Positions 1 to 64,000 of a stretch of DNA of 64,000 nt are shown here, piece by piece. Every line of letters begins with the position of its first letter. Positions within the stretch are counted from its first letter, which is position 1. The position numbers and the translations under genes are program-made. Below the pieces are notes generated by a model. That model did not search any database. It was not told the DNA's origin and saw only the letters and a program-made list of their open reading frames with translations. The DNA is taken from positions 124,001 to 188,000 of the IMG/VR virus record IMGVR_UViG_3300049855_000348. The stretch is one strand, 5' to 3'.

Positions 1-167
1 TACTCCAGGAGTGTCATCGATGGGCTGATAGAGGCACCGGCGTGAAGCCTGCGGATGCACTCCATGGCGACAATCGCCCCATGCGTGGCATAGGCGATGT
101 CGTCGTTTTGGTACTTGTTTGCGATCGTCTTCCGAGGCGAGCGCCAGTGGTCTTGAGTGAACGGCAT
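1..167 (-). CDS. Truncated ORF running off the left edge (MPFTQDHWRSPRK...SMTLLE); possibly a class I SAM methyltransferase
   Basis: ATG at 167, 11 nt after the giant gene's stop; open to position 1. It ends ...TLLE-TA(x), i.e. TLLEY, which could begin a motif I of the L-[DE]-Y-G-C-G type. Partial sequence only. Confidence 0.5.
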   Translation of the reverse strand, partial: MPFTQDHWRSPRKTIANKYQNDDIAYATHGAIVAMECIRRLHAGASISPSMTLLE

Positions 168-177
168 GGTCTATGAA

Positions 178-3100
178 CTAGGCGGCGACTGCTTTCACGA
201 CAGCGAAGTTGATGACGGGGGCATCGGAGGCAGTGCCTGCGATTGATGCGAACGTGATTCTGAACGATCCAGCCGCGACAGCCGACACACAGGCGATGTA
301 AGTGTTGGTGCCAGACTTGACCGAGACAACAATCGTGTCAGTTGCTGCAACGGCTGAGTTGGTAACCGTGAAAGAAACCCAAGCATTCAGGGTCGGAGCA
401 ACGGTGAACAGAGTGATTGCACCAGCAACGGTGTTGAGGGTAACGCCGGTGGTTCGGCTGGTGATCTGGGTAACCGCACCACCAGCACCGGTCGAGTAAC
501 CGATACCGGCAGTGGCGTTGTTCGAGAGGACCGCACCGTTGAACTGCGAACGACCAGCCTGCACCCAGAGAGCGTAGGAGTTGGTCAGGGTTGCATTGGT
601 ACCAGCGACAGGAGCACCAGTGATCGCAAAGGTGGCTGCGCTGGTGATGGTCGATGTACCAACGAAGGCGTAGGTTGGAGCAGCTACTACGAAGGCACGC
701 TGAGTCGTGATGGCACCAGTCGCCCACTGCACCGTGCGATCCAACGAGAAATTTACATCATGGATTTCAGTTGAAGCAGTAAGAGAGGTATGAGCGCCAC
801 CAAGAATAATGAATGCTTGCTGTGGCGACCCTGTTCCAGCCGGTTGTGTAATCCTGATGCTTCCATCAAACTGCGAACGACCAGCCTGCACCCAGAGAGC
901 GTAGGAGTTGGTCAGGGTTGCATTGGTACCAGCGGCAGGAGCATTGTCGATGGCGAAGGTAGCTGCGGTAGTGATCGTTGAAGCACCGACAAATCCATAG
1001 GTCGGAGCCATGATCAGAACGCAACGTTGCGTTGTTAGAGCACCAGTGTTGAATTGTTGTGTTGCTGAAAAATTGAAAAGGACAGAGTTGTATTCCGTTG
1101 AAGCTAGAGCCCCTGTATGCGCCCCACCAATAAGTCTAAGCATTGGGGTTCCACCACCAGCGGCAGTACCTGCACTTTGTGTAATCGACCAGCCGCCAGC
1201 CCCCTGACCTGCACCACCTTGATTATGAATAGTTCCAACAATAGCACAGTTGAAGGTCCAGGCTCCAGATGTTTGAGAAGTTAGTGTTCCGCCTTTTCCA
1301 CCAACACCGTTTCCAGCGATAAGCGCATCGGTGTTGACAGTGAGTGTTCCGCCGGTGGTAACAGGACCATCAAGCTGAGTTTTTCCACTCTGCACCCAGA
1401 GAGCGTAGGGGTTGGTGATCGTTACATTGGTGCCAGCCGCAGCAGGACCTTCAATAGCAAAGGTCGCAGCCGTGGTGATAATCTGACCGGCACCAGAGCA
1501 AGCATAGGTCGGAGCCGAGATGAGCACCGCACGCTGTGTGGTCGGTGTCGTCGTCGCAAACTGAACAGTGCGGGCAAGGTTGAACCAAGCGTCGAGCAGT
1601 TCGGTCGATGCTGGAGTGAGGGTGTGGGCAGCACCGTCAAACCGAATGGCCAGCATGTTTGCCGCAGTGCCAGAAGCGATTGCTGCCGGATTTATGAAGA
1701 TCGTATCAAGATAGACCCTGCCGGCTATACCAACACCACCAGAGATGACAACAGCACCAGAGGTCTTGTTGGTGGAAGCGGTCGTGTTGGAGAACGTGTT
1801 GATACCAGAGAGGGTCTGCGTCATTCCTCTCGTGACGAAAGTATCGTTGCCGGTCACTACTGGCAGGGTGAAGGTTCTTGAAGAAGTCTGTGCTCCGGTG
1901 TCAAACGTGGTGAGCGTATTACCAGTGTGATTGTCGACCTGGAAGTTTAGTTGCTTACCAGGAGCAACGTTGCCAGCGATGACGAAGTTGGAGTCCGATA
2001 CCGTAACACTTGTCGCTGAGTAGAAGTTTGCCTGCCCAGAGGTTGAAGAAATATCAGCAAGAGTGCTAATGCTGGCTGTGCTTAGTGTAGCCGTTCCAGT
2101 GACAGTGAGATTACCCTGGAGACGAGTATTACCTGCCTGCACCCACAAGGCGTAGGCGTTGGTAATCGTGGCATTGGTGCCAGCCTGCGGAGCATTATCG
2201 ATGGCCACGGTTGCAGCCGTGGTTGCTGTGCTGGCACTGGCAAAAGTGATGGTCGGAGCCTTGATCGAAAAAAAACGCTGAGTGGTGAGTGTTCCTGCTG
2301 CCCATCTCACCGAACGGTTCAAAGCAAAGTTCACATCCGAAACTTCGGTTGATGCCGTGTTTCCAGTCGCAGCACCGTTTGCTGCGCCGATAATCGTGAA
2401 AGTCTCTGGAGTACCACTGCCCTGCGCTGTCGGAGCAAGGGTCAGTCCGTCTATTGAACTGTAGAGTAGTTCGGAGCTACCTTGAATCGTATTCACACCG
2501 GATCCAAAGGCGATTTGTTCGGCTGAGATCGAGCCACCAATGGTACCAGATCCGAATGGACCAACGGTAGAACTGTTGATTCGCGCAAAGAGACCTGAAG
2601 TGGTCGTCCACACATCACCGTTCACCGGCGAAGTTGGAGCGGTACCGTGCGGGAGTCGGAAACCAGAAACAGAAGTTGTCGATGCGGCAGTACGGAGAAG
2701 ACCACTCTCAATATCGAGAGCGACCGAGGTCGTTATGGTCGCATTGGTTCCAGCAACTGGAGCACCACCGATACTAACCGTTGCGGCAGTTGTAATCGTC
2801 GAGGCACCGACAAAGGCGTAGGTTGGCTGTAGGATTCTGAAAGCACGCTGAGTCGTCAGCGCACCAGTCGCCCACTGAACGGTACGCAAGAAGTCCCAAC
2901 GTACATCGTTGACTTCTGTTGATGCCGCATTGTTGGTGTGATTTGCACAATTCAGCGAGAAGGCAACCGGCGCACCTCCAGAAACTGCTGGTCTGTTGAA
3001 TACGAGACCGCCATTGACGGTGTACGTCAAATCGGCAGAGCCACTGATGGTGTTGGTTCCAGAACCGATGGCCAACTGATCAGCCGCGATCGAACCACCA

Positions 3101-6100
3101 ATCGTACCACCACCGGAACCGAACGGACCAACTGTAGTGCCATTGATCCGAGCGAACATGCCAGCAGTGGTTGTCCACACGTCACCATTGGTCGGCGATG
3201 ATGGTGCAGTTCCATGCGGAACACGAAGACCGGCAACGGTTGTGGTCGAGGCTGCGGTACCAAGAAGACCAGACTCAATCCAAAGTGCGTAAGAAGTGGT
3301 GATGGTAGCATTACTACCAGCAGCGGGGGCACCAGAGATCGCAACCGTCGCAGCGTTGGTGATCGTTGAAGAACTGACAAAGGCGTAGGTCGGAGCAGCG
3401 ATGCGGAAAGCTCTCTGAGTAGTGAGTGCGCCACCCGCCCATGTCTTCGTAGCCGACAAGTCGAAAATAATACTCGACGCTTCAGTGCTTGCCGTTTGGG
3501 CGGTATGCGCTCCAGCAGCTACCCGGAAGTCAGCAGTGGCAGCACTACTGTAACTCTGAGATACGATGTCGACGATGCCTTTGGTCTGCGATGCACTACC
3601 GCCGATGGTCATGCCACCAATGCCAACATAAGAGAAACCAATTCCGTCTGTGTAATAGATTCCAGTGCTGTTGCCCGGTGATGTGAAGGTGATGCCTGGG
3701 GCTGAGGCACTGCCATCTAGCGCGACGTATGGTACAAACGCTTGAACCGAACTGGTACTCGCGGTTAGCACTTGAGTGCCGGTTGCTGATAATCCAACAG
3801 CACCACCAGCATTATACATGCCGGTATCATTTGACGTGGGGCCAACCGAGTAAGTTGGGAGAGACGCTGATCCGTTAGGACCACCGTACTGACCTGCTTC
3901 CACTCGGATCGCATAACCACGTGTGATCGTGGCATTCGTGCCAGCAGCAGGAGCACCGGTGACTGACAGTGTTGCTGCCGTAGTGATCGTCGAGGCACCG
4001 ACAAAGGCGTAGGTTGGAGCACGAATAACGAATGCACGCTGAGTTGTCAGGGCACCGGTTGACCACTGGACTGTACGAGAAAGATTGAAGTCAACATCGG
4101 GAACCTCTGTCGATGCCGTGTTACCAGTGCTTGCTGCACCAACGATAACCAACAGTTTTGGAGTTCCGACACCGCTTGCGGTTGGTGCAATGTGTACTTG
4201 ACCAAGCGTACCTGAGCGATGTGGACCTCTAAAGTAGACTGAATCATCAAAGTTGCTGATTCCAGCCTGTACCCAGAGGGCGTAGGTGTTGGTGATGGTG
4301 GCGTTTGTACTAGCGACAGGAGCACCAGTGATAGCGAAGGTAGCGGCGTTGGTGATGGTTGAAGCAGCAACGAAAGAATAGATCGGAGCAGTAATAACAA
4401 AGGCGCGTTGGCTAGTGATATTACCAGTCGCCCATTGTACGGCTCTTCCCAAACCGAAAAGGACATCGATGACTTCTGAACTAGCTGATAATCCAGTGTT
4501 GGCCGGAGCGGTTACCTGAATCAATTTTGGTGTACCGGAGGTGGCAGCGACAGAAGGCGCAATCTCTAATTGACCGGTTGTAGCTGAAACCTGTTGGCCT
4601 CCGAACCCTACCTGACCGTCAAATTGTGAGCGTCCACTTTGTGCCCACATCGTGTATGCGTTGTTGATGATAGCATTGCTACCAGAAGCAGGGGCACCAG
4701 TGATGGCAAAGGTTGCTGCTGTGTTGATCGTCGAAACACCAACGAAGGCGTAGGTCGGAGCCTGAATCAGGAAGGCTCTCTGAGTCGTCAACGTACCTGT
4801 CGCCCATTGAACTGTACGATTCAATGAAAAATCAATATCTGGAACCTCGGTCGACGCAGTGATGCCAGTATTGGGAGTACCTACCACCCGAACAAGTCGT
4901 GGTGTTCCATTACCGGCAGCAGAGGTCGGAGCGATGTCGAGCATCGCCGTACTTCCAGTTACCACACCCTGTGAACCAGAGAGTAAAACTTGGGCACCGA
5001 AGCTGGAGATACCGTTCATGACCCAAAATGCGTAACGGTTAGTAATCGTCGCATTTGTTCCAGCGGTTGGAGCACCAGAAATAGCGAAGGTGGCAGCAGT
5101 CGTAATTGTCGAAGCGCCAACGAAGGCGTAGGTCGGAGCCTGGACAAGGAAAGCTCTCTGAGTCGTCAGCGCACCAGTCGCCCACTGAACCGTTCTGGCA
5201 AAATTGAAGTTCACATCGGGAACTTCAGTGCTCGCAGTCATGTTGGTGTTGGCAGCACCGGTGACGAGGAACGCAGTCTGAACACCTGTGGCAACGGCTG
5301 TAGGAGCCAATGTGAGGCCAGTAGTCGCGGTGTAGGTCAGAGTCGCAGAACCCTGAATGGTATTGGTTCCTGAACCAAAGGCGACTTGACCAGAAGCAAT
5401 CGAGCCACCAATGGTGCCACCGCCAGCGGTGTAGTTGACCGTCACACCATTGATGCGAGCGAAGAGACCGCCAGCAGAGGTAGTCCACAAATCACCATCA
5501 GTTGGTGATGATGGAGCAGTGCCGTGAGGAATGTTCAAACCGGCACGAGAAGTTGACGAGGCCGATGTCAGGACCGATCCACTGAAGAGCGATGGGTTGG
5601 TGTTCCCTGAGTAGATGGCGTAGGTGCCGGTGAAGCCGGTGGAAGATGGACCGATCAAAAGGGTGGCGTTGTTCGTACCAACGGTCTGATCAGCGAGGTA
5701 AGCTCCGATCGCACGAGTGATGGTTGAAGTGGAACCCAGGCTGTGTGCCAGAACCTGAACGCCTGCTACAACCGAGGCGGTGTAAGCTACTGCCGAGGTT
5801 CCGAGAGAAACTGAAACACCAACGACAGCAGAAGTACCACCAGATGTTCCGGTGAGGGTGATTCCAACAGCGGTCTGACCAACACCGCTCAGTGGATTGG
5901 TGGCACCAATGGCGATGATGTTGAGGGAGCTACCAGCACCACCGATGCCCATACGGCCAGCGATGGTTGCTGTCGTACCATCATAGGTGAAGTTCGCACT
6001 TCCCTGGATGGTGTTGGCACCGGAGCCGTAGGCGACCTGATTGGAAGCGATCGAACCGCCGATCGTTCCACCACCTGCACCAAACGGACCAACAGTAGAT

Positions 6101-9100
6101 CCATTGATCTGTGCGAACATGCCGGCAGTGGTGGTCCAAACATCACCATTAGTTGGCGATGATGGAGCAGTGCCGTGCGGAAGACGAACGCTTGAAATGC
6201 TGGTGGTAGCTGCTGGAGCGATGATGGTACTGACCACCGTCAACTGTTGTGTGCTTCCGAAGGTCGCCGCGAGTGCTCCATTGCCGGTGTAGATCTTGAT
6301 AGCATCACCAGCGGTCCTGGTAACCAGTTCCAGGTCACCAGTGCCATAGGCGTTGATTTGTTTGATCTGCGAAGCTCCACGGAAATCAAGCAAGTTTGCC
6401 GCACAGAAAGATGGAGCACGAACAGAATTTGAACCACCTGGGTCTGTTCCTGCGATGATGATGCCACCACCAATAGCAACGTTCGTCGCGGCAACACCAT
6501 TACCAACAGTGACCGAACCAACAGTCGAACTCGTTGCCGAGGTAGTCTCTGGGAAGTTGACAACTGTGACAGTCGAGCCAGAGCGTGTGGCTTCAAGAAC
6601 GCTTGTGGCGACGCTCAGAGCATCATCAACAGCACGAATGACGAAGACACCAGCAGAGGATGCGAGCACATCCCAGAAACGATTGTTTGCTGTTGCTGCA
6701 CCGTTGTTCAAACCAAGTCGCGGAATAGATGCTTGGACAGTGATGAGAGCGTCGCTGGTAGCGCCTGTGGTGTACGAACCACCACGAGCGTGAACGCCAC
6801 CACCAACGAAGGCATCACCGCTGATACCAACACCACCACTGATAATCACTGCACCAGTTGAGGTGCTGGTTGAAGCCGTGGTGTTCTGGAACGTGGTAGG
6901 GGCAGCCGTTGAGAATGTCACCGCACCATTGGCGAAGGTGGCGATGCGGGTGCCAGCCTCGCAGATGGCAACACCGCTGGCATAGGTGATGCCAGAGGTG
7001 TTGTTGGTGATGAAGCTGTAGGCTGGGGTTCCGACAGCGCCGCCGTCGGTAAGGAAGATGCGACCACCGGCGTAGATGTTTCCACCACCGATGCCCACAT
7101 TGGTTACGGCTGTCGTCTGGTCACCGATGATCAGAGCACCAGTGATGGTGTTGGTTGCAGCCGTAGTGAGTGTGCTGCGGATGGTCTTAGCAGCAGCTAA
7201 ACCACCAGCCACGAACAATGCGGCAGCGCCAGCCGTATAACCGGCATCAGTCGAATCCAGAATAGAAACTAAGCCAGCGAAGCTGGATCCATAGGTCGAT
7301 GCTGAATAGATGGCATAAGAGCCGGTGTAAACGGCTGGTGATGTGGTTGCACTGATCGTCAGGTAGGCGCGGTTGGTACCGGCATTCGGGTCGACCAAGG
7401 CAAGCTGGTGGACTCTCGTGATGGTTGAGGCACCACCCTGAACAATCGGGCTCGCCAAGAGAGTGACGACATCATTGCATGTGAAGGCAGAGTTCTGAGT
7501 GGCTGCGGCGACACTGACACCAACAACCATTGTGGTGGCCGCACTCGATCCACGAACGAAGACGATGTTACCACCCTGCGTGGTTCCGGTCAGGCTGTTG
7601 CTTGCCGAAAGATTCAGGATGTACGAAGCCGATGCAGAAGTACCGACACCCATGACGGTGCCAACGTTCGCTGCTCCGGCCACACCAAGACCACCAGCGA
7701 TCACCACAGCACCAGTAGAAGTGTTGGTCGAGGCTGTAGTGCTAGTGAAAGAAGAATCACCAGTGCCAGCAGCGATGGTCAGACGATTTGCGTTGGTGGT
7801 ACGAAGATTCAGAGCGTGAGCGGTAACAGTACCGACAACAGCCGTACCGGCGAATGACCCAACAGCAACTTCAACCAGATTCACCGTGTCATAGCAAACC
7901 AAGGCTGGATTGAAGGTGGTGCCGGTGGCTTCCAGATAGAGGGCTCCAGAAGTCACCGCAGGACTTCCGAGTGAGCCGTTCATCAAAACGGTAACGGCAC
8001 CACCAGTGCGCAACTGCTTCGCCACGCTGAGGCCACCGCTGAGAACCACCGAGGCGGTGCCAATCGCCGAGGCATCAGTCGTATCACTGATGACGACAAG
8101 ACCAGCACCCTGGGTGTAGATGGCACGATTGGTGCCAGCACCAGAAATCGGTTCGATTTCAAGAGCGTTGTAGGTGGTGATCGCACCACCACCTGAGATC
8201 TGAGGAGCGCCGAGGTAGATGCCACGTGCTGTAGCGATGACTCCAGCAGCCGAGATCGAGACACCACCCGCACGGATGGTGAAGGCGTTCGTCATGTTGC
8301 CGGCAGCGGTGACGGCGATGTCGAAGTTACCAGCTACCGCACCAGTGACCGTACCGGTACCGGCGTGGATGACGGATCCATAGACCGCACGCAGGCCAAT
8401 GGCTGCGGTGTAGTTGAAAGCGTTGGCGCTTGTTCTGACAATCGCTCGATTCATGACGCGATTGGCATTATTTGCCGTGAGCACCATCGTCACATCAGAG
8501 AGGAATGGACTTACATCAGCACCTGGATCAGTGATGGTCATGCCTTGGCTGATCGCACCTGTCAGACCGAGGGTAGAGCCATTCCAGGTAAGGTTTGCGC
8601 TTCCAGTGATTGTGTTGGTACCAGAACCATAAGCGACTTGGTTGGAGGCAATCGAACCACCGATCGTACCACTACCAAGCTGAACCGTCGCTCCATTGAT
8701 ACGAACGAAAGCCGCCGTTGTGGTTGTCCACAGATCTCCATCCACCGGCGAAGAAGGAACAGCGCCATGCGGAAGATTGAAACCAGCACCACCAGAGGCT
8801 GATGCTATCGTGGTCACCTTGTTCCCGAATGTCCACTTGTAGAGCGAACCAGAGATCACTGTTCCCGCTGAACTGTCTGCATCGAGGAATCGGTTAGAAG
8901 CAAGCGATGCAGTAACACAGGAGAAGAAGGCACGAGTGCCGGAAACATCATAAACGGTCGTCAACGCCGGAAGAGCCGCATAGGTGTCAGAGGTCAGGAA
9001 GATGCTGGTGTTGTAGCCCAGTGCTCCGACCAGTTGAAGACCTGCACGGGAGGTTGTTCCACCGAGGTAATTCTGAATCTTTGCAAGAATATCACTGTTG

Positions 9101-12100
9101 TCGGAATAGTTGAAATCGAAATAGCTGGTCGATGTCAGAACACCCGACGTGTCGATGGACATCGTGAGCGTCGAACTGCCTGGCATGAATCCGATGCCAG
9201 CGGTGGAACGGAATCCCATGGCATCCGCAGAAATGGCCCCTCCACCGCCAGACACAGCGGAGTAGTGGCCGAAGATAATAGGTGCCGTTCCACTCCTATA
9301 GAAAAGCTGATAAACGCCATTTGCCGAAGTAGAATCGACCTTGAAGATTTCTGAGTTCGCACCGCCCGACAACGTCAGCTTGCCGCCAGCGAAAATGTTT
9401 CCGCCACCGATCGCCACAGAAGTAGCCGCGACACCATTGCCAATAGTGATCGAACCAACAGTAGAACTCGTTGCTGAAGTAGTCTCTGGGAAATTGATGT
9501 GCGTGACAGTCGAGCCAGAACGAACGGCTTCAAAGGCAATCGAAGCGGTGTTCAAAGCATCGTTGAGAGCACGCAGTACGAACGTACCCGAAGAGGTTGC
9601 GTACGAATCCCAGAACCGATTGTCTACTGTGGCACCTCCATGATTCCAAGAGATACGCGGTGCAGATCCCTGAATCGTCAGTGCAATGTCGGAAGTAGAA
9701 CCAGAGATATAACTTCCACCACCGGCGTGGATACCGTTTCCAACAAAGAGATCTCCGTTGATGCCAGCACCACCAGTGACAACAAAAGCACCAGTGGTGG
9801 TAGAGGTGGAGGTGGTGCTGTTATCCACCAACACACTGTTCGACCCAGCGGTACCGGCGATAATATGCAGATTTCCATTTGTTTGTGAGATATATGAATT
9901 GAATGCTATGCTATCGGTAAACTGCAAAGTCGTATCGGCACCACTACCATTTGAGGCAATACGATGGATGATATTCGCACGAAGAGTCGTGCTAGTGGCG
10001 TTGACCTCATACACATTCAAACGACTTGTGGTGGAGGATAGAGAAACGTTCGGATCAACACCGATACGGACAAACAAAGAACCAATCGCAGCACCAGCAA
10101 CGATATTACCACCGCCGATACCAACGTTGGTTCCAACAGTTGAACCGTCACCGATATTGACAGCACCGGTAAGTGTTGTGGTAGAGGCTGTGGTACTTCT
10201 AATGGTGACCGTCTGTCCGGTGGTCTTGGCCACAGTGAAAGTGCTGTCAGCACTTACCGCAAGCAAACCATCACTAGCAGCGATGGGCAATGTACTTCCT
10301 ACCGTGACACGGAAGTCTGTTCCCGTGGGAACGCCGATGTAAATGTGGCCAGTAGAGAAAAATGTAGCGCCATCAACACTTCCAGGAGCCGGACCACTGC
10401 TGTGCGTGATGGTGCGCTGCGTACCACTGAATTCGATGCTGGTATTGACGGTCAGCAGTGATCCATCAAACGTCAGATTCGCCGATCCCTGAATCGTGTT
10501 TGCTCCGGATCCAAACGCGACTTGGTTGACTGCGATCGTACCACCGATGATGCCAGCAGCAGACAACGTCGAGTTCACCCACAGTGTGCCGTTGTAGCGA
10601 AGAAGATCACCGGTCGTAGGTGAGGTGATCGTGACATCCGAGATGTTGGTCAGAGCCGGCAGAACATCAACATTCACCAGGATCTTACCAAGCGTCGGGT
10701 GTGCTCTGGCAACGGTACCGATTCGGATCTGATTCGCTGGTGACGTTGGTTGCGTGGCAGTCAATGTTCCAGAAGTCGTGAGCCACAACATATCACCATC
10801 TGAAAATGCCGACGTGTTGACATCGCTGGCAATTCCACTGGTGACAACATAGCCATCCGAGTTGTTGGCGATGGGGACCGTCACGATACCGATGGAGCGG
10901 AAGCCAGTGGAGTTGGCGTTGGTGGCCAACGTGATATTTGGCCTGAAACCAGTCGCACCCGAGATGTAGACGACCTTTCCAGCCGCAATGGTTGAGCCGG
11001 TGCTATTTCTGACCAAGGCAACCGATTCTTGCCCCATGTGAACGACCTGCACGTCGTTCCAGTAAGTCATGGCGTTCTGGTCTGAATCGTAGTAGAATCG
11101 GCCCTCTGACAGAGCCGGAACCGAGGCACCGGTGTCCAATTGTCCGTAACGGAAGCTGACAGCCTTGGAGGTCGAATTGAAGGTGAACGTTGCGTCACCG
11201 GCAAGCGTGTCGAGAGCACTACCGTAGCCAATCTGAGTGGCTGCAAGAGTACCCAGAATCGTACCAGTTCCTGCCGGCAGATCCGCAGCCACCAAGGCTC
11301 TGAACGTTGGAACCGCTAAACCACCACTGGTTGGGCCAGCGAAGACAAGGTTGGCAGCCTGATTCGTCAGCGTGCCAGTCAACGTTCCCGAGGTGGTGAC
11401 TGGCGAGCCAGAGACCGAGAAGATCGACGGGAGTGACAGTCCAACCGAGGTGACCGTGCCACCACCTCCACCAGCACCGACAGCAACCCAGCCAGTGTTC
11501 CCAGCGCCGGATTCCTTGACGTAGAGAGTGGTCGACGTGCCGCCATCGGTACGCTGGAAGATGTCACCAACAGAACCAGTGACGACACCCTCAGGAGTGC
11601 CAGTGCCACGCTTGATGTTTTTGGCGATGATGACGCCGGCAGCGTTGGTAAAGTCCGTGCCATCGAAGGTCAGATTCGCCGAACCCTGAATGGTGTTCGT
11701 GCCCAGGCCGAAGGCCACCTGATTGGCTGCGATCGAGCCACCGATTGAGCCACCAGCACCGGCATCGAGTTGAACGGTCACACCACCACGGCGAGCGAAG
11801 ACACCAGTCGACTCAACCCAGAAGTCACCATCCTGAGGAGTCGAAGGGGCAGCACTCTGAGCGATGTTCAGACCGCCACGAGTTGCAGAAGAGTTGGCAA
11901 GGACACGACCAGAGACCTGTGCATCGCCGGTGATCTCGACGCCATTGACCGACACCGCCAAGCGGTCAGTACCCATGACAACCGTGACCATTTTCTCGGC
12001 AGCAACAGTGCGGTCGAAGTAGAAACCGATACGACTCGGCCCGCTATGAGCTTCGAGCCAGGACTTGTCGCCATCCGCCTGCGGAGCGGCAAAAGCGAGG

Positions 12101-12162
12101 TAGGAGTTGTCACCAAGGACAACCGAGCGGAAACCCGTATCTCCCATCCATGATTGTTTCAT
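178..12162 (-). CDS. Giant (3994 aa) repeat-built tail fibre / adhesin-like virion protein
   Basis: Uninterrupted 12-kb ORF, very rich in G/S/T/A. It contains recurrent modules GTIGGSIAxNQVAxGSGxNTIxGSA, PHGTAPSSPxxGDxWTT, STxTxTGAxVxxGGxGI and ASTExxDxxFxxxRTVQWATGALTTQRA, of the kind seen in long phage fibres. It sits in the late region. Confidence 0.8.
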   Translation of the reverse strand: MKQSWMGDTGFRSVVLGDNSYLAFAAPQADGDKSWLEAHSGPSRIGFYFDRTVAAEKMVTVVMGTDRLAVSVNGVEITGDAQVSGRVLANSSATRGGLNIAQSAAPSTPQDGDFWVESTGVFARRGGVTVQLDAGAGGSIGGSIAANQVAFGLGTNTIQGSANLTFDGTDFTNAAGVIIAKNIKRGTGTPEGVVTGSVGDIFQRTDGGTSTTLYVKESGAGNTGWVAVGAGGGGGTVTSVGLSLPSIFSVSGSPVTTSGTLTGTLTNQAANLVFAGPTSGGLAVPTFRALVAADLPAGTGTILGTLAATQIGYGSALDTLAGDATFTFNSTSKAVSFRYGQLDTGASVPALSEGRFYYDSDQNAMTYWNDVQVVHMGQESVALVRNSTGSTIAAGKVVYISGATGFRPNITLATNANSTGFRSIGIVTVPIANNSDGYVVTSGIASDVNTSAFSDGDMLWLTTSGTLTATQPTSPANQIRIGTVARAHPTLGKILVNVDVLPALTNISDVTITSPTTGDLLRYNGTLWVNSTLSAAGIIGGTIAVNQVAFGSGANTIQGSANLTFDGSLLTVNTSIEFSGTQRTITHSSGPAPGSVDGATFFSTGHIYIGVPTGTDFRVTVGSTLPIAASDGLLAVSADSTFTVAKTTGQTVTIRSTTASTTTLTGAVNIGDGSTVGTNVGIGGGNIVAGAAIGSLFVRIGVDPNVSLSSTTSRLNVYEVNATSTTLRANIIHRIASNGSGADTTLQFTDSIAFNSYISQTNGNLHIIAGTAGSNSVLVDNSTTSTSTTTGAFVVTGGAGINGDLFVGNGIHAGGGSYISGSTSDIALTIQGSAPRISWNHGGATVDNRFWDSYATSSGTFVLRALNDALNTASIAFEAVRSGSTVTHINFPETTSATSSTVGSITIGNGVAATSVAIGGGNIFAGGKLTLSGGANSEIFKVDSTSANGVYQLFYRSGTAPIIFGHYSAVSGGGGAISADAMGFRSTAGIGFMPGSSTLTMSIDTSGVLTSTSYFDFNYSDNSDILAKIQNYLGGTTSRAGLQLVGALGYNTSIFLTSDTYAALPALTTVYDVSGTRAFFSCVTASLASNRFLDADSSAGTVISGSLYKWTFGNKVTTIASASGGAGFNLPHGAVPSSPVDGDLWTTTTAAFVRINGATVQLGSGTIGGSIASNQVAYGSGTNTITGSANLTWNGSTLGLTGAISQGMTITDPGADVSPFLSDVTMVLTANNANRVMNRAIVRTSANAFNYTAAIGLRAVYGSVIHAGTGTVTGAVAGNFDIAVTAAGNMTNAFTIRAGGVSISAAGVIATARGIYLGAPQISGGGAITTYNALEIEPISGAGTNRAIYTQGAGLVVISDTTDASAIGTASVVLSGGLSVAKQLRTGGAVTVLMNGSLGSPAVTSGALYLEATGTTFNPALVCYDTVNLVEVAVGSFAGTAVVGTVTAHALNLRTTNANRLTIAAGTGDSSFTSTTASTNTSTGAVVIAGGLGVAGAANVGTVMGVGTSASASYILNLSASNSLTGTTQGGNIVFVRGSSAATTMVVGVSVAAATQNSAFTCNDVVTLLASPIVQGGASTITRVHQLALVDPNAGTNRAYLTISATTSPAVYTGSYAIYSASTYGSSFAGLVSILDSTDAGYTAGAAALFVAGGLAAAKTIRSTLTTAATNTITGALIIGDQTTAVTNVGIGGGNIYAGGRIFLTDGGAVGTPAYSFITNNTSGITYASGVAICEAGTRIATFANGAVTFSTAAPTTFQNTTASTSTSTGAVIISGGVGISGDAFVGGGVHARGGSYTTGATSDALITVQASIPRLGLNNGAATANNRFWDVLASSAGVFVIRAVDDALSVATSVLEATRSGSTVTVVNFPETTSATSSTVGSVTVGNGVAATNVAIGGGIIIAGTDPGGSNSVRAPSFCAANLLDFRGASQIKQINAYGTGDLELVTRTAGDAIKIYTGNGALAATFGSTQQLTVVSTIIAPAATTSISSVRLPHGTAPSSPTNGDVWTTTAGMFAQINGSTVGPFGAGGGTIGGSIASNQVAYGSGANTIQGSANFTYDGTTATIAGRMGIGGAGSSLNIIAIGATNPLSGVGQTAVGITLTGTSGGTSAVVGVSVSLGTSAVAYTASVVAGVQVLAHSLGSTSTITRAIGAYLADQTVGTNNATLLIGPSSTGFTGTYAIYSGNTNPSLFSGSVLTSASSTSRAGLNIPHGTAPSSPTDGDLWTTSAGGLFARINGVTVNYTAGGGTIGGSIASGQVAFGSGTNTIQGSATLTYTATTGLTLAPTAVATGVQTAFLVTGAANTNMTASTEVPDVNFNFARTVQWATGALTTQRAFLVQAPTYAFVGASTITTAATFAISGAPTAGTNATITNRYAFWVMNGISSFGAQVLLSGSQGVVTGSTAMLDIAPTSAAGNGTPRLVRVVGTPNTGITASTEVPDIDFSLNRTVQWATGTLTTQRAFLIQAPTYAFVGVSTINTAATFAITGAPASGSNAIINNAYTMWAQSGRSQFDGQVGFGGQQVSATTGQLEIAPSVAATSGTPKLIQVTAPANTGLSASSEVIDVLFGLGRAVQWATGNITSQRAFVITAPIYSFVAASTITNAATFAITGAPVASTNATITNTYALWVQAGISNFDDSVYFRGPHRSGTLGQVHIAPTASGVGTPKLLVIVGAASTGNTASTEVPDVDFNLSRTVQWSTGALTTQRAFVIRAPTYAFVGASTITTAATLSVTGAPAAGTNATITRGYAIRVEAGQYGGPNGSASLPTYSVGPTSNDTGMYNAGGAVGLSATGTQVLTASTSSVQAFVPYVALDGSASAPGITFTSPGNSTGIYYTDGIGFSYVGIGGMTIGGSASQTKGIVDIVSQSYSSAATADFRVAAGAHTAQTASTEASSIIFDLSATKTWAGGALTTQRAFRIAAPTYAFVSSSTITNAATVAISGAPAAGSNATITTSYALWIESGLLGTAASTTTVAGLRVPHGTAPSSPTNGDVWTTTAGMFARINGTTVGPFGSGGGTIGGSIAADQLAIGSGTNTISGSADLTYTVNGGLVFNRPAVSGGAPVAFSLNCANHTNNAASTEVNDVRWDFLRTVQWATGALTTQRAFRILQPTYAFVGASTITTAATVSIGGAPVAGTNATITTSVALDIESGLLRTAASTTSVSGFRLPHGTAPTSPVNGDVWTTTSGLFARINSSTVGPFGSGTIGGSISAEQIAFGSGVNTIQGSSELLYSSIDGLTLAPTAQGSGTPETFTIIGAANGAATGNTASTEVSDVNFALNRSVRWAAGTLTTQRFFSIKAPTITFASASTATTAATVAIDNAPQAGTNATITNAYALWVQAGNTRLQGNLTVTGTATLSTASISTLADISSTSGQANFYSATSVTVSDSNFVIAGNVAPGKQLNFQVDNHTGNTLTTFDTGAQTSSRTFTLPVVTGNDTFVTRGMTQTLSGINTFSNTTASTNKTSGAVVISGGVGIAGRVYLDTIFINPAAIASGTAANMLAIRFDGAAHTLTPASTELLDAWFNLARTVQFATTTPTTQRAVLISAPTYACSGAGQIITTAATFAIEGPAAAGTNVTITNPYALWVQSGKTQLDGPVTTGGTLTVNTDALIAGNGVGGKGGTLTSQTSGAWTFNCAIVGTIHNQGGAGQGAGGWSITQSAGTAAGGGTPMLRLIGGAHTGALASTEYNSVLFNFSATQQFNTGALTTQRCVLIMAPTYGFVGASTITTAATFAIDNAPAAGTNATLTNSYALWVQAGRSQFDGSIRITQPAGTGSPQQAFIILGGAHTSLTASTEIHDVNFSLDRTVQWATGAITTQRAFVVAAPTYAFVGTSTITSAATFAITGAPVAGTNATLTNSYALWVQAGRSQFNGAVLSNNATAGIGYSTGAGGAVTQITSRTTGVTLNTVAGAITLFTVAPTLNAWVSFTVTNSAVAATDTIVVSVKSGTNTYIACVSAVAAGSFRITFASIAGTASDAPVINFAVVKAVAA
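542..607. repeat. 66-bp perfect direct repeat, copy 1 (copy 2 at 869-934)
   Basis: aactgcgaacgaccagcctgcacccagagagcgtaggagttggtcagggttgcattggtaccagcg is identical at both positions, compared base by base. Confidence 0.95.
869..934. repeat. 66-bp perfect direct repeat, copy 2
   Basis: Identical to 542-607; offset 327 nt (109 codons), so in frame. Confidence 0.95.
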
Positions 12163-12172
12163 GACTTACCTA
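12163..12172 (-). promoter_or_regulatory. Candidate late promoter TAGGTA-agtc-ATG of the giant fibre gene
   Basis: Same TANNTA + 4 nt + ATG geometry as upstream of 15751, 23218, 38020 and 63296. Confidence 0.5.
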
Positions 12173-12182
12173 CGAAGAAGAG

Positions 12183-12206
12183 CCCGGGGAGGCGGACCTC
12201 CCCGGG
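12183..12206 (-). terminator. GC-rich hairpin, probable intrinsic terminator
   Basis: Perfect 10-bp stem cccggggagg/cctccccggg with a 4-nt loop, just after the 12216 stop; weak pyrimidine tail (CTCTTCTT) on the minus strand. Confidence 0.7.
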
Positions 12207-12215
12207 TGTTTGAGG

Positions 12216-12608
12216 TCACTCGTCGTTCAGGCTGAGCAGCATCAGCAGTTCGATGGCGTACTTGGTCACCATGAACGCACCCTGCTTCAGGTAATAGCGC
12301 ATGCAGGCGCGGACGGCTTCTTTTTCCTTGTCGGTCCACTCGACCTCGACCTTGGGATCGCCCCACTTGTTCAGGCGGATCTCATGGGCACTGGCGAGTT
12401 CATCCTTGTCCGGCTTCGGACGATCCGGCAGTTCAGGGATGGCTTCGCAGGCGGCGAACGAGCGGCAGATCAACTGACCCTGCTTGGCTTCGTCCTTGTA
12501 CCACTGCGTGGTGGGAAGGATCTCGGCGAGGACGCTGGCTGCGCCTACGGAGATGGTGTACTTGGTCTTGGTCGGCGTTGCGACCTTGGCGGCTTCTTCG
12601 GTGCTCAC
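12216..12608 (-). CDS. Hypothetical protein (130 aa), possibly a fibre-associated chaperone
   Basis: ORF with codon usage typical of this genome, directly upstream of the fibre gene; function inferred from position only. Confidence 0.75.
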   Translation of the reverse strand: MSTEEAAKVATPTKTKYTISVGAASVLAEILPTTQWYKDEAKQGQLICRSFAACEAIPELPDRPKPDKDELASAHEIRLNKWGDPKVEVEWTDKEKEAVRACMRYYLKQGAFMVTKYAIELLMLLSLNDE

Positions 12609-12683
12609 GGTTTATAATCCCCGGTGGGCGGTGAAGGATCTACGTTGTTCGGATTGAGCTACGAGATCTCCTTCGGTGTGATC

Positions 12684-13133
12684 CTATGTAAGCCCTTGCC
12701 GGTATTTTGATGCCCACTTGTAGAGCTTGTTGGGCGAGTAGCGGCAGGGCTTGGCACCCTCCAGCAGGCCGATCTTCTTCAGGGTGGCTACGGCCAGTTC
12801 AGAACAGAACCATTTGGTCTTATTCTCACGGCTGATGCCGAGGACCTGAGCCATCCACAGACCGAACCAATCGTAGCCGGAGCCCATCTCCCCAAGGAGA
12901 AAAGACTTCACCTCTTCGAGTTGGGCATCGGTGAGGGGGATGTCGACCGTGGTCCAGCGGTCGGGATCGAGCAGCCGACCCAAGGCGAACTGCGTGACGC
13001 CTTGCTGATCATTGGCCTCGATGACGTTTCCGTGCTCGAACAGCATCCCGACGTGGAAGTACGGACCACCAGTCCACAGGCAGATCAGACGCTCGAAGAT
13101 GTTGTGCGGACGCTTCTGAAAGATGAGTTGCAT
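12684..13133 (-). CDS. Permuted papain-like (NlpC/P60, YiiX/YaeF C92-type) amidase/peptidase
   Basis: His precedes Cys: YFHVGML ... GSGYDWFGL ... WFCSELA ... SPNKLY, the signature of circularly permuted NlpC/P60 enzymes. Confidence 0.85.
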   Translation of the reverse strand: MQLIFQKRPHNIFERLICLWTGGPYFHVGMLFEHGNVIEANDQQGVTQFALGRLLDPDRWTTVDIPLTDAQLEEVKSFLLGEMGSGYDWFGLWMAQVLGISRENKTKWFCSELAVATLKKIGLLEGAKPCRYSPNKLYKWASKYRQGLT

Positions 13134-13145
13134 GCCCGATATTTA
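13134..13145 (-). promoter_or_regulatory. Candidate late promoter gcTAAATA-tcgggc-ATG
   Basis: TAAATA matches the 3' six bases of the T4 late consensus TATAAATA, 6 nt before the ATG at 13133; no SD sequence. Confidence 0.55.
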
Positions 13146-13158
13146 GCGGGCGAACTGC

Positions 13159-13617
13159 TCACTTACCGGCACGACGGTTCTTCACGGCGATCCGCAGGGC
13201 ATCACGGCTGCGAGTGTCGCCACGCTGACGCATCTGGGCGACCTCTTCGTCGATGCTCATGGTCTCAGGCTGGTACTCGTGGGTCGTGGCAGAAGCCTGG
13301 GCTTTCGCCACCTTGGCCGGCTTCGAGACGATGTCAGTTGTGTATCGTTCGACCTTCTTGGAACACTTGGGTGGCTTTACCTCCAAAGCGGTTTCGTCGC
13401 TGGTCTGGAAGTCGAAGGTCCGTTCGTGGAAATCCCGCAGGCGCTCATGCCGTTCAGCCGTGAGGGGGAGACCCATCAGGCTTTCGTGGTTGAGGGAGCG
13501 GGCTTCTTGGAGGAGGGTGACGAGGGCGGCAGAGGTGTAAAGCATTGGGCGGGAGCATGTCAGTGCTTCCGCGTTTTCAATACGGCCATTCCTGGGCAGT
13601 TTCAGACAGGATCTCAC
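13159..13617 (-). CDS. Hypothetical protein (up to 152 aa; start may be the ATG at 13545)
   Basis: Fills the gap in a minus-strand operon; carries head-protein-like xxE motifs (LLQE, LNHES). Confidence 0.65.
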   Translation of the reverse strand: MRSCLKLPRNGRIENAEALTCSRPMLYTSAALVTLLQEARSLNHESLMGLPLTAERHERLRDFHERTFDFQTSDETALEVKPPKCSKKVERYTTDIVSKPAKVAKAQASATTHEYQPETMSIDEEVAQMRQRGDTRSRDALRIAVKNRRAGK

Positions 13618-13640
13618 CGCCAGTGGCGTTGGGTACCCAA

Positions 13641-15602
13641 TCAGCCAAAGATGCCGATGTCGAGCTTCCTGGCCTGCTCAGTGATCACTTGGTCGACCGG
13701 GCAGAACCAGAGGTACTTGTCGTTGTCGGACAGGACACCGTCCATGGTCTTGGTGGTGTAGCCGTTGACGATGGGCTGCATGATCCCAGTGCCGGAGAGC
13801 GGGTAGCTGGGATCGTTGTAGGGAGCGTTGAGGTTGAGCGGGACCTTCTTGAAGCCGAACTTCTTGGCAAGCTGGTCCGAGGTGAAGGAGCGAGGTGGAT
13901 TGGCACCACCCAGCTTCACCTTCTGCGCATAGGTGACCCACCAGAGGTTCTTCACCCCGTGAGCCTTGGCAGTGAGTTTGACGGCATGCATGGCCCAGCG
14001 AGGGAATTTGTCGACGACCTCACGCATGGCGGCGATGTCTTTTTGCCACTCTTGGGTCTCGGAAGACTCTGGGTCTCTCCTGTCGATACGAGCCCGGGCT
14101 TCGGCTGCATCCTTGAGGTGATGGTCGGCTTGCTTCTGAGCTTCTGCGAGTTTTTCCTTCAGGTCGTTGATCATCGCTAAAACATCATTTGGTTTGAACC
14201 ACTCATTGGTTCTAGCATGCACGCCAACTTCATTCAGTGCTTTTCTTGCTGCGAGCATATCTGGAATGACATCCAGCAGATTTTTAGGAAGCGTTGGGTC
14301 ATTCGTTGGTTTGAAAGAGTCCCAGGTGATATGCAAAATATCACCGAGCAACTTCTGTCTTTCTACTTCCAAGGCTCTCCAGCCAGCATCGTTGGCTTTG
14401 ACAATTTCATACCACTTTTCAACGAGTGGTAGAGCCTTCTGAGAGTCACCAACGTTCGCCATGGTACGATGAGCGGCTTTGGTCGAATCGTCATGAGCAT
14501 GCTGATGAGTCAGGGCGTTGTACTTCATGTTGCCAACCTGTGGATGCTCCAGGTTGTCGACATCCTGCTGTAGTTCTTCGATCAGCCAGTTCTCAGCATT
14601 GAGCTTGTCGATGCGTACCCAGCCAAAGGGACGGCTGCCACGATGCACTGACTTGTGATTGCTCTTCCGCAGATCCTTCATGAAAGCGTAGAGCTTCGGA
14701 TGCTCTGTCTTCCATTTCTTCTCGACGCTGGCTGGTAGTCCAACAGAGACTAAGGCTGAATCAGCACCTTTACCACGGATCATCTGAGCGTTGTGGTAGG
14801 TGCCACGGAAATCTTTCACGTGGCTCGTGGCGAACTTATCCTTCGGAGCCTTCATGATCTCCTGGTACTTGTCGGCACGGAAGACCTTTGAGCCGTGTTC
14901 GTTCGGCGAGATGACGCCGACCTTCTCCATCTCACGGAGCATGGTATCGATGTCGGCCTTCGATTGAGTCTTCAGTTTGGGACGCAGCTTCTCCCAGGAC
15001 GTGTCGGCGGTCGGTACCTCGTCTGGCATCCACTTCTGCCAGTGCTCGGTCATGGTTGGTCTCAGACCGACTTCTTTGCCGGTCTTCTTGGTGATCAGAC
15101 CCTTTGCCGCAGCAGCCTGTGCCTTCTCGCGTCTGACCTGCTTGATCAGGTTCTGGGCTCGCTCAACAGCGGTGGCATCCCACGGCACACGGGTGAACTT
15201 GTATTTGCCATCGACCGTGGTTCTGACTTCACGCTCTGGATTCATTCCAGAAGCGATGGAACCCACTTCTCGAATGATACGTTGCTTGGACTGATTCTCC
15301 AAACGATCAAACAGACTCTGGTGAATATAGAGTTTACCATTCACATGATCGATCATGGCTGATTCAATCGAGCCGCTGATCTCCTCATTGCTGTATTTTC
15401 TGGTCAGAGCTTCGTATAGGTTATCCGGGAAGTCTCTGTCCGACTGAACGACCTTTCTTACAAAATCGTCAGCCTCTTCACCACTCATACCGGTGACCAG
15501 ATCATCCAACTCTGAAGCCGTCCAATCACCCCACTCGCCAGTTGAAACGGCGGTGCTGAGCTTGTTCTTGAGATTGGCCTCTTCAAAGATGGCGTTGAGC
15601 AT
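13641..15602 (-). CDS. Hypothetical 653-aa multi-domain probable virion protein with a W-L-I-E-E-L-Q-Q-D motif
   Basis: Long ORF coupled to the upstream ORF by a TGATG overlap. PFGWVRID...WLIEELQQD resembles the EE-x-Q-S-D motif I recognise from large uncharacterised phage polyvalent proteins. Confidence 0.75.
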   Translation of the reverse strand: MLNAIFEEANLKNKLSTAVSTGEWGDWTASELDDLVTGMSGEEADDFVRKVVQSDRDFPDNLYEALTRKYSNEEISGSIESAMIDHVNGKLYIHQSLFDRLENQSKQRIIREVGSIASGMNPEREVRTTVDGKYKFTRVPWDATAVERAQNLIKQVRREKAQAAAAKGLITKKTGKEVGLRPTMTEHWQKWMPDEVPTADTSWEKLRPKLKTQSKADIDTMLREMEKVGVISPNEHGSKVFRADKYQEIMKAPKDKFATSHVKDFRGTYHNAQMIRGKGADSALVSVGLPASVEKKWKTEHPKLYAFMKDLRKSNHKSVHRGSRPFGWVRIDKLNAENWLIEELQQDVDNLEHPQVGNMKYNALTHQHAHDDSTKAAHRTMANVGDSQKALPLVEKWYEIVKANDAGWRALEVERQKLLGDILHITWDSFKPTNDPTLPKNLLDVIPDMLAARKALNEVGVHARTNEWFKPNDVLAMINDLKEKLAEAQKQADHHLKDAAEARARIDRRDPESSETQEWQKDIAAMREVVDKFPRWAMHAVKLTAKAHGVKNLWWVTYAQKVKLGGANPPRSFTSDQLAKKFGFKKVPLNLNAPYNDPSYPLSGTGIMQPIVNGYTTKTMDGVLSDNDKYLWFCPVDQVITEQARKLDIGIFG

Positions 15603-15751
15603 CAGATCTTCTCGATGAAGTTCTTGGTCTTGTCGATCGCTTCAGCAGCCTTCGAGCGCAGGTACTTGCGGACCTGCCAGATGGCTGCCAGAGACAGGCA
15701 GATGCTCAAAATGTTGGCGATGATGCCAGTGATCACAAGGAGCGTGTTCAT
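15602..15751 (-). CDS. Small single-TM membrane protein (49 aa, MNTLLVITGIIANILSICLSLAAIWQVRKYLRSK...), not in ORF track
   Basis: ATG at 15751 preceded by TAACTA-agcc; hydrophobic N-terminal helix followed by basic residues; its TGA overlaps the ATG of the 653-aa gene. Confidence 0.75.
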   Translation of the reverse strand: MNTLLVITGIIANILSICLSLAAIWQVRKYLRSKAAEAIDKTKNFIEKI

Positions 15752-15778
15752 GGCTTAGTTAGCCGGGAAACAGGCACC

Positions 15779-15816
15779 AAAAAAGAAGCACCCCGAGTCT
15801 TTCGACCCGGGGTGCT
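15779..15816 (-). terminator. Rho-independent terminator after the major capsid gene
   Basis: Minus strand AGCACCCCGGGTC-GAAA-GACTCGGGGTGCT followed by TCTTTTTT. Confidence 0.9.
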
Positions 15817-15846
15817 CGCCTAACCTTCAGGCTGCCTGATCAGAGA

Positions 15847-17406
15847 TCAGAGCGAACCGCCGAAGATCGTTCCACCGACACCGCCACTGCTGAACAGGTT
15901 GCGGACGTTGAGGGTGGCGTAGTAATACTGGCCATCCTCGACGAGGTGCTTGGCGTAGCGGCTGAGCATCGCCTTGCGCGGGGTGAAGTCCTCGGGATCG
16001 AGGATCGCATCGGTCATCAGGACCGGCACGTACGGCGCGTGGATGTACGCCGCTTCCAGTTGGCTCTGCGGCTTGCGACCGATGAGGATCTTGTTCCGTG
16101 GGAACGAGGTCATCACGAAGACCGTGTAGCGGTCTTCCAGGGTGCCGGCCTTGTAGACGGCAGCATCCGAAGGAGCGATGCTTCCAGCGCCCTTCCAGGT
16201 GTTGACGTTGGCGAAGCGGGCAGCGATTTCCGGGCCGGTGACGATGAAGTTCGCCGGGCCACGGTTGGTGAAGCGGTGGATCTGAGCAGCGACATCGTTG
16301 ATGCCGTGGATCAGAGCGATGTTGCGGTCCTTGAAGTTGCCGCTGACACCACCGACGACGCCGGTACCACTGGTCGCGTAGTCGAACTCGAAGCGCAGAC
16401 CAGCGATGCGGAGCAGATCGTTGATACCTTCACGGTTCACGTTCTGCGCCATCAGGTTGGTCATGATGCCGGTGAGTTCTTCTTCGAGATCGATGTCATG
16501 GTACGCACGGAAGTCCATCTCGGCCTCGGGGGTCCAGATGGTCTTCAGCTTGCGGGTCTTGGCCTTCAGCATTTCGCTGTCCATGCCGACTTCGACTTCA
16601 GGAATCGACGAGTTCTTTTCCAGGTCGAAGCAGTAGTCGATGGCAGCGATCAGCGTGGTGGTCGCACCGACGGTGTAACCGGTCAGCCATGCAGCCGACG
16701 CGGTGATGGTCAGTTGGCTCGAACCGTTCAGGCCGACAGTCGGCTGGACGGACAGGGTGAGGCCGGTCAGTTCGTTGTAGACGATGCTGAACGTGCCGCC
16801 CTTGGATTCGACGACCGCCTTGACGGTGTTCGTGTCCTGGTCGATCAGGCTGATGCGAACCGGGGTGAACGTGCCGGGCAGGGCTGCCGGGCTGGCCAGC
16901 GAGGTGAAGTTCAACGCCAGGGTGTTGATGTTGGCGTTGGTGATCGTCGAGCCGGAAAGCTCGTACTGGATCGATTCACTGTCGTAGTATTGATCCGCGT
17001 TCCACAGGTTGAACTGGGGAGCCGCGAAGCCCTTGGGACGACCGAGTTCGATCGCGCTGTTGACACCCGCACGGAGGCGGTTCTGGGTCAGGCGCTGACG
17101 GAGGTAGAACACCAAGCCGGTCGGCTGGGGGATCGCCTGCACGTTGCAGATATCCGGGAGGATGATCTGTTCGCCCCATGCCTTGCGGATGGTCGGCAGA
17201 GCGGTGCGGGTGAACGCAGCGATGTTGCCGGAGACGGTGTCTTCGTTGATGTTGCGGACTTCGTTGTCCAGGAGGCGGGCGCAGAGACGGGTGCGGCTGG
17301 AGTCGAGACCTTCGCAGAGTCCCGCCCACTGTTCGGTGAGGGTTTCGACTTCGCGCTTGTCGCTTTCCAGATAGTCCGAAATTTCGGCTTCAGAGAGGCG
17401 TGGCAT
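15847..17406 (-). CDS. gp23: Major capsid protein, T4 gp23-like
   Basis: gp23-type motifs VQAIPQPTGLVFYLR, AKTRKLKTIWTPEAEMD, EINREGI-like NVNREGINDL, APYVP and PRKAMLSRY; last gene of the head module; strong SD (AAGGAAA). Confidence 0.95.
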   Translation of the reverse strand: MPRLSEAEISDYLESDKREVETLTEQWAGLCEGLDSSRTRLCARLLDNEVRNINEDTVSGNIAAFTRTALPTIRKAWGEQIILPDICNVQAIPQPTGLVFYLRQRLTQNRLRAGVNSAIELGRPKGFAAPQFNLWNADQYYDSESIQYELSGSTITNANINTLALNFTSLASPAALPGTFTPVRISLIDQDTNTVKAVVESKGGTFSIVYNELTGLTLSVQPTVGLNGSSQLTITASAAWLTGYTVGATTTLIAAIDYCFDLEKNSSIPEVEVGMDSEMLKAKTRKLKTIWTPEAEMDFRAYHDIDLEEELTGIMTNLMAQNVNREGINDLLRIAGLRFEFDYATSGTGVVGGVSGNFKDRNIALIHGINDVAAQIHRFTNRGPANFIVTGPEIAARFANVNTWKGAGSIAPSDAAVYKAGTLEDRYTVFVMTSFPRNKILIGRKPQSQLEAAYIHAPYVPVLMTDAILDPEDFTPRKAMLSRYAKHLVEDGQYYYATLNVRNLFSSGGVGGTIFGGSL

Positions 17407-17546
17407 GTGAGTGTTTCCTTAGAAACGGGGGTTGGTGCTTGGCATCGACACGATGCTTCGCGGCAGCTTTGGACCCCCCTTCACCTACGCGCCCCTCGCA
17501 TACACACAGGGGGCTGTTGAGGCCGGTGAAGACCCTCGCTGATGTC

Positions 17547-17552
17547 TATGTA
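17547..17552 (-). promoter_or_regulatory. Candidate late promoter TACATA for the capsid gene (leader about 140 nt)
   Basis: Same hexamer as upstream of 18396, 30974, 38020 and 41777; lies between the upstream terminator and the capsid gene. Confidence 0.5.
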
Positions 17553-17589
17553 GGGTTAGCGACAAAGACGACTTGATCATGCACCACAG

Positions 17590-17622
17590 AAACGAAGAAA
17601 CCCCGGGATTTCCCGGGGTTTC
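17590..17622 (-). terminator. Intrinsic terminator after the gp22-like gene
   Basis: GAAACCCCGGG-AAAT-CCCGGGGTTTC followed by TTCGTTTCT on the minus strand. Confidence 0.85.
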
Positions 17623-17646
17623 GCTCGAATCCTGATCGGCTCAGGC

Positions 17647-18396
17647 TTACTTCTTGATGCCGGCCAGACGGCGCATGCGTTCCATCTGGGGGCTGAAGCC
17701 CTTCTGGGTGCCCTGTTCGCCCTCGGCGATGACCTTCTCACCCTTGCCGGTGGAGTCGAGGTGTTCCTCGTTGGCGGACGTGCCCTTGGTCGGGGCGGTC
17801 TCTTCGACGGTGACCTGGAGGCTGGTTTCCAGGCTCTCGCGGAGTTCCTTGACCGTGCCTTCGGCGACGTTGGCACGGGCGGTCTGCTCCAGGACCTTCT
17901 TCTTCTCGCCCTTGATCTGCTCTTCGAGGGCGGCGACCTTGGTCTTGAGGTCCGTGACTTCCTTCGGATCGACCTTGGCACCTTCGGTGATCTCGGCCTT
18001 GCCCTTGGTGATCAGCTTCTCGACCTCTTCGAGGAGAGCCGAGCCGCGCTTGGCTTCGGTCTGCTCGGCGATGCGGGCGAGACGGTCACCATGGCTGTCG
18101 ATGGCGGAGACCAGGAGACCCTTCACGCGCTCGGCGAGAAGTTTCTCGTACTTGGTCAGTTCCTCCTTGATCGTCTTGTCGCCAGCTTCCTTGGCTTCTT
18201 CCAGCTTCTCCAGGTAGGAGGCTTCGAGCTTGATCTTCTCGGCCTTGACGGCTTCGGTGATCGCACCCTTCTTGCTGGCTTCGGCTTCGGCGACGGTCTT
18301 GGTGTAGAACGCCTCCAGCGACTCGACCACCTTGGTCGACTCGTCGGCACCGATGGTCTCGGTCAGGAGCTTCTTGAGATCGGCTGGGACGGGCAT
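17647..18396 (-). CDS. Prohead core/scaffold protein, gp22-like
   Basis: Charged coiled-coil protein between the protease and capsid genes (T4 order 21-22-23); many [LIV]xE motifs; TACATA and an AGAAGGA SD upstream. Confidence 0.75.
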   Translation of the reverse strand: MPVPADLKKLLTETIGADESTKVVESLEAFYTKTVAEAEASKKGAITEAVKAEKIKLEASYLEKLEEAKEAGDKTIKEELTKYEKLLAERVKGLLVSAIDSHGDRLARIAEQTEAKRGSALLEEVEKLITKGKAEITEGAKVDPKEVTDLKTKVAALEEQIKGEKKKVLEQTARANVAEGTVKELRESLETSLQVTVEETAPTKGTSANEEHLDSTGKGEKVIAEGEQGTQKGFSPQMERMRRLAGIKK

Positions 18397-18427
18397 GGGC
18401 TATTCCTTCTCGTGTTTATGTACGAGG

Positions 18428-19111
18428 TTACTTGATACCCAGCCAGCGATCGACGAGCGATGCCAAACCGAGCTTCTGAGTGGATGGGCGGGCTTTGGTG
18501 AACTCGCAGAACTCACGGATCAGTTGCTCACTGACCACTGAGGGGCGGGCACCTGGGGTGCTGGGGTCATGGACCAGATCGTAGGTCTTCATCGAGTAGT
18601 CTTCACCCACCATGGTGTCACCACCCTTGGTGAAGAGACTGCCGGCACCACGACTGGAAGTTCCGACCTTGCCACCCAGGGCATCGCAGCAGCCGATGGC
18701 AGCCGGGCCGAGGGGCAGTGACGGGATGAGCGTCATGCGTCCTTCGGTGATGCCGCTGGAGTTCATGTGCAGACGGTCGATCCGCAGACAGGTCTTCTGC
18801 ATGTTGATGTTGACCGTCTCGGGGTGATCGAGTTCCCCGAGGATGCCGCCGTTCTCTTTGATGATCTGCTGGAGCTTCTTGGTCTCACGCTCCAGGATGT
18901 GGAGCGGGTAGATGCGACCGTTCTTGTTGCGGGTGTTGGCCCGCTGGAACAGACCTTCGAGGACACGGGTGCCGCCCTCGCCGGCCTTCATCTCGCCCTC
19001 GAACAGGAAGGCTGCATGGCTTTCGCTGATGAGACCACGACGTGCTTCAAGAACGTCGTTCTCGTACGGCTTGACCTGCACCCATCCCTGTGATTCGAGG
19101 AGCGTCTTCAT
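18428..19111 (-). CDS. gp21: Prohead core protease, T4 gp21-like
   Basis: Motifs NKNGRIYP, GELDHP, SSRGAGSL and YDLVHDPSTPGA of gp21/S77 proteases. Confidence 0.95.
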   Translation of the reverse strand: MKTLLESQGWVQVKPYENDVLEARRGLISESHAAFLFEGEMKAGEGGTRVLEGLFQRANTRNKNGRIYPLHILERETKKLQQIIKENGGILGELDHPETVNINMQKTCLRIDRLHMNSSGITEGRMTLIPSLPLGPAAIGCCDALGGKVGTSSRGAGSLFTKGGDTMVGEDYSMKTYDLVHDPSTPGARPSVVSEQLIREFCEFTKARPSTQKLGLASLVDRWLGIK

Positions 19112-19113
19112 GA

Positions 19114-21003
19114 TTACTGTCCCAGGCTCAGATCATCTTCCGCACCGGCTGGGGCTGGCTGGCCGCCAGGAACACCCTGGTCGCCTTCAGCGCCGGCTTC
19201 GTCACCACCCTTGTCGCCGATGGTGCTCATGTCGTCGAGATTTTCGTCGCCCATCTCATCTTCGGCGTTGGCTTCGTCCTGATCGGTCTTGTCCTTGCCG
19301 ACGGCGTCGAAGTAGTCGCCGATGACCTGGAGCATGGAGGAGATGTCGTCGCCGGTGAGTTCGGGCTGTTCGCCACCTTCACCGTCAGCAGTTCCATCCA
19401 CCTTGGCCTTGAGGTCGTTGAACTCATCCGAGTCTTCGATCTCGTCGCCGACCACGTCGAGGACCTTCTTCAGCATCTCACGGGCACGATCGGCTGACAT
19501 CGAGAAGGAGATCTGCTCACCTTCGTCGTCGCCACCCTCGTCGTCCATGCTGGTGAGATCTTCGTCGCCACCGAGATCATCTTCACCTTCGCCATCGGCG
19601 TCGGTCATGCCTTCGGTGCTCTTGTCATCGTTCAGATCGTCGCTGCCGAGGTCATCGGCGGCACCGAAGTCGAAGTCTTCAGCTTCGAGGAACAGGTGAT
19701 CAAGCTGCGTGCTGATCGGCAGTTTCTGCGACTTGATGGCTTCCGAGATCTCGTTGTCACCGATGCTGACCAGGAACTTATCCTTGGCAGCCTTGCCGTC
19801 CTTGGTCTCGCCTTCGGCGACGATGGCCTTGGCCACGGTGCGGATGTCGGCGGGATCGAAGGCGTCGATGTGCGGAGCGATGGCCTCGTAGACCTCGTCT
19901 TCCGTGAGCAGGGCCAGGAACGGCGCATGCTCGACGATCGCGGCGGCGGTCGACTGGTTCTTGATGAGGGCGGCGGTCTCTTCGGTGACCGGATCGGCAC
20001 GGAACGACTTCCAGGCCACAGCGGCACGGTAGTAGAAGTCCTTCTTCGGATCGAGGGTTTCCTTGATCGTCTTCAGATTGACGACGACGATACCTTCGTC
20101 GGTCTTCTTCTCTTCCTTGTCGTCCTTCTTGTCCTCGCCGTCCTTCTTCTCTTCCTTGTCGTCGTCCTTCTTCTCGCCCTTGTCCTTCTTGTCGTCCTTG
20201 TCGTCTTTCTTGTCATCGTCCTTCTTCTCGCCGTCCTTGTCGTCTTCCTTGTCCTTGAGGAAGGCCGGCTTGTCGTCGCCATCCTCCTCTTCGGCGATGG
20301 AGACGAGGACCGCAGCGCCCTTCGGACGCATGACGGTCGGGACGCCGAGTTCATTCTTCTCGACGATGAAACCTTCGATGAGCGGATCACGCTTCGAGAG
20401 ATCCAGGGTGGCCATCATGGCGACGGCAGCTTCGAGCAACGGAGCCAGCTTCTTGCCGATCTCCTTGCCTTCGTGGATCTTCTTGCGCAGGGCCGACGCC
20501 TTCTTGAAGACGAGGGTCTTGGCCGACTTCTTGGCTTCCTGGATGAGACGCCAGCGGGCGGCGGTCGACTCCTTCAGGTAGCGGGCACGACTGGCCGCGC
20601 CTTCCTTTTGCTCGACCATCTTGACGGCACCAACGGCTTTGGTCTTCATCTCCATGACCATGCCGATGAGCTTGCTGGCTTCATCTTCCTGGTCTTCGGC
20701 GACGAGGTCGACGAACTTGGCGGCGATCTCGTCGAGGAAGCTGGTGTTGTTCGCCTCCTCGGAGATGTTCATCAGGCGACGGCAGTCGGTCAGTGCGACC
20801 CGTCCTTCGCTGATGGTGTAGTGGGCGACGAACAGGTTGGCTTCACCATCGGCGAAGGCCACGCTGCTTTCGCTCACAGCGATAATCTTGTGGCTGGCAC
20901 CTTTATGGGCCGACCACACGCCCAAGGCGAGGTCCAGTTGCTCACGGATCACCGCCTCAGAGCCGGCGTCGATCTTTTCCAGGATGTTGCACAGATGGCG
21001 CAT
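19114..21003 (-). CDS. Large acidic prohead scaffold-like protein (629 aa)
   Basis: Occupies the gp67/68 position between portal and protease; very acidic C-terminal half and a KDDK-type charged repeat. Confidence 0.7.
   Translation of the reverse strand: MRHLCNILEKIDAGSEAVIREQLDLALGVWSAHKGASHKIIAVSESSVAFADGEANLFVAHYTISEGRVALTDCRRLMNISEEANNTSFLDEIAAKFVDLVAEDQEDEASKLIGMVMEMKTKAVGAVKMVEQKEGAASRARYLKESTAARWRLIQEAKKSAKTLVFKKASALRKKIHEGKEIGKKLAPLLEAAVAMMATLDLSKRDPLIEGFIVEKNELGVPTVMRPKGAAVLVSIAEEEDGDDKPAFLKDKEDDKDGEKKDDDKKDDKDDKKDKGEKKDDDKEEKKDGEDKKDDKEEKKTDEGIVVVNLKTIKETLDPKKDFYYRAAVAWKSFRADPVTEETAALIKNQSTAAAIVEHAPFLALLTEDEVYEAIAPHIDAFDPADIRTVAKAIVAEGETKDGKAAKDKFLVSIGDNEISEAIKSQKLPISTQLDHLFLEAEDFDFGAADDLGSDDLNDDKSTEGMTDADGEGEDDLGGDEDLTSMDDEGGDDEGEQISFSMSADRAREMLKKVLDVVGDEIEDSDEFNDLKAKVDGTADGEGGEQPELTGDDISSMLQVIGDYFDAVGKDKTDQDEANAEDEMGDENLDDMSTIGDKGGDEAGAEGDQGVPGGQPAPAGAEDDLSLGQ
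20100..20290 (-). repeat. Low-complexity K/D/E repeat coding tract (DKEDDKDGEKKDDDKKDDKDDKK...)
   Basis: Repeated gtc/ctt triplets visible on the plus strand. Confidence 0.85.
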
Positions 21004-21030
21004 GGGTTGCCTCAGGGTTTATCTACGGAT

Positions 21031-23010
21031 TCAGACTACTGCTTCGGTTAGGCGCTTGATTTCAGCGTTGACCTTGCTGTTGATGGTCGATTCGTTGATG
21101 GCTTTCTGGGCGGTATCGAGCTTCGACAGGGACTCGTTGATCGTCATCCCGGCCTTGGTTTTGATGCTCAAACCACCCATCTCGCCATGGGTCAGGGCAT
21201 GCTCGAAGGTAGAGATTCTGGTCTTGGCCAGCTTCATGCCCTTCCGCTTGGTCATCCAGGCTTCGACCAGGGTCTGGTACTGGCGTTTGGTGCGGTCGTG
21301 AGCCGACTCGGTGACCGGCTTGCGCTTGTCCTGCACGCTGGCCATCTCGGGGGTACCCGGGGTCGGCATGGCTCCGCCAGGGGGTGGTTGGGTGCCATCG
21401 CCCGGCACGCCTTCTTGGCCACCACCCTCGGCACCCGGGGTGCCACCGGCGACATCCTCACCACCTGGGCTGGGCATGGCACCACCAGGACCCATGCCAC
21501 CCAGACCAGCACCGGCACCACCAGCAGCCGCACCCTGGGCAGCCGCCTCGGCCTGCATCTTCTGCTGGTCTTGCTGGAGCTTGAGTTGCAGGAGTTCGTT
21601 CGCCTCATCCTCGCCGAAGCCCATGATCTCGGTCAGGATGTAGATGTCCGGCAGGATCTCAGTCGCACGGGCGGTGCTGACGATCTCCAACTTGGCGGAC
21701 ATGGCATCGAGACGGAGGAGTTCTGACAGCGCCGACGGTGGCGTCATGCGCAGGGTGAAGCTGGTGATCTGACGGAAGTTGAAGCCGCGCAGCATCAGGT
21801 GAATGAAGCAGATCTTGTTCAGACCCTCGACGAACGCACGTTGCAGACGTTCGATCGTACGGCTGAAGCGGATGTCCTGCTGGCTGAGACCGGCCTTGGC
21901 GTCGAAAGCACCATCACGGCTGAGGTAGCTCGTGGGGATCTTCATTTCACTGTCGATCTTCTGACGGAACCACTTCAGATCTTCGATCTCACCCATGTTC
22001 TGGCCACCGGGCAATTGCTCGATGCGGGTGTTGTCTTTGTTGTCCTGGATGGGGATGTAGAAGTCTTCATCCCACGCCAACGGGTTCGCCTTCTCATCGA
22101 TCTCACCGGTGCGCGGATTGATGAAGCTCTTCTTACGGAACTTCGCCATCAGGTTGCGGATGTAACCTTCGGCTTCATCCTCAGCGAGATTGCCGACGTT
22201 GACGTAGAACACACGACGCTCAGCACCACGGCTGATACGGTAGATCACGATGGAATCTTCCATCAAGCGAACTTGACGCCACGTGCGGCGAGCGGCTTCC
22301 ATGATCGAACGACCATAGATCGAATCGCTACCATCCGGCAGACGCCAGTGGACGACACGGAACGGTGACAGGCTGATTTCTCCGCCCTTTTCACCACCTG
22401 CTCCACCACCCCATGACATTGCTTTGCCAGTGCGCTTCGGATCGTAGACGGCGTTGCGCAGCTTGAAGCCGATCAACTTGCCGTTCTCTTCCTGACGATC
22501 GAAGCGACGATGGTCGATGCGCTGGATGTCGTAGACGCCACGGAAATCCTTACGGAACTTGATCTCGTAGGGTGCATCACCGTAGGTCGCCAAGCGACGC
22601 ATGGTGTCCCAGCCCTTCGAGTCGATGCGCAGAACTTGGAACAGCAGACGTTCCAGTTCGGTATTCACATCCTCATCGTCGCCTTCGACTTTGATGATGT
22701 GGTGATCGACAGTGTCGGCCTGTGTCGCTTCGTCGGCGTAGATGTCGAGACCACCGCTGATGGCTGCGTCTTCGGCCATCTCGGAGTAGTCACGATATTT
22801 TTCCTGACGAGCACGCCAGAAATCGAAGTTCTGGCGATAGTTGCCATCGCTCATTCCAGAGCGGTAGCCGGGCTGCACGCCATGCTTGAGACGCTTCTTC
22901 AGATCGTGCTGAGTCTCGATGTCGTCCATGCCGAGGCGATGGCGCGTCGAGAACTTGCGCATCAAATCTTTGAGTTCTGGCCAGCGATCGAGCGTGACTT
23001 CATCAGCCAT
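21031..23010 (-). CDS. gp20: Portal protein, T4 gp20-like, with a C-terminal extension
   Basis: Motifs MEDSIVIYRISRGAERRVFYVNVGNL, EDFYIP, LPGGQN, EDLKWF, MKIPTSYL and QDIRFSRTIERLQ. Confidence 0.95.
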   Translation of the reverse strand: MADEVTLDRWPELKDLMRKFSTRHRLGMDDIETQHDLKKRLKHGVQPGYRSGMSDGNYRQNFDFWRARQEKYRDYSEMAEDAAISGGLDIYADEATQADTVDHHIIKVEGDDEDVNTELERLLFQVLRIDSKGWDTMRRLATYGDAPYEIKFRKDFRGVYDIQRIDHRRFDRQEENGKLIGFKLRNAVYDPKRTGKAMSWGGGAGGEKGGEISLSPFRVVHWRLPDGSDSIYGRSIMEAARRTWRQVRLMEDSIVIYRISRGAERRVFYVNVGNLAEDEAEGYIRNLMAKFRKKSFINPRTGEIDEKANPLAWDEDFYIPIQDNKDNTRIEQLPGGQNMGEIEDLKWFRQKIDSEMKIPTSYLSRDGAFDAKAGLSQQDIRFSRTIERLQRAFVEGLNKICFIHLMLRGFNFRQITSFTLRMTPPSALSELLRLDAMSAKLEIVSTARATEILPDIYILTEIMGFGEDEANELLQLKLQQDQQKMQAEAAAQGAAAGGAGAGLGGMGPGGAMPSPGGEDVAGGTPGAEGGGQEGVPGDGTQPPPGGAMPTPGTPEMASVQDKRKPVTESAHDRTKRQYQTLVEAWMTKRKGMKLAKTRISTFEHALTHGEMGGLSIKTKAGMTINESLSKLDTAQKAINESTINSKVNAEIKRLTEAVV

Positions 23011-23218
23011 TGGTAGCCACCTTCGGGAGCACGCCCTTCTGGTCCGCCAGCGATCCCGGACGGGACGCCTTCATGATACGATCCATCAGGCGCTCAGCCG
23101 GATCACGGCGTTCAGCACGACGAACCTTGGACTTCATCTTCGGACCATGGGAGATCCGACGACTGGCCTTCTTGACCGCCGAGGCGAAACGACTGTTGAC
23201 TGCTCCGGTCAGATCCAT
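23003..23218 (-). CDS. Small basic hypothetical protein (71 aa)
   Basis: ATG preceded by gcTAGATA-ggcc; 8-nt overlap with the portal start. Confidence 0.7.
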   Translation of the reverse strand: MDLTGAVNSRFASAVKKASRRISHGPKMKSKVRRAERRDPAERLMDRIMKASRPGSLADQKGVLPKVATNG

Positions 23219-23271
23219 GGCCTATCTAGCAGACCTCCTGAGGGTAACGATTTACGAGCATACATACTTCG

Positions 23272-25209
23272 CTACTTCAAGAGCCATCCCAAGATATCTT
23301 CACCGGCGATCTCGTTCATCTCATGCATCTTCTCGATGAACTGACCGTGCTTGGTGCCCACGAGTAGGTCTTCACGCTTCTTCTTGGCCAGAATCTTCTC
23401 GGATGCCTCTGAGTAGACTGGCTTTGAGACCATGGTCTCCTGCTCGCCGATGGTCTCATTGACCAGCAGGACCGATTCCGGCTGCCGTGGGGTGGCCCGC
23501 TGGGCTGCCCGGATGACTTGGTCAGCGGTGCTGATGCACCATGCCATGATCAGATCGTCGTGGCTGTGGGAGTCCGCCTCGATACGACCTGTCTTGGTGA
23601 CGATGAACGTCTTGAGTTCGTCGATGAGACGGTGGCCATGGATGATCCAGGAATCGTCATAGAGACCCGATTCCAGGTCGGCGATCATCGTGTTGCGGGA
23701 CTTCGAGGTAGTCGTCCAACCCAGCTTCCCGTTCTCAGGGTCTGAGTAGATGCGCTTGTACTTCTGGATCTTGTCCAGACTGACCAGGGTCGCACCACCA
23801 GCCGTGGCGTTGACCTCGACGGCAATGACGGCGGTACCGTACCGGTAACCGGTGTGTGCCAGGATCGCAGCGTATTTGTCTTCTGGCAGCTTGCCTTGGA
23901 ACTCTGCGACCTGCTCGCCGGCTGTCACGTCGATCACATGGAACGCAGATTTGTCGAGACCACCAGCCGTGGCACAGTCAGCACCGATGGCGTATTTGTG
24001 AGCCGGTATCTTGGTGCCATCGGGGTTGATCTTCTCTCCGATGAAGTCTTTCCAGATGACCAACTTTCCACCGTATTCAAGACGCGGCTTCGGACTGTTC
24101 TCGTCCTTGGCGTAGGTGTCGGCAACGCGCTCCATCTTTTCGATGTGCTCGGAAGAGATGTAGGTGTTACCGGCAGCAAGGAATTTGCCCAAGACTTCCT
24201 GATCCCACTTGCGCTGACCAAGCTGACGGAGCACTGATGCTGCCCATTCCGGATTGTTGTAGTCCGGATGGTCGGTGTATTCCATGCGAGCGACTTTGAA
24301 GTCGTTCTCACCAGCGATGGCTTCCTGATATTTGTGGTAGTACCAACCACCGATGCCGCCCACACCGTTGACGGTTGAGACGACGAACACCGAACCCTTG
24401 GTGGACACGAGGGTGGGATAGATGCCGGCCCAGATGTCTTCGATGCGCTCGATGAAAGCCGCTTCGTCGATCACCAGGATCTTGGTGGTGAACGAACGAC
24501 CACCGGCCTTGCCAGATGGGAGTGAGCGGATCTTCGATTTGTTGGGCAGCCAAAGTTCAGTGGCTGATTCTTTCAGACCACGAGCACGATCCCACTTGAT
24601 GGGCTCGCCCTTGTCGTTGAGTCCACCACGCAGCCACTTCGGCAATGACTGATAGACTTCTTTCACATTTTCTTGCAGGTATTTCGTCGACTCACGTTGA
24701 CCGATCGAAATCACCATGCATTGCATGCGCGGGTGAACCAGGGAGTACCATAAACAGTACACCCCAGTGAGCAGCGACATGCCAGCCTGACGAAACTTCT
24801 TGGTGATGACGAAACGTTCGTTCATCAACATCTGCGCAGTGCGAAGCTGATATGGGTAGAGTTTGAAGTGAACGTAACCGTGAAGCTGGTTGTTGATCCA
24901 GACGTACTTCGAGCAGAAGTATTCAAAGCCAGTCTGCGGATCAGCAATCTTCGCCCATTCATCACAGATACGCTGGTACACCGATGGGTTGGTCATCCCA
25001 TTGAATTGCGGTGCATCCGGTGCTGGCTTTGGTGCCGGGCTGTGCTGCTGAATACCGTCTTCAGAACCTGGAGGTGTGTTCGTGCTTGGCGGCTGTTCTT
25101 CCTCATCGTCAGCAACAGCCGTAGCGCCAGTAGAGCGAAAATTCTTCAAAGCCTGCCGACCATTGTCGAGCAGGTTCTGGATATTCGCAAAGCCACTGCG
25201 TTTGAACAT
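23272..25209 (-). CDS. gp17: Terminase large subunit, T4 gp17-like
   Basis: KLYPYQ, KKFRQAGMS (Walker A), VIDEAAF (Walker B), STVNG coupling motif; RNase H-like nuclease motifs IGADCA and HDDLIMA. Confidence 0.95.
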   Translation of the reverse strand: MFKRSGFANIQNLLDNGRQALKNFRSTGATAVADDEEEQPPSTNTPPGSEDGIQQHSPAPKPAPDAPQFNGMTNPSVYQRICDEWAKIADPQTGFEYFCSKYVWINNQLHGYVHFKLYPYQLRTAQMLMNERFVITKKFRQAGMSLLTGVYCLWYSLVHPRMQCMVISIGQRESTKYLQENVKEVYQSLPKWLRGGLNDKGEPIKWDRARGLKESATELWLPNKSKIRSLPSGKAGGRSFTTKILVIDEAAFIERIEDIWAGIYPTLVSTKGSVFVVSTVNGVGGIGGWYYHKYQEAIAGENDFKVARMEYTDHPDYNNPEWAASVLRQLGQRKWDQEVLGKFLAAGNTYISSEHIEKMERVADTYAKDENSPKPRLEYGGKLVIWKDFIGEKINPDGTKIPAHKYAIGADCATAGGLDKSAFHVIDVTAGEQVAEFQGKLPEDKYAAILAHTGYRYGTAVIAVEVNATAGGATLVSLDKIQKYKRIYSDPENGKLGWTTTSKSRNTMIADLESGLYDDSWIIHGHRLIDELKTFIVTKTGRIEADSHSHDDLIMAWCISTADQVIRAAQRATPRQPESVLLVNETIGEQETMVSKPVYSEASEKILAKKKREDLLVGTKHGQFIEKMHEMNEIAGEDILGWLLK

Positions 25210-25216
25210 GCCTAAT

Positions 25217-25525
25217 CTACCAGCAACACTCGGGAAGCGGGACTTTCTGTCCCTTGAGTTCGTGGAAGCAGTCGTCGAGGAAGTGAATCACACCATCGGT
25301 CAGGAAGATGTGACAGCGACTCTCTGGGCGAGATCCGTTTACCAACAATGACGGCGTGAAGGTTGGCTTCTCCATGTCGCCATTCCACTGCCAGACCGGT
25401 TCACGGCCTTTGATGCGGTAGGGATGGTGGCTCTTGCAGCCTGGGCAGTAAAAGACCAACGTGATGTCCTCGGCCTGCTCGTCGGTCGTGGCGTCTCCGC
25501 TATACAGCTTTTTGAGGACTGACAT
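25217..25525 (-). CDS. DUF6527-like small Cys/His protein (family often mislabelled 'ammonia monooxygenase')
   Basis: CPGCKSHH...WQWNGDMEKPTFTPSLLV...CHIFLTDGVIHFLDDCFHELKGQKVPLP matches the family pattern as I recall it. Confidence 0.7.
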   Translation of the reverse strand: MSVLKKLYSGDATTDEQAEDITLVFYCPGCKSHHPYRIKGREPVWQWNGDMEKPTFTPSLLVNGSRPESRCHIFLTDGVIHFLDDCFHELKGQKVPLPECCW

Positions 25526-27146
25526 TGGTATCTCCCATGGCGAACGGTGCGTCTTCGTCTTCTTCCTTCGGCATGGGCGGTGGTTTACCGGTGGTCAGGA
25601 AGTAGGTGATGGCGGTACGCAGCATGGCGGGAATGGCTGATCCTTGAGTCTTGAGCAGCCACTGGAAGTAGGCTTTGTTGCCGACCAGGAACTTGGTGGC
25701 CTTGCCGACATCCGGGTAATCGATGGTGACACTGCCGTCATCGTTGACCACCAGAGACTCTGGATCGACGCCTGACGCCTGGGCGAAGCGATCCTTGATG
25801 GCCGTCAGGACCTTCTTCATGATCCAGGCTGGAGGCATCTTCATGCCCATGCGGCTGGCGATGGTAGCAAGGCGGAGGTCCATGGCTCCCCAGACCGGCC
25901 CAGGACTCGCCAGAAGCTCTTGGAAGCCCTTTTTCACTCCAACCGGGTTGCCGGCAGCCCCGACCAGTTTGATCGGTCCTGACGCCTGCTTACGGGCAGC
26001 AACGAAGCCATCCGGATCGCCATAGAGGGTCCAGTCGGCGATGCGCTGGGTGAACTTGTCTTTGTCCCAGGCTTTGCCGGTCTGTTTCTCGTAGCTGGTC
26101 TTGAACGTCTCGTAGGTCTTGTCGAGGTCCAGATTGTCAGCCGTGAAGACGGCTTCCCGCAAGATCTCGATCCGCTCCTTCAACGGCACAGCCTGCACCG
26201 GTGCTGGTGTAGGAGCCGGCTGAGGGGCTGGCTTCTGGGCGGCTGGTGCCATCTTCGACGGCTGGAGTTCCTTGTTGACGATCTCACGACCTTCGACCTT
26301 GCCGAGGTGGTAGTAGTCGAAGCCGGGCAGGATGGCGATCTTCTGCGGCGGAAAGTCACCGGTGACCACTGCGGTGCAGGCTTGGCCAACGATCTCAGTG
26401 AACAGCGCCGGCACTGCGGCAGGCGGTGCCATCTTGATGTGCGTGTTGTAGGCGCGGATCTCACCCTTGGTGCCGAACGGCTGACCACTCACGATGTGTG
26501 AGTAGTAATCGTGAACGGCACGGAACTTCAGATTCTGTTCATGAGTCCAGATCGGATGAGCGGTACCACCCTTCCAGATCTTGAGAACTTTGGTCTTCTT
26601 GACCTGATTCTTCATTTCCTCGGCATTGGGATACGGATCCTCGGCGACGTACTCGACCTTCACCACACCGGTGAGGCGCTTGTAAAGCGTCTCGATGTGG
26701 GTGATCAGAGACTTCCACGCAGGCGCAGCCTTCGCATCCATCATCGGAGCATCTTCGTAGGCTTTCGCCACGAGCTTGGAATACTCGCCGAAGTCTTTCA
26801 GTTGGATCGTCTCGGTGATCAGACCTTCCCTGATGACCTTGAGTTTTTTACCCTTCAATTCTGGCTCAGCGTATTTGATCGAAACGATGCATGCCCATGA
26901 GCCAGTCTTGTCGAGCCACTTCTTCAGGCCGGATTTGCTCTTGATGGCGAACACACCGCGACCATCAGCCCAACGAACAACGTAGGCTTTGCCTTCTTCA
27001 GCAGTTTCTGGCAGGTCTTTGTCGTCGATGATTGCCTGGACTTTGGCAACGTCGGCAGCCTCCGGCGCACCACCATCTTCGATCTCACGGATCTGACGGT
27101 GATTGCCGTAGGCTTTTCTCAGGATGCCTTTGATCGCTGGTCTCAC
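25500..27146 (-). CDS. Multi-domain probable internal virion protein (548 aa) with a FRAVHDxxxH...GE domain
   Basis: NLKFRAVHDYYSH...GEIRAY...ALFTEIVGQ is a motif I recognise from large phage polyvalent proteins. Domains are separated by ITE and LRE motifs and a Pro/Ala linker. Confidence 0.7.
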   Translation of the reverse strand: MRPAIKGILRKAYGNHRQIREIEDGGAPEAADVAKVQAIIDDKDLPETAEEGKAYVVRWADGRGVFAIKSKSGLKKWLDKTGSWACIVSIKYAEPELKGKKLKVIREGLITETIQLKDFGEYSKLVAKAYEDAPMMDAKAAPAWKSLITHIETLYKRLTGVVKVEYVAEDPYPNAEEMKNQVKKTKVLKIWKGGTAHPIWTHEQNLKFRAVHDYYSHIVSGQPFGTKGEIRAYNTHIKMAPPAAVPALFTEIVGQACTAVVTGDFPPQKIAILPGFDYYHLGKVEGREIVNKELQPSKMAPAAQKPAPQPAPTPAPVQAVPLKERIEILREAVFTADNLDLDKTYETFKTSYEKQTGKAWDKDKFTQRIADWTLYGDPDGFVAARKQASGPIKLVGAAGNPVGVKKGFQELLASPGPVWGAMDLRLATIASRMGMKMPPAWIMKKVLTAIKDRFAQASGVDPESLVVNDDGSVTIDYPDVGKATKFLVGNKAYFQWLLKTQGSAIPAMLRTAITYFLTTGKPPPMPKEEDEDAPFAMGDTNVSPQKAV

Positions 27147-27148
27147 GT

Positions 27149-28057
27149 TCAGCCCAGTGCGATCTCGACGATGGCCTTGCGGAGTTTGGTCTTGGTGCTC
27201 TCGGTGATCTCCTTCTTGACCTCGGTCTCATCCTTGCCTTCAGCGGCTTCGGCTTCGAGACCCGGCAGGCGATCCTGCATGTCTTCGATTGCACCTTCGA
27301 TGTCTTCGATCTTGGCCTTGAGCCAGTTCATTCCGTCCTCGGAAAGATCATGCTTGGCCAGCATCCGCTTGTAGCGACCGATGTTCATCTTCTCGATACG
27401 GATGGAGACACGGAGGTCAGCAGCCAATTCGGCTGCACCACCCTTGCGCTCGTCGGCTTCATCCTTGGCGGTTTCCAACTTCTCACGAGTTGGATCTTCG
27501 GCGATCTCCTTCTCCTCGTCATGACCTTCAGGCTGGTTCTTCACTTCGGGAGCATCATCGCTGAGCGAGTGTTCCTTCACGTCAGAAATCTGCACCACCG
27601 AGGTGACAGGGTCTGCACCCTTACCATCGAACGTGTGTCCGAGGTAGTATTTCTTCGCCTCTTCGAGCGTGCCATTGAAGCCGGTGTGCCAGTGGTTGCT
27701 CTTGGTTGACACCTTGAGGTTGATGCGCTTCTTCTTGGCGGTTTCTTCCTCTGATTCAGTGGCGGTATGGATCACTGGCTTGTCATCCACCTCAGCGAGA
27801 TGGGTGTGAACCATGTGCTTCTTGCTCTTGGACGGCTTGAAATGAGCGAGAGCCGCGTTGTGAGCATCAGCCCTGGTTTCGGCATGGGTCTCATGCTTCT
27901 TGTCGCCGAAGTAGGAGATGTAGCCGTACTTCTTCTTTGCCGCTGGCTGTGCGGTGGCGACTTTGGACTCATCGTTTTCAACGAGAGGTTTCTTGCCAAC
28001 TCCGAGGCTCTTCATCACCCCGGCGACAGATTCGTTGATGCGGAGGGAGTTGATCAT
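27149..28057 (-). CDS. Hypothetical acidic probable internal head protein (302 aa)
   Basis: Operon-coupled; INES, LVE, VKE and ITES motifs. Confidence 0.8.
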   Translation of the reverse strand: MINSLRINESVAGVMKSLGVGKKPLVENDESKVATAQPAAKKKYGYISYFGDKKHETHAETRADAHNAALAHFKPSKSKKHMVHTHLAEVDDKPVIHTATESEEETAKKKRINLKVSTKSNHWHTGFNGTLEEAKKYYLGHTFDGKGADPVTSVVQISDVKEHSLSDDAPEVKNQPEGHDEEKEIAEDPTREKLETAKDEADERKGGAAELAADLRVSIRIEKMNIGRYKRMLAKHDLSEDGMNWLKAKIEDIEGAIEDMQDRLPGLEAEAAEGKDETEVKKEITESTKTKLRKAIVEIALG

Positions 28058-28060
28058 GGC

Positions 28061-28396
28061 TCAGTCTTTCTTTCCGATGAGGGCGGCGATCTTCTTGAGG
28101 CGTTCTTCGAGTTTTGCAGCGTCTTTTCCATCACGCTTGTGATTGCTGATGCGGGCGCTCAAAGCATCATGTGCTGACTGGAGGTGAACATCCTCGTGGT
28201 CGGCGATGGTGGTCTCATTGACCTTCTTGGCCTTGGCGGCATCGGCTTTGTTGCGCTCGACCGTCTTCTGAAGACATGCCCCACAGGTGAAACGATCAGT
28301 ACACTGACAGTCCTTCGGCTTGTTCTTGCCGAAACGGGCTGGACCAGTGGTGACTTCGACGACAGGCTTCACGCCATGACGAATGATCTTGATCAT
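28061..28396 (-). CDS. Hypothetical protein (111 aa) with a CxC-x4-CxxC motif
   Basis: CQCTDRFTCGAC; coupled by 2-3 nt gaps to both neighbours. Confidence 0.75.
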   Translation of the reverse strand: MIKIIRHGVKPVVEVTTGPARFGKNKPKDCQCTDRFTCGACLQKTVERNKADAAKAKKVNETTIADHEDVHLQSAHDALSARISNHKRDGKDAAKLEERLKKIAALIGKKD

Positions 28397-28398
28397 GG

Positions 28399-29601
28399 TT
28401 AGATCCTCTTCACTTCACGGCTGCCGAGATTCTTCCAGAGAGCTTCTGGGTTATGCTCGTCAGCACGCTTGTTCTTCGTGTTGGCCACGATGTGAGCCTT
28501 GGCTGCTTCCTTGAACTTGCCCTTCAAGGTAGCGAAAGACTCCATCGGACGATGCAGCATATCGACCGTCAGCTTGTCACTGACGACGCCTGCCTGGATG
28601 CAACGTTGAACGATGTCCTTCAGCGTGTCCTTCTTGAAGTTGTCGTGATCGAGTGGCATGCCGACCTGAGCGGCCAGGAAGTAGATGATCTGAAGAGCAT
28701 CCGGGTGGAACGAATAGCGGTAGTCGATGTTCGACCAACGATCGTTCAGACGATTCTTGCTCTCATCCTTGTGCTTGAGGTAGTAGACGGCGGCCAGGGT
28801 TGCCTGATCGTCGTCGTTCTGCATCTCGCCGTGGGCACGCAGGAACTCGTAGTGGCTCTCGAAGTCGTCACCAGCTTCTCCGCCGACGGTCTTGTTCAGC
28901 CAGTCGGTGAGTTCGGCTTTGTTGTCGAGTTGCATCTGGTTGATGCGGTCGGCGAGACCAGATGCCTTCTTGGTCAGGCTCGCCATCTCAATGCCATCAC
29001 AGAGAGAGTGCATGATATCGATCTGTACCATGGCCTGACCACTCTTGTTGGTCAGATTACCGAGATTCGACTGCACACGCAGACGCTCGTCGTGATGATC
29101 CTTCCAGTTGGTCTGGCCATGACGAGCCTGGAGGATTGCACGCAGTTCACCGACGGTGAGCGGTTCAGCACCCTCACGGTAGATCGGGAACAGGAAACTG
29201 AACTGGTGGCCCATCTTCTGAGGATCGAGATCTTTGCCGCTGGTCTTGCTGGCGATGTCGCGGGTGTTCTGGGTGTTCTCGATCGCCCACTGCTTGATGC
29301 GTGACAGCGTCTCGGGCTTCTCCATGCGGATGATCACGTCGATGTCACCAAACACGGCACGGTTCTCCGCACCGAACTTGCCGGAGCCGATCATCTTGAC
29401 CTGTACGTCATCATCAGTCTCGGCGGCGATACCGTCGAACTTCGAGCGAAGCTGCTTGAGCGTCGACTCGATGAAAGCACGGGGGACAAGGTCTCCACCG
29501 AGGATTCCAGACTCCACAATGAGTGTAGAGGAGTTTGCACGCTCCAAAATCACTTCATTGAGGACGCTGACGAAGGCTCTTTGTGCGGATGGGCGGATCA
29601 C
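28399..29601 (-). CDS. Pol-beta superfamily nucleotidyltransferase, probably virion-associated
   Basis: IGSG...FGDIDVII (GS...DxD) and a third Asp in VQIDIM; N-terminal LNE/ILE/IVE motifs. Confidence 0.7.
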   Translation of the reverse strand: MIRPSAQRAFVSVLNEVILERANSSTLIVESGILGGDLVPRAFIESTLKQLRSKFDGIAAETDDDVQVKMIGSGKFGAENRAVFGDIDVIIRMEKPETLSRIKQWAIENTQNTRDIASKTSGKDLDPQKMGHQFSFLFPIYREGAEPLTVGELRAILQARHGQTNWKDHHDERLRVQSNLGNLTNKSGQAMVQIDIMHSLCDGIEMASLTKKASGLADRINQMQLDNKAELTDWLNKTVGGEAGDDFESHYEFLRAHGEMQNDDDQATLAAVYYLKHKDESKNRLNDRWSNIDYRYSFHPDALQIIYFLAAQVGMPLDHDNFKKDTLKDIVQRCIQAGVVSDKLTVDMLHRPMESFATLKGKFKEAAKAHIVANTKNKRADEHNPEALWKNLGSREVKRI

Positions 29602-30974
29602 GTCTGCTTCCCCTTTGGGGAGTTGATGTTCTCGAACACCTCCAAGAGGCTCCCCTTCTTGGTCTTCTTCTCGATCGTCTTGCGACCATCTTCGACGGAG
29701 TCGCCGATATGATCCTTGTAGGGATATTGGCTACGACTCTTCTTCATCGGCTGCTTCTGAGGTCTGGTCTGTTGCTGCTGCGGCTGAGGTTGCGGTTTAG
29801 GTTGAGGCGGTTGTGGCACTGCTGGCCCACCAGTCTCTTCACCACCCTGAGCAGAATCCTGCTGCGGCGGTACTGGCTTCACTTCCGGTGCCGGTGGCTT
29901 GGCCGGCTGAGGGGCAGGTTCGGCAGCCTGCTGAGCGGCTGGCTGCTGAGCGGCTGGCTGTTGCTGGGCTGGCGGCTGGGCCGGTTGCTGTTGGGCTGGC
30001 TGAGCGTTCGGATCGACCTTGGCCCATTCGTACTGCGACGCCGGCAATGAGATTGTGCTCTTCCCATCGGCTGATGGCTTTCCAGTGTTGATGACGTAGT
30101 TGCCCTTGTCATCGACAATAGCGACCTTGCCAGTGTGAACCTGATTGGTTTTCGGATCCGTAGCAGTGACCTCATCACCTTCCTCGAATTTCTTATCGAA
30201 GGTGACTTTCTTCGCCGGTGGTTGAGCCGGTTGTGGTGCCGGCTTGGCAGCGGGCTGCTGTTGTTGTGACTGCTGCTGTTGCGGCTTTGGCTGTTGCTGC
30301 TGTTGCGGCTTTGACTGTTTCGGTTCCGAAGAACCTCCACCACTGAACACTCCAGCGTGATCACTCATCACACGCTGGATACCAGTTTTGATTGAGTTCT
30401 GGTCACCAGCGCCAGCTTTCACGGCTTTGTCGATACCATGCAGCGCACGAGCGGTCTGCACGTCACGAACTTTGATGCCCTTCTTCAGAGCCTCAGCTTT
30501 GTCCTGTGCAGTGATGAATGACTTCACCTGTGCAGCAGCTTCTTCCTTCGTCTTGCCCTGACCTTCGAGGCGCTTCTGAAGGTGATCACGAGCGGCTTGT
30601 GGGTTCTTCTTGTAGGCGTCGAGGAACTTCTCGGTCTCAGTCTCGTTGCCGAAAATCTTCTTCAGTTTCGTTTTGAATGCACCATAGAGGTAACGAAAAC
30701 CGCTGACTGCATCCCGCCAGATACCTTCGTTGATCAACTCGTACTGATCATGCTCATTGAGCACGAACATCTGATCTTCGTTCACTGCGACAACGAGATC
30801 ACCCAGAATGGCATCGGCCTTCTTCTCGACTACGATCTTGCGACCGTCAAGATGCGTGCTCTCCATGAGCGCCATGCCGTTCCTGGTGAACTGCCGGGCG
30901 ATCTTGGTGACCGGCTTCTGGCATTTCATCTCGTTGAGAACAGACGGGTGAATGTTCTTGCTGTGCAGGTACAT
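29598..30974 (-). CDS. Hypothetical P/Q-rich probable internal head protein (458 aa)
   Basis: GTGA overlap with the next gene; SD AGAGG and TACATA upstream; long QP/AQQP tracts flank a small beta domain (KFEEGDEVTATDP...). Confidence 0.8.
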   Translation of the reverse strand: MYLHSKNIHPSVLNEMKCQKPVTKIARQFTRNGMALMESTHLDGRKIVVEKKADAILGDLVVAVNEDQMFVLNEHDQYELINEGIWRDAVSGFRYLYGAFKTKLKKIFGNETETEKFLDAYKKNPQAARDHLQKRLEGQGKTKEEAAAQVKSFITAQDKAEALKKGIKVRDVQTARALHGIDKAVKAGAGDQNSIKTGIQRVMSDHAGVFSGGGSSEPKQSKPQQQQQPKPQQQQSQQQQPAAKPAPQPAQPPAKKVTFDKKFEEGDEVTATDPKTNQVHTGKVAIVDDKGNYVINTGKPSADGKSTISLPASQYEWAKVDPNAQPAQQQPAQPPAQQQPAAQQPAAQQAAEPAPQPAKPPAPEVKPVPPQQDSAQGGEETGGPAVPQPPQPKPQPQPQQQQTRPQKQPMKKSRSQYPYKDHIGDSVEDGRKTIEKKTKKGSLLEVFENINSPKGKQT

Positions 30975-30987
30975 GCTGGCCTCTGAG

Positions 30988-32292
30988 TTATGTAGCGGCC
31001 TGGGAATCCGAGATCAGGTCTGCCAGCTTGGTCTTGATGAACTTGTTCGCCTCGACCAGGAAAGCATCCCACAGGGCACCACGGCCAGTATGGCGATCGG
31101 TCGGGACATTCTCGTCGTTGAGGTGCAGGGCGTAGAGGTCACCAGGGACACCCTCCTCCTCCAGGTGTCTGCGAACCCACTGCATCACTGCATCTTCGGT
31201 CACATCACCCTTGATTTCCTCCAGCGAGTGGATGGCTTGGGTGATCGGGTCGTGATTGGCGTCGGCGAAGAGATAACGACCGACCTGACCACGTACCCAG
31301 GCCGACAGGTAATTCAGGTCGCGGTAGTCTTCCAAGTGCTCACGGCTGTTGGCACCGTATTCCTCGATCGTGTCGGCGATCTCCTTGTCTACGTCGGCTG
31401 CCCGGCGATAGAGTTTGGCGACAACGTCCCTGTAGGCATCCCGCGTAACCGCTGTGCTGTCCGAGACTTTGCCCTGCTTGTCGAGTTTGCGAATGTCGAA
31501 ATCGTCGAAACGTCGAATGGCGTGTCGAAAGAAACGCTCGTAGTCCTTCTCGGTCGGCTGGTCACCGGCCTGGGCCAGGAAGTTGTTCAGGATCTGGCTG
31601 AAGGCTGGGTCCTGTTCAGCCGACTTGGCCATGCCTGCCACGACCTTCTCAGGTGCCTCCAGACGGCCACGGAAGAGCAACGGCAGGCTGTCGGTACCCA
31701 GCTTGTGGGCGATGCTCTGGACCTGCGCATGGCTCTCCCAGCGACCGGCCATCTTCAGCGCCTGTTCCTCGATCTCACCAGGGTCAGTGAGTAGGTCAGA
31801 GAGACCGGTTTCGGGCACCTCATACTTCACGCCGACCACGACCATCCTGGCCTTGGCATCGTCCTTGTGCAGGCGCGTTTCCGGGTTGCGGGTACCGATC
31901 TCCACCACGATCAGGGTACCAGGATCGACAGCATCGAGCTTGCCGGACTTGGTACGCTGGATGATCTGTTCAATCGGCTTGCGCAGATCCTTCTGGGTGA
32001 AGCCAATGGAGAAGCCGACGTTATCGTCATCGAGATGGTTGAGATCGACCTCGTAGCGACCAGACCAGAAGCGCCAGCAGTCCTCGGGATTGTTGGCGGT
32101 GTCCTTCTCCTTCGTGCGGTAGCACTTCAGCAAGGCACCACTGGAATGGGCAACGATCTCGACTTCCTGAGCGTGTAGGTAGCGGACCAGATCCTCACCG
32201 CCGTTGTGCTCGATGAAGTCTGACAGTGCCTTGAAGCGGGGCTCCATGGCTTGGGCGATGTCTTCACAGAGAATGCGTTTGTGGTGGATCAT
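30988..32292 (-). CDS. Hypothetical protein (434 aa)
   Basis: ATGA overlap with the upstream gene; typical codon usage. Confidence 0.8.
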   Translation of the reverse strand: MIHHKRILCEDIAQAMEPRFKALSDFIEHNGGEDLVRYLHAQEVEIVAHSSGALLKCYRTKEKDTANNPEDCWRFWSGRYEVDLNHLDDDNVGFSIGFTQKDLRKPIEQIIQRTKSGKLDAVDPGTLIVVEIGTRNPETRLHKDDAKARMVVVGVKYEVPETGLSDLLTDPGEIEEQALKMAGRWESHAQVQSIAHKLGTDSLPLLFRGRLEAPEKVVAGMAKSAEQDPAFSQILNNFLAQAGDQPTEKDYERFFRHAIRRFDDFDIRKLDKQGKVSDSTAVTRDAYRDVVAKLYRRAADVDKEIADTIEEYGANSREHLEDYRDLNYLSAWVRGQVGRYLFADANHDPITQAIHSLEEIKGDVTEDAVMQWVRRHLEEEGVPGDLYALHLNDENVPTDRHTGRGALWDAFLVEANKFIKTKLADLISDSQAAT

Positions 32293-32984
32293 TTGGGTAG
32301 TTCTCCGTCATCGCCCCAGGCATCGCCATCGCCCTTCTTGGCTTGCTGGATCTTGAGTGCGGCCAGAGCGGCGGCATCGCCGTTCTTCTGGGCATTGACC
32401 AGGAGTTCAGCCACCTTGTGAACCTGTTCACTGGCCTTCATCGCCAGTTCGAGGGATTTGAGAGTCGCACCGGTGTTGTCGGCGATGACTGTCGCCACTG
32501 GCATCGACAACTGCATGCTGTCCAGAACTTCGGCACGATCGAGATGCACCTGGAATAGCGAGATGGCCATTGCACGGTTGTGCTGGGCCAGTTGCAGGTC
32601 CTTGTTCAACAGGACTGCGAGGTTCTTCTCGAACGTACCCTGATCGCTCAGATCGAACGTAGTGGGTGCTGAAGCATCGGCCTTGGCCACTGTTCCACGT
32701 GGAACAACGCTTGGCAGCGCCACGGCCTTTGGACCACCAGCGGCAGCAGCCGGCTGACCCTGGCCGGAACCGCCCTGCCCGCCCGGCTGACCCTGGCCGC
32801 CAGCGGCTTGCGCGACCGCATTGGCCGGTTGAGCGGTCAATGGCGGGGCGATGGCCTGCGACTGTGGCGTAGGCGGCGGGAGCGCCACCGCCTTGTGAGC
32901 CGGGTTCTGAGAGGTGGGCAGCGTCCCGAGGAGGTCATCCAGCATCTGGATGGCGGGTGGTTCTGGGGGCTGCTCTCCACTCAT
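32289..32984 (-). CDS. Hypothetical protein (231 aa): P/G-rich N-terminus and helical C-terminus; weak small-terminase candidate
   Basis: ATGA overlaps at both ends; function speculative. Confidence 0.7.
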   Translation of the reverse strand: MSGEQPPEPPAIQMLDDLLGTLPTSQNPAHKAVALPPPTPQSQAIAPPLTAQPANAVAQAAGGQGQPGGQGGSGQGQPAAAAGGPKAVALPSVVPRGTVAKADASAPTTFDLSDQGTFEKNLAVLLNKDLQLAQHNRAMAISLFQVHLDRAEVLDSMQLSMPVATVIADNTGATLKSLELAMKASEQVHKVAELLVNAQKNGDAAALAALKIQQAKKGDGDAWGDDGELPK

Positions 32985-33709
32985 GCGTTGAAGACCTGAT
33001 CCAGCAGCTTGGTACGCTCCTCATCCGACAGCACGGCCTCTTTGAGTTCGGTGCTGCGGGGCGTGGTGAGCTTGCCGGGATTGGTGATCTCGTGATGACC
33101 CTGCGGACGGCCTGCGCCGTCCTTGCCGTAGCCAGCCGGCACGTTCTTGCCGTCAGCGCCAGGGAAGATGTCCTTGGCACGCTGCGCTGGGCGCTTGTCA
33201 GCCGCATCATCGTTGAAGGACTGCTTGTCGTCCGGGTTTGCAGCATCTTCAGCGGGCTGGACGGTGAGTTTTTCAACAGCCGTGCTGCCACCTTCAACAC
33301 TCTCGACAGCCTGCACCACCGGCTTGCCGGAGGCACCCTGCTGACGATTCGCCATGGCATCCTGCTGGATGCCTTTGGAGGCGGCAGTCGGGCTGATCTT
33401 GGTCGGCTTCGGCTGGGCGGTGAGGTTCTTGTTCACCTGCTCCTGCTGCTTCGGGTCGATACCCTGCTGGTGGGCCATGTCCGCCTTGACGGCCTGATCA
33501 CCCTGCTGGGCGTTGGCGGCAGCGGTGGCCTGCACTCCATTGGCCAGTTGCTGGGCGGCAGTCTGCACCTGCTGCTGGGGCTTGCCCGGTGCCATCTTCA
33601 CCGGCTTGCCGGGAGTGGGCAGGGCGGTGCCGCCAGCGGCCTGGGCATTGGAGGAACCCTGAAGTTCTTCCAGGATGGCGGCGACGTTTTCGTGGTAGAC
33701 TCGGCGCAT
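32981..33709 (-). CDS. Hypothetical Q/A-rich protein (242 aa)
   Basis: Operon-coupled; YHEN, ILEE and LKEA motifs. Confidence 0.8.
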   Translation of the reverse strand: MRRVYHENVAAILEELQGSSNAQAAGGTALPTPGKPVKMAPGKPQQQVQTAAQQLANGVQATAAANAQQGDQAVKADMAHQQGIDPKQQEQVNKNLTAQPKPTKISPTAASKGIQQDAMANRQQGASGKPVVQAVESVEGGSTAVEKLTVQPAEDAANPDDKQSFNDDAADKRPAQRAKDIFPGADGKNVPAGYGKDGAGRPQGHHEITNPGKLTTPRSTELKEAVLSDEERTKLLDQVFNA

Positions 33710-33712
33710 AGG

Positions 33713-34381
33713 TCAGACCTTTTTGAACTGGATGGCCAACTGGCTCTTGAGCACCCCAGCACCAACAGGCTTGAGCGCCTTGGACTGGACGATGCGACCG
33801 AAACGACGGAGGGCGAGCGGATCCTTGGGATCGAGGGCGCTCTGCGTCTTCATGACGCGCACGATCTCCTTGACCAAGTTCGGCGACATGACCTTCGAGC
33901 CCGGATCGACAGTCGTTCCCAGGGGAGCGATAGCACGGGTGACGTTGTCGAAACGGCGAATGCGCAGACTCGAACCGTCACGGCTGATGCGGTAGTGCTT
34001 GCCCTGTTTGCCGACGGCAACGATGGCAAGAATCTTGCTCTCTTTGAGATCGAAAAGGTTGGAATAGCCGATGTAATCCGCATTTTGGTAATGCAGACCA
34101 CCCTTGCTCAGGAAGGTGATGTCGTAGCCCAGATCACGCAGCACCCACGACAGCGTCTGGAGCGTGCTGAGGAACTGGCCGTAGTCGCTGATGTCGATCG
34201 GGTAGTCGGTGCCACCCCACTTGTTCTTGATCGGACCCTTGGCCTCGACCTTCTTGACGATCGTGTTGATGCGATCGGCCTTCTCGTCGGAGCCGCTTTC
34301 ACCGGTGGCGTAGGCCATGCCGTTGTAGGGCCAGCGATTCTGGAAGCCGGCGTTCTTGCGTTGGATGGTCAGCAGGTCCAT
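33713..34381 (-). CDS. Hypothetical protein (222 aa)
   Basis: 3-nt gaps to both neighbours; globular composition. Confidence 0.8.
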   Translation of the reverse strand: MDLLTIQRKNAGFQNRWPYNGMAYATGESGSDEKADRINTIVKKVEAKGPIKNKWGGTDYPIDISDYGQFLSTLQTLSWVLRDLGYDITFLSKGGLHYQNADYIGYSNLFDLKESKILAIVAVGKQGKHYRISRDGSSLRIRRFDNVTRAIAPLGTTVDPGSKVMSPNLVKEIVRVMKTQSALDPKDPLALRRFGRIVQSKALKPVGAGVLKSQLAIQFKKV

Positions 34382-34384
34382 GGG

Positions 34385-34942
34385 TTACTCCACCAGCTTG
34401 GCGAGATCTTTGACGGCGTTCATCACGGCCTGGATGGGGCCACGCAACGTCAGTTTGTGAGTCTTGATCGAGTTGTCGCTGGCCTTGTTCTCGGTCAGCG
34501 CCTGGATGAGCAGGTCGACGGTCTTGATATTGGCCGTCACCTCGGTCATCTTGTCGGACACGTCCTGGAGAGTGTTCAACGACGTGGCAGGCTTCTTGAG
34601 CTTGACTTCTGGGTTCGTGGGTGGCTTTGCGCCCTGATTTTGGCCGTTGGGGGCTCCAGCCTTGTTTTGTGGCTGCATGCCGCTAGCCTGCCCGGCCTTG
34701 GGATCCACCGCTGGGGCTTCACCCGGCATATCGAGGGGCGACGTGCCACCAGCTTCGCTGATGATATCCTCGGGCTTCATGCGAACGCCGAGTTCTTCCA
34801 GAACGCTGTTGACGCGGGGATCCACCTTGCCGCGCTCTTCGCGCATCTTGTTTTCCGAATGGTTCGGATCGACGCCCATCTTCTGGAGGGCTTTGGCGAC
34901 TTGGGCATTCACTCCACCGGTGCGTTTCTGAAACATGGTCAC
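34385..34942 (-). CDS. Hypothetical protein (185 aa), first gene of the long minus-strand late operon
   Basis: SD GGGAG upstream; contains IISEAG and ends LVE. Confidence 0.8.
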   Translation of the reverse strand: MTMFQKRTGGVNAQVAKALQKMGVDPNHSENKMREERGKVDPRVNSVLEELGVRMKPEDIISEAGGTSPLDMPGEAPAVDPKAGQASGMQPQNKAGAPNGQNQGAKPPTNPEVKLKKPATSLNTLQDVSDKMTEVTANIKTVDLLIQALTENKASDNSIKTHKLTLRGPIQAVMNAVKDLAKLVE

Positions 34943-34975
34943 TCCCGGCTATCAGCCTGTCACATAGGTACCAGC

Positions 34976-36427
34976 ATGTTGACCTTCTCCTACTCGAACG
35001 CTTGGACAGCCACCTACCAGGGTGACGTTCGGGGCGTCGCGTGGCTGAAGCGTCTGTTCACCTACACCGACATGGCAGACACCCGGCACAAGCAGCGGCT
35101 GGGTTATTTTCCCTCCTACTGCACGCTCGACACCGATGGGTGCCGGATGTCCCACGGGCAGGTGATCCACGCTGTACGGCACGCCAAAGCCGACGGCATC
35201 CCCATCACGATCAATGACCCCAGTTGCCGGTATCTGGTCGAATCTGGTCCTATCCCGCCAGATTACCTTCCGGAGATCACCGGGTACGACTACCAACTTT
35301 TGTCAGCCCAGATCGCCCTGGGCAGCGGGCACGGGCTGGTGGTGATCGCCACCGGTGGTGGCAAGACCGTCGTGATCGGGATGGTGCTCAAAGCTCTGGC
35401 CACCATGACCAACGTTCAGGGTATCCTGATCCTGATCTACTCGAAGGACCTGCTGAACCAAACCGCCAAGCGGATGGAGAAGTACGGTGTCCCAAGTGAC
35501 GACATCGGTGTCATCCACTCCGACATCCCACCAGCCAAGCAGGCTATCGCAGCCACGAAGCGCATCGTGCTCGCCACCCACACCTCCATCGCCAAGTACC
35601 ATGGGGTGATCGAACGGACGCAATACGTGCTGGTCGATGAGGGTCACCGGGCGGTCGGCCCACTTTACTCCGCCCTGTTCGGCAAGCTGCCCAACCTCGT
35701 GAACATCCTCGGCTTCACCGCCACACCATGGGACAACGAAGCTGAGCGGATGAAGATGCTGGCGATCTATGGCCAGATCCTGGTGAACATCCCGGTGCGC
35801 TTCCTCATCGATCGCGGTGTGTTGATGAATCCCGAGGTCTACTTCATCAAGCTCTACTACAAAGACCGCGACATCAAACTGTGCAATCAGATGGAATGGC
35901 GTGAAGCCAAGACTCAGTTCATTCTTGAAGACCGTAACCGCAATCTGCTACCGATCGTTGCTCTGAAGAAGTTCGGTGGTCGCATGCTCGTCATCTATGA
36001 CGATCTCGACCATGGCGAGCATCTACAACAACTTTACATCGAGCAAGGTTTCGAGACTCGTCTCGCTGAAGGAAAGACTTCCACTAAGAATCGTGCGAAT
36101 GCCATCGAATGGTTCGAGCAAGACTGCGAGCCTGGACAGTGGGGCAAGGTTCTGCTCGCCTCGAAGGTATTCGATGAGGGTGTCGACATCAAAGGCGGCT
36201 GCGACATTTTCTTCGCCATCGGTGCCGGAAAAGATGTCAGCAAAGTTGCACAGCGACTCGGTCGTGCTCTACGAAAAAACCGCAGCGGTAAACTGCGGTG
36301 TTTCGACTGCCAGGACAGCAATCATCCAATCCTGTCGCGGTGGTCATCCACTCGTCGTGGGGCGATCGAGGATCTGAAGATTCCGGTGAAGACGATCAGC
36401 CTGGAAGAGTTTGCGGTTCTGACTTGA
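34976..36427 (+). CDS. uvsW: SF2 DNA helicase, UvsW-like (true start 34976, not 32957)
   Basis: IATGGGKT (motif I), VDEGH (II), GFTATP (III), VFDEGVDI (V) and QRLGRALR (VI). The upstream part of the tracked ORF is the antisense shadow of minus-strand genes. Confidence 0.9.
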   Translation: MLTFSYSNAWTATYQGDVRGVAWLKRLFTYTDMADTRHKQRLGYFPSYCTLDTDGCRMSHGQVIHAVRHAKADGIPITINDPSCRYLVESGPIPPDYLPEITGYDYQLLSAQIALGSGHGLVVIATGGGKTVVIGMVLKALATMTNVQGILILIYSKDLLNQTAKRMEKYGVPSDDIGVIHSDIPPAKQAIAATKRIVLATHTSIAKYHGVIERTQYVLVDEGHRAVGPLYSALFGKLPNLVNILGFTATPWDNEAERMKMLAIYGQILVNIPVRFLIDRGVLMNPEVYFIKLYYKDRDIKLCNQMEWREAKTQFILEDRNRNLLPIVALKKFGGRMLVIYDDLDHGEHLQQLYIEQGFETRLAEGKTSTKNRANAIEWFEQDCEPGQWGKVLLASKVFDEGVDIKGGCDIFFAIGAGKDVSKVAQRLGRALRKNRSGKLRCFDCQDSNHPILSRWSSTRRGAIEDLKIPVKTISLEEFAVLT

Positions 36428-36785
36428 CCAGGAGTTGTTCGACTTTTTTGGCGAACGCTTCCAGCATGTTTTCCACGCCAGAGGTCATGTTCAACCTCGT
36501 CTGCTCTTGGCAGTAGCTGGGCACGTGATCGAACCAGTGCCAGTTCCACTTTCCTGAGTAGGGATTGAGATGGCCTCCACAGTCGTGTGTGGGGAGATGC
36601 TTGATTGCGGCTGGGATATCCTCGAAATGGCAGGCCAGCCAGTCATCCATGGGCCGGACACGAAGAGGGCCAGCCACCGTGTTGATCCGGAACTCTTTGT
36701 TCCAATCGCACGGTACTTCCTCCAGGTGAAGACGATCCTTCAGCTTGAGCAGGCCGGCGAGCACTTCTTTGGTCAGGTCGATCAT
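36396..36785 (-). CDS. Hypothetical protein (129 aa, MIDLTKEVLAG...)
   Basis: ATGA overlap with the upstream gene fixes the start at 36785; overlaps the uvsW end convergently by 32 nt. Confidence 0.7.
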   Translation of the reverse strand: MIDLTKEVLAGLLKLKDRLHLEEVPCDWNKEFRINTVAGPLRVRPMDDWLACHFEDIPAAIKHLPTHDCGGHLNPYSGKWNWHWFDHVPSYCQEQTRLNMTSGVENMLEAFAKKVEQLLVKSEPQTLPG

Positions 36786-37069
36786 GTGATGACTCCGTTC
36801 GTGAGATTCAGTTCTCCGACGTAGAGGTAGTTGTGCCCCTGGCTGATGGATGGGTCTGGGTAGTGGGCCGGTGGTTCGGCGAAGGTACACCCATCACCGA
36901 ACTTCAACAGCTTCAGATGTCCGAGCGTCTTGCTACCAAGATCGTGGTTTTGGTAAGCCGCCCACCGTCCACCACGTTCACGTACCGTTGTCAGTGCCTG
37001 TGGATGGATACACTTCCCCTCAGCATTTTCATTCTCGGGGTCGATGAGTTTGGCGACAGTGGTGGTCAT
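36782..37069 (-). CDS. Hypothetical protein (95 aa, MTTTVAKLID...)
   Basis: SD GAGGAA before the ATG at 37069. Confidence 0.7.
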   Translation of the reverse strand: MTTTVAKLIDPENENAEGKCIHPQALTTVRERGGRWAAYQNHDLGSKTLGHLKLLKFGDGCTFAEPPAHYPDPSISQGHNYLYVGELNLTNGVIT

Positions 37070-37094
37070 GTGATTCCTCGGGTTGATTGGTGTT

Positions 37095-37286
37095 TCAGCG
37101 TGAGATGTAGAAGCCAGCGCGATCCTTGCCGACGAGATCTTCGAGTTCTTTGTGAGCTTTGATGGCTGCCTGCTCAGCCTCAGCGAAAGCCAGCGCAGCA
37201 GCATGCCGCTTCTCACTGGCTGCTTTGGCAGCAGCACCGAGGGTGCGAGCGAGAGCATCGAAATCGGCAGCGGGTTTCTGACTCAT
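37095..37286 (-). CDS. Small helical hypothetical protein (63 aa, MSQKPAADF...)
   Basis: ATGA overlap with the upstream gene. Confidence 0.65.
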   Translation of the reverse strand: MSQKPAADFDALARTLGAAAKAASEKRHAAALAFAEAEQAAIKAHKELEDLVGKDRAGFYISR

Positions 37287-37564
37287 ACCATGACCTCCGT
37301 CTTGTGGGTGCTGTATTGTGGGCTGAAGATCGTCAGAGCCTTTACGACGCCATTCCATTCTTTCTTGATGATTTCCTCCGCCTCTGCGAGCACAGCGTTC
37401 ATCTCGGCACCGTAGCGGATCCACGCCTGCTTTCTGCCGTTGATGGTGAACGTGATGAGGTATGGCTTCAGACCATTGACCTCTCCCAGCTTGAAGAAGG
37501 ACGCCTTGGTGTATTCCACCCAGGCACCTTCGTATTCGGCGGTCTTTTTGTCTTCGTTGTTCAT
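37283..37564 (-). CDS. Hypothetical early protein (93 aa, MNNEDKK...), apparently leaderless
   Basis: ATG lies 6 nt after the -10 hexamer TATACT. Confidence 0.75.
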   Translation of the reverse strand: MNNEDKKTAEYEGAWVEYTKASFFKLGEVNGLKPYLITFTINGRKQAWIRYGAEMNAVLAEAEEIIKKEWNGVVKALTIFSPQYSTHKTEVMV

Positions 37565-37570
37565 GTCCAC

Positions 37571-37598
37571 AGTATAGCGACTAAAAGGTCGCTGTCAA
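37571..37598 (-). promoter_or_regulatory. Sigma70-type promoter TTGACA-16-TATACT with a perfect GCGAC-N6-GTCGC palindrome as its spacer
   Basis: Minus strand TTGACA GCGAC CTTTTA GTCGC TATACT gtggac ATG. Confidence 0.9.
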
Positions 37599-37602
37599 CA
37601 CC

Positions 37603-37686
37603 CTATCCGAACAGCGCCTTGAGGCGGAACAGGAAGCTCGGCTTCGTGACGGGGTAGCGGCCAGCGGAGTTTGAGGTGTTACGCAC
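37603..37686 (-). CDS. Possible micro-protein (27 aa, MRNTSNSAGRYPVTKPSFLFRLKALFG), not in ORF track
   Basis: GTG start with AGGA 7 nt upstream; codons typical of this genome; fills an intergenic gap. Confidence 0.4.
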   Translation of the reverse strand: MRNTSNSAGRYPVTKPSFLFRLKALFG

Positions 37687-37737
37687 GGTGTGTTCCTACT
37701 AGGGGGAGGCGTTCTGTTTTCTAGAAAATAGAATGGG

Positions 37738-37950
37738 TTAGCGACCACGTGGGGATGGTTCGCCGTCCTTCTGGACGTAGGGGGCGATCTTCACACCCGG
37801 ATTCCAACGTTTCGCAAACGCCGCCTTGTTTCTCTCCCAATGGGCAAGAGCAGCCTCTTCACCCCGTTCGCTTGCGAGGTATTCGTAGATCAAGCCATCG
37901 CTGACGTTGACGTAGAGGTGGACGAGAGGGAGTTCGGCGGTGGTGCTCAT
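37738..37950 (-). CDS. Hypothetical early protein (70 aa), apparently leaderless
   Basis: ATG 6 nt after a perfect TATAAT. Confidence 0.75.
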   Translation of the reverse strand: MSTTAELPLVHLYVNVSDGLIYEYLASERGEEAALAHWERNKAAFAKRWNPGVKIAPYVQKDGEPSPRGR

Positions 37951-37956
37951 GCCCAG

Positions 37957-37984
37957 ATTATAGCGACACTTTAGTCTAAGTCAA
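37957..37984 (-). promoter_or_regulatory. Sigma70-type promoter TTGACT-16-TATAAT with a TAGAC-N6-GTCGC spacer
   Basis: Minus strand TTGACT TAGAC TAAAGT GTCGC TATAAT ctgggc ATG. Confidence 0.9.
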
Positions 37985-38019
37985 CACCTTCCTCAACACC
38001 GGTCATGGCTACATAAGCC

Positions 38020-38196
38020 ATGAACCTCAAGCCCCTCGTCGAAGATACCTGTTCCGGCAACGTGGCTGCATTTACCCGGGCTCGCATTGGTGGCGGGGAT
38101 GACAAGGTCGTCCGCAAGCCTGTAGAAAAGAAGAAGGGTACCGGACTCAAGCCCGGTACCCTCTTCGACTTCGTCAACGGCTACAAGAAACGCTAG
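38020..38196 (+). CDS. 58-aa protein carrying a copy of the predicted mature capsid N-terminus (LVE|DTCSGNVAAFTR), not in ORF track
   Basis: MNLKPLVEDTCSGNVAAFTRARIGGGDDKVVRKPVEKKKGTGLKPGTLFDFVNGYKKR; gcTACATA-agcc-ATG upstream; 11/13 identity to capsid residues 55-67. Confidence 0.8.
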   Translation: MNLKPLVEDTCSGNVAAFTRARIGGGDDKVVRKPVEKKKGTGLKPGTLFDFVNGYKKR

Positions 38197-39569
38197 CCGG
38201 CAAGCTGACCGGTTGCCTTGAGCAATCCGTTCAGCAGATCTTCAGCCGAGGCCGAGGCACCTGCCGGGGGTGGATTGCTGACCGGTGGAGCCTGCTGGAC
38301 CGACGATTGAGCCACGACCGGGGGCACAACAGGGTTCGTCGATACCGAGGGCGGTACGGGCATCCCAGCGTCACTGCGGATGGCAGCCTTGATGTCAGAG
38401 ACCTTCTCCAGGTCCTCCAACTTGGGCATGCTCACCCGGGTTGATGGCAGGGTAGCAGGAGCCGAGTGCAGGGGCGGCGGCACATGCTGGTGGCTGGTGG
38501 TGGGCTCGGCTGGCTTGAAGACCACAACCGGTTCCTGAGGCTGTGCGGTCGGACCATTGATCGGCACCCCACCCTCCTTGAACAAGCTCTGCTGGCCTTT
38601 GCTGGCGTTCTCCTTGGCGATCACGGCGTCAGACTCGGCGATGAGCGCCTTGTATGCCTTCTCAGCGTCGGTGATGTTCTTGGCCCCGGTGACGGTCTCG
38701 ATCTGCTCCGGAGTGAACATGCTACGGCTGTTCAACTCGTCGACCATCTTTTTGAGATCGGCGTCGATCTGTTCCTTGGTGCGACGACCACGCTGAACCG
38801 TTCCAGAGATCGGCGGCTTGCTGCTACCAACACCAGTCAGGATCTGCTTGGTATCGGTGGTGACACCGGCTGTCTGAGCGGGTGATCCGAGGCTGGGCGG
38901 GGTGGCCGGCTGACCGTTGTTGCTGAAGGGGAGCGATGTCACCTCGTAGATGTCCGGCACTTCAATGTCGATCCAGTCGACCGCATCCATCATCATCTCC
39001 ATCGCCCAGTCGGTCGAATAGAGAGGGAAACTACCAAGCTGACGAGCCGCGATCTCCGCTTCGGCCAGGATGACACCGAACACATAGCGATCAGGAACCT
39101 GACCAGCACCGCCGATGGTGCCGAGTTTGATGAGACGACCGGCGATATCGGCATCGTAGTCCTTCACCACACGGTTTTTCACGTCGGTGCCGGAGAGTTC
39201 CAGCGTCGCAAAAGTGGCGGTTACCAGACCAAACGAGCAATCCCACTTCACGCGGGCATTGAGTGATGCCATCAGACGCTGTTGGTCACTGACCATCAGG
39301 CAACCTTTGTCGTTGCCCTCAAGTTTGTTCTTCAGGTACCAACCCCAGACCTCGTTCGAGTTGATGTTCTGGACTCGACTGGTGTTGTCCAAGCTGATGA
39401 TGTTCTTCTCAGCATCGAACTTGAAATTCTTGTGGTTGGCCTGGATCGCCTTGAGCAGGTACTTCACCGGCACGCCGATGACACGCGCCATCTCGAAGGC
39501 GGTGAACTTCGGCAAGACATCCTTGCTGAGCTTGATCGACTCGACGATGGATTCACGAGTGATTTTCAT
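38193..39569 (-). CDS. Hypothetical protein (458 aa): possible N-terminal HTH-like segment and a Pro-rich C-terminal tail
   Basis: ATGA overlap; TAFEMARVIGVPVKYLLKAI looks helix-turn-helix-like (weak). Confidence 0.75.
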   Translation of the reverse strand: MKITRESIVESIKLSKDVLPKFTAFEMARVIGVPVKYLLKAIQANHKNFKFDAEKNIISLDNTSRVQNINSNEVWGWYLKNKLEGNDKGCLMVSDQQRLMASLNARVKWDCSFGLVTATFATLELSGTDVKNRVVKDYDADIAGRLIKLGTIGGAGQVPDRYVFGVILAEAEIAARQLGSFPLYSTDWAMEMMMDAVDWIDIEVPDIYEVTSLPFSNNGQPATPPSLGSPAQTAGVTTDTKQILTGVGSSKPPISGTVQRGRRTKEQIDADLKKMVDELNSRSMFTPEQIETVTGAKNITDAEKAYKALIAESDAVIAKENASKGQQSLFKEGGVPINGPTAQPQEPVVVFKPAEPTTSHQHVPPPLHSAPATLPSTRVSMPKLEDLEKVSDIKAAIRSDAGMPVPPSVSTNPVVPPVVAQSSVQQAPPVSNPPPAGASASAEDLLNGLLKATGQLAG

Positions 39570-40363
39570 GAGTCGGCTCCCTTATGAGCGAGTTGTTGAC
39601 CGGTGATGGTGATCGTGCCGGAAGTGGTGACGATGTGGACATAGCCGCTGTCGGCTTCCACCTCGATGTCGAGCACGACACCACCACGACACTTGCTGTC
39701 TGGTGTGGTATCGAGTCGACCGAAGAGCTTGGAAGAGAGTTCGGTGTGAAGCTGTTGGAAAGGACGTTCCAGACCGTTGGCCTGAATCAGTGTCTTGGCC
39801 GTCGAATAGGTCGCTTCGTTCTGTGCCAGCGCATAGGCAGCTTCCAGCATCGACTGGAGTTTCTTGTGATCGGTGCGCGGCGGCTTGACGGTGATATTCA
39901 CTGGTCTTTGCGGGGCTGCGATGGTTGGAGCCGGAGCACCAGGAGCGACAGCAGGGGCGCTAGTCGCTGGGCGTGTTGGATCTACCGGGCGCAGATGCTT
40001 TCCAGCCGCAAGGGTTGACGGAGCGACCGCAGCCACGGTGACACCAGACTCACTGATGGGTGAACCGAGCGGAATCGGGCCATTCTCTTCGTGCGGTCGA
40101 GGAACAGCACCTCCAGCACCCATGATCTCAGGAACCGAACCTTCTTCACTGTCGAGATTGATCGCCTTTTTCGGATCGAACGACACGCTCTTGTTCATCT
40201 GAGTTGGTGTCTTCTTCTCATTGAGGACAGTGACGATCTCGGTGTCGTTCAGTTGTCCGAACAGAGCGGCGGTCCATCCGAGAGATTTCACCTTGTGCCA
40301 GATAACACCCTTGGCGATCATGTTCCCTTTGTATGGAATCAGTTCATCGTGATCAAAAGCCAT
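39566..40363 (-). CDS. Hypothetical protein (265 aa, MAFDHDEL...)
   Basis: ATG at 40363 lies 7 nt after the resolvase stop; the longer tracked start overlaps the resolvase. Confidence 0.7.
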   Translation of the reverse strand: MAFDHDELIPYKGNMIAKGVIWHKVKSLGWTAALFGQLNDTEIVTVLNEKKTPTQMNKSVSFDPKKAINLDSEEGSVPEIMGAGGAVPRPHEENGPIPLGSPISESGVTVAAVAPSTLAAGKHLRPVDPTRPATSAPAVAPGAPAPTIAAPQRPVNITVKPPRTDHKKLQSMLEAAYALAQNEATYSTAKTLIQANGLERPFQQLHTELSSKLFGRLDTTPDSKCRGGVVLDIEVEADSGYVHIVTTSGTITITGQQLAHKGADS

Positions 40364-40370
40364 GGTTTCT

Positions 40371-41015
40371 TTACCTGTAAATGGTGATTTTAGCGGCAAC
40401 ATCAAGATCGTCCTTACGAACGCCCAAAGTGCCAGGAATGGGTTTCGCATAGGCAACCAGTGATATCCGTCCTAAGACATAGGCGTCAGCGATATTGTTG
40501 TCGCTGGATTCAAAAGTCCAGCGTTTGTAGACCCCGAGCATCACTTGGTCCTTCTCACACGTCCCTTTGCCGGTGGCGAACTTCTTCAGTCCATTGGTGC
40601 CACAGCAGGCGAAGTGCCAGTCGGTCCTGCTCATCATGATTCTGAAGTGCCAGCCCAGACCACCGAGCTTGGCCATCTGATGAGCTTGAGAGAAGGCGAA
40701 GTCTTCCATCACCGCACAGACCTTGCGACCAGCAGCGATCTCGGTGACAAACTTGTAGGTCTCACTGAACAAAGTGACGATGCGGTGGACTTCATCCATC
40801 GGCGTCGAGCCGGCCTTGGTAGAGATCAGTTTCTGGCCAAGCAATGTGCCCTGGTCGTCAAAGATACAGACGCCAGTGCCGGTCATCGACTGGTCGATGC
40901 CAACATAGACCCCACCCTTCACCCAGGGAGAGACTTGCACGCATGCGGGTACGAGGTTCTTTTTCTTAGCCACTGACACCCTTCCGTCGCGCCCATCGAC
41001 GTTCGTGTTCGACAT
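40371..41015 (-). CDS. ruvC: RuvC-like Holliday junction resolvase (start 41015 or GTG 40973)
   Basis: VGIDQSMTGTG, VMEDFAF, LKKFATGKG...KDQV and NIADAYVL: RuvC acidic catalytic residues. Confidence 0.85.
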   Translation of the reverse strand: MSNTNVDGRDGRVSVAKKKNLVPACVQVSPWVKGGVYVGIDQSMTGTGVCIFDDQGTLLGQKLISTKAGSTPMDEVHRIVTLFSETYKFVTEIAAGRKVCAVMEDFAFSQAHQMAKLGGLGWHFRIMMSRTDWHFACCGTNGLKKFATGKGTCEKDQVMLGVYKRWTFESSDNNIADAYVLGRISLVAYAKPIPGTLGVRKDDLDVAAKITIYR

Positions 41016-41226
41016 TCACCGCTGCGACTTCTTCAGCTTTCAGCGATGGTGACGTGAGCGCACGGAAGTGTTCAGCCTTGAGGCGGATCTCATGTGCGAC
41101 ACGACGCAGTTCGGCTTGGGCCACACCTGCGCCGTGCCCGCCAGCCGCTACCTTCTCTCGATTCAAACGCTGGCTGTTGGCCAGGGTCACGAGATCGTCA
41201 AAGATGCGGATGGCGTCAGGAGTCAT
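40966..41226 (-). CDS. Small helical hypothetical protein (86 aa)
   Basis: TGATG overlap with the upstream gene. Confidence 0.7.
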   Translation of the reverse strand: MTPDAIRIFDDLVTLANSQRLNREKVAAGGHGAGVAQAELRRVAHEIRLKAEHFRALTSPSLKAEEVAAVNVEHERRWARRKGVSG

Positions 41227-41777
41227 CAGACGTGGTTGTAGCCGTCCCCACCGTTATCGACGATGCTCTTGGCAGCAACGTTGATCGATGGAGCGGTACC
41301 AGACTTCGGCCAGTTGGTGTCGAGATCGCGGTTGGCGATATCGGTTTCGTTGACGATGAACGGACGGATCAGACGTTCAGCCCATCCACCGACTTCAACC
41401 TGAGCCAAGGTGGCTGACTTGTAGAGGATCATGCGACCTTCGTCGCCGACCTGAGCACCTGCGGACATGATCTTTTCGATCACACCGCCACCAACGACAG
41501 CGCGGGTCGTGTAGGTGTACTCGGATGACGACTTGAGGAACGTGTAGTCCTGGTTCGGTTTGAGACCACTGTTGGTCGGCACGAAGCCAGAGCCATGCAC
41601 CGTCGGGACACGCAGAACTTTTGACGGCACCTCTTTCTGCGCTGTCAGACCCGGCTGAACAACGAAGTTCATGTCCCCGATGGTGAACTGGAGGACCTGA
41701 TTCTTCTGGTTGTTCTGCGTCTGGAGTGCAGGGTTCTGATTCACTGCCGTCGAATCAAATGGATAGGTGGCGAGCAT
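41226..41777 (-). CDS. Late-expressed beta-rich hypothetical protein (183 aa, MLATYPF...), possible tail/baseplate component
   Basis: gcTACATA (41796-41801), then GGAG SD, then ATG 41777 argue for this start rather than 41849. The structural role is inference. Confidence 0.6.
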   Translation of the reverse strand: MLATYPFDSTAVNQNPALQTQNNQKNQVLQFTIGDMNFVVQPGLTAQKEVPSKVLRVPTVHGSGFVPTNSGLKPNQDYTFLKSSSEYTYTTRAVVGGGVIEKIMSAGAQVGDEGRMILYKSATLAQVEVGGWAERLIRPFIVNETDIANRDLDTNWPKSGTAPSINVAAKSIVDNGGDGYNHV

Positions 41778-41845
41778 GGCGTGTTTCTCCACGCCTATGT
41801 AGCTGGACGCAGCGAAAATCAGAGTCAGGAGGGCCAGGGTCCTGA

Positions 41846-44800
41846 TCATACCGGTTTGATCGCCCAGGAGGTCTGCTCATCGACCATGGTGGCCACGATG
41901 GTACCAGCACGGCTGGAACCCGGCACATCGGCGTGGGTGATGACGAAGATCCGCTTCACCCGATTGACCATGGAAGCGATCAGATCCTGCACGGCACGGC
42001 GACCCTTCACGTCGAGGGCGTCGAAGACTTCGTCGAGGGCCAAGAAGCCGGCACGGTGCCGAGAACGCTGACGGGCCAACTCGAAGATCGAGAATAGCGC
42101 AGCCAGATCGGTCCACTTGCGCTGACCGCCTGAGCGCCGGCCATACCGTTCCTGGTAGGTCAGATCCGAGTTGAAGGTGAGGGTCATCTTCCCGCCGAAG
42201 TGTTGTCCGATGTAGGACTGGACGACGAGATTGAGTTGTTTCACGCTCTGGTCAAGCAGGAAACCCCTCATGGAGCCCTTAGCGGCAAAAGCCTTGTCCC
42301 AGAACGTGATGTAAGCCGATTTCAGGTCCAGGGCATGCGCCTGAGCCTTTGAGGTTTCCATCGCAGCGAACGCAGCCTGTCGGTCGGCGACCAAACGGTC
42401 CTTGGCGATCTTCAGAGCGGCAGCCGGGTCGGTGGCGGTGAGGTTGCGCTCCTCTTGAGCCAGGGCCGCCTCGGTAGCGGCTCCACCAGCCTCCAGGGCC
42501 GACTTTTCTTGCAGGAGGGCCGAGAGTTCCCCGGTGAGGCGTTTGTGCTCATCCTGAGCCTTCTGGAGGGCTTCTTTGGCCGAGACGAGATCCGTCACCG
42601 CCTGTGATGCCAGGATCAGATCGGCCTTGGTCCGGTAGGCACTCATGATGGCAAGTAGACCGTCGAGGATCCGCTGGAAGCCGGAGGCAGTGATGATGTC
42701 CTCCAGCCTCTCCGGCATGGGCAGGCACTGGTTGGCCTGTTCTGCGAATCGAGCATCGACCTGCTGCCGGCGTACGGCGATGGCCTGCAACCGAGCTTCC
42801 ATGTCCGGCAGGGACTTGGTCAGCGTTTCGAGCACGGTCTTGGCCGCAGCCAACTGGGCCAGGGTGGCGAGACCCTTGAGGGATTCATCAGCCTGAACTC
42901 GCAGTGCCTGGGCTTCGCTGATGAGTTTGGTCTGTTCGGCTTTGTAGGTCCGGTACCCTGCTCGCAGGCTCTCCAACTCAGCGTTGAGACCCTTCACCAC
43001 GTTGACCATCGATTCGCCATTGATCGAAGTCAGACACGTCGGGCAGTCACCACCAGTGGTGAGCTTTGAGAGCTTTTCAGCCTTCTGTGAGATCGGCGTT
43101 GCTTGCGTGGTGGTGGCCTCGGCCTTCGCACCTTCAGCCGCAGCCAACTGATCTTTCTGTGTTGCCTCTTGGCGGAGGACGTTGGCACGTTCATTGGCAG
43201 CAACCACTGCCGCTTCCTGTTTCAGTGCCGCTTCGAGACCAGTGATGCGATCACGAACAGTGCCGATCTCCGACTTGAGGATGTTCTCCTCGTTGGTGAT
43301 GTTGTTGTGATCGATGCAGCGGGAATTCCAAAGCGATTGAAAGCGAACGATGTTCTTGTTGGTCTCTTCCGCCTTGTCGACGTTGGCCTTCGCCTCGACA
43401 CGGATCGCCTCGACACCACCAGAGAGTAGTTGGACCTTCTCGGTCGCAGCCTTCACCACATCGTTGCTGTACTGAATAGTCTGCTCACCACTGGCTTCTG
43501 CATACATCAAACGTTCGCGTTCTTGACGCATCTTGACCTGATGGTCGTTCTTGCGCTGGGCCACTGAACTCAACATCACCTGATGATTCTTTTCAGCGTC
43601 GAGGATCTGCGTTTCGATGGCAGAGATCTGCGCTGCTGAGCGTTCGATTTCACCAGCACGAACCTTCTGAATGTTGGCCTGTTGTTCGAGTTGATCACTC
43701 ATGAGTTTCTTCAACTCACGAGTCTTCTCCAGGTAAGCGTCGAAGCGTTCGAGACCCAGCATCTCTTCGATCATGGCACGACGTTTCTTCTCGTCTCCGG
43801 TCATGAAGTTGGCCGTCACGTTTTGGCCCATGATGTAGGAACGACTGTAGGTCTCACGGTCGATGCCGATGAGATCGATGATCATCTTCTGGGTAGCTTT
43901 CGGATCACCCTTCTCGAATGACTCTTGATAGACGCCATCCTTGTAGACCTTCACACCAGTACCGCCGAGGTCGTGGTACTTGCGGAAGCGTTCGATGCTC
44001 CAGCCGTTGGCATGGTTCACCCGAACGTAGCAGTTCTTCCCCTTGCCGGTGAACTGAGGGTCGTAGACCACATCGTCAGCCTTCATCTCATCACGGATGG
44101 TCTCGCCGAAGTAGCACCAGAAGATAGCTTCGAGGAACGTGCTCTTGCCGGCACCGTTCTCACCTTCGAGGTACCACACGCCTGGACGCAGGTCATCAAA
44201 ATTGATGGTGATCTTTTCCTTCACACCAAGGAAGCCCTCAAGAGTCAGGCTGGAGACTTCACCATCGAAAGCCATGCCACCCTTTTCGGCATCTTGGAAA
44301 CGTGAATTCACCTCAGCGATGATCGATTTGCCGAACTGGATGGTGATGTCCACATCCAATTGACTATCGCCAGTGATGACCGACTTCACGAAGGGCTCGA
44401 CGAGGCCAGCGGCGGAGGTGGCTTCAACACCGAGGACTTCAACCTCCTGATCACGAATCGCTTTCTCGATGACCGACTCTTTGCGTACCGAGATGACACC
44501 GGCAGCTTCGAGCTTCAGTTGCAGGGCTTCGTGCTGCTCATCGGTGACGAGGTCGTCATAGATGACAGTGACGAAGCAGTCCTTGAGTGTGGTCAGATCC
44601 TGCGGCAGATCGCTGACACCGAGAACCTTGAAGGCATCGTGGTGTGGATTGAGGATGAACCGGTCGTTACCGGTATCCATGTCGAGGACCATGATACCAC
44701 GCTGGTCACCGGCATCGCCGAAATTGAACTGGAGGGGTGAGCCGCAATAGGTCACCCGGTGATCCATGCGCTGGAAGACGTGGAAGTGGCCAGAGTAGGT

Positions 44801-45337
44801 GGCCTTGAATGGGGCGAACACGTCGGGACCGACAGCACCAGAGAAGGTGGTCTTGTAGCGGGTGTTCTGTACCGCACCGTTGATGCCGAGGTGACCGAAC
44901 ACGGTCATCTTGGCGGCACGCTCGGGGAACTGCCGGGCGAAGTCCTGCACGAAGGCGACGATCTTCGACTGGTCTTCGTAGTAGGGGATGAACAGGAAAT
45001 GATCACCTACCGGGGTGATCTCACGGAAGACCTTGATCTTCGGATGCATATCCAGTCCGTCGAGACTGCTGACGGAGGTAGAATGCTTGAGGTTGAGATC
45101 GTGGTTGCCCAGGGTGAGGAACACCGGCCACTTGTCGGCGAGCTTGCGAAAGAAGTTGATGGCAGCCGACTGGCTGACCACATCGACCGCTTCACGGGTA
45201 ACCAGGGCATCACCCATGCAGACGACGGCCTGCACGCCTTGTCGTTGGAACTCTTCAATGATCCAGTCGCCGGTTTTGATGATGCGATCCAGCCCCTGTG
45301 GCTGGAAGTGGATGTCAGAGAAGATTCCAAGTTGCAT
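41846..45337 (-). CDS. Fused Mre11/SbcD (gp47-like) nuclease + Rad50/SbcC (gp46-like) ATPase in one ORF
   Basis: Metallophosphoesterase motifs SDIH, MGD, GNHD, GH and GHFH, then Walker A GENGAGKS, coiled coil with CPTC hook, signature SGGQ, Walker B LDEVFDALD and VITH; no intervening stop. Start 45337 or 45340. Confidence 0.93.
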   Translation of the reverse strand: MQLGIFSDIHFQPQGLDRIIKTGDWIIEEFQRQGVQAVVCMGDALVTREAVDVVSQSAAINFFRKLADKWPVFLTLGNHDLNLKHSTSVSSLDGLDMHPKIKVFREITPVGDHFLFIPYYEDQSKIVAFVQDFARQFPERAAKMTVFGHLGINGAVQNTRYKTTFSGAVGPDVFAPFKATYSGHFHVFQRMDHRVTYCGSPLQFNFGDAGDQRGIMVLDMDTGNDRFILNPHHDAFKVLGVSDLPQDLTTLKDCFVTVIYDDLVTDEQHEALQLKLEAAGVISVRKESVIEKAIRDQEVEVLGVEATSAAGLVEPFVKSVITGDSQLDVDITIQFGKSIIAEVNSRFQDAEKGGMAFDGEVSSLTLEGFLGVKEKITINFDDLRPGVWYLEGENGAGKSTFLEAIFWCYFGETIRDEMKADDVVYDPQFTGKGKNCYVRVNHANGWSIERFRKYHDLGGTGVKVYKDGVYQESFEKGDPKATQKMIIDLIGIDRETYSRSYIMGQNVTANFMTGDEKKRRAMIEEMLGLERFDAYLEKTRELKKLMSDQLEQQANIQKVRAGEIERSAAQISAIETQILDAEKNHQVMLSSVAQRKNDHQVKMRQERERLMYAEASGEQTIQYSNDVVKAATEKVQLLSGGVEAIRVEAKANVDKAEETNKNIVRFQSLWNSRCIDHNNITNEENILKSEIGTVRDRITGLEAALKQEAAVVAANERANVLRQEATQKDQLAAAEGAKAEATTTQATPISQKAEKLSKLTTGGDCPTCLTSINGESMVNVVKGLNAELESLRAGYRTYKAEQTKLISEAQALRVQADESLKGLATLAQLAAAKTVLETLTKSLPDMEARLQAIAVRRQQVDARFAEQANQCLPMPERLEDIITASGFQRILDGLLAIMSAYRTKADLILASQAVTDLVSAKEALQKAQDEHKRLTGELSALLQEKSALEAGGAATEAALAQEERNLTATDPAAALKIAKDRLVADRQAAFAAMETSKAQAHALDLKSAYITFWDKAFAAKGSMRGFLLDQSVKQLNLVVQSYIGQHFGGKMTLTFNSDLTYQERYGRRSGGQRKWTDLAALFSIFELARQRSRHRAGFLALDEVFDALDVKGRRAVQDLIASMVNRVKRIFVITHADVPGSSRAGTIVATMVDEQTSWAIKPV

Positions 45338-45343
45338 CATCTC

Positions 45344-45371
45344 ATCCTAGCGACATTTTGGTCTAAGTCAA
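45344..45371 (-). promoter_or_regulatory. Sigma70-type promoter TTGACT-16-TAGGAT with a TAGAC-N6-GTCGC spacer
   Basis: Minus strand TTGACT TAGAC CAAAAT GTCGC TAGGAT gagATGATG; the second ATG is 6 nt from the -10 hexamer. Confidence 0.85.
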
Positions 45372-45670
45372 ATGGACAGCGGCTTGCCCGCCAGCACGTC
45401 ATTTAGGGTCCAACGAGACCTCATCACTTTTTATCACACGTTCTCGTCTGATGGGGATTACCCGTGTGGTACCTGGGAATCTAGTCCCTTGGCGGTTAGA
45501 GCCACCGGCTCGATCTACGTCTGATGTGAGGATTGAATTACCCCAGCATTTCAACTACTCGGATCAGGAGTCACCGTCCCGGCTTCGCGTAGCCTCGAAA
45601 TGCCGAGGTTTCCGGCTTGGCTACCATATCGGTGAAGTTTGGTGGGCTACCGACGCTCCCACCAGGAATC
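45372..45670 (-). ncRNA. About 300-nt non-coding, hairpin-dense segment; candidate structured RNA or cis element
   Basis: No credible ORF; at least six short stems and a duplicated GGGTAAT...CATCAGACG unit. No known RNA family recognised. Confidence 0.35.
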
Positions 45671-45676
45671 CATGAT

Positions 45677-46237
45677 TCAGATTGGGAGAATCACCATGTA
45701 GGCGAACAGCATCTGCTCATCGGGCGCACGCACGTGGCTACCTGGGCTGAAGACGAAGAGGGTTGTGTTGGGGCGATGGTTGTCGAGCAACCACTTCTCC
45801 AGATCCACCATGGTGGCGAACTTGGTCAGCACGGTCTCTGCCGCACTGCCCTTCCATGGGAAACGGGTGTCCGGTGCCTGACGGATATCCATCTTCAGCT
45901 TGGCAGCTTCGGCAGCAGCCTTCACCCCTTCGATGGTGATGAACTTGCCATCCGAGGTTTGACTGACGCTGACTTCACCTTGGATGAGCTTGCGGGTCTT
46001 GCCGTCAGGGAAGATCACGACGTTCACCCAGCGTTCGACGCCGTTCTCAGACACCTTGGTCTTGATGACGGCGAAGCACCAACGACCGGCGAGCGACTTG
46101 TCGGTGGCGACGATGCGCTTGGCAGCTTCCTGAGGGGAGGCATGACCGGTTTCATCGATCATCTGTCCCATGAAGTCGTACCACGTCTGGCCGACGTAGG
46201 TGGGAATTTGCTTGGTGGTGACGCTGGCAGTAATCAT
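45677..46237 (-). CDS. Hypothetical protein (186 aa)
   Basis: 1-nt gap to the upstream gene; typical codon usage. Confidence 0.75.
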   Translation of the reverse strand: MITASVTTKQIPTYVGQTWYDFMGQMIDETGHASPQEAAKRIVATDKSLAGRWCFAVIKTKVSENGVERWVNVVIFPDGKTRKLIQGEVSVSQTSDGKFITIEGVKAAAEAAKLKMDIRQAPDTRFPWKGSAAETVLTKFATMVDLEKWLLDNHRPNTTLFVFSPGSHVRAPDEQMLFAYMVILPI

Positions 46238-46238
46238 A

Positions 46239-46670
46239 TCAGTCTCTGGTTTCTTTGAGGGTGACGAGGTCGGTAACGGGTGGGAAGAAGTGGATCAGCA
46301 GACGGACGAAGTAGCTGGTGTAGCTGTTCGACAGTTTGAAACCGCTGTTGCGGTCTCGCGTATCGATGATGTGTTTCCACCGTGCCACTTCAACGAGCAT
46401 CTTCATGCCGAAGGATTCTTTGCGCTCCAGCATGACCTTGGTCATCTGAACGAAAAGCGTCCAGACCTGCGGATTATCACGCAAGAACTGACGAGCCTTC
46501 TCGTCGAGATCGTTGCTGGGGGGAAAGGCCAGATCCAGTTTGGCATCGAGCAATGGAATCCCAGGCGGTGGCACGTAAGGAGGCGGCTCTGGTTTGGTGT
46601 CGAGACGTGGACCGGCACCAGCCTTGCCCAGTCTGTCGAGATCTAATTCAAAAGGATCGTCGTTATGCAC
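46239..46670 (-). CDS. Conserved phage hypothetical protein (143 aa; F..F...NP.VW..F...E..RW...FKL.N.Y...F.RL family)
   Basis: Pattern recognised from a widespread uncharacterised phage family. Confidence 0.7.
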   Translation of the reverse strand: MHNDDPFELDLDRLGKAGAGPRLDTKPEPPPYVPPPGIPLLDAKLDLAFPPSNDLDEKARQFLRDNPQVWTLFVQMTKVMLERKESFGMKMLVEVARWKHIIDTRDRNSGFKLSNSYTSYFVRLLIHFFPPVTDLVTLKETRD

Positions 46671-46944
46671 GCTTCACCTTCTTGGTGAAGATCAGTCCAG
46701 CGGCACCTTCGTTCTCAACCCACAAGACCACACGATCATCAAAATAACGACCAAGAGTGGGATGACTCCTGGCCGATTCGATGATCTCTTTACCCTTGTC
46801 GTTGAGGAATGATTTCTTTCCTTCGATATCAAGATCGAAGAAGTCGACCTTGTAGTGATCGGCGACAGCCTCAATTGCATTCAGGCCAATGCGATTCAAA
46901 CGCTGGTCGATCCGAATGTTGTCTTCGTCAGGTCTTGGAGACAT
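46663..46944 (-). CDS. Hypothetical protein (93 aa)
   Basis: Overlaps both neighbours in operon fashion. Confidence 0.7.
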   Translation of the reverse strand: MSPRPDEDNIRIDQRLNRIGLNAIEAVADHYKVDFFDLDIEGKKSFLNDKGKEIIESARSHPTLGRYFDDRVVLWVENEGAAGLIFTKKVKRA

Positions 46945-47215
46945 TCCCTACCCCTCTGGATTTCAGGTAGTCGGCAAACAATTGGCGCTCGTGCAGAGCA
47001 CAGAAAGCAGATTCTTCAATCCACTGTTCCTGAGTGCCGTACTCCAAGCTCGGATGGTGCTGCTTCATGTAATCCATGACGAGAGTACACCCGATGCAGT
47101 GTTTGTGATCGACGGTAAGCGCAAACTCCTGGCAGACTTCATTGCGATGAGCAATCATTCCATCCAGGAGAATGGCCAGCGGATCAGACGGGGAGTTTGA
47201 TTGGGGTCCGTCCAT
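46928..47215 (-). CDS. Hypothetical Cys-containing protein (up to 95 aa; CIGC ... CALH)
   Basis: Protein-like only from MDGPQ or MIAHR onward; possible metal binding. Confidence 0.55.
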   Translation of the reverse strand: MDGPQSNSPSDPLAILLDGMIAHRNEVCQEFALTVDHKHCIGCTLVMDYMKQHHPSLEYGTQEQWIEESAFCALHERQLFADYLKSRGVGNVSKT

Positions 47216-47579
47216 CCTGTTCCTTGCCGACCGATTTCTCGGAACGCCAGACCGCTTCGAGGCGACGCAGGAAGTCCACGTCACTGGCCTTGGGTGTCTT
47301 GGCGCTCTCGACGTGGTGGAAGCGAGCAGCGCCCTGTGCCTTGCGGATCTCCTTGGTACCGATGTGTAGGTGGACCACATCAGCCTTGGAGTGCTTGCGG
47401 ATCTGAGGGATTGCTCCAGCAGTGCCGTCGATCGCCAGAACGGCGACCGGCAGATCCGGAATGACACCGCTCACTTCCTCAGGCGTCTTGTAGAGGAAGG
47501 CTACGCGGTTGGCGAGCCAGCGTCCTGCTAGCTCGACATGCTTGTCCGTATCGCCGGTGATGAGGAAGATGGTTTTCAT
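47184..47579 (-). CDS. Hypothetical protein (131 aa, MKTIFLITG...), possible degenerate P-loop kinase fold
   Basis: ATGA overlap with the RNase H stop; N-terminal IFLITG strand without an intact GKT. Confidence 0.65.
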   Translation of the reverse strand: MKTIFLITGDTDKHVELAGRWLANRVAFLYKTPEEVSGVIPDLPVAVLAIDGTAGAIPQIRKHSKADVVHLHIGTKEIRKAQGAARFHHVESAKTPKASDVDFLRRLEAVWRSEKSVGKEQDGRTPIKLPV

Positions 47580-48559
47580 GATGTCCACTGATTCCTGTAC
47601 GTGGTGCAGAGAAACTGGGCTGTTTGATTGGCTTGTTCGGTGGCGAACTGATGACGTTGTTCCAGCCAGAGGCTGAAACGGGTGAAGTTGGTGGCGATCT
47701 GTCGAATGCTCTTCTGCTCAAGCTCAGAGACGATGACTTTCACCTTCTGGTGAATCCTTGAGTTGAAGAGATCCATCATGGAGAGATTCAGAGCTACGAC
47801 AGCACGAGCATCCTGTGCCACAGGAACTGGTGTCGGGTTGTTCTTGCTCTTACGCGGAGTGACCATGCCAGTCTCTTCGGCCAGCAGCGTCGGTACACGC
47901 TTTTCGATGATCGCCTTGGTGGCCGTGACTTCACCGACACCGATGAGTCCTGGGAGGTTGTCCGAGGCATCGCCCTGAAGGGCTTTGCAAAGCAAGGATT
48001 CCTGAGGGGTCAAGCCGGTCGACTCGACAGTACCATCACCCTTGTAGCGCCAGATCTTCCCATCTTCGCCAAGCTGATAACGCAGTGAATGAACTGGGTC
48101 GATCATGTAGGTGGTGGCATTGATCAATTGCAGGTAGTCGTTATCCGCAGTGATCAAGATGCCGGGCTTACCAACGTTGAGAGCCACCGCAGCAGCGGCC
48201 ATATCATCAGCTTCGATCCATGGGTACTGGAAGTTGGGGCAACCCATCAAGGAGATGAGTTCTGGCAGTACCTCTTCGATGCAGGTCGTGGCCATGACAT
48301 GCGCTGCTTCACGCACTGGATCCTTGGCCAGTTTCTCGGCACGATGTGCCTTGTAGCTGGGATGGACCTGCTTCCGCCAGCTTCCGCCCTTTGGATCCAG
48401 ACACCAGTAGACACGGGTGGCTTGGTATGAGCGGATGAATTGAGCAACCTTGGCGATGATCTCCAAAGCCACGGCTGGAGGACCGTGACGAAGAGACTCG
48501 GGCGGCAGCGAGTTCGCTGTCGCATTGGCAAGGTAGGATGCATCGACGTAGAGGTACAT
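47576..48559 (-). CDS. rnh: 5'-3' exonuclease / RNase H (T4 rnh, FEN/PIN family)
   Basis: YVDASYL, SWRK...YKAHR, IEADD, TADNDYLQL and ALQGDASDNLPGLIGVGEVTA; TGATG overlap fixes the start at 48559. Confidence 0.92.
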   Translation of the reverse strand: MYLYVDASYLANATANSLPPESLRHGPPAVALEIIAKVAQFIRSYQATRVYWCLDPKGGSWRKQVHPSYKAHRAEKLAKDPVREAAHVMATTCIEEVLPELISLMGCPNFQYPWIEADDMAAAAVALNVGKPGILITADNDYLQLINATTYMIDPVHSLRYQLGEDGKIWRYKGDGTVESTGLTPQESLLCKALQGDASDNLPGLIGVGEVTATKAIIEKRVPTLLAEETGMVTPRKSKNNPTPVPVAQDARAVVALNLSMMDLFNSRIHQKVKVIVSELEQKSIRQIATNFTRFSLWLEQRHQFATEQANQTAQFLCTTYRNQWTS

Positions 48560-49089
48560 CACTCGGCCTTGTGGATCATCACGTCGCACGGGTCTTTGTC
48601 CCATGCATCGAAGGTGTCAGCCAGGGTGGTGAGATAGGAAAGATCGGCTGACGATCCAACCACTCGATTGTTGCCGACGACGATCTTCACATCACGCACG
48701 TTGGCGAGGTTGATGAAGGTCATCTCTTCCTTGTCGCTGCTCAGCAGGGCTTTCTTGAGCAACGTGGCGAAGTTGTCGTCTTCGCCTTCACTGGTTGGGT
48801 TGATGCGGAAGAAGTGAGTGTCGATCGGATAGATGGAAGCCTTCAGATCCCCCAGGAAACGAACCGTCAGGCTGCCCTGATTCTTGAGCGCCTGATTGAT
48901 CTGTTCCCGTAGAGAGACCGTGAAACTGCCGAGCACCGACGGGACCATGATCCCATCGTCATTGAACGGCAGTTCGAGCGGATCAACCTCAGCCGCCTTG
49001 GCGACCAACTTGAGCGCAGCGATGGTGCGCTGGACTGAGAAGTCCGGTCCAGTCTTATCCACCCTTCCGAAACGGATCACTTGGTTCAT
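48559..49089 (-). CDS. Hypothetical protein (176 aa)
   Basis: 1-nt overlaps on both sides. Confidence 0.75.
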   Translation of the reverse strand: MNQVIRFGRVDKTGPDFSVQRTIAALKLVAKAAEVDPLELPFNDDGIMVPSVLGSFTVSLREQINQALKNQGSLTVRFLGDLKASIYPIDTHFFRINPTSEGEDDNFATLLKKALLSSDKEEMTFINLANVRDVKIVVGNNRVVGSSADLSYLTTLADTFDAWDKDPCDVMIHKAE

Positions 49090-49571
49090 CAGAGTGCCTG
49101 CGGACCTTTGCCTTCAGGCGTCGGCGGAGGCAGTTGACCACCAACCTGTTTCTCGGCGTGGTGTTCAGCCGAGGTGGCGAGCTTGTTGCCGGCACCGGCA
49201 TTCGGAGCCTTCGCCAGGATCTCCTTGATCTCATCACCACCGAGGATGCGTGGCTTGCCACCCTTCAGCGAGATCCACGGACCCTGCTGATCTTCCGGTA
49301 GACCGGCCTGGACGATCTGGAGGTTGAGGCAGGAGGCGATGGCACGGACGTTCTTGGGCTGCGTACGATGCAGGAACTTGAAGAAGTCCTCACCGCCGAC
49401 GGTCCATTTCTTCCGGCGATCGAATTCATCGGTCTCATAGACCCAGAAGTCGCCGATCAGACTGCCGTCATCACGGATGGTCAACTTGACCTCGCACAGC
49501 GGCTTCGGCTTCTTCGGTTTCTCGTCGCCGATATTCTGGGTGTTGCCACCGGTGTTGTTGGGCTTGGCCAT
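49089..49571 (-). CDS. Hypothetical protein (160 aa)
   Basis: SD GAGGAA; typical codon usage. Confidence 0.75.
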   Translation of the reverse strand: MAKPNNTGGNTQNIGDEKPKKPKPLCEVKLTIRDDGSLIGDFWVYETDEFDRRKKWTVGGEDFFKFLHRTQPKNVRAIASCLNLQIVQAGLPEDQQGPWISLKGGKPRILGGDEIKEILAKAPNAGAGNKLATSAEHHAEKQVGGQLPPPTPEGKGPQAL

Positions 49572-49650
49572 GACTGGGTTCCTCAGCTAGGTAGACGATG
49601 TGGTTCTGCCCCGGAAGTCGGGAGCAAGGTTGGTTGGCAGGTGATTGCTT

Positions 49651-49678
49651 ACGATGGCGTCAATAGTGTCGCTGTCAA
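49651..49678 (-). promoter_or_regulatory. Candidate promoter TTGACA-GCGAC-N6-GACGC-CATCGT
   Basis: Perfect -35 and the palindrome in the same register as the other copies; weak -10. Confidence 0.6.
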
Positions 49679-49683
49679 TACGG

Positions 49684-51261
49684 CTACTTGGGAGTCGCTA
49701 TAGGTGGCGGTTGGAGCCCCATACCCCAGGCAGCATTTTCAGCCTGCTGACCTTGAGTGAGTTGCACGACCGCATTTTTGGCTTTGACCGAGTGAGTGCC
49801 GAACGACGAGGCACCCAACAGCGACTCCATACCAGCCTCTGGACTGTCTGGGGTGAATGGAGGTTGGATCGCCAGGGTTCCACTGCTGGCAGCTTTGGCG
49901 ATGGCAGCCGTGGTCGCCTTGGCTACCGCAGCGTTGTAGTTCATCGTTGAGGCCGAGTCCTCGGAGATACGCAGCGTCTTGTAGTCGACATCGGTCATGA
50001 TGGTGTAGCAGTCGTCGAAGTCGCGGACCTTCGAGGCATACAGGCGCATCTTGCCCATCTGCTTCTCAGCTTCGGTCTGATTCAGCGTCAGCACACAGTC
50101 CAACACATGCATGACAGCGTAGGAGTCGGCGATGTCTTCCTTGCCGATCTTCTCCTTGCTGGCTGCATTACGATTCGACTGGAGTGCGGTGACGATCGGG
50201 ATGTCCATCTCCATGGCGATGGCACGGACCTCTTCAGCGATCTGCTTGAGCTTGGCGTAGTCACGCTTCATGTCGACGTTGTCGGGATCGTTCGGCAACA
50301 TGATGGTCAGGTAGTCGAGAATGATCACGTCCGGCTTCGGGCCACCGAGCAGCAGGTAGTCATTGAGCGATCCACGAACGGTGTTCGCTGAGGCTGTGCC
50401 AGTTGGATGCTGGATGACGTAGAGTTTCCCCATCGTCCCTTTGTCTTTGATCTTCTTCAGCGCATCGTCGAGGATCTGAGGGTTGTTGCGACGCTCGTCG
50501 GAGGAAACACCACCGATGCAGACATCGTAGCGAGCCTTGGTTTTCTCAGCAGAAAGCTCGAAGGTGAAGTGGTAGACGTTCAAACCATTGAGAACACAGC
50601 AGGCACCGACATTCACGAGGTTGATCGACTTACCAGAGCCTGTCGGACCCATGAAGGCTGACAGGGCAGCTACCTGGAAGCCACCACCATGCTTGGCATT
50701 GAAGGTTGCCCACGGTGTCTTCACACCGGCCTTGAGCGTCTTCTCCTTGGTAACACGGGCGACAACTGACTCAGCCTCAGTGCTGAGGTAGGCATCAACC
50801 GGTTGTGCCAACGTGTGGCGAACGGTGATCTCTTCGAGGAGCTTCGGAATCGACTTGTGATTCTTCTGAGAGATGAGCTTGGCAGCCTCGATGATGAAGC
50901 GATCGTAGTCGACCGCCTTCATGTGATCCATCAGACAGTCTTTGGTGTATTTCTCTTCGGTCTGGTAGTTCTTGGTGAAAATTTCATCGATATATCGGAC
51001 GAAATTTTCCAACGCATCGTAGACGCTGAGATGTTTCAGCAGTTCTTGTTTGATGATCGAGATCGTCGGGAGTTCTTTGTACTTCGTCGTATGCTCATCG
51101 ACGATCTTGAAGATCACCTGGATGTGTGGTTCATTCCAGTGATCGACCTTCAGCCGATTCTTCCACTTGACCAGGAAGCTCTGGTCTTTGGTAACGATGA
51201 CAATCGCCTGCTGCTCGATTTCCGGAAGGAATTCAAGTTTGCGAGTCGGAATGTCGGTCAT
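49684..51261 (-). CDS. gp41: Replicative DNA helicase, T4 gp41/DnaB-like
   Basis: MGPTGSGKS, HFTFEL, IILDYL, TALQSNR, IADSY and KVRD motifs. Confidence 0.92.
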   Translation of the reverse strand: MTDIPTRKLEFLPEIEQQAIVIVTKDQSFLVKWKNRLKVDHWNEPHIQVIFKIVDEHTTKYKELPTISIIKQELLKHLSVYDALENFVRYIDEIFTKNYQTEEKYTKDCLMDHMKAVDYDRFIIEAAKLISQKNHKSIPKLLEEITVRHTLAQPVDAYLSTEAESVVARVTKEKTLKAGVKTPWATFNAKHGGGFQVAALSAFMGPTGSGKSINLVNVGACCVLNGLNVYHFTFELSAEKTKARYDVCIGGVSSDERRNNPQILDDALKKIKDKGTMGKLYVIQHPTGTASANTVRGSLNDYLLLGGPKPDVIILDYLTIMLPNDPDNVDMKRDYAKLKQIAEEVRAIAMEMDIPIVTALQSNRNAASKEKIGKEDIADSYAVMHVLDCVLTLNQTEAEKQMGKMRLYASKVRDFDDCYTIMTDVDYKTLRISEDSASTMNYNAAVAKATTAAIAKAASSGTLAIQPPFTPDSPEAGMESLLGASSFGTHSVKAKNAVVQLTQGQQAENAAWGMGLQPPPIATPK

Positions 51262-51266
51262 GTGAT

Positions 51267-51635
51267 CTACCGTTCGATATGAATGAGGCGAAGTTGCCGC
51301 TGAAACGCCCGTCTCAATGACTTCTTCAGCGTGGGGATCCGATCTTGCGGGATGCCCAGGAATTCTGCAACACGTTCTTCGGTCCAGCGTTCTCCCGCCT
51401 GTTGCAAGGCGAAATCCATCGGAACGTTGTAGATGAAGTCAAACAACTTGCGCTGTTCTTCAGTCTTCAACCAGTCACGGACTTTGCCCATGAAGGCTGA
51501 GTCCTTGAGTAACTGCGTCTCGAACGATCCTTCAACTGAAGCATCCGAGGATGACTTCGGCAACGCGCTGAAGTCGATCTTTGGCGGTGACGACAACCGT
51601 ACGGTAAGAGTGGGTGTAGTGGTTCGCTGCGGCAT
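51267..51635 (-). CDS. Small protein with a C-terminal sigma-region-4-like HTH (start uncertain; possibly 51491)
   Basis: WTEERVAEFLGIPQDRIPTLKKSLRRAF resembles region-4 HTHs; the tracked start overlaps the upstream gene by 104 nt. Confidence 0.6.
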   Translation of the reverse strand: MPQRTTTPTLTVRLSSPPKIDFSALPKSSSDASVEGSFETQLLKDSAFMGKVRDWLKTEEQRKLFDFIYNVPMDFALQQAGERWTEERVAEFLGIPQDRIPTLKKSLRRAFQRQLRLIHIER

Positions 51636-52305
51636 ATGCCTCTTCCCATTCGGCCTGGGGTGTTACACCACGATGAGATTTTTCGGCAGTCTTACCGAGC
51701 GGCATCTCATGTGCGCAGGCTTCGACCGGAACGTAGAGATGACTGAGCGAAATGTTGAGCGCCCAGCCGGCAGCCTGCCCGACCAGATCACCCATCAGCA
51801 TGTTGTATTCTTCATCCATCGCTTCGGTCACCGAGGCGAACTGCTCAGGGGACAGTTCGAGCTTCGAGTAGGCAGCGATGTCTCCGAACCAGCGATCGAC
51901 GAAGATCACACCACCGCCATTGGCCTTGGCGGCAGCAACCTGGGCGATGAGTTTGCGAGCCAGGATGCCGGGCAATTCCCGCTGCATCTGCTCACGGAAT
52001 CCCATGAGGTTGATGTCGTTGTAGGTCTCAGGGTAGGGCTTACCCTGTTCCTTGAGTGATGCCTGAGTCTGCTGGAACCATGCGGTGGAGCAGGAGGGCA
52101 CCGAGAACTGGGTCAGGGATTTGTAGTCGTAGGAGGACAGATCGAACGAGCCGTCGATGGGGAGATCCGGGGTCTTCCCCTCCATCAGATCGGCCAGAGC
52201 ACTCTTCAGATCCGTGATCAACGTACTCTTTCCGACGCCATGTGCGCCGGAAAGAGTCAGGATGGTGATGATGCCACGTGGAAACAGGTTGTGAGAACGC
52301 GGCAT
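51532..52305 (-). CDS. P-loop nucleotide kinase-like ATPase (AAA_28/NadR/dNMP kinase type)
   Basis: SGAHGVGKSTL and FVDRWFGDIAAY; TAATG overlap with the upstream gene. Confidence 0.75.
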   Translation of the reverse strand: MPRSHNLFPRGIITILTLSGAHGVGKSTLITDLKSALADLMEGKTPDLPIDGSFDLSSYDYKSLTQFSVPSCSTAWFQQTQASLKEQGKPYPETYNDINLMGFREQMQRELPGILARKLIAQVAAAKANGGGVIFVDRWFGDIAAYSKLELSPEQFASVTEAMDEEYNMLMGDLVGQAAGWALNISLSHLYVPVEACAHEMPLGKTAEKSHRGVTPQAEWEEAYAAANHYTHSYRTVVVTAKDRLQRVAEVILGCFS

Positions 52306-52694
52306 TACTTGCCGGCCTTGATGTCGGCGAGGCTCAGATCATCCGAACGACGACGGCGCTTCGGCAGGTGAGCGTCCGAGACGAAGCCCTCAGGCAGGAT
52401 CGGGAACACGCACTTGTCGTAGTATTCCAGACCCTTCTCCGTCAGGATGAAGTCGCAGCGCGAGGTCTCGCCCTTCAGATTGATCTGAACACCTTGGAGA
52501 TCAGCAGGCGCATCTTCGATCAGGCCAGCACTCTTGGCCGGGTAGACCACATTGCGCTTCTCGTTGCGGCTGAGAACTCGGTAGTCATTCTTGACGACCC
52601 AGAATACCGCAGCCAGAGAGCAGCCGGGACGCGGCTTTTCAGGGAATGCGTTGTAATACGTGGTCTTCGGGTGCATTGGCTTCGGTGAGCCCAT
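52305..52694 (-). CDS. Hypothetical protein (129 aa, MGSPKPM...)
   Basis: GAAAGG SD; downstream of a palindrome-containing promoter. Confidence 0.7.
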   Translation of the reverse strand: MGSPKPMHPKTTYYNAFPEKPRPGCSLAAVFWVVKNDYRVLSRNEKRNVVYPAKSAGLIEDAPADLQGVQINLKGETSRCDFILTEKGLEYYDKCVFPILPEGFVSDAHLPKRRRRSDDLSLADIKAGK

Positions 52695-52722
52695 AGTATC
52701 GCCTTTCGGTGCGGTCGCTCTG

Positions 52723-52750
52723 TGTATAGCGACAAAAAGATCGCGCACAA
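52723..52750 (-). promoter_or_regulatory. Candidate promoter TTGTGC-GCGAT-N6-GTCGC-TATACA
   Basis: Same 6+16+6 architecture as at 37571, 37957 and 45344. Confidence 0.7.
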
Positions 52751-52763
52751 TAAAAATCAGGCG

Positions 52764-53090
52764 TCACGACTTGGCGTGCAGGATTCCCATAGCAGCGGAG
52801 AGCACTACCGCCAAGTGACCATCATCAATGGACTCGGGTTTCCGAATGCCGGGCATCCGGTAAAAATTCATTCTCGGCGGGAACTCTTCCTCCATCTGCT
52901 CAGCCAGAGCATGACCGATCCGGTCGTTCTGTTGTGCAGTCTTCACCAAGACCTCGACTTGCTGAATCGTGACGACGGCTTCACGACTGACGTTGATGCG
53001 GGTGACCTTCCGAGGTGTGAGCGTGCGCTCCCCGCCAGCGAGAGGGTTCTTCACTGGTCCCTGGTAGTTCGAGAAATCCAGGTCCACCAT
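52764..53090 (-). CDS. Hypothetical protein (about 108 aa, MVDLDFSNY...)
   Basis: Last ORF before the non-coding gap; start uncertain (53090 or 53129). Confidence 0.55.
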   Translation of the reverse strand: MVDLDFSNYQGPVKNPLAGGERTLTPRKVTRINVSREAVVTIQQVEVLVKTAQQNDRIGHALAEQMEEEFPPRMNFYRMPGIRKPESIDDGHLAVVLSAAMGILHAKS

Positions 53091-53129
53091 GGCTGGCAGA
53101 CTACTGGCTTGTAGCACCCACACAAGCAA

Positions 53130-53890
53130 TAGCAGTCAAAGGATCGCTAGGATTGACCCATCAAAATTGCCTTACTCAAAACTGCAAGGGTCAAAAAAAA
53201 CCCGGCGGAGTAAAATTTATAAAATTTATAAAAGTCATAAATTACTTGACAAAATATAATCTATCTGAGAATTGCCTTTGTCATGTCTTGCATTGCCAGG
53301 GTCCTGCCCTTGGATCAAGGTGGTAACAACTTAGCGCGAAGCGCGATAACTTACACTGACTGAGCTAAGCTAGGCTGTCCTTACAAGGAGAGTAAGAACA
53401 GCAAGACTTACAAGACTTGCAAGTCTTTCGCATTTTTGAAAGACGTGGTAGGGACTGCATAGACATCACTGGGGTATGAGAAGTCGCTACGCGAACTGGC
53501 ATGAACCTATGTTCTTGAGGATGACCACACCTTCATGAGCAAGTCTTCGCGCTTCGCGCTGAGGGTGTCTTGCCCTTGAGCTAAGGGTATGAAAGCATCA
53601 CTGGGATAGCTGGGGTCATGCAAGGCTTGTAAGCCGAGCAAGGCTTTCAAACCACACAGCCTAGCAAGCCACCGGCTTTCCGTTTTCTGGCCATCTGACG
53701 GGCTGTAGGTCGCCCAATGACCATCCAGGGTCAACCTGTCTCAAATCGCCCAGGAACGGCTCGATTGAGTACCCCTGATGAGATACGGATTGGTGTGACA
53801 CGGGTCAATAGAGACACTACCACATCCAGTATCGTGTTGTATTGACAGTTTTTGGGTGATGCCACACTTCGGCCTTCCGGTCTAAGTCAA
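53130..53890. other. Candidate replication origin / control region
   Basis: About 760 nt without a credible ORF at the strand switch. It holds an AT-rich tract with TAAAATTTA tandem repeats, six CAAG-D-CTT octamers and two oppositely oriented GCGC-GAA-GCGC hairpins. Confidence 0.6.
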
Positions 53891-53905
53891 CACCCAGAGG
53901 AAGTC

Positions 53906-54523
53906 ATGCAAACGATCTACGACATCGAAACCATTGCCGTTCTCGATGCCAAGTCGATCAACCGTCGTTCCTTCCGATCTGGACCAGCCTCACGCATCCT
54001 TTCAATTTACGATGACCCTGAGATCCTACGGAAGCGACTTGAAGCGAATGTCCCCTGCCCGCTCAAAATGGCGATTGAAAAAAATGGTTACGATCCCGCC
54101 AATCCTCCGAAGTTGAAGCGCGGTCATTACATGGATCCGAAGGAGTTGTTCTACCGCACCATGAAAGTTCAGATGGCTGGTGGAATCGACAAAGCGGGTC
54201 GTGATGGAGAACGTTTCATCGAACTGCTGACCCTGCTGGCGAATGGTTATATGGGTCGCATCATGTTCAAGGATACCGGCTCGATGGCCAATCTCACTGA
54301 AGACATGGTGCAAGAAGCTATCACCAAGTGTGCGATGATCGTCATGCGCTTCAATCCCTGGGACCCCCGCGCCACCAAACCCACTCTCAATAACGCTTTC
54401 GCCTATTTCACCACGGTTATCCGCAATCGCTTCTATGAAACACTCACTTGCCCATTGGTCGGGTCGGATGTGTTCCTCGAAGATCTCAAAACCGAAAACC
54501 AGTCGATCGGTGATTTGATTTGA
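53906..54523 (+). CDS. gp55: Late-transcription sigma factor, T4 gp55-like
   Basis: HYMDPKEL...LANGY...F...EDMVQEAI...RFNP...AFAYFTTVIRNRF parallels gp55 (YVNNKEL...IAEG...NF...EMIADGI...NFD...PHAYIT); SD GAGGAAG. Confidence 0.8.
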   Translation: MQTIYDIETIAVLDAKSINRRSFRSGPASRILSIYDDPEILRKRLEANVPCPLKMAIEKNGYDPANPPKLKRGHYMDPKELFYRTMKVQMAGGIDKAGRDGERFIELLTLLANGYMGRIMFKDTGSMANLTEDMVQEAITKCAMIVMRFNPWDPRATKPTLNNAFAYFTTVIRNRFYETLTCPLVGSDVFLEDLKTENQSIGDLI

Positions 54524-54547
54524 CTTAGCGACAATTTGGTCTAGATT
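54520..54547 (+). promoter_or_regulatory. Candidate promoter TTGACT-16-TAGATT overlapping a GCGAC-N6-GTCTA site
   Basis: TTGACT ta GCGAC AATTTG GTC TAGATT; palindrome shifted 2 nt relative to the other copies. Confidence 0.6.
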
Positions 54548-54759
54548 GGCTTCCTGGAGGAAGTCCGTTTGACGAACTGTGCGACTGGCATCACGAGTGC
54601 ATCTCGTGACTCATCAACCAATGCGTCGATCTCCGCTGGCTCGATCTCGCCTTTGGCGGCTCGGGTGGCGATCAACTCGAATTTGTCGTGCAGGATTTCT
54701 TCCAGCCGCTTCGAGAGCGTGAAGATGTCACGCGCATGGTTTTTCTGAGATTCCGCCAT
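54541..54759 (-). CDS. Small helical hypothetical protein (72 aa, MAESQKNHARDIF...)
   Basis: Typical codons (ATC, GAG, GAC); amphipathic; its ATG shares the CATG palindrome with the primase start. Confidence 0.55.
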   Translation of the reverse strand: MAESQKNHARDIFTLSKRLEEILHDKFELIATRAAKGEIEPAEIDALVDESRDALVMPVAQFVKRTSSRKPI

Positions 54760-55876
54760 GGCAGATTTATCCACCCCAGACGACATCAGGATCGAAAAAC
54801 TTCGCCGCTGGCTGGAGGGTAAGGGGATTGACGTGGTACAGATCGGCAACGAACTGTGCTGCCCATCCCCCTTCAAAGAGCGTGAAAAGCGCAAGACCGA
54901 CCCCCATTACCACGACGATAAGCGCCGGCTGTCGATCACAGTGGTCCAGGAAGCCGGTATCCCCACCCTGCGTTGGCAGTGTTGGTGGTCGAAGGGGAAG
55001 ACCGGCAAGCCGTTCGGTGGTCGGTCGGCCTATGCCGTCTCGATCCTGGCCAAGACCTCACAGGAGGAGATCGCCAAGCTGCTGGATTTAGAGTACGACG
55101 CCCAGGTCGAAGCCGCCGAGACCAACCTCGACAAGGCTATTGCCATTCTCGGTCAGCCGGCCCGCCAGTTGGAGGCACGCCGTCAGTTCGCTGCCGCCAA
55201 GCAGGCCAAGGTCCGTCGACCTCACCAATTGCCGACCAGCCTGCTGCGCATGTGGGATGGAAGCCCACTGACCATGGGCGGTGAGCAGATGGTCACCGAG
55301 CGTGGCATCCTGCCTGAGATCGGGAAGACCTACGGGCTGTTGTGGGACTATGAGGAACAGGCTGTGGTGATGCCCTGGGCTGATCGTGATCAACGAGTCA
55401 TGACCTACCAGTGTTGGTACGGCAGCAAGTATCGTTTCCCCAAGGAGAGTGAAGACCTGATGACGAAGATGGATGCCATCTTCGGACTGCACACCTGGAC
55501 CCCTGGTAGACCACTCATTCTTTGTGAGGGTGGCTTCACAGCCATGTCAGTTTGCGGTATGGCTCTTGGTGGATCAACGATCTCTGATGAGCAGATCGCT
55601 CTGATCCACGGTTGTGCTCCGTCGATGACGGTGGTTGCCTTCGACAACGACACCGGTGGTCTCTACGGGGCACAGGGTGTCACCAAAGCTCTCTCCCAGG
55701 CTATGCCCTACACCAGAGTTGTGCCGGTCTTCGCTCCCACTGGGAATGATTGGAACGATGTCATCAAGGTGAATGGCTTTCAAAAGACGATGGAGCTTTT
55801 CGCTCGACGGATCAAGGATTCTCTCACGATGGAACCGGCACACGCCATTGCATTGCAGTATCGAGGCACCCGATGA
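54758..55876 (+). CDS. gp61: DNA primase, T4 gp61/DnaG-like
   Basis: N-terminal Zn-finger-like CCPSPF...CWW; TOPRIM motifs LILCEGGFTA, VAFDNDTGG and DWND. Confidence 0.88.
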   Translation: MADLSTPDDIRIEKLRRWLEGKGIDVVQIGNELCCPSPFKEREKRKTDPHYHDDKRRLSITVVQEAGIPTLRWQCWWSKGKTGKPFGGRSAYAVSILAKTSQEEIAKLLDLEYDAQVEAAETNLDKAIAILGQPARQLEARRQFAAAKQAKVRRPHQLPTSLLRMWDGSPLTMGGEQMVTERGILPEIGKTYGLLWDYEEQAVVMPWADRDQRVMTYQCWYGSKYRFPKESEDLMTKMDAIFGLHTWTPGRPLILCEGGFTAMSVCGMALGGSTISDEQIALIHGCAPSMTVVAFDNDTGGLYGAQGVTKALSQAMPYTRVVPVFAPTGNDWNDVIKVNGFQKTMELFARRIKDSLTMEPAHAIALQYRGTR

Positions 55877-56427
55877 ATTCACCAGCCAATGAACCGACTG
55901 ATCCGAAGGTTGCCTTCGTGCATGTGGTGAAAGATCACATCAAGCATAAGCCGATCGCTGAGATCGCACGATTGTTGATCTCTGATCAGTACGCTGATTT
56001 CTGGCAGGCACCGTTCTCCAACGGACAGGGACGCTGGGATTCCAACGGCGGTCTCGCTGAAGCAACTGTCCTTGGTTACCGTGCGATGCGCTTTCTCATG
56101 GCGACGGCGAATAACCTTTTCTCCACGCTCGACGCCGACGCTGAGAATCGGATCGTCGCTCTCTACCTCTCGCTCATGTCCGCTCGTTGGGCCGATGTGA
56201 GGAACCTCCATCGTACATTCAGCAAGTTCAACCCAGCCAGTGCATCGTCGGTCGCGGTGGCCAATGCCGTGGCTTTCGGCATCGACCTCAAGCCGACTGA
56301 AGTAACTGCACTGACACGCTGGTACTCCAGTCGTATTGAACTGGCCAGGGAGTTCGACGGCTTCACGGTCGAGTGGTGGGTTCTCAGTGAAACGATGAAC
56401 TGGCTCTTCGTCGGCAACCGTCGGTGA
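55873..56427 (+). CDS. Degenerate HD-domain-like protein (184 aa)
   Basis: FWQAPFS...GGLAEAT..GY aligns by eye with the YhaM-type F...P.S..HH...GGL..HT motif, but the histidines are missing; ATGA overlap with primase. Confidence 0.55.
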   Translation: MNSPANEPTDPKVAFVHVVKDHIKHKPIAEIARLLISDQYADFWQAPFSNGQGRWDSNGGLAEATVLGYRAMRFLMATANNLFSTLDADAENRIVALYLSLMSARWADVRNLHRTFSKFNPASASSVAVANAVAFGIDLKPTEVTALTRWYSSRIELAREFDGFTVEWWVLSETMNWLFVGNRR

Positions 56428-56469
56428 CTTGACAATTCCTCCCGCTCAATAGCGTGCAAAAGATCGCCA

Positions 56470-56805
56470 ATGCCACAGTACCTCGTTCTCTTCGATTTGC
56501 CTGACGAACTCATCGAACACATGAAGAAACATGGAGAAATCGATTGGGGCGCTGTCGGCCCGTACTCGGATGAAAAACACATAGAGCAGTTTGCCACTTC
56601 GTTGAAGTTGACCAGGGAACACTTCAAACTCGAAGGGGATCAAAAACTTCACGGTCTTTATACCAAGGGCAGTGAGGTGATCATCGGGCACACCGGTACC
56701 TCACCAACCTGCGGCCTTCACGCTCGAATCATCACCGGTCTTTGGAACGCTCTTCACCATCAGGTAACGCATCCACCCATCGGTGCTGAGGGGGCTTTGC
56801 TGTGA
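56470..56805 (+). CDS. Hypothetical protein (111 aa)
   Basis: Preceded by TTGACA-15-TAGCGT; GTGA-coupled to the next ORF. Confidence 0.75.
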   Translation: MPQYLVLFDLPDELIEHMKKHGEIDWGAVGPYSDEKHIEQFATSLKLTREHFKLEGDQKLHGLYTKGSEVIIGHTGTSPTCGLHARIITGLWNALHHQVTHPPIGAEGALL

Positions 56806-56954
56806 ACAATCAGAAGAAGCTCGAAAAGAAAAAGAAGAAGGCCAAGGCGCGTGCGGCCAAGCGTAAGGAACGCAAGAGAAACGCGGAAAAACCAAGGCAA
56901 GTCTTCATGACTGGCCAAGACACTCCAGATCTCTCAGGAACCGGATTTCCGTGA
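56802..56954 (+). CDS. Highly basic 50-aa protein (MNNQKKLEKKKKKAKARAAKRKERKRN...), not in ORF track
   Basis: GTGA overlaps at both ends (with the 56805 stop and the uvsY start). Confidence 0.75.
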   Translation: MNNQKKLEKKKKKAKARAAKRKERKRNAEKPRQVFMTGQDTPDLSGTGFP

Positions 56955-57505
56955 CCGAACCTATCGTCGGATCAGCCGAAGACTTCACCATTGAAGTCCT
57001 CACCGAACTCGGTGCGAAGATCCGTCATGCGGCTCTCGATCAGATCGCAGTCAATGATGAACACCTTCTTCAGGATGCCAAGGAACTGCCGCAACTTCTC
57101 TTCTACTACCAAGCCGCATGGTGTCGTCTCAACCTGAGGGCAGCCCAGACCAAGATCAAACTCGAACAAGCTGAAGCCAACGCCTTCGTTATGCACAAGG
57201 CCAACAATCTCAAACTCGGCGAGCGCATGCCGGTCGAAGAGATCAAGGCACGCATCATCCTGGAACCGAATGTCATATCACTCACCAACGAGCATGCCGA
57301 ACTGGAAGCCAAGGCGGCCACCGTCAAGGGCATCCTCGAAGCTCTTCGTCAGAAGGGTTATTCGCTGCAACTCGTTGCCTCCATTCGCGGCAAGGAGGAA
57401 GACTGGCTCCGGTCATCCTTCGCTGACCGCTTCGCTGATCACCCACAACGGGAGCAGATAGCTTCCGCTTTCAATTCTGTCATCGGCTCTAATCTGGTTC
57501 GCTAA
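56951..57505 (+). CDS. uvsY: Recombination mediator, UvsY-like
   Basis: Helical coiled coil with LPQLLFYY...EEIKARI...EALRQKGYSL pattern; adjacent to gp32 and UvsX. Confidence 0.7.
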   Translation: MTEPIVGSAEDFTIEVLTELGAKIRHAALDQIAVNDEHLLQDAKELPQLLFYYQAAWCRLNLRAAQTKIKLEQAEANAFVMHKANNLKLGERMPVEEIKARIILEPNVISLTNEHAELEAKAATVKGILEALRQKGYSLQLVASIRGKEEDWLRSSFADRFADHPQREQIASAFNSVIGSNLVR

Positions 57506-57579
57506 TCACCCCCTCATGCATCGTCACGGCATTCGCCATCGACACTTAGATGCAGGGACAACAACAAAGGAAGCCTACC

Positions 57580-58872
57580 ATGGCTCTCTTCGACGTACTC
57601 GGTAACATCAACCCCTCCACCGTCCAAGGGCAGAAGCCCACCAAAGGACGCTTCATCAAGGAAGGATATCTCGACTGGGATAATCCTGAGATCGCCAAGG
57701 TCGATCCGAACAACAAGGCCATCAAAGAAGTCGTCGGCGTGATCTTGCCGCCGTACGCTTCCTACCTCCAAGAGCGTGTCGCTGCCGCACAAGCTGGCAT
57801 CCCGTTCAACATCCCATTCTACCTCCAGGTCGGCAATCATGCGATGGGTCATCGCAACGATAAGGAGAAGGTCTACATCTCCTGCCAGCGTGAACTGGTT
57901 CGCAACAACAAGGTCGGCGCGGCTTACCCCATGCTGCACCCCGATGTCGCCAAGATGTCGGATCACTGCGAAGTGTGCGCGACCTGCTGGGAAAATCTCT
58001 GGCCGATCGTTCAGCAGTACCAGAACAACAAGAATTCGCCCGAGTACAAAGCCTACAAGGAAGCCCACAAGCAACTCTGCCCGCAGCAGAAGTACGTCTT
58101 CAACTTCCTGCCGGCTGGCTCAGCGACTCCTGTGCTGCTCGAAGCTGCCAAGACCCTCGGCGAGTCGATCGTCAATCTCCACTACGACGACAAGCATCCC
58201 GACCTGCTCTGGCCGTATCCGGTCGGTCACTTCGCCTGCGCCTGGGTGCAGTTGAAGCGTGAAGAGAAGCCCGACACCACGAACTACTCGGCAGCACCGG
58301 TCTATCACAACCTGCCGCACGTTCGTGATGCCGCCAGCGGTGCGTTCAACGAACGCCTCTACCTGGAAATCATCGGCAAAATGAAGGATCTGCGTGAGGT
58401 CAGCAAGCTCTACGTGCCGGAACAGGCCGACATCACCAAGGCTCTGCTCAAGCGCGACAAGATCCTGACGAGTGTCGGTCTTGGCATCGCTACCGATCGC
58501 TCAGTGGCGGATGCGGTGAATGGTGCCACTGCCGGTGTGAACGGTCAGATCGCCAGCCCGCCGCCGATCATGGCCACTGGTATGCCGGCTGCGTTCCCGG
58601 TTCCCGGTGCGACGCCGGTGCCGGCTGCAATCCCGCAGCCGACTGCCACGTTGCCTCCGGCGATCCAGAGCACCCCTGCTCTGCCGCCCGCCACGCCGAC
58701 CATGCAGCAGCCCCCGGTTGCTCAGGCCAACGTGCCGGCCATGCCGCCCAGTCTCCCGGCGACTCCGCCTCCCGCCGCCACTCCTGCTCCGGTGAAGTCA
58801 CCGGGTCAGACCCCGGCTTCGGGTGAAGCATTCAACATGCTTCAGAATCTGCTGGGCGAACCGCCCAAGTGA
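57580..58872 (+). CDS. gp32: Single-stranded DNA-binding protein, T4 gp32-like, with a Pro/Ala-rich tail
   Basis: H...C...CEVC Zn ligands, LW...YK...K...KYVFN, KTLGESI; SD AAAGGAAG fixes the start at 57580; context uvsY-gp32-uvsX. Confidence 0.75.
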   Translation: MALFDVLGNINPSTVQGQKPTKGRFIKEGYLDWDNPEIAKVDPNNKAIKEVVGVILPPYASYLQERVAAAQAGIPFNIPFYLQVGNHAMGHRNDKEKVYISCQRELVRNNKVGAAYPMLHPDVAKMSDHCEVCATCWENLWPIVQQYQNNKNSPEYKAYKEAHKQLCPQQKYVFNFLPAGSATPVLLEAAKTLGESIVNLHYDDKHPDLLWPYPVGHFACAWVQLKREEKPDTTNYSAAPVYHNLPHVRDAASGAFNERLYLEIIGKMKDLREVSKLYVPEQADITKALLKRDKILTSVGLGIATDRSVADAVNGATAGVNGQIASPPPIMATGMPAAFPVPGATPVPAAIPQPTATLPPAIQSTPALPPATPTMQQPPVAQANVPAMPPSLPATPPPAATPAPVKSPGQTPASGEAFNMLQNLLGEPPK

Positions 58873-58887
58873 ACTGAAGAGAATCGA

Positions 58888-58913
58888 GAGGGCGGCTCGT
58901 GTGAGTCGCCCTC
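58888..58913 (+). terminator. Hairpin after gp32
   Basis: gagggcggctc-gtgt-gagtcgccctc (11 bp with one G-U); weak U tail. Confidence 0.65.
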
Positions 58914-58946
58914 GCCTCTTCGTCAACTCACAGCACAGAAAAAACC

Positions 58947-60230
58947 ATGTCCAAAGACAAAAAACCCGACGGCAAGCACAAGGCGTCGAAGGTCGATCGT
59001 GAAGGCGACGGCCCAGACATCTCGAACTTCGACAATTTCATGGACACCATCACCAAGGGTGTGGATCGCATCACCAATGTCGATCCCAACACCGCAGTGC
59101 GCTGGTTGTCCTGCTACAACGTTGCCACCAACCTCGCTCTGTCTGGCCATCCCGAACGTGGGCTGCCGGTCGGACGCATCATCAACTTCGAGGGTGAAAG
59201 CGACACTGGTAAGACCCTGCTCGCCTTGACCTGCATGCGTGAAACGCAGAAGCAGTACGGCAGCCTCTTCCGTGGTCTTGTCATCGACAGCGAACGCGGC
59301 CAGAGTCTTCAGCGCAATGCCGACCTCGGCATCATGGTGAAGAAGAAGCCCAAGAACGCCAAGAAGCCGAACGTCGAAGACGGCGAAGACGACACTGGAG
59401 ATCCCCGTGCCGGCACTTTCAAGGTCATCCAGACCACTGACGTGACCACCGTCGCCGACAACATCCTGCCGCCGTTCCTGGCTGCTGCTCGGGCACACCC
59501 CGAGATGATGTTCATCCTGCTCATCGACTCCGTGTCGATGCTGGTGACCGAGCATGAACGCAGCACTGACTTCGGTACTCGTGACATGGCTCGTGCCCAG
59601 GAACTCCGCAAGCTGATGCGCCTGCTGAACGATGGCTACTCGGACAACCTCACGGTATTCCTGGTCCATCACCAGACCGACCGCATCGCCACGGCTGGCA
59701 AGCAACTGACCGCTCAGCAGGGCACCCACGACAAGACCATCGGCGGTGGCAAGGCGATGAAGTTCGTCCCCTCCGTGCGCCTGGAAATCAGCTACGGTGG
59801 CAAGGAACGTCGCGGCTCCGGCGACAACGAGCGCATCATCGGTGCGAAGTGCAAGATCCAGGTCATCAAGACGCGCCTGTACCGCCCGCTCTTGATCGCC
59901 CAGACCTACATCGATCACAACACCGGCTTCACCCAGTTGGGCGGCTTGGCCGACCAGTTGGAACAGCAGGGTGTGATCACTTCGCCCAGTCAGGGCTTCA
60001 AGCAGTGCAAGGCACTCTTCGGCGACAAGAAGTGGCGTGAGGCCGACCTGGAGCAGGAACTGGAGAAGCCAGAGAACGCTCGTAAGGTCGTCGACATGAT
60101 CGTCGAGAAGATGCAGATGGCATCCTTCGGCGAGGGTGATGAAGCCGAACAGGCCAAGACGGAAGCGGATCCTCTGGATCTCGACTCCCTCGAAGCTCTG
60201 GCCACCAAGTCGGCTGACACCAAGAAATGA
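58947..60230 (+). CDS. uvsX: RecA-like recombinase UvsX
   Basis: NLALSG...GLPVGRII..EGESDTGKT, VIDSE, LLIDSV, GGKAMKFVPSVRL and KTRL.RP. Confidence 0.93.
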   Translation: MSKDKKPDGKHKASKVDREGDGPDISNFDNFMDTITKGVDRITNVDPNTAVRWLSCYNVATNLALSGHPERGLPVGRIINFEGESDTGKTLLALTCMRETQKQYGSLFRGLVIDSERGQSLQRNADLGIMVKKKPKNAKKPNVEDGEDDTGDPRAGTFKVIQTTDVTTVADNILPPFLAAARAHPEMMFILLIDSVSMLVTEHERSTDFGTRDMARAQELRKLMRLLNDGYSDNLTVFLVHHQTDRIATAGKQLTAQQGTHDKTIGGGKAMKFVPSVRLEISYGGKERRGSGDNERIIGAKCKIQVIKTRLYRPLLIAQTYIDHNTGFTQLGGLADQLEQQGVITSPSQGFKQCKALFGDKKWREADLEQELEKPENARKVVDMIVEKMQMASFGEGDEAEQAKTEADPLDLDSLEALATKSADTKK

Positions 60231-60237
60231 TGTGACC

Positions 60238-60266
60238 TGCCCCGGGAGGGATGCTCTCCCGGGGCA
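60238..60266 (+). terminator. Hairpin after uvsX
   Basis: tgccccgggag/ctcccggggca 11-bp stem; no U tract, so possibly a processing or stability hairpin. Confidence 0.55.
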
Positions 60267-60281
60267 CTACATGAGAGAGCC

Positions 60282-60515
60282 ATGGCGCAAGATCTGTTCG
60301 TGACCTTCATCGATGACGACAACGTCGTCCATATGCTTTTGGCCAGGGAATGCCACTTCACGTCGATGCGTGGTCAGATGTCGATCGAGATCAAGGGTCG
60401 TGTGTACCATCTCGCCAAGAACACCAATTACACCATCGGTGATCTGGCTGGTTGTCTTCCGCAATTCAACCAAGCCATCGCCTTGACCAACCTGAACCGT
60501 CCACCCGAGATCTGA
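60282..60515 (+). CDS. Hypothetical protein (77 aa)
   Basis: GAGAG SD; abuts the next gene. Confidence 0.7.
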   Translation: MAQDLFVTFIDDDNVVHMLLARECHFTSMRGQMSIEIKGRVYHLAKNTNYTIGDLAGCLPQFNQAIALTNLNRPPEI

Positions 60516-61118
60516 ATGACCAAAGAACAACAATCTGTCGATGTCGAGTGCAAGCATGAGGTGGTCAACTACTCCATCCCGGCGATCTGTGCCAAGTGTG
60601 GTGCGCAGGTCGACGAGGGTATCGTAGCGGTGAAACTCTCAGACCTACCTGCCGACAAACAAGCCACGATTGCAGAACTCGCCCATGGTCTGCCTGACGT
60701 GGAGATCGGAGATGTCGAGTCGACTCCGGCTGCCATCAACATGCGTCGGCCACTCAAGATCCGTGCCGGTATCGAAAGAAAGCCCGCCAAGGCCGATTCC
60801 AAACCCTCAGAAGGCAAGAAGCCAGCCAAGGGAGCCATCACCAAGATCGAGGCTCTAAACGCCAAGGAACGCATCTTCGTGGTCAACGGGGTGAAGTTCT
60901 ATGCCGCCGTGACCGACTCCGGCTTCCGGGTGCTCGCTGCCTGCCATGAGTCGAAGAAGACCCTGGAGTCGGCTGCTCGGGTGCTGGAGATCAAAGGCTG
61001 GATCCCGAAGGTCAAACGCTCGAAGGACGACAAGAGTCTGTTCTCGCTGGAAGCCAAAGAGAAGCGCCCGTCCGGCCCCTGGCCTGATGAGGACCCAGTC
61101 GAAGAGAAGAAAGCCTAG
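60516..61118 (+). CDS. Hypothetical protein (200 aa) with N-terminal C-x-H...CxxC
   Basis: ATG immediately after the upstream TGA; typical codon usage. Confidence 0.75.
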   Translation: MTKEQQSVDVECKHEVVNYSIPAICAKCGAQVDEGIVAVKLSDLPADKQATIAELAHGLPDVEIGDVESTPAAINMRRPLKIRAGIERKPAKADSKPSEGKKPAKGAITKIEALNAKERIFVVNGVKFYAAVTDSGFRVLAACHESKKTLESAARVLEIKGWIPKVKRSKDDKSLFSLEAKEKRPSGPWPDEDPVEEKKA

Positions 61119-61486
61119 CCGTCTACGGTCACCTCGGTGATCCGCTTGGTCGGGTCCTCGGCGAAGTGCCAGACTGGCTGCTTGCCCGGGATCTCTTCTT
61201 TACAACTCAAACACCGGATGACGAGGGTGTAGCGCAACGGGGATCGTTTGGTCGAAACGATGTGGCAATCGTGGGTATAGATTGCGAGCCCTTGGCGTGG
61301 TCGGATGAAGGCGACGCTATGCCCCAGCCGACCAGGGGATGGGAATCGATGTAGGAACACCTTGCGGAAGCTCCTCTGTGAGACGATCTCGACAATGAGG
61401 ACTCCATGACCGGAGGTATCATCGTACTGGGTGATCTCCCAGGACAGACTGTCACACCGGTGAAATTTCCACTTACCGCCACTCAT
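61115..61486 (-). CDS. Hypothetical beta-rich protein (123 aa)
   Basis: Downstream of a palindrome-containing promoter; shares a CTAG stop palindrome with the 60516 gene. Confidence 0.6.
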   Translation of the reverse strand: MSGGKWKFHRCDSLSWEITQYDDTSGHGVLIVEIVSQRSFRKVFLHRFPSPGRLGHSVAFIRPRQGLAIYTHDCHIVSTKRSPLRYTLVIRCLSCKEEIPGKQPVWHFAEDPTKRITEVTVDG

Positions 61487-61516
61487 GCCTAGAACCTAGC
61501 ATGGTTGGTGTGGAAT

Positions 61517-61566
61517 ACAATAGCGATCAAAATGTCGCTTGATTTTGAAGTCTGATTTGGTACACT
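61517..61566. promoter_or_regulatory. Divergent promoter pair around a GCGAT-N6-GTCGC site
   Basis: Leftward: palindrome followed by TATTGT (-10). Rightward: TTGATT (61539) -16- TACACT (61561) -6- ATG 61573, with the palindrome abutting its -35. Confidence 0.75.
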
Positions 61567-61572
61567 GCGGGC

Positions 61573-61683
61573 ATGTTCAAACTCCCCATCCTGGCAGTCC
61601 TCCTCATCGCCACCTTCGCCTGCGGTCTCTACGTGGGCCACAAGCTCGGCTTCGCCCACGCGCAGAAGATCCAGACCAAGTGA
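61573..61683 (+). CDS. 36-aa single-TM micro-protein (MFKLPILAVLLIATFACGLYVGHKLGFAHAQKIQTK), not in ORF track
   Basis: Leaderless geometry (6 nt after TACACT); GTGA overlap with the next gene; hydrophobic helix. Confidence 0.75.
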   Translation: MFKLPILAVLLIATFACGLYVGHKLGFAHAQKIQTK

Positions 61684-62069
61684 GTAAGCCGGTTCAGGTC
61701 TATGATGGCAATGGGTTATTCGATAACGAATACTTCATAGCCAAAGAGTCGACCAAGATCGTCCTCGAACTGAAGGGATTGTTGATCGCACTTGAACGAT
61801 ATGCCAAGATGGGTGTTCGCAGAAAAGACGTTCACGGACACGATCTCGAACCACTGGATCCGGAAGAAATCTCACAAATTATAGAAAGCGCCAAAGCGGT
61901 TTATGATTGGCTGAATGATTTTGAACCTTACGAACTAGCGGCACCCGTCATTTATAGACTCGGCTTCCTTGCTGGGGAGTGTGTGAAGAAAGGATTCAAT
62001 CCGTTTGCAGCCCAACTCCATCAGCTTGTCGGCGGAATGAGTAAGATCCATGAATCACGCCGTCATTGA
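61680..62069 (+). CDS. Hypothetical protein (129 aa, MSKPVQVYDGNG...)
   Basis: GTG start overlapping the micro-protein stop; first of three genes sharing an N-terminal motif. Confidence 0.75.
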   Translation: MSKPVQVYDGNGLFDNEYFIAKESTKIVLELKGLLIALERYAKMGVRRKDVHGHDLEPLDPEEISQIIESAKAVYDWLNDFEPYELAAPVIYRLGFLAGECVKKGFNPFAAQLHQLVGGMSKIHESRRH

Positions 62070-62472
62070 TGTCGTTCAAGTCTACGAGGGTGACGGTGTC
62101 AAACCGCCACGACGGAAAATCGTACGTCCTCCGAAGCCGTTCGAGAACGAAGGGAAGTTTCGGATCACCATCAATGATATCACGTTCATCATCAACTATA
62201 AGGTCCAAGAGTTCAAACAACATGGTGTGGTGACGAGTCAAAACGTTGCTGTGACCGGTTGCGGTTTTGGCGGAGTCTTCACCTCCAGTGATCTCAAATT
62301 ACAGGAACCGGTGAAGATCAGACAGGTCATGGTCGGCAAACAAAAAGTGCAGACCTACCTGTGGGATCTCGATGTTCTCATGATCACACGTATGACGCTT
62401 GAACGCTTCGGCGATCACCTCGCCAAGCATGCAGCCCACAAGAAAAAATACTACAAGAAGAGGACATGGTGA
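62050..62472 (+). CDS. Hypothetical protein (140 aa, ...VQVYEGDG...)
   Basis: Operon-coupled; shared N-terminal motif. Confidence 0.75.
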   Translation: MNHAVIDVVQVYEGDGVKPPRRKIVRPPKPFENEGKFRITINDITFIINYKVQEFKQHGVVTSQNVAVTGCGFGGVFTSSDLKLQEPVKIRQVMVGKQKVQTYLWDLDVLMITRMTLERFGDHLAKHAAHKKKYYKKRTW

Positions 62473-63167
62473 TGGAGATCCAGTGCTATGATGGTGATGG
62501 AGTTGAGCCATTATACGTTCGTCAGAAACGCGAAGCCGAGGAGGCTCGCTATCGCAGGCGTGTTGAGCAGGTTGGTCTGCGTCTGGCAAATCGTGAGCGC
62601 CGTGAACGCCATCGTTCAGAGCGTCAGAAGGCCAAGCCCATCGTTCGTTGTGAACGATTCGAGATGCGACGTGTCGGCAACAAGACCCATTTCCACATCA
62701 AGTCGACTGATCACCCAACCAAGCTGATCTTCTTCGCCGGTGACCATTTCAGGGAGATGACCTTTCGTTACCCTTCCTACGATGATGTCAGAGACCCCAT
62801 GCGGATGCCGGTGGTCCTCAGGGCTGTCAACGTGAAGGTCCTCCAGATGCATGCCGTCGAACCCATGGGTTCTGACGATGACACTCCGTTGTTCTATGAG
62901 ACTTCGATCACCATCGAATCAGACACCCTCATCAACGAGTCGGCCAAGGTTTACAAAGCCTTCCGAGACTCTATCTGTCTCCCCATTCCAACCCTGAAGG
63001 GCACTCATGGCTCAATACAGCCTGGGCAAGTGGCGTCATCCGAAGACCGAGCAGATTCGGATCTACCTCAACGGCCTCGACAGCACCGAGCAAAAGGTGT
63101 GGTTCGAGAGGGGGGAGCGAAAAAACGACCAGCTTCCGCCCGAGTTCGGCATCAAGCTGTGTTGTGA
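62472..63167 (+). CDS. Hypothetical protein (MEIQCYDGDG...); the last 54 or so residues overlap the next gene
   Basis: TGATG overlap at the start; shared N-terminal motif; 161-nt 3' overlap is suspicious. Confidence 0.65.
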   Translation: MEIQCYDGDGVEPLYVRQKREAEEARYRRRVEQVGLRLANRERRERHRSERQKAKPIVRCERFEMRRVGNKTHFHIKSTDHPTKLIFFAGDHFREMTFRYPSYDDVRDPMRMPVVLRAVNVKVLQMHAVEPMGSDDDTPLFYETSITIESDTLINESAKVYKAFRDSICLPIPTLKGTHGSIQPGQVASSEDRADSDLPQRPRQHRAKGVVREGGAKKRPASARVRHQAVL

Positions 63168-63288
63168 AAACACGGTAACGCTGACCAAGCAGGAGGTTGT
63201 GGAGGAGATCGCCGAGGCGTTCTCCGAGATGGACCTCTTCCTCGACAAGACCACCTGGAGCCGCCTGGGAAGGGCTGCTAGCTGGTAA
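63007..63288 (+). CDS. Hypothetical protein (93 aa)
   Basis: GAAGGG SD; typical codon usage. Confidence 0.75.
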   Translation: MAQYSLGKWRHPKTEQIRIYLNGLDSTEQKVWFERGERKNDQLPPEFGIKLCCENTVTLTKQEVVEEIAEAFSEMDLFLDKTTWSRLGRAASW

Positions 63289-63295
63289 CTAAGTC

Positions 63296-63793
63296 ATGCC
63301 GGTCACGCTCCCATCCCCGATCCTCTACAGCGCCCTGACCATGCTTCAGGACACGGATGAGAACGTCATCCTCCAGCGCCTGTACGACCGTGATGAAGCC
63401 CTACTGGCCGCCTTCAACGCCCTCAACGACATCCGTGAAGACCTGATTGCCCAGTTCTCCCGCTTCGACGATATCGAAGCCCGTATCCGCTCGATCGGCA
63501 ACATCATCAACGCCATCATCGCAGCGTTCTATCAGGACATCGACGGTAACGGCATCGTTCCGGACAACTACGCCTTCTTCAACCAGTTGATCGCCGACCT
63601 GAAGTTGAACATCAATGCGATCAACGCCGTCAGTGGTGGCATCATCAACTTCCTTGGTGTTCAGACCGCTGTGACGCCGGTTGCTGAGCATCTGGCCCGT
63701 CTCCAGGGGCTCGACAATCTGATCAAGGAAAAGTTGAACTACATCTACAGCAAGTGGGACATCGATCCGAACGACGATCTACTCTCGCTGTGA
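63296..63793 (+). CDS. Helical hypothetical protein (165 aa) with a DxDxNG loop
   Basis: TAACTA-agtc-ATG start; heptad-like helices around QDIDGNGIV. Confidence 0.75.
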   Translation: MPVTLPSPILYSALTMLQDTDENVILQRLYDRDEALLAAFNALNDIREDLIAQFSRFDDIEARIRSIGNIINAIIAAFYQDIDGNGIVPDNYAFFNQLIADLKLNINAINAVSGGIINFLGVQTAVTPVAEHLARLQGLDNLIKEKLNYIYSKWDIDPNDDLLSL

Positions 63794-63966
63794 CGCAGGA
63801 CGAGATCTACAAGATCTTCGCCAAATTCGTGGTGGGTAATCCAACCGCAAAAGCCGACGCTGTTGTAAAACACGTGCTATCGGCTTCTGGTGGATTCGGT
63901 GATCCGGTAACCATCAGCATCTGGTACAGTCAGTGGAGAATCATCTGGACCGAGTTGGCTCTCTAG
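63790..63966 (+). CDS. Small hypothetical protein (58 aa, MTQDEIYKIF...)
   Basis: GTGA overlap with the upstream stop. Confidence 0.65.
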   Translation: MTQDEIYKIFAKFVVGNPTAKADAVVKHVLSASGGFGDPVTISIWYSQWRIIWTELAL

Positions 63967-63993
63967 TTGACAGCGACATTTTGGTCTTATATT
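63967..63993 (+). promoter_or_regulatory. Candidate promoter TTGACA-GCGAC-N6-GTCT-TATATT at the window edge
   Basis: Perfect -35 immediately followed by the recurring palindrome; the downstream gene lies outside the window. Confidence 0.7.
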
Positions 63994-64000
63994 TCCAATC

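What the first reader, a model, noticed from the sequence alone, without database searches (positions are those of the whole stretch)
38020..38196. 58-aa late protein that mimics the mature N-terminus of the major capsid protein
The micro-protein reads LVE|DTCSGNVAAFTR and the capsid protein reads INE|DTVSGNIAAFTR (residues 53-67, nt about 17206-17250): 11 of 13 residues are identical from the Glu. The codons differ synonymously (GAC/GAT, GCG/GCA, TTC/TTT, CGC/CGG), which implies selection on the peptide rather than a recent DNA copy. The gene lies 20 kb from the head module on the opposite strand and has the late motif gcTACATA-agcc-ATG. After the predicted gp21 cut it would expose the same N-arm as the capsid, followed by a Lys-rich tail. 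Inference: it occupies N-arm sites on the inner shell (for example at vertices or the portal) and tethers DNA, or acts as a decoy for host sensors that detect capsid protein, as CapRel-type systems do. It is missing from the ORF track.
Basis: partly seen in the sequence, partly recalled or inferred. Interest (0 to 1): 0.78.

Follow-up and report, generated by a model that had tools for sequence, protein, structure and literature searches.

The report
Mini-protein copied from capsid N-arm
An uncultured T4-like phage from freshwater sediment carries a conserved 58-residue gene whose first half is homologous to the capsid protein segment that spans the predicted maturation cut and the start of the N-arm. 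It is probably a small, protease-processed head component of a kind not described before.

Summary
ORF 38020-38196(+) encodes 58 aa, and E8-R20 matches capsid residues E55-R67 at 11 of 13 positions with synonymous codon differences. No shuffle of the capsid protein came close.

The ORF is a real gene. It has 17 metagenomic homologues of 54-65 aa, the close ones in the same genomic place, and dN/dS is 0.19-0.35.

Across all 18 members the only invariant residues besides Met1 are E8, T10, G13, F18 and T19. All five lie in the capsid-like motif and match the capsid.

The likeness is homology rather than a 13-residue mimic. A profile comparison aligns micro residues 3-34 with capsid residues 50-76 (97% probability, E 7e-11), crossing the predicted [LI]-x-E cut site.

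There is no co-variation. The capsid motif is invariant while the micro-protein drifts, reaching only 9 of 13 in one phage where both genes are on one contig.

The "Lys-rich tail" is co-encoded with an intrinsic terminator of the convergent gene.

A TACATA[AG] element shared with the scaffold and capsid genes precedes the ATG by 4 nt.

Most likely the protein is an internal-protein-like substrate of the S77 prohead protease. Cleavage, virion location, and the decoy or vertex roles are untested.

The parts
38020..38196 (+). Micro-protein gene, 58 aa, ATG start, TAG stop overlapping the stop of the convergent gene by 4 nt
   Evidence: There are 17 homologues of 54-65 aa. dN/dS is 0.19-0.35 and differences are biased to third codon positions.
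38010..38016 (+). TACATAA promoter-like element, 3 nt before the ATG (4 nt after the TACATA hexamer). No Shine-Dalgarno sequence, so the mRNA is probably leaderless.
   Evidence: Thirteen TACATA[AG] copies occur in the 220-kb genome, and the TACATA hexamer is depleted (18 found, about 63 expected by my estimate). Most copies lie upstream of ORFs, and five are 4-5 nt from an ATG. The element is conserved before the orthologous gene in L004, L005 and L011.
38020..38043 (+). Codons 1-8: short leader MNLKPLVE ending in L-x-E, the predicted prohead-protease site (cut after Glu8)
   Evidence: E8 is invariant and P3 is L/I (M once) in 18 members. This is the same architecture as the 10-residue propeptide of T4 gp24 (PMC7136217).
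38041..38079 (+). E8-R20: the 13-residue capsid-like motif
   Evidence: The family invariants E8, T10, G13, F18 and T19 all lie here and all match the capsid.
38026..38121 (+). Residues 3-34: the stretch homologous to capsid residues 50-76, with a 5-residue Gly-rich insertion
   Evidence: hhalign gives probability 97% and E 6.9e-11 over 27 columns. BLASTP of P0035 against the capsid gives 16 of 28 identical, E 2e-9.
38124..38163 (-). Intrinsic terminator of the convergent 458-aa gene, inside the micro-ORF. The 13-bp hairpin is at 38163-38134 and the U-tract at 38133-38124, which is the complement of the E-K-K-K codons.
   Evidence: Folding z-scores are -2.5 to -5.0 in five loci. Eight pairs show compensatory changes, and G.U pairs are valid only on the minus strand.
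38193..39569 (-). Convergent 458-aa gene of unknown function. Homologues of 266-461 aa stand in the same place in the close relatives.
37957..37984 (-). Sigma-70-like promoter TTGACT-N16-TATAAT, 6 nt before the ATG of the 70-aa gene (leaderless). It is one of 23 near-identical copies in the genome.
   Evidence: It appears as a repeated element in the assemblies.
37738..37950 (-). 70-aa gene upstream of the micro-ORF on the opposite strand (DUF7417-like in relatives)
15847..17406 (-). Major capsid protein, 519 aa, Gp23 family. It is the only Gp23-family gene in the genome.
17179..17259 (-). Capsid residues 50-76: the predicted cut site I-N-E55 followed by the start of the N-arm. This is the segment homologous to the micro-protein.
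   Evidence: The stretch is invariant in 20 capsid proteins of 67-93% identity over the first 100 residues.
17547..17552 (-). TACATA(G) element in the scaffold-capsid intergenic gap, 140 nt before the capsid ATG
18417..18422 (-). TACATA(A) element in the 31-nt gap before the scaffold gene, 20 nt before its ATG
17647..18396 (-). Putative scaffold protein (249 aa, acidic, many [LI]xE sites)
   Evidence: The assignment rests on its position between protease and capsid genes, as in T4.
18428..19111 (-). Prohead protease, Peptidase_S77 (T4 gp21 family)
   Evidence: E 1.1e-14
34976..36424 (+). DEAD/SNF2 helicase, 483 aa, on the same strand as the micro gene. In a distant relative the micro gene follows it directly.

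Best explanation
The ORF is a genuine small gene of a clade of uncultured T4-like phages.

Shown: its N-terminal half derives from the same sequence as the capsid protein segment that spans the predicted maturation cut ([LI]-x-E) and the first 20 or so residues of the mature N-arm. Its C-terminal half is an unrelated basic tail whose codons double as the terminator of the convergent gene.

Inferred:
- The gene is transcribed from its own TACATA[AG] element together with the scaffold and capsid genes, probably as a leaderless late mRNA.
- The disordered protein enters the assembling prohead by the contacts that the capsid protein's own N-terminal region makes with the core.
- The S77 prohead protease cuts it after Glu8. 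This leaves a basic peptide of about 50 residues with a capsid-like N-terminus.

In this reading it behaves like the T4 internal proteins or gp24, which have a short propeptide removed by gp21. The difference is that the conserved signal lies on the retained side of the cut and is borrowed from the capsid protein.
For: Real gene:
- 12 close and 5 distant homologues, all 54-65 aa.
- In every close relative whose contig was read (P0004, P0007, P0008, P0010), same place and orientation, with a 4-nt tail overlap with the convergent gene.
- dN/dS is 0.19-0.35, and third-position and synonymous changes occur inside the motif.

Homology to the capsid N-arm segment:
-.
- No shuffle of the capsid protein reached 10 of 13.
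- The only invariant residues of the 18-member family lie in the motif and equal the capsid residues.

Protease substrate:
- E8 is invariant and P3 is L/I/M.
- An S77 protease is encoded in the head module.
- 7 of 17 head-module genes carry [LI]xE with P1 at residue 6-13, against 23 of 260 elsewhere (p 8e-4, rough gene map).
- KVP20's annotated mature capsid protein starts after L-N-E62.
- T4 gp21 removes 65 residues from gp23 and 10 from gp24 (PMC7136217; PMC9546572).

Head association is plausible:
- In T4 the N-terminal region of gp23* lies inside the unexpanded head and probably contacts the core (PMC9546572).
- T4 internal proteins are diverse, and only their capsid-targeting sequence is conserved (PMC3012670).

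Co-regulation: TACATA[AG] lies before the scaffold, capsid and micro genes and is conserved in relatives.

Disorder: AlphaFold mean pLDDT is 57, with only a short C-terminal helix at 47-54.
Against: - Neither cleavage nor presence in virions has been observed. No cultured relative exists.
- The gene lies among replication and recombination genes, not in the head module.
- In T4 internal proteins the conserved targeting signal is the removed leader. Here the leader is variable and the retained part is conserved.
- There is no sequence similarity to any T4 internal-protein, Pfam or PHROG family.
- The 'late' status of TACATA[AG] rests only on its position before two head genes. The other genes it precedes are of unknown function.
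- Cleavage of the capsid protein at E55 is a prediction. In T4 and KVP20 the cut lies at a non-homologous, inserted position.
Confidence: 0.5

Rival explanations
1. Trans-acting N-arm. After cleavage the capsid-like N-terminus docks into lattice sites that normally receive a capsid N-arm, for example beside the portal or at vertices. The peptide then becomes a fixed minor shell component, and its basic tail faces the DNA.
For: - The retained, not the removed, side of the cut is the conserved part, and it equals the capsid residues.
- In T4 the N-terminal arms make extensive contacts within and between capsomers after expansion (PMC9546572; PMC9958956).
- The genome has only one Gp23-family gene and no gp24 paralogue.
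Against: - No structural test was possible. The single-chain models are of low confidence.
- Only about 20 residues of the arm are shared, and the rest of the arm is not (E 0.67).
- The micro-protein drifts at positions that are invariant in the capsid (V58, N61, I62).
- The Lys run is also explained by the terminator.
Confidence: 0.15
2. Assembly regulator that is not kept in the virion. The free N-arm segment competes with the capsid protein for the scaffold core or for the protease as a pseudo-substrate. This would tune the timing of cleavage or the head size, after which the protein is degraded or expelled.
For: - The homology spans both sides of the cut site, as a competing substrate would need.
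- T4 head-length mutations map to the gp23 N-terminus, which is thought to contact gp22 (PMC9546572).
- The scaffold protein is acidic and the tail is basic.
Against: There is no direct evidence. A regulator need not conserve the C-terminal [FY]-V-x-G-Y-K-K end, which shows synonymous variation and so protein-level selection.
Confidence: 0.15
3. DNA-metabolism accessory protein. The gene belongs with the adjacent helicase, SbcCD-like and RuvC-like genes, and its C-terminal basic and amphipathic end binds DNA or a replication protein. Under this reading the capsid likeness is an evolutionary leftover.
For: - In distant relatives the gene starts a few nt after a plus-strand gene: 3 nt after a DEAD/SNF2 helicase (L008, L009) and 7 nt after an unidentified 413-aa gene on P0033's contig.
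- In close relatives and in the window that helicase lies about 1-2 kb upstream on the same strand.
- A helix is predicted at residues 47-54 over L-x-x-F-V. From my memory only, this recalls clamp-binding tails such as the RB69 polymerase C-terminus.
Against: - It does not explain why the only invariant residues are those of the capsid motif and the cut site.
- The clamp-motif likeness was not tested.
- The window-clade gene has its own promoter-like element shared with head genes.
Confidence: 0.08
4. Decoy or inhibitor for a host sensor that recognises the capsid protein's N-terminal region. The small protein would soak up the sensor without triggering it.
For: The only support is the likeness itself and the general fact that capsid proteins and capsid peptides are sensed by defence systems. 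I know the examples (T4 Gol peptide with Lit, CapRel) from memory and did not test them here.
Against: - The T4 Gol-equivalent segment, by my own count of residues, starts just after the shared motif and is not shared.
- A literature search found no precedent.
- The motif is invariant in the capsid, so there is no sign of an arms race at this site.
- The host is unknown.
Confidence: 0.05
5. Not a functional protein. The open frame would be kept only because the DNA holds a promoter on one side and a terminator on the other.
For: The terminator covers codons 36-48, and a repeated promoter lies just upstream.
Against: - Codons 1-35 are free of both elements yet hold all the invariant residues.
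- Differences between relatives are mostly third-position and often synonymous in all three parts of the ORF.
- Frame, length and start are kept in loci saturated at synonymous sites.
Confidence: 0.04

Closest known systems
T4 internal proteins IPI, IPII, IPIII (capsid targeting sequence, cut by gp21)
   Same: They are small, basic, encoded away from the head module, carry a short N-terminal leader ending in [LI]-x-E, and are made for incorporation into the prohead core and processing (PMC3012670; PMC9546572).
   Different: There is no sequence similarity. In T4 the conserved element is the removed 10-residue leader. Here the leader varies and the conserved element is the retained N-terminus, which is homologous to the capsid protein.
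T4 gp24 vertex protein (gp23 paralogue with a 10-residue propeptide)
   Same: It is a paralogue of the major capsid protein with a very short leader removed by the prohead protease, which exposes an N-arm (PMC7136217; PMC9546572).
   Different: gp24 is a full HK97-fold protein. The micro-protein keeps only about 27 residues around the cut and has no capsid fold (no PF07068 hit). This genome has no gp24-like second copy.
SaPI1 CpmB, which mimics the C-terminus of the 80alpha scaffold protein (from my own knowledge, not checked here)
   Same: It is a small protein that reuses a short capsid-assembly interaction motif of a larger assembly protein.
   Different: CpmB is encoded by a parasite of the phage and copies the scaffold. 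Here the phage itself carries a copy of its own capsid N-arm segment.
T4 small prohead core proteins gp67 and gp68 and the internal peptides
   Same: They are small core components processed by gp21 (copy numbers in PMC9546572).
   Different: They are encoded inside the head module, and by my recollection they are acidic. No similarity was found in PHROGs.

Membership tests
Gp23 major capsid protein family (PF07068) | Match to the family profile / HK97-like capsid fold | tested here: not met
   There was no Pfam hit for the 58-aa protein at E 0.01 or below. The capsid gene itself matches at E 1.7e-53. AlphaFold predicts the micro-protein as disordered.
Gp23 major capsid protein family (PF07068) | Homology to at least part of the protein | tested here: met
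   hhalign of the micro family against the capsid N-termini gives probability 97%, E 6.9e-11, 27 columns, micro 3-34 = capsid 50-76. BLASTP gives E 2e-9. The C-terminal half is not similar (E 0.67).
Substrates of the T4-type prohead protease (Peptidase S77, gp21) | [LI]-x-E cleavage motif at a conserved position | tested here: met
   E8 is invariant. P3 is L or I in 17 members and M in 1 of 18.
Substrates of the T4-type prohead protease (Peptidase S77, gp21) | A cognate protease is encoded by the same phage | tested here: met
   Window 18428-19111(-) matches PF03420 at E 1.1e-14. Relatives carry it too.
Substrates of the T4-type prohead protease (Peptidase S77, gp21) | Cleavage observed in proheads | not testable with these tools
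   This needs proteomics or an in vitro assay. No cultured relative was found.
T4 internal proteins with capsid targeting sequence | Sequence similarity to the T4-type CTS or to an internal-protein family | tested here: not met
   Pfam and PHROGs gave no families. The only common feature is the terminal [LI]-x-E.
T4 internal proteins with capsid targeting sequence | Packaged in the head and ejected with the DNA | not testable with these tools
   No virion data exist.
T4 internal proteins with capsid targeting sequence | Same leader shared by several unrelated small proteins of one phage | tested here: inconclusive
   A second small basic protein (77 aa, genome 113312-113545) starts MDLYKALVE, and its one homologue keeps L-I-E. 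The hhalign match to the micro family is weak (probability 28%).
Rho-independent terminator (the element inside the ORF) | G+C-rich hairpin followed by a U-tract, downstream of a stop codon, conserved as structure | tested here: met
   The hairpin has 12-16 bp and a U-tract follows it. Eight pairs show double-sided changes, and the G.U pairs fit only the minus strand.
T4-type late promoter | Short A+T-rich -10-like element before late (head) genes, without a -35 element | tested here: inconclusive
   TACATA[AG] lies before the scaffold, capsid and micro genes and is conserved in relatives. The T4 consensus TATAAATA occurs only once in the genome. No transcription start data exist. The RNA-run contigs carry no strand information.

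The most novel reading that the evidence does not exclude
A phage encodes, as a separate late gene, a free copy of its capsid protein's cut site plus N-arm tip. After processing by the prohead protease, this peptide would act in trans at sites that recognise the capsid N-terminus. It could act as a lattice staple at symmetry-breaking positions, as a governor of scaffold-capsid contacts and head size, or as a blocker of a host sensor. That would be a new class of capsid-derived micro-protein.
Probability: 0.3. Interest if true: 0.8.

Novelty: new variant of a known kind. Interest (0 to 1): 0.62.

Why it matters
Small phage proteins are mostly unannotated, and this family has no name, no Pfam model and no cultured host.

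Its only invariant residues are those it shares with the capsid protein around the predicted maturation cut. That gives a concrete and testable handle on two questions. The first is how T4-type prohead proteases and cores recognise their substrates. The second is whether capsid N-arm contacts can be supplied or blocked in trans.

It is also a clear example of dual coding. A terminator hairpin and its U-tract are read on the other strand as G-x-G-L-K-P and a Lys run. This is a warning against reading function into such basic tails.

Tried and rejected
- DNA and tblastn searches of cultured phages with the region, the micro-protein and two distant members found nothing meaningful.
- IMG/VR and metagenome contig scans with the protein or its alignments gave no loci.
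- Pfam, PHROGs and the ESM Atlas gave no family. Rfam found nothing real in the region.
The distant micro-proteins lie on contigs of 1-2.4 kb without a capsid gene.
- MAFFT suggested that homology to the capsid extends over the whole micro-protein. I rejected this, because the C-terminal half scores E 0.67.
- I looked for similar N-arm copies in two other T4-like genomes. There were none in Microcystis phage Mel-JY01. The 595-kb uncultured phage LR756511 gave two weak hits on an R-I-Y-P-Q-L string that do not look like this gene.
- Structure prediction did not help. The micro-protein is disordered (pLDDT 57) and the capsid model is too poor to use (pLDDT 46).
- RNA evidence is inconclusive. 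A sediment metatranscriptome holds identical short contigs, including 38126-38276. They have no strand information, low depth, and DNA carry-over cannot be excluded.
- An antisense or RNA-level reason for the likeness is unlikely, since the two genes differ at synonymous sites.

Full report
**What the window is.** The window is bases 124001-188000 of a 220,489-bp IMG/VR virus record with direct terminal repeats. The DNA comes from a freshwater sediment metagenome. The record encodes a T4-type head module. It comprises a portal (PF07230), a prohead protease (Peptidase_S77, PF03420), an acidic scaffold-like protein, and a Gp23-family major capsid protein of 519 aa at 15847-17406(-). The capsid protein is only about 30% identical to the nearest deposited phage, so the phage has no cultured relative. 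Nearly all genes from 178 to about 52,300 lie on the minus strand.

**The observation.** The ORF at 38020-38196(+) is present and encodes 58 aa. Codon by codon, E8-R20 of the ORF matches E55-R67 of the capsid protein at 11 of 13 positions. In 25 shuffles of the capsid protein against the six-frame translation of the whole window, no 13-mer reached 10 identities. The real data have exactly one non-self window at 11 or more.

**It is a real gene.**
- A search of 5.8 billion proteins found 12 homologues of 57-65 aa at 63-90% identity.
- An exhaustive profile search added five distant members of 54-65 aa.
- In every close relative whose contig could be read, the gene sits in the same place. It is on the plus strand, between a small minus-strand gene and a minus-strand gene of 266-461 aa whose stop it overlaps by 4 nt.
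- Pairwise dN/dS among the three closest loci with DNA is 0.19-0.35, and differences fall mostly at third codon positions. This holds in the N-terminal 35 codons as well.

**The capsid-like motif is the core of the family, and the likeness is homology.**
- In the 18-member alignment the only invariant columns are M1, E8, T10, G13, F18 and T19. All but M1 lie in the motif and equal the capsid residues E55, T57, G60, F65 and T66.
- Profile-profile comparison of the family with 20 capsid N-termini aligns micro residues 3-34 with capsid residues 50-76. The probability is 97% and E is 6.9e-11 over 27 columns, with one 5-residue Gly-rich insertion.
- The distant member P0035 alone matches capsid residues 48-75 at 16 of 28 identities, E 2e-9.
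- The shared stretch therefore begins about 5-7 residues before the Glu and runs to the I-R-K of the N-arm.
- The C-terminal half shows no similarity to the capsid protein (E 0.67).

**No co-variation.** In 20 capsid proteins the stretch A-R-L-L-D-N-E-x-R-N-I-N-E-D-T-V-S-G-N-I-A-A-F-T-R-T-A-L-P is essentially invariant; these proteins are 67-93% identical over the first 100 residues compared. The micro-protein varies at C11, N14, V15 and elsewhere. One ENA contig of 43,347 bp carries both a micro-protein (P0007) and a capsid gene (P0016), and there the two share only 9 of 13. The window happens to hold the most capsid-like version in its clade. What is shared is a fixed core, E-x-T-x-x-G-x-x-x-x-F-T.

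**The cut site.**
- P1 Glu is invariant, and P3 is L or I in 17 members and M in one.
- The capsid protein has I-N-E at the aligned place. The two nearest short-type capsids in the phage collection have F-N-E and I-S-E there.
- KVP20's annotated mature capsid protein begins after L-N-E62.
- T4 gp21 removes 65 residues from gp23 and 10 from gp24 (PMC7136217).
- On a rough gene map, 7 of 17 head-module genes have [LI]-x-E with P1 at residue 6-13, against 23 of 260 elsewhere (Fisher p 8e-4). Short gp24-like or internal-protein-like leaders therefore seem common in this phage's head proteins, and the micro-protein has the same build.
- Cleavage itself, of either protein, is inferred and not shown. 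In T4 and KVP20 the cut lies in an inserted segment that this capsid lacks.

**Expression signals.**
- The hexamer TACATA occurs 18 times on both strands of the genome. My estimate from base composition is about 63 expected.
- The 13 copies followed by A or G mostly precede ORFs. One lies in the 31-nt gap before the scaffold gene. One lies in the scaffold-capsid gap. One ends 4 nt before the micro-ORF's ATG.
- Five copies are 4-5 nt from an ATG with no Shine-Dalgarno sequence, which suggests leaderless mRNAs.
- The element is conserved at orthologous places in relatives. It moves with a 183-aa gene that is inverted in one of them.
- This supports co-regulation with head genes. The word 'late' remains an inference, because the other genes that follow the element are of unknown function.

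**The Lys-rich tail is dual-coded.** On the minus strand, just after the stop of the convergent 458-aa gene, lie a 13-bp G+C-rich hairpin (38163-38134) and a U-tract. The U-tract is the complement of the E-K-K-K codons, and the hairpin arms are the G-T-G and P-G-T codons. The hairpin and U-tract are present in all five loci with DNA. Eight pairs are kept through changes on both sides, and the G.U pairs work only on the minus strand. So the conserved E-K-K-K-G-x-G-[LM]-K-P segment is at least partly a terminator read backwards. The last nine codons ([FY]-V-x-G-Y-K-K) still show synonymous variation, so the protein tail is also under selection.

**Structure.** AlphaFold predicts a disordered chain (mean pLDDT 57) with one short helix at residues 47-54. 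The capsid model was too poor to use.

**Interpretation.**
- In T4 the N-terminal region of cleaved gp23 lies inside the unexpanded head, probably on the scaffold core. It moves outward on expansion to form the N-arm and N-fist, which bind neighbouring subunits (PMC9546572; PMC9958956).
- T4 internal proteins are diverse, and only their targeting leader is conserved (PMC3012670).
- The most economical reading is that this micro-protein reuses the capsid protein's own cut-site-plus-arm segment to enter the prohead and be processed, giving a small basic head peptide.
- Two variants remain open: a fixed lattice 'staple' and a transient assembly regulator. Only experiment or multimer modelling can separate them.
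- A DNA-metabolism role is suggested by linkage to a helicase. In a distant relative the gene starts 3 nt after it. This does not explain the invariant residues.
- The decoy idea has no evidence either way.

**Novelty.** I found no annotated family, no cultured phage carrying the gene, and no paper describing a free-standing capsid N-arm gene. I rate it a new variant of a known kind, namely protease-processed small head proteins. There is a fair chance that it is something more unusual.

Noticed in passing
window 38124-38163 (-): The intrinsic terminator of the convergent 458-aa gene lies inside the micro-ORF. Its U-tract is read on the other strand as E-K-K-K and its hairpin as G-T-G-L-K-P-G-T. 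It is conserved with compensatory changes in five loci.
   Followed up: yes
window 37957-37984 (-) and 22 other places in the 220-kb genome (e.g. window 45371, 67910, 86665, 88964, 93441): There are 23 near-identical extended sigma-70-like promoters, TTGACTTAGAC-N7-GTCGCTATAMT. Most have an ATG 6 nt downstream (often ATGAGCA), which implies many leaderless early genes.
   Followed up: partly
window 17547-17552, 18417-18422, 30989-30994, 38010-38015, 41796-41801 and elsewhere in the genome: The TACATA[AG] element has 13 copies while the hexamer is depleted overall. It lies before the scaffold, capsid and several unknown genes, and five copies are 4-5 nt from an ATG. It is conserved in relatives and moves with an inverted gene. 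It is a candidate late promoter.
   Followed up: partly
genome 113312-113545 (+), i.e. 10.7 kb before the window start; locus L026:1813-2046: A second small basic protein of 77 aa starts MDLYKALVE, followed by a Gly-rich linker and V-K-K-P-V-P-A-K-K. This is the same kind of leader and basic patch as the micro-protein. Its one homologue keeps L-I-E.
   Followed up: partly
window 13641-34942 (-): Seven of 17 head-module genes begin with a 6-13-residue leader ending in [LI]-x-E, for example MLNAIFE, MRHLCNILE, MINSLRINE and MIHHKRILCE. This suggests many protease-processed head proteins.
   Followed up: partly
window 178-12162 (-): A single ORF of 3,994 aa lies next to the head module. I did not examine it.
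   Followed up: no
window 41846-45340 (-): A fused SbcD-SbcC (gp47/gp46-like) nuclease-ATPase is encoded in one 1,164-aa protein, and it is conserved as a fusion in relatives.
   Followed up: no
whole genome: There is only one Gp23-family gene and no detectable gp24-like vertex paralogue. The 653-aa gene after the capsid gene has no family match.
   Followed up: partly
L017:1498-1950 (-) and L016:1486-1728 (-) in LR756511: In a 595-kb uncultured phage, two unrelated ORFs carry the R-I-Y-P-Q-L string of that phage's own capsid N-arm (E 0.005 and 0.12). This is probably chance, but I did not resolve it.
   Followed up: partly
window 36500-40500: A sediment metatranscriptome run holds short contigs identical to this phage, including 38126-38276, 38503-38700 and 39440-39648. 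The phage therefore occurs in an independent sample. Strand is unknown and DNA carry-over cannot be excluded.
   Followed up: partly

What the first reader, a model, noticed from the sequence alone, without database searches (positions are those of the whole stretch)
41846..45340. Natural single-chain Mre11-Rad50 (gp47-gp46 / SbcD-SbcC) fusion
All nuclease and ABC-ATPase motifs lie in one 1164-codon frame. Established: these are separate genes in T4, bacteria, archaea and eukaryotes; a fusion is known in Mimivirus (R555). The junction retains an in-frame ATG at 44275 (MAFDGEV...) behind AAGGGTGG, so the phage may make both the fusion and free Rad50, which would tune stoichiometry. It may also have arisen by recent loss of a stop codon.
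Basis: partly seen in the sequence, partly recalled or inferred. Interest (0 to 1): 0.66.

Follow-up and report, generated by a model that had tools for sequence, protein, structure and literature searches.

The report
Single-chain Mre11-Rad50 nuclease of a jumbo phage
This uncultured 220-kb phage really does encode its DNA-end-processing nuclease (Mre11) and ATPase (Rad50) as one 1164-residue protein, but fusions of this kind were described in 2011 and are common in phage metagenomes, so this is an ordinary new member of a known family.

Summary
Window 41846-45340 (-) is one open 1164-codon frame with an N-terminal Mre11/SbcD nuclease, a helix-loop-helix, and then a complete Rad50/SbcC ATPase with coiled coil and CxxC hook. 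All catalytic motifs are intact.

- **Not an assembly artefact or a recent stop-codon loss.** About 25 full-length fused homologues (78% down to about 30% identity) come from independent metagenomes. The junction is gap-free in the close clade. A separately assembled 112-kb contig reproduces the stretch without a difference.
- **Only copy.** The fusion is the only Mre11 or Rad50 homologue in the 220-kb genome, and it lies in a replication/recombination module.
- **Not new.** Yoshida, Claverie and Ogata (2011) described Mre11/Rad50 fusions in Mimivirus, a Bacillus phage, plasmids, bacteria and eukaryotes, and noted their abundance in aquatic viral metagenomes. The cultured jumbo phages XacN1 and Xoo-sp13 carry an independently arisen fusion.
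- **Part of a large fused clade.** In a tree of Mre11 domains the window's protein lies in a well-supported clade of 78 representatives, of which 75 are fused; two of the other three are gene-calling or sequencing artefacts and one could not be checked.
- **Dual-product idea unsupported.** The junction ATG occurs only in this genome (1 of 24 aligned homologues). Its upstream ribosome-binding-like match is only in the top 6% of internal ATGs.

Verdict: a real feature, and a new member of a known kind.

The parts
41846..45340 (-). Whole fused Mre11-Rad50 (SbcD-SbcC) gene: 1164 codons plus stop.
   Evidence: ORF list and translation; Pfam and PHROG domains; 100% self-match as the only copy in the genome.
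45345..45348 (-). AGGA ribosome-binding-like motif 5-8 nt upstream of the ATG at 45340.
   Evidence: Sequence read directly; duplex energy -4.0 kcal/mol.
44621..45340 (-). Mre11/SbcD phosphoesterase (nuclease) domain, residues 1 to about 240, with motifs I-V (D9/H11, D44, N79/H80, H150, H185/H187).
   Evidence: Invariant columns; Pfam Metallophos; Foldseek matches to T. maritima Mre11 and E. coli SbcD.
44450..44620 (-). Capping domain of the Mre11 part, residues about 241-297.
   Evidence: AlphaFold2 secondary structure. Foldseek alignments of about 320-390 columns to whole Mre11/SbcD chains. Domain borders are approximate.
44285..44413 (-). Two helices (residues 310-321 and 330-352), read as the helix-loop-helix Rad50-binding domain of Mre11.
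   Evidence: AlphaFold2 model. The position matches the helix-loop-helix described for T. maritima Mre11 and for fusion proteins (PMC3175470). Binding itself is inferred.
44273..44284 (-). Junction: AAGGGTGG (44277-44284), then C, then the in-frame ATG (44273-44275, Met356). Residues 349-355 have low model confidence and form a very short linker.
   Evidence: Sequence; pLDDT below 50 for 349-355; Met present in 1 of 24 homologues; duplex energy in the top 6% of internal ATGs.
43748..44269 (-). Rad50/SbcC N-terminal ATPase lobe, residues 358-531, with Walker A (393-401, window 44138-44164) and Q-loop Q506.
   Evidence: Pfam AAA_23; invariant columns; PDB profile matches to SbcC 6s6v_C and T. 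maritima Rad50 3qf7_A.
42287..43747 (-). Antiparallel coiled coil (residues 532-758 and 775-1018) around the CPTC zinc hook (C766-C769, window 43034-43045).
   Evidence: AlphaFold2 helices; C766 and C769 invariant; weak Pfam Rad50_zn_hook; profile matches to Rad50 hook structures 1l8d and 6zff.
41849..42286 (-). Rad50/SbcC C-terminal ATPase lobe, residues 1019-1164: signature SGGQR (1070-1074), Walker B DE (1103-1104), D-loop D1110, H-loop H1136.
   Evidence: Invariant columns; Pfam SbcC_Walker_B and SMC_N.

Best explanation
The gene encodes a genuine, evolutionarily fixed single-chain Mre11-Rad50 (SbcD-SbcC, T4 gp47-gp46 type) enzyme. It is the only such enzyme of an uncultured 220-kb freshwater-sediment phage with direct terminal repeats.

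The chain runs in this order: nuclease domain, capping domain, a helix-loop-helix, a linker of about 5-7 residues, then the Rad50 ATPase with a long coiled coil and a CxxC zinc hook.

By analogy with solved Mre11-Rad50 and SbcCD complexes (inference), two chains should pair through the Mre11 domains, the ATP-engaged Rad50 heads and the zinc hooks. This would give the equivalent of an M2R2 complex with a 1:1 ratio fixed by covalent linkage. The helix-loop-helix would bind the base of the coiled coil. The enzyme would use ATP to clamp DNA ends and resect or open them, feeding recombination-dependent replication and repair of the phage genome. That role fits the neighbouring RuvC-like resolvase, 5'-3' exonuclease and DnaB-type helicase genes.

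What is shown: the domains, motifs, conservation, single-copy status and genomic context. What is inferred: dimerisation, cis binding of the helix-loop-helix, and the enzymatic activity.
For: - One open frame with both domain sets.
- All catalytic residues invariant across 24 fused homologues.
- About 25 full-length fused homologues at 78-30% identity from NCBI, JGI, ENA and Logan assemblies.
- A gap-free, conserved junction in the close clade, consensus ...VN..FQDV.DTGAIF....
- The only Mre11 and Rad50 homologue in the complete genome.
- An independent assembly reproduces the region.
- AlphaFold2 model with mean pLDDT 81 shows the expected domain order. Foldseek matches Rad50 (7zr1) and Mre11/SbcD (3qg5_C, 3tho_B, 7yzp_A, 6s6v_A). 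The PDB profile search gives SbcC at 2e-26.
- Neighbours are a RuvC-like resolvase, an exonuclease and a DnaB-like helicase. The gene order is shared with a 191-kb relative contig that also carries the fusion.
- Mre11-domain tree: the window lies in a 23-row all-fused subclade (SH-aLRT 99) inside a 78-row clade (SH-aLRT 99) with 75 fused rows.
- The fused order Mre11 then Rad50 is compatible with the T. maritima complex geometry (PMC3175470).
Against: - There are no biochemical, proteomic or RNA data for this protein or any close relative, and no RNA run holds the sequence.
- The linker between the last Mre11 helix and the first Rad50 strand is about 5-7 residues. Yoshida et al. estimated 9-12 residues to span about 28 Å in the T. 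maritima complex. The cis arrangement may therefore need partial unwinding of the helix or a different geometry.
- The model's pTM is only 0.43, so the relative placement of domains is not reliable.
- Three relatives carry frameshifts inside the Mre11 part. If these are real rather than sequencing errors, the gene is dispensable in some lineages.
Confidence: 0.85

Rival explanations
1. Dual products. Ribosomes also start at the in-frame ATG of codon 356 behind AAGGGTGG, so the phage makes both the fusion and free Rad50 and thereby tunes stoichiometry.
For: The ATG and the purine-rich stretch are there. Its predicted pairing with the 16S rRNA 3' end (-7.1 kcal/mol) is the strongest of the 25 internal ATGs of this gene, and stronger than at the annotated start (-4.0). 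The ATG lies within two or three codons of where the Rad50 domain begins: the domain profile starts at residue 356 and the first strand at 358.
Against: Met356 is unique to this genome among 24 aligned fused homologues, and the nearest relative (78% identity) has Ala with Thr in place of the preceding Gly. No Met is conserved near the junction in 82 fused proteins. Six percent of the 323 internal in-frame ATGs in the window pair as well or better, and true starts in this phage show little ribosome-binding-site preference. The best-paired bases end 2 nt before the ATG, which is a poor spacing by general knowledge of E. coli-type initiation. No promoter-like site lies near the junction.
Confidence: 0.06
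2. Artefact or very recent event: two adjacent genes were joined by an assembly or sequencing error, or by a recent loss of the stop codon in this one genome.
For: In some jumbo phages the two genes are separate but lie in the same frame, only a stop and three codons apart (Erwinia phage pEa_SNUABM_12). A one-base change could therefore fuse them, and that is probably how the XacN1-type fusion arose.
Against: About 25 independent assemblies hold the same fused architecture, with identity down to 36-40% and a gap-free junction. Logan's separate assembly at depth 55.7 is identical over 2101 bases. The word search with the whole protein and with the Mre11 part found no intact stand-alone Mre11 or Rad50 of the close clade; its short hits were cut or frameshifted copies. 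In the exhaustive search, the first intact stand-alone Mre11 (P0099) appears at only 30% identity.
Confidence: 0.01
3. The fused protein is not the phage's replication/recombination nuclease. It has a diverged role, for example degrading host DNA or countering a host defence. Yoshida et al. suspected a diverged role for cellular organisms that keep both fused and canonical copies.
For: The fused family lies outside the canonical Mre11/Rad50 clades (PMC3175470). Members occur in fungi that presumably also have canonical MRE11 and RAD50 (the second point rests on general knowledge).
Against: Here it is the only Mre11 or Rad50 homologue. SbcCD homologues are near-universal core genes of jumbo myoviruses (PMC7824862). 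The gene sits among resolvase, exonuclease and helicase genes, in an order shared with a relative. All catalytic motifs are intact.
Confidence: 0.08

Closest known systems
Mre11/Rad50 fusion proteins of the Mimivirus R555 type (Yoshida, Claverie and Ogata, Virol J 2011, PMC3175470)
   Same: N-terminal Mre11-like nuclease with capping and helix-loop-helix regions, directly followed by a Rad50-like ATPase in one polypeptide. It is the only copy in the viral genome. Homologues are abundant in aquatic viral metagenomes on phage-like scaffolds. The family also has eukaryotic members; here fungal proteins fall in the same clade.
   Different: R555 is 1351 aa and comes from a giant virus of amoebae. 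This protein is 1164 aa and comes from a tailed-phage-like genome with direct terminal repeats. The linker here is shorter (about 5-7 residues) than the 9-12 discussed in the paper. Direct kinship with R555 could not be tested because no R555 sequence was available in the tools.
Single-CDS 'recombination endonuclease subunit' of Xanthomonas jumbo phages XacN1 (BBA65453.1, 1099 aa) and Xoo-sp13 (QDJ96467.1, 1110 aa)
   Same: Cultured jumbo phages with Mre11 and Rad50 in one annotated CDS. The alignment with the window's protein runs without a break across the junction (24% identity over residues 5-584, E 4e-22).
   Different: This is an independent fusion event. In the Mre11-domain tree these two sit among jumbo phages with split genes (RsoM2USA, 121Q, pEa_SNUABM_12; SH-aLRT 98), far from the window's clade.
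T4 gp47/gp46 and E. coli SbcD/SbcC
   Same: The same two catalytic modules and motifs, a coiled coil with CxxC hook, and a role in DNA end processing for recombination-dependent replication and repair. Structural and profile matches to SbcCD structures 6s6v and 7yzp.
   Different: These are two separate polypeptides from separate genes. From my own knowledge, T4 gene 46 precedes gene 47, which is the opposite order. The Rad50 part here is 809 aa, against about 560 aa for gp46 and 1048 aa for SbcC.
Bacillus phage 0305phi8-36 fusion (A7KV18)
   Same: A phage-encoded SbcD-SbcC fusion that is the only copy in its genome (PMC3175470).
   Different: According to the paper, that protein lacks the capping and helix-loop-helix region and one P-loop segment. 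The window's protein has all of them.

Membership tests
Mre11/SbcD nuclease (calcineurin-like phosphoesterase) | Five phosphoesterase motifs holding the two-metal site: DxH, GD, GNH(D/E), H, GHxH. | tested here: met
   D9/H11, G43/D44, G78-D81, H150 and G184-H187 are invariant in 24 fused homologues. Pfam Metallophos E 3e-8. phrog_100 E 2e-43.
Mre11/SbcD nuclease (calcineurin-like phosphoesterase) | Nuclease plus capping-domain fold, followed by a C-terminal helix-loop-helix that binds Rad50. | tested here: inconclusive
   The fold is supported by Foldseek TM-scores (normalised to the target) of 0.55-0.70 to Mre11/SbcD chains. Two helices at 310-352 sit at the expected place. Contact with the coiled coil was not assessed: model pTM is 0.43 and no coordinates were inspected.
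Rad50/SbcC ABC-type ATPase | Split ATPase head with Walker A, Q-loop, signature motif, Walker B, D-loop and H-loop. | tested here: met
   G393-T401, Q506, S1070-R1074, D1103/E1104, D1110 and H1136 are invariant or nearly so. Pfam AAA_23 at 3e-19 and SMC_N at 3e-13. PDB profile match to SbcC at 2e-26.
Rad50/SbcC ABC-type ATPase | Long antiparallel coiled coil with a CxxC zinc hook at its apex. | tested here: met
   Helices 532-758 and 775-1018 flank CPTC at 766-769. Both cysteines are invariant. Profile matches to hook structures 1l8d_A and 6zff_A.
Fused Mre11/Rad50 proteins (Yoshida et al. 2011) | Both modules in one open reading frame, in the order Mre11 then Rad50, conserved in relatives. 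| tested here: met
   In the 78-row clade (SH-aLRT 99), 75 rows are fused, two of the other three are a frameshifted copy and a piece of a gene called in pieces, and P0072 could not be checked.
Fused Mre11/Rad50 proteins (Yoshida et al. 2011) | Common descent with Mimivirus R555 itself. | not testable with these tools
   No R555 sequence could be fetched. Long fused representatives (1350-1390 aa) on giant-virus-like contigs fall in the same clade, but their identity with R555 is unverified.
Mre11-Rad50 complex (functional) | ATP-dependent DNA end binding and Mn-dependent exo- and endonuclease activity as a dimer of heads. | not testable with these tools
   Needs purified protein. Complex prediction was not run, because dimerisation is a family-level inference and a pass would not have changed the verdict.

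The most novel reading that the evidence does not exclude
In this one phage lineage a secondary internal start has arisen on top of an ancient fusion: Met356, behind the strongest ribosome-binding-like site of the gene. Infected cells would then make both single-chain Mre11-Rad50 and free Rad50, shifting the head stoichiometry away from the 1:1 ratio enforced in all relatives.
Probability: 0.06. Interest if true: 0.45.

Novelty: new member of a known kind. Interest (0 to 1): 0.22.

Why it matters
This case has little novelty in itself. It adds a complete, well-conserved example from an uncultured jumbo-phage lineage to a fusion family that was described in 2011 but, as far as the literature searched here shows, never studied at the bench.

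Two modest points of value came out of the work.
- The survey shows that fused forms are a large, coherent clade with phage, giant-virus-like and fungal members, and that at least one further independent fusion exists in XacN1-type phages. This sharpens the 2011 picture of sporadic, recurrent fusions.
- A natural single-chain Mre11-Rad50 with a fixed 1:1 ratio and a very short, conserved connector could be a convenient object for structural and single-molecule work on how the Mre11 helix-loop-helix couples to the Rad50 coiled coil.

Tried and rejected
- **Close DNA relatives.** Megablast of 41000-46000 against cultured phages found nothing. The pattern-based scan of IMG/VR with the whole protein confirmed no relative.
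- **Junction-only search.** tblastn of residues 270-450 against cultured phages gave only short Walker-A matches and said nothing about fused versus split.
- **Apparent split or shortened relatives.** All that could be looked up were artefacts or damaged copies.
  - P0069 lies on a contig where the gene switches frame six times.
  - P0010 has two frameshifts and P0025 has one break inside the Mre11 part.
  - P0081 is one piece of a gene called in pieces on a eukaryote-like contig, next to a G-alpha gene.
  - P0072 could not be looked up.
- **Intron hypothesis.** I considered an intron to explain the gaps in L008 and L009. I dropped it because tblastn coverage of the query is continuous across frames.
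- **Literature.** Searches for other descriptions of phage Mre11-Rad50 or SbcDC fusions returned only the 2011 paper. The XacN1 paper and the jumbo-phage review do not mention a fusion.
- **Promoter scan.** There is no site near the junction. The single site upstream of the gene is at chance level.
- **Reads.** Only contigs, not raw reads, were available. The three low-share runs hold fragments of relatives, and none bridges the junction.
- **Not run.** Complex prediction was not run. A second fold of single domains was not needed.
Full report
**1. What is in the sequence**

The window is bases 124001-188000 of a 220,489-bp IMG/VR virus record with direct terminal repeats, rated 100% complete. 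By size it is a jumbo phage.

On the minus strand, 41846..45340 is one ORF of 1164 codons.
- Pfam places a calcineurin-like phosphoesterase at residues 2-151.
- The Rad50/SMC-type ATPase modules are at 362-1138 (AAA_23, SMC_N, SbcC_Walker_B), with a weak zinc-hook match at 752-793.
- PHROGs gives the SbcD-like family for 1-348 and the SbcC-like family for 363-1138.

In an alignment with 23 fused homologues, every catalytic residue of both enzymes is invariant or nearly so. These are the five Mre11 motifs, Walker A, Q-loop, CxxC hook, signature motif, Walker B, D-loop and H-loop.

ATG 44275-44273 encodes Met356 and is preceded by AAGGGTGG at 44284-44277.

**2. Is it real?**

The word-index protein search returned about 25 full-length proteins of 1109-1278 aa with the same architecture. 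Identity ranges from 78% down to about 30%, and the proteins come from NCBI, JGI, ENA and Logan assemblies.

In the close clade the Mre11 profile ends and the Rad50 profile begins on adjacent residues. There is no gap, and the connector is conserved (consensus ...VN..FQDV.DTGAIF...).

A run from a freshwater sediment metagenome holds the whole 2.1-kb stretch in a 112-kb Logan contig at word depth 55.7, without a single difference. It may be the source sample. This is therefore a second assembly rather than second DNA. Raw reads were not available.

Together these results exclude an assembly artefact and a recent loss of a stop codon.

**3. Context**

The genome has no other Mre11 or Rad50 homologue. 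The single weak second match to the SbcC profile covers only coiled-coil positions.

Neighbouring genes on the same strand include:
- a RuvC-like resolvase (40371-41015);
- an exonuclease (47576-48604);
- a DnaB-like helicase (49684-51261).

A 191-kb relative contig carries the fused gene with DnaB- and 5'-3'-exonuclease-type genes upstream in the same order. The helicase has no cultured relative above 27% identity, so the lineage is uncultured.

**4. Structure**

An AlphaFold2 model built on the 24-sequence alignment has mean pLDDT 81 and pTM 0.43. It shows, in order:

| Residues | Element |
|---|---|
| about 1-240 | Nuclease domain |
| about 241-297 | Capping domain |
| 299-307 | Low-confidence loop |
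| 310-321 and 330-352 | Two helices |
| 349-355 | Low-confidence connector |
| from 358 | First Rad50 strand |
| 532-758 and 775-1018 | Coiled coil, around CPTC at 766-769 |
| 1019-1164 | C-terminal ATPase lobe |

Foldseek's best PDB matches are Rad50 of the Chaetomium MRN complex, then T. maritima Mre11 and E. coli SbcD. A profile search of PDB sequences puts SbcC first.

The two helices lie where the Rad50-binding helix-loop-helix of Mre11 lies. I did not test whether they bind the coiled coil of their own chain.

**5. How it most likely works**

This section is inference from the solved complexes of the family.
- Two chains form the equivalent of an M2R2 head through the Mre11 dimer interface and the ATP-engaged Rad50 heads, and are joined at the far end by the zinc hook.
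- ATP binding and hydrolysis switch the head between a closed state and a DNA-cutting state.
- The enzyme processes DNA ends and hairpins for recombination-dependent replication and repair.
- Covalent linkage fixes the ratio at 1:1 and removes the need for co-translation or assembly.

One open point is that the connector is shorter than the 9-12 residues estimated from the T. maritima complex (PMC3175470).

**6. The dual-product idea**

- Met356 is present in only 1 of the 24 aligned proteins. The 78%-identical nearest relative reads DKTGAIF where this protein reads EKGGMAF.
- Among 82 fused proteins, 10 have any Met within 18 residues around the Rad50 start, and none at a conserved place.
- The upstream pairing with the 16S rRNA 3' end (-7.1 kcal/mol) is the best among this gene's 25 internal ATGs. 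It is still matched by 6% of the 323 internal in-frame ATGs of long ORFs in the window.
- Presumed true starts pair hardly better than internal ATGs (median -3.85 against -3.0). This is a rough proxy based on the first ATG of ORFs of at least 150 aa.
- The best-paired bases end 2 nt before the ATG.

I rate internal initiation as possible but unlikely, at about 6%.

**7. Comparison with what is known**

Yoshida, Claverie and Ogata (2011, PMC3175470) showed that Mimivirus R555 is an Mre11/Rad50 fusion.
- They listed twelve more fusions: Bacillus phage 0305phi8-36, Clostridium kluyveri plasmids, a Deferribacter megaplasmid, other Firmicutes, slime moulds, a moss, a diatom and prasinophytes.
- They found close R555 homologues abundant in aquatic metagenomes, on scaffolds with phage-like genes.
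- They argued that the Mre11-then-Rad50 order fits the T. maritima complex.

Among cultured phages, XacN1 (1099 aa) and Xoo-sp13 (1110 aa) have one annotated CDS covering both modules. Stenotrophomonas phages RAS14 and CM1 match it over its full length, although RAS14's annotated CDS covers only the last 897 residues. Their relatives carry two genes, in two arrangements:
- In pEa_SNUABM_12 the two genes are in the same frame, separated only by a stop and three codons.
- In 121Q and RsoM2USA they are in different frames.

The ESM Atlas returned 30 look-alike clusters; all ten listed are about 930-1140 aa with 52-129 members, carry Metallophos plus AAA_23, and are labelled as viruses, mostly Uroviricota.

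**8. Survey and tree**

An exhaustive HMMER search of 1.84 billion cluster representatives with the Mre11 part found 5107 hits. Among the best 150, 56 or more are at least 880 aa long, and domain profiles confirm both modules in them.

The first intact stand-alone Mre11 proteins appear only at about 30% identity.

I built a maximum-likelihood tree of 149 Mre11 domains: 77 fused, 69 stand-alone and 3 unclear (quick IQ-TREE search, LG+C20 PMSF, SH-aLRT support).
- One clade of 78 rows has support 99. Of these, 75 rows are fused.
- Two of the three exceptions are a frameshifted copy (P0069) and a piece of a eukaryote-like gene called in pieces (P0081). The third, P0072, ends inside the domain and could not be looked up.
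- The window's protein is in a 23-row subclade (support 99).
- The clade also holds fungal proteins from Rhizina, Apiospora and Xylariomycetidae, and long proteins on giant-virus-like or eukaryote-like contigs.
- XacN1 and Xoo-sp13 sit elsewhere, inside a group of split-gene jumbo phages (support 98), so theirs is a separate fusion.

There are three caveats.
- The sample is the best 150 hits to this query, so it does not test global monophyly.
- It is a quick search without bootstraps.
- R555 itself could not be included.

The pieces of the eukaryote-like gene in L017 were not joined.

**9. Verdict**

It is a new member of a known kind rather than a novelty. The two more speculative readings are respectively unsupported (co-production of free Rad50) and contradicted (recent stop-codon loss).

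Noticed in passing
window 41226-41849 (-), probably starting at Met25 = 41777: A gene of unknown function (no PHROG match) lies immediately downstream of the fusion. Its longest ORF overlaps the fusion's stop by 4 nt. It is 46% identical to the gene in the same position after the fused gene on a 124-kb relative contig (L008 8956-9534). It could be a conserved partner or simply a syntenic neighbour.
   Followed up: partly
L008 5457-8934; L009 5417-8802; L007 1256-4894: Three relatives carry the fused gene broken by frameshifts, all inside or starting in the Mre11 part. L008 has two shifts, L009 has one break with about 30 residues missing, and L007 has six frame changes. These are either indel errors of the assemblies or decaying copies.
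   Followed up: partly
L003 3904-4110 (Erwinia phage pEa_SNUABM_12); L002 3958-4170 (XacN1): In Eneladusvirus phages, sbcD and sbcC are in the same frame, separated by one stop and three codons. In XacN1 the same place is open and about ten residues longer. This gives a plain view of how a one-step fusion arises in jumbo phages.
   Followed up: yes
P0026 and P0027 (L015 8001-11837): Two fused homologues have an insert of about 100 residues, rich in Ser, Thr and Lys, between the capping domain and the helix-loop-helix. They lie on a sparsely coded contig next to a protein-kinase gene, so they are probably eukaryotic or from a giant virus.
   Followed up: partly
P0077, P0094, P0102; L017 3001-5446: Fungal proteins (Rhizina undulata, Apiospora kogelbergensis, a Xylariomycetidae species) fall in the same fused clade as the phage proteins. 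One eukaryote-like contig shows the gene called in several pieces, presumably exons. The pieces were not joined.
   Followed up: partly
window 32957-36427 (+): A 1156-aa ORF with a C-terminal DNA helicase domain (phrog_16, E 1e-52) lies on the strand opposite to the surrounding minus-strand replication genes. Its first 770 residues or so have no family match.
   Followed up: no
window 45344-45371 (-): A sigma-70-like site (TTGACT, 16 nt, TAGGAT) ends 4 nt before the fusion's start codon and overlaps its ribosome-binding site. The count in the region is at chance level (1 found, 1.0 expected).
   Followed up: no
PHROG profiles phrog_77 (967 positions) and phrog_100 (989 positions): The SbcC match starts at profile position 299, and the SbcD match uses only positions 28-379 of 989. 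Both profiles seem to have been built with fused members included, so annotation pipelines may label fused and split proteins alike.
   Followed up: no

What the first reader, a model, noticed from the sequence alone, without database searches (positions are those of the whole stretch)
53130..53890. Candidate bidirectional origin with opposed GCGAAGC mini-hairpins, palindromic iterons and an unwinding element
Seen: (a) AT-rich 53190-53270 with TAAAATTTA x2.5; (b) a 16-nt inverted repeat t[t/c]agcgcgaagcgcga (53331-53346 plus strand, 53547-53562 minus strand), each forming GCGC-GAA-GCGC; (c) six CAAG-D-CTT octamers (53402, 53411, 53420, 53540, 53621, 53639) whose AAG-N-CTT core is palindromic; (d) direct repeats TGAGCTAAG, CATCACTGGG and GGGTCAA; (e) a promoter-like ATCGC-TAGGAT at 53143-53153 pointing into the AT-rich tract and TTGACTTAGAC at 53880-53890 pointing in from the other side. 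Established: d(GCGAAGC) forms an unusually stable hairpin found at phage G4-type priming signals, and T4 origins are a middle promoter plus a downstream unwinding element forming an R-loop. The region lies at the strand switch between helicase and primase operons.
Basis: partly seen in the sequence, partly recalled or inferred. Interest (0 to 1): 0.72.

Follow-up and report, generated by a model that had tools for sequence, protein, structure and literature searches.

The report
Conserved origin-like control region in jumbo phage
An 815-base non-coding stretch between the helicase and primase gene blocks of an uncultured 220-kb phage carries promoters, the genome's most A+T-rich tract, short repeats and two mirrored mini-hairpins; related phages keep the same layout, so it is most likely the replication origin, though this is unproven.

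Summary

**What the region is.** It is the 815-nt gap (53091-53905) between a leftward block (108-aa gene, helicase operon) and a rightward block (gp55-like late sigma, primase, UvsY, UvsX). The genome is a complete 220,489-bp T4-like jumbo phage from freshwater sediment.

**Conservation.** All relatives whose contig spans it keep a 520-900 nt gap at this position.
- **Hairpins:** A C-GAA-G triloop hairpin lies on the + strand at the left and on the - strand at the right. Stems covary; loop and closing pair do not change.
- **Repeats:** Arrays of short, often palindromic units lie between the hairpins. They differ between lineages, as iterons do.
- **A+T content:** The window holds the most A+T-rich 80 nt of the genome.
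- **Promoters:** Several promoters fire rightward into the cassette.

**Against a single RNA.** There is no Rfam hit, no strand bias in the inverted repeat, and no RNA run listed for the gap.

**Reading.** Best explanation: a lytic replication origin resembling T4 oriE and, in layout, RSF1010 oriV (confidence about 0.45). Main rival: an early-transcription control region or long leader. No initiator protein was identified, and replication itself could not be tested.

The parts
52764..53090 (-). Left flanking gene, 108 aa, unknown function, very fast-evolving.
   Evidence: ORF. Orthologues sit next to the gap in L001, L004, L005, L006, L007 and L028. Identity is 19-64%, while the gp55-like protein is 58-87% identical in the same loci.
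53143..53153 (+). P0: the -10 half (ATCGCTAGGAT) of the genome's 36-copy promoter class, without its TTGACT -35. It points rightward.
   Evidence: PWM score 8.7. The same GTCGCTAGGAT -10 is used by the full promoter at 45354(-). Conserved in L001, L004, L005, L007 and L028. The 53121-53150 block is 87% identical to L001.
53188..53203 (+). GGGTC-A8-CCC tract (A run 53192-53199).
   Evidence: An A7-8 run after GGGT(C/T)C is conserved in L001, L004, L005 and L028. Function unknown.
53204..53275 (.). A+T-rich tract holding TAAAATTTA twice. Candidate unwinding element, or UP element of P1.
   Evidence: The 80-nt window from 53209 is 79% A+T, top of the genome. Its length is not well conserved in L004 and L005.
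53246..53272 (+). P1: TTGACA, 15 nt, GAGAAT. A sigma70-like promoter reading into the cassette; start inferred near 53280.
   Evidence: cTTGACAa plus GAGA(A/C)T is conserved in L001, L004, L005, L006 and L028. No ORF follows it in any relative (gene calls).
53296..53352 (+). Left arm of the inverted repeat, with mini-hairpin gcgc-GAA-gcgc at 53334-53344 and a purine-rich 3' flank.
53384..53427 (.). Repeat array: CAAGACTT / CAAGACTT / CAAGTCTT at a 9-nt period (53402, 53411, 53420), preceded by GTAAGAACAG.
   Evidence: The block TAAGAACAG(T/C)AAGACTTA is shared with L006 and L014. Units differ in L004/L005 (TTCTWAGA, 10-nt period) and in L028 (GATTATGGTTAG direct repeats).
53423..53444 (.). GTCTTTC-gcattttt-GAAAGAC palindrome with a T run at the end of the array. 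Candidate melting point inside the cassette.
   Evidence: Read. GTCTTTCG followed by an A/T run is conserved in L001, L004 and L028. The inner 40-nt A+T maximum is 80-93% in L004-L007 and L028, but only 65% in the window.
53464..53476 (+). CATCACTGGGGTA, copy 1 of a direct repeat (copy 2 at 53596-53608).
53482..53515 (+). Central block E (GTCGCTACGCGAACTGGCATGAACC...). It resembles the -10 plus leaderless start of the genome's promoter class but has a spoiled -10. It contains a small stem tcgc-TAC-gcga.
   Evidence: 93% identical to L001, the best-conserved 30 nt of the gap. Conserved in L004 and L005. PWM 7.2. Hairpin listed.
53541..53597 (-). Right arm of the inverted repeat, with mini-hairpin gcgc-GAA-gcgc on the - strand (53559-53549).
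53621..53646 (.). Two further CAAGGCTT units (53621, 53639), outside the inverted repeat.
   Evidence: Not conserved in L001.
53666..53690 (+). Weak terminator-like hairpin (AAGCC-ACC-GGCTT) followed by a T-rich run.
   Evidence: 87% identical to L001. Absent from L004 and L005.
53798..53868 (+). P2 with its conserved upstream block: TTGACA 53842-53847, 15 nt, CACACT 53863-53868. Promoter of the gp55-like gene.
   Evidence: TTGAC is invariant in 10 of 10 aligned relatives. A metatranscriptome contig begins at 53886.
53880..53890 (-). Perfect TTGACTTAGAC (-35 half of the 36-copy promoter class) facing leftward. It overlaps P2 face to face and has only a weak -10 (AAGTGT).
   Evidence: PWM 20.1 of a possible 20.1. 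Conserved as GTCTAAGTC-like sequence in L001, L004, L006, L016 and L026.
53906..54523 (+). Right flanking gene: gp55-like late sigma factor, 205 aa.
   Evidence: phrog_234, E 3.7e-6. 27 relatives found.
52305..52697 (-). 130-aa conserved protein of the helicase operon with a predicted winged-helix fold. Candidate DNA-binding partner (inference only).
   Evidence: AF2 pLDDT 83. All top structural matches are MarR/PadR-type winged helices, but they are weak: Foldseek E about 0.3, VIA Z 5-6.

Best explanation
The gap is a cis-acting DNA region, most likely the phage's lytic replication origin.

**Shown.**
- Rightward promoters (P0, P1) face a cassette bounded by a 45-57-bp imperfect inverted repeat.
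- Each arm carries a C-GAA-G triloop mini-hairpin, on the + strand at the left and on the - strand at the right.
- Between the arms lie an array of short, lineage-specific repeat units, an A/T run and a highly conserved central block.
- The genome's most A+T-rich tract lies just to the left of the cassette.

**Inferred mechanism.**
- Transcription from P1 (and P0), and/or a phage protein bound to the repeats, opens the A+T-rich DNA.
- The DnaB-like helicase unwinds outward.
- The exposed single strands then fold into the mini-hairpins. Such hairpins bind SSB poorly (reported for the related GCGAAAGC-type hairpin, PMC13037366).
- The hairpins mark where the adjacent Toprim primase starts a leading strand.
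- The GAA-hairpin strand is the template for synthesis that moves away from the centre on both sides. The two forks would therefore run outward, in the same direction as transcription of the helicase block (leftward) and the primase block (rightward).
For: **Anatomy and statistics**
- Motifs are verified and strongly enriched.
- The tract is the A+T maximum of the genome.
- Of the non-coding gaps longer than 250 nt, this one stands out. The largest others hold the tRNA and tmRNA genes, and the four other gaps inspected look like ordinary coding sequence.

**Conservation**
- The gap of 520-900 nt is syntenic in every relative whose contig spans it.
- Loop and closing pair are invariant; 68 of 68 stem cells pair; 3 of 4 stem pairs show compensatory changes; 0 of 500 shuffles reach this.
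- The GAA strand is the same relative to the flanking genes in every relative that keeps both hairpins.
- The full arms form a significant inverted repeat in 8 of 8 relatives (z -4.3 to -9.9), with no strand bias.
- Repeat units have 9-10 or 16-nt periods and change between lineages. L028 has direct repeats that cannot form helices with each other.

**Context**
- The site lies at the divergence of the helicase and primase operons, at the minimum of cumulative AT skew and a local maximum of cumulative GC skew.

**Precedents**
- T4 oriE is an early promoter plus evenly spaced iterons. T4 oriE, oriF and oriG sit at transcription-divergence and compositional switch points (PMC3016281).
- RSF1010 oriV has iterons plus two 40-nt inverted repeats on complementary strands that fold into hairpins. 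ssiA contains the CCGAAGG mini-hairpin (PMC8567376, PMC13037366).
Against: - There are no replication data of any kind.
- Skew is confounded by the switch in transcription strand.
- No initiator was found: Rep_3, RepC and RepB' searches were negative. The neighbouring 257-aa ATPase is nucleotide-kinase-like. The 108-aa neighbour has no recognisable fold. The winged-helix call for the 130-aa protein is weak.
- The main A+T tract is upstream of P1, is short in L004 and L005, and could be an UP element.
- Generic DNA folding gives the hairpins only -4 to -5 kcal/mol, with unremarkable z-scores.
- The hairpins are not recognisable in the most distant relatives (L014, L008-L011).
- The gap is dense in promoter parts, which fits a transcription-control reading equally well.
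- T4-type phages can replicate without any dedicated iteron origin.
Confidence: 0.45

Rival explanations
1. It is an early-transcription control region, not an origin. Tandem rightward promoters (P0, P1, P2) and a leftward element at 53890 set up interference or long leaders for the two replication operons and the late-sigma gene. The repeats are operator sites for a phage regulator such as the winged-helix protein. The hairpins and inverted repeat act in the leader RNAs, for example in processing or stability.
For: - Four promoter-like elements and one reversed -35 lie within 800 nt. Two of them belong to a 36-copy genome-wide class.
- P2 and the reversed element overlap face to face.
- Block E mimics a promoter plus a leaderless start.
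- A candidate winged-helix protein lies in the adjacent operon.
- A metatranscriptome contig starts just downstream of P2.
Against: - The repeats lie 120-200 nt downstream of P1 and 400 nt upstream of P2, which is an unusual place for operators.
- They do not score as promoter -35 modules.
- Conservation of GAA on opposite strands, and the strand-symmetric inverted repeat, are not explained by a single leader RNA.
- No terminator T run follows the hairpins.
Confidence: 0.25
2. It encodes a stable structured non-coding RNA of about 300-400 nt, transcribed from P1. The long-range stem is a processing stem, and the repeats are binding motifs, as in a protein sponge.
For: - Both strands fold far better than shuffles (z -5.3 and -6.0).
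- A promoter lies upstream and a weak terminator downstream.
- L028 and L006 repeats contain AGGA-type motifs, all on the + strand.
Against: - No Rfam family matches, even at a relaxed threshold.
- The stem shows no strand bias once composition is controlled.
- Repeat units change identity between lineages and are direct repeats in L028.
- In L012 and L006 the local hairpins are kept at the expense of long-range pairing.
- No RNA run is listed for the gap, and the one metatranscriptome that holds the flanking genes has no contig in it. Coverage there is sparse, so this is weak evidence.
- The terminator is not conserved.
Confidence: 0.08
3. It is another protein-bound cis site: a centromere-like partition site or a packaging (pac) site built from repeat arrays.
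For: Arrays of short palindromic repeats at helical-turn spacing resemble parC/parS and P1 pac. One structural match of the 130-aa protein is a plasmid centromere-binding protein.
Against: - There is no ParA, ParM or TubZ-type gene nearby; the ATPase is kinase-like.
- The site is not near the structural gene block of the window (the giant tail-fibre-like ORF); a terminase gene was not looked for.
- The genome record has direct terminal repeats located elsewhere.
- This reading does not explain the paired GAA hairpins.
Confidence: 0.06
4. The hairpins are N4-type single-stranded hairpin promoters on the template strands. They would drive outward early transcription of both operons by a virion RNA polymerase.
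For: N4 vRNAP promoters are short hairpins with GGA or GAA triloops (PMC13037366). The geometry fits outward transcription. The genome encodes a 3,994-aa protein.
Against: - The giant protein has no PHROG, Pfam or PDB match to vRNAP. Its features point to tail-fibre domains.
- Only this one pair of intergenic hairpins has conserved flanks.
- Ordinary sigma70-type promoters abound in the genome.
Confidence: 0.04
5. It is an invertible DNA switch: inverted repeats flank a promoter-like block that a recombinase flips.
For: Arms of 23-57 nt flank a 190-330-bp segment that holds promoter-like block E.
Against: - No recombinase was identified among the neighbouring genes examined.
- No inversion joint appears in the laid DNA runs.
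- The -10 of block E is spoiled.
- An invariant asymmetric loop is not expected at recombination sites.
Confidence: 0.03

Closest known systems
IncQ plasmid RSF1010 oriV (iterons + A+T-rich region + ssiA/ssiB)
   Same: - It has an iteron array and an A+T-rich segment.
- Two roughly 40-nt inverted repeats lie on complementary strands. Each folds into a hairpin when unwound and serves as a priming signal.
- ssiA contains a C-GAA-G mini-hairpin (CCGAAGG).
- Leading strands start at the two sites (PMC8567376, PMC13037366).
   Different: - Here the arms bracket the repeats instead of lying side by side beyond them.
- No RepC, RepB' or Rep_3 homologue was found (although two of the controls did not ring).
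- The nearby primase is Toprim/DnaG-like, not an archaeo-eukaryotic type.
- The host replicon is a 220-kb lytic T4-like phage.
- There is no sequence homology.
Bacteriophage T4 oriE
   Same: It combines an early-type (factor-independent) promoter with a cluster of evenly spaced short direct repeats that are conserved in syntenic regions of relatives. It lies near a point where transcription diverges and nucleotide composition shifts (PMC3016281).
   Different: - T4 iterons are 12-nt direct repeats, with no flanking hairpin pair described.
- The role of the T4 iterons is itself unproven.
- The gene context differs (repEA/repEB).
- There is no sequence similarity.
T4 oriF/oriG and the T7 primary origin (promoter plus A+T-rich element, RNA primer or R-loop)
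   Same: A promoter is directed into a non-coding stretch with A+T-rich DNA, next to replication genes. G-rich blocks (GGGGGGTTYGGGGGGA) in L006 and L012 could favour RNA-DNA hybrids.
   Different: - In the window the strongest A+T tract is upstream of P1, not downstream.
- No MotA-type box was identified.
- The T4 and T7 origins have neither iterons nor hairpins.
Phage G4 / St-1 / alpha3 complementary-strand origins (DnaG-dependent ssi)
   Same: Extraordinarily stable mini-hairpins lie at the site where a DnaG-type primase starts a primer on SSB-coated single-stranded DNA (PMC13037366).
   Different: - Those sites carry GCGAAAGC or GCGTTAGC tetraloop-type hairpins in a single-stranded genome.
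- Here the hairpins are triloops, in a pair, in duplex DNA.
Bacteriophage lambda ori
   Same: Iterons with internal dyad symmetry are followed by an A+T-rich segment and a palindrome, and the origin is activated by nearby transcription (from my own knowledge of lambda, not checked here).
   Different: Lambda ori lies inside the initiator gene O. No initiator gene is recognised here.

Membership tests
T4 oriE-type origin | An early, factor-independent promoter next to the repeats. | tested here: met
   P1 (TTGACA, 15 nt, GAGAAT) is conserved in 5-6 relatives. This rests on sequence only; the transcription start was not mapped.
T4 oriE-type origin | A cluster of evenly spaced short repeats, also present in syntenic regions of related phages. 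| tested here: met
   The period is 9 nt in the window and L001, 10 nt in L004/L005 and 16 nt in L028.
T4 oriE-type origin | Replication initiates there. | not testable with these tools
   Only assembler contigs were available, so no coverage gradient could be read.
T4 oriF/oriG R-loop origin | A promoter with an A+T-rich unwinding element immediately downstream. | tested here: inconclusive
   The A+T maximum (53209) is upstream of P1 and downstream of P0. The A+T-rich zone inside the cassette is strong in L004-L007 and L028 but weak in the window, at 65%.
T4 oriF/oriG R-loop origin | A persistent RNA-DNA hybrid that serves as primer. | not testable with these tools
   This needs R-loop mapping.
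IncQ (RSF1010) oriV | Two inverted-repeat ssi signals on complementary strands, each with a hairpin. | tested here: met
   Arms are 23-57 nt and significant in 8 of 8 relatives. The C-GAA-G hairpin covaries.
IncQ (RSF1010) oriV | Iterons plus an A+T-rich segment. | tested here: met
IncQ (RSF1010) oriV | Cognate RepC initiator and RepB' primase. | tested here: not met
   There is no match to PF06504, PF16793 or PF01051 in the complete genome. The controls for the first two rang nowhere, so sensitivity is unknown.
G4-type DnaG-dependent ssi | A mini-hairpin of the GCGNNAGC or GCGNAGC class in the strand used as template. | tested here: met
   GCGAAGC lies within gcgc-GAA-gcgc on both arms, and the variants keep C-GAA-G.
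G4-type DnaG-dependent ssi | Specific recognition by a DnaG-type primase. | not testable with these tools
   A Toprim primase gene lies at 54758-55876. The complex predictor did not fold the submitted complex (the 130-aa protein with repeat-array DNA), and no primase-hairpin complex was submitted.
N4 vRNAP hairpin promoter | A hairpin with a 5-7-bp stem and a GGA or GAA triloop. | tested here: inconclusive
   Stems are 4-5 bp with a GAA loop.
N4 vRNAP hairpin promoter | A virion T7-like RNA polymerase. | tested here: not met
   The 3,994-aa ORF has no PHROG or PDB match, only one weak sub-threshold Pfam hit to an uncharacterised family (DUF5779), and its leads are tail-fibre-like.
Described structured RNA (Rfam) | A match to a covariance model. 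| tested here: not met
   There are 0 hits at the gathering score. The best relaxed hit scores 21.7 bits against a cutoff of 80.
Single-strand structured ncRNA (undescribed) | Strand-specific pairing and a conserved fold across relatives. | tested here: not met
   z-scores are equal on both strands. The centre is not alignable and its repeats differ.

The most novel reading that the evidence does not exclude
A new origin design in a T4-like jumbo phage clade. An iteron and A+T core is activated by transcription and bracketed by two inverted single-strand initiation hairpins (C-GAA-G mini-hairpins). The phage's own DnaG-type primase starts the two outward leading strands on these hairpins. This would be an IncQ-like 'ssi' mechanism that arose independently in a large lytic phage, with lineage-specific iterons read by a still-unidentified phage protein, possibly the 130-aa winged-helix protein.
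Probability: 0.28. Interest if true: 0.78.

Novelty: new variant of a known kind. Interest (0 to 1): 0.6.

Why it matters
Replication origins are poorly defined in T4-type phages, and for jumbo and uncultured phages I found no description: one literature search returned none. Even the role of the T4 oriE iterons is unresolved (PMC3016281).

This region offers a compact cassette of about 300 bp, resolved by comparative analysis, with testable parts: loop, stem, repeats, A/T run and promoters.

If it is an origin, three things follow:
- Hairpin priming signals so far described for single-stranded phages and IncQ plasmids (PMC13037366, PMC8567376) would also operate in a large duplex phage.
- It would give a handle for a minimal replicon for an uncultured phage clade.
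- It would link origin position to co-orientation of replication with the two replication-gene operons.

If it is instead a transcription hub, it would still be an unusual conserved control region in front of the late-sigma gene.

Tried and rejected
- **Public phage records:** No DNA or protein match for the region or for the gp55-like gene. More distant gp55-like loci in IMG/VR lack both the gap and the hairpins.
- **Rfam and tRNA scans:** Nothing found.
- **One-strand RNA test:** The + strand duplex energies looked better in nearly all relatives. The advantage disappeared once each strand was compared with its own shuffles, so this was rejected as evidence for a + strand RNA.
- **Repeats as copies of the promoter -35 module:** A PWM scan gave no hits at the repeats. 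Rejected.
- **Neighbouring 257-aa ATPase as ParA, initiator or loader:** It is nucleotide-kinase-like (AAA_28 / thymidylate kinase). Rejected.
- **108-aa neighbour as the repeat binder:** It has no confident fold. L004 and L005 share a repeat type but their proteins are only 33% identical. No support.
- **N4-type vRNAP:** No signal in the giant ORF.
- **IncQ proteins:** Absent.
- **Complex prediction (130-aa protein with repeat DNA):** Not folded by the tool, so it is no evidence either way.
- **Other large 'gaps' in my crude gene map:** They are ordinary G+C-rich, coding-like sequence without repeats.
- **Small conserved ORFs in the gap:** Mini-ORFs after P0 and block E differ in frame and length between relatives. 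Gene callers placed no gene in the gap in any relative.
- **Sigma-54 reading of block E:** The spacing and the -12 element do not fit (by inspection).
Full report
**Setting.**
The window is bases 124001-188000 of a single 220,489-bp virus record with direct terminal repeats, rated complete. The record carries 33 tRNA genes and a tmRNA gene elsewhere. It has no close relative among deposited phages. The sequence was found at full identity in a freshwater-sediment metagenome.

The finding lies in the 815-nt gap 53091-53905. To its left, on the - strand, are:
- a 108-aa gene;
- a 130/147-aa gene;
- a nucleotide-kinase-like ATPase;
- a DnaB/gp41-like helicase.

To its right, on the + strand, are a gp55-like late sigma factor, a Toprim primase and a UvsY-like protein. 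Relatives also show RecA/UvsX there. The statement that the region sits at the strand switch between the helicase and primase operons is therefore correct.

**Check of the observation.**
All listed motifs are at the stated coordinates, and all are far from chance.
- Six of the genome's sixteen + strand CAAGDCTT octamers lie within 240 nt.
- The 14-nt core of the inverted repeat occurs only at these two places.
- TAAAATTTA, TGAGCTAAG and CATCACTGGG each have two + strand copies in the genome, and both copies of each lie here.
- The 80 nt starting at 53209 are 79% A+T, the genome maximum; the runner-up is 70%.
- The 16-nt repeat is the core of a longer imperfect inverted repeat.

**A genome-wide promoter class clarifies item (e).**
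Thirty-six sites share TTGACTTAGAC, six bases, then GTCGCTATACT. Most are followed after about nine bases by the start codon, so these mRNAs appear to be leaderless.
- ATCGCTAGGAT at 53143 (+) is the -10 half of this class without a -35.
- TTGACTTAGAC at 53890 (-) is a perfect -35 half without the -10.

Two further + strand promoters of a plain sigma70 type were missed:
- P1: TTGACA at 53246, 15 nt, GAGAAT.
- P2: TTGACA at 53842, 15 nt, CACACT.

P2's TTGAC is invariant in all ten aligned relatives. The only metatranscriptome that holds this phage has a contig beginning at 53886, just past P2.

**Relatives.**
A protein search with the gp55-like gene found 27 relatives. Context look-ups showed the same gene order and a gap of 520-900 nt in every contig that spans the site: L001, L004, L005, L006, L007, L012/13, L014/15 and L028.

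Several other contigs stop inside the gap. L026 and L027 begin exactly at the right hairpin arm, and together these two contigs were recorded in nine samples. This is what a perfect inverted repeat of k-mer length or more does to a de Bruijn assembly.

More distant gp55-like loci in IMG/VR have no gap and no hairpins. The module is therefore specific to this clade.

**What is conserved.**
1. **Hairpins.** A hairpin with loop GAA closed by C-G lies on the + strand near the helicase side. A second lies on the - strand near the sigma/primase side.
   - Stems differ between lineages: GCGC, GCAC/GTGC, GGTGC/GCACC, GCCGC/GCGGC and CCCC/GGGG. They always pair.
   - Over 17 arms, 68 of 68 stem cells pair, and three of four pairs show changes on both sides. 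The closing C-G and the last two loop bases never change; the first loop base is G in 16 of 17 arms. No shuffle out of 500 reaches this.
   - A purine-rich 3' flank is also shared.
   - Invariant centre with free stems is the opposite of what a palindromic duplex binding site shows. It argues for a folded single strand.
2. **Inverted repeat.** The arms extend beyond the hairpin into a 45-57-pair imperfect inverted repeat, significant in 8 of 8 relatives (z -4.3 to -9.9).
   - After comparing each strand with its own shuffles there is no strand preference.
   - In L006 and L012 the two arms have different stems, so the local hairpins are kept at the cost of arm-to-arm pairing.
3. **Repeat arrays.** Between the arms lies an array of short units that differ by lineage:
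   - (C/T)AAG-N-CTT at a 9-nt period in the window and L001;
   - the same unit in L006, L007 and L014;
   - TTCT-W-AGA at a 10-nt period in L004 and L005;
   - 12-nt direct repeats GATTATGGTTAG in L028;
   - CGATCG-type units in L012.
4. **Landmark.** GTCTTTCG followed by an A/T run ends the array in four lineages. The inner A+T maximum is 80-93% in most relatives.
5. **Central block.** The block 53482-53515 is the best-conserved part, 93% identical to L001. It looks like the -10 plus leaderless start of the genome's promoter class, with a spoiled -10.
6. **Promoters.** P0, the A7-8 tract, P1, P2 with its upstream block, and the reversed -35 element are all conserved.

**RNA or DNA?**
Both strands of 53280-53700 fold much better than shuffles, but this comes from the inverted repeat. 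Several points speak against a single conserved RNA:
- no Rfam hit, even at a relaxed threshold;
- no strand bias in the repeat;
- a centre that cannot be aligned and is made of lineage-specific, partly direct repeats;
- a weak terminator that is not conserved;
- no RNA run listed for the gap;
- no metatranscriptome contig in the gap. That sample covers only about a fifth of the neighbouring genes, so this last point is weak evidence.

I therefore read the region as cis-acting DNA. Its single strands, and possibly its transcripts on both strands, fold locally.

**Mechanism proposed.**
The steps below are inferred, except where a call is cited.

The hairpin strand with GAA is the + strand on the left and the - strand on the right. 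A polymerase copying those strands moves away from the centre on both sides. That direction matches transcription of the helicase block (leftward) and of the primase block (rightward).

This is the geometry expected if the cassette opens in the middle and each exposed strand presents a hairpin as a start signal for a leading strand. Opening could come from transcription out of P0/P1, from a protein on the repeats, or from both. The A/T runs and the genome's A+T extreme lie there.

Published precedents fit part by part.
- **T4 oriE** combines an early promoter with evenly spaced iterons. T4 oriE, oriF and oriG sit at transcription-divergence and compositional switch points (PMC3016281). In this genome the site lies at the minimum of cumulative AT skew and a local maximum of cumulative GC skew, although transcription direction confounds this.
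- **RSF1010 oriV** has iterons, an A+T-rich segment and two 40-nt inverted repeats on complementary strands. These fold into hairpins and are used by a dedicated primase. ssiA contains CCGAAGG (PMC8567376, PMC13037366).
- **Mini-hairpins** of the related GCGAAAGC type bind SSB poorly (PMC13037366).

**What does not fit, or is missing.**
- No initiator was identified.
  - The ATPase next door is kinase-like.
  - The 108-aa neighbour evolves very fast and has no recognisable fold.
  - The genome has no Rep_3, RepC or RepB' match.
- The 130-aa protein of the helicase operon is predicted with good confidence (pLDDT 83). It matches only winged-helix regulators, but weakly (Foldseek E about 0.3, Z 5-6). 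It is a lead, not a finding.
- Standard DNA folding parameters give the hairpins only -4 to -5 kcal/mol.
- The main A+T tract lies upstream of P1 and may be its UP element.
- The density of promoter parts makes a transcription-control reading a serious rival.

**Other readings considered.**
- N4-type hairpin promoters are attractive because of the GAA triloops and a 3,994-aa ORF in the window. That ORF shows tail-fibre-like features and no polymerase signal.
- A centromere or pac site, and an invertible switch, lack the required partner genes. No inversion joints were seen.

**Verdict.**
- **Observation:** confirmed and considerably strengthened by comparative evidence.
- **Interpretation as a bidirectional origin:** partly supported. 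It is the best single explanation (about 0.45) but untested.
- **Family membership:** The architecture meets the sequence-level criteria of a T4 oriE-like origin and mirrors the layout of IncQ oriV. It fails membership in the IncQ family at the protein level. I therefore file it as a new variant of a known kind (iteron-type, transcription-linked origins with ssi-like hairpins), not as a member of any described family.

Noticed in passing
whole genome; in the window e.g. 45354(-), 37967(-), 37581(-): There are 36 copies of a rigid promoter: TTGACTTAGAC, 6 nt, GTCGCTATACT. Most are followed after about 9 nt by the ATG of the gene, which implies leaderless mRNAs. Several copies have a palindromic spacer (AGCGAC-N6-GTCGCT) that could be an operator.
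   Followed up: partly
window 178-12162 (-): A 3,994-aa ORF with no PHROG or PDB match and only one weak, sub-threshold Pfam hit (DUF5779). Language-model neighbours point to tail-fibre or trimeric-fibre domains.
   Followed up: partly
window 53842-53890: P2 (+) and the perfect -35 module at 53890 (-) lie face to face and share the -10 region (CACACT / AAGTGT). This layout suggests mutual exclusion of RNA polymerase binding.
   Followed up: no
window 54523-54554 (-): A -10-type element of the promoter class (GTCGCTAAGT, preceded by TAGACCAAATT) lies just past the end of the gp55-like gene and points back into it. It could be an antisense promoter.
   Followed up: no
window 54541-54750 (-): A small minus-strand ORF of about 69 aa lies between the gp55-like and primase genes. 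It is conserved at 58-77% in L002, L005, L025, L026 and L028. Function unknown.
   Followed up: partly
L006 4557-4573; L012 4520-4536: A G-rich block GGGGGGTT(C/T)GGGGGGA is shared by two distant relatives inside the cassette and is absent from the window. G runs of this kind could favour RNA-DNA hybrids.
   Followed up: no
L026/L027 position 1; also L002, L003, L008-L011, L016, L025: Contigs of relatives often end inside this gap. L026 and L027 begin exactly at the right hairpin arm, and together they were recorded in nine samples. This is consistent with assembly breaks at a long perfect inverted repeat.
   Followed up: partly
genome 1-60 and 220430-220489 (outside the window): Both ends of the record consist of a 15-nt tandem repeat (TCAAGCTCAAGCTCG). 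The record is classed as having direct terminal repeats.
   Followed up: no
whole genome: C-GAA-G hairpins with stems of 4 bp or more are about three times more frequent than in shuffled sequence (24 against 8.1 +/- 3.8). Most lie inside genes.
   Followed up: no
genome 18491-23006, 39879-40769 and 85462-85837 (outside the window): Two tRNA clusters (33 genes in all) and a tmRNA gene with tag DDHVEYGRIALAA.
   Followed up: no
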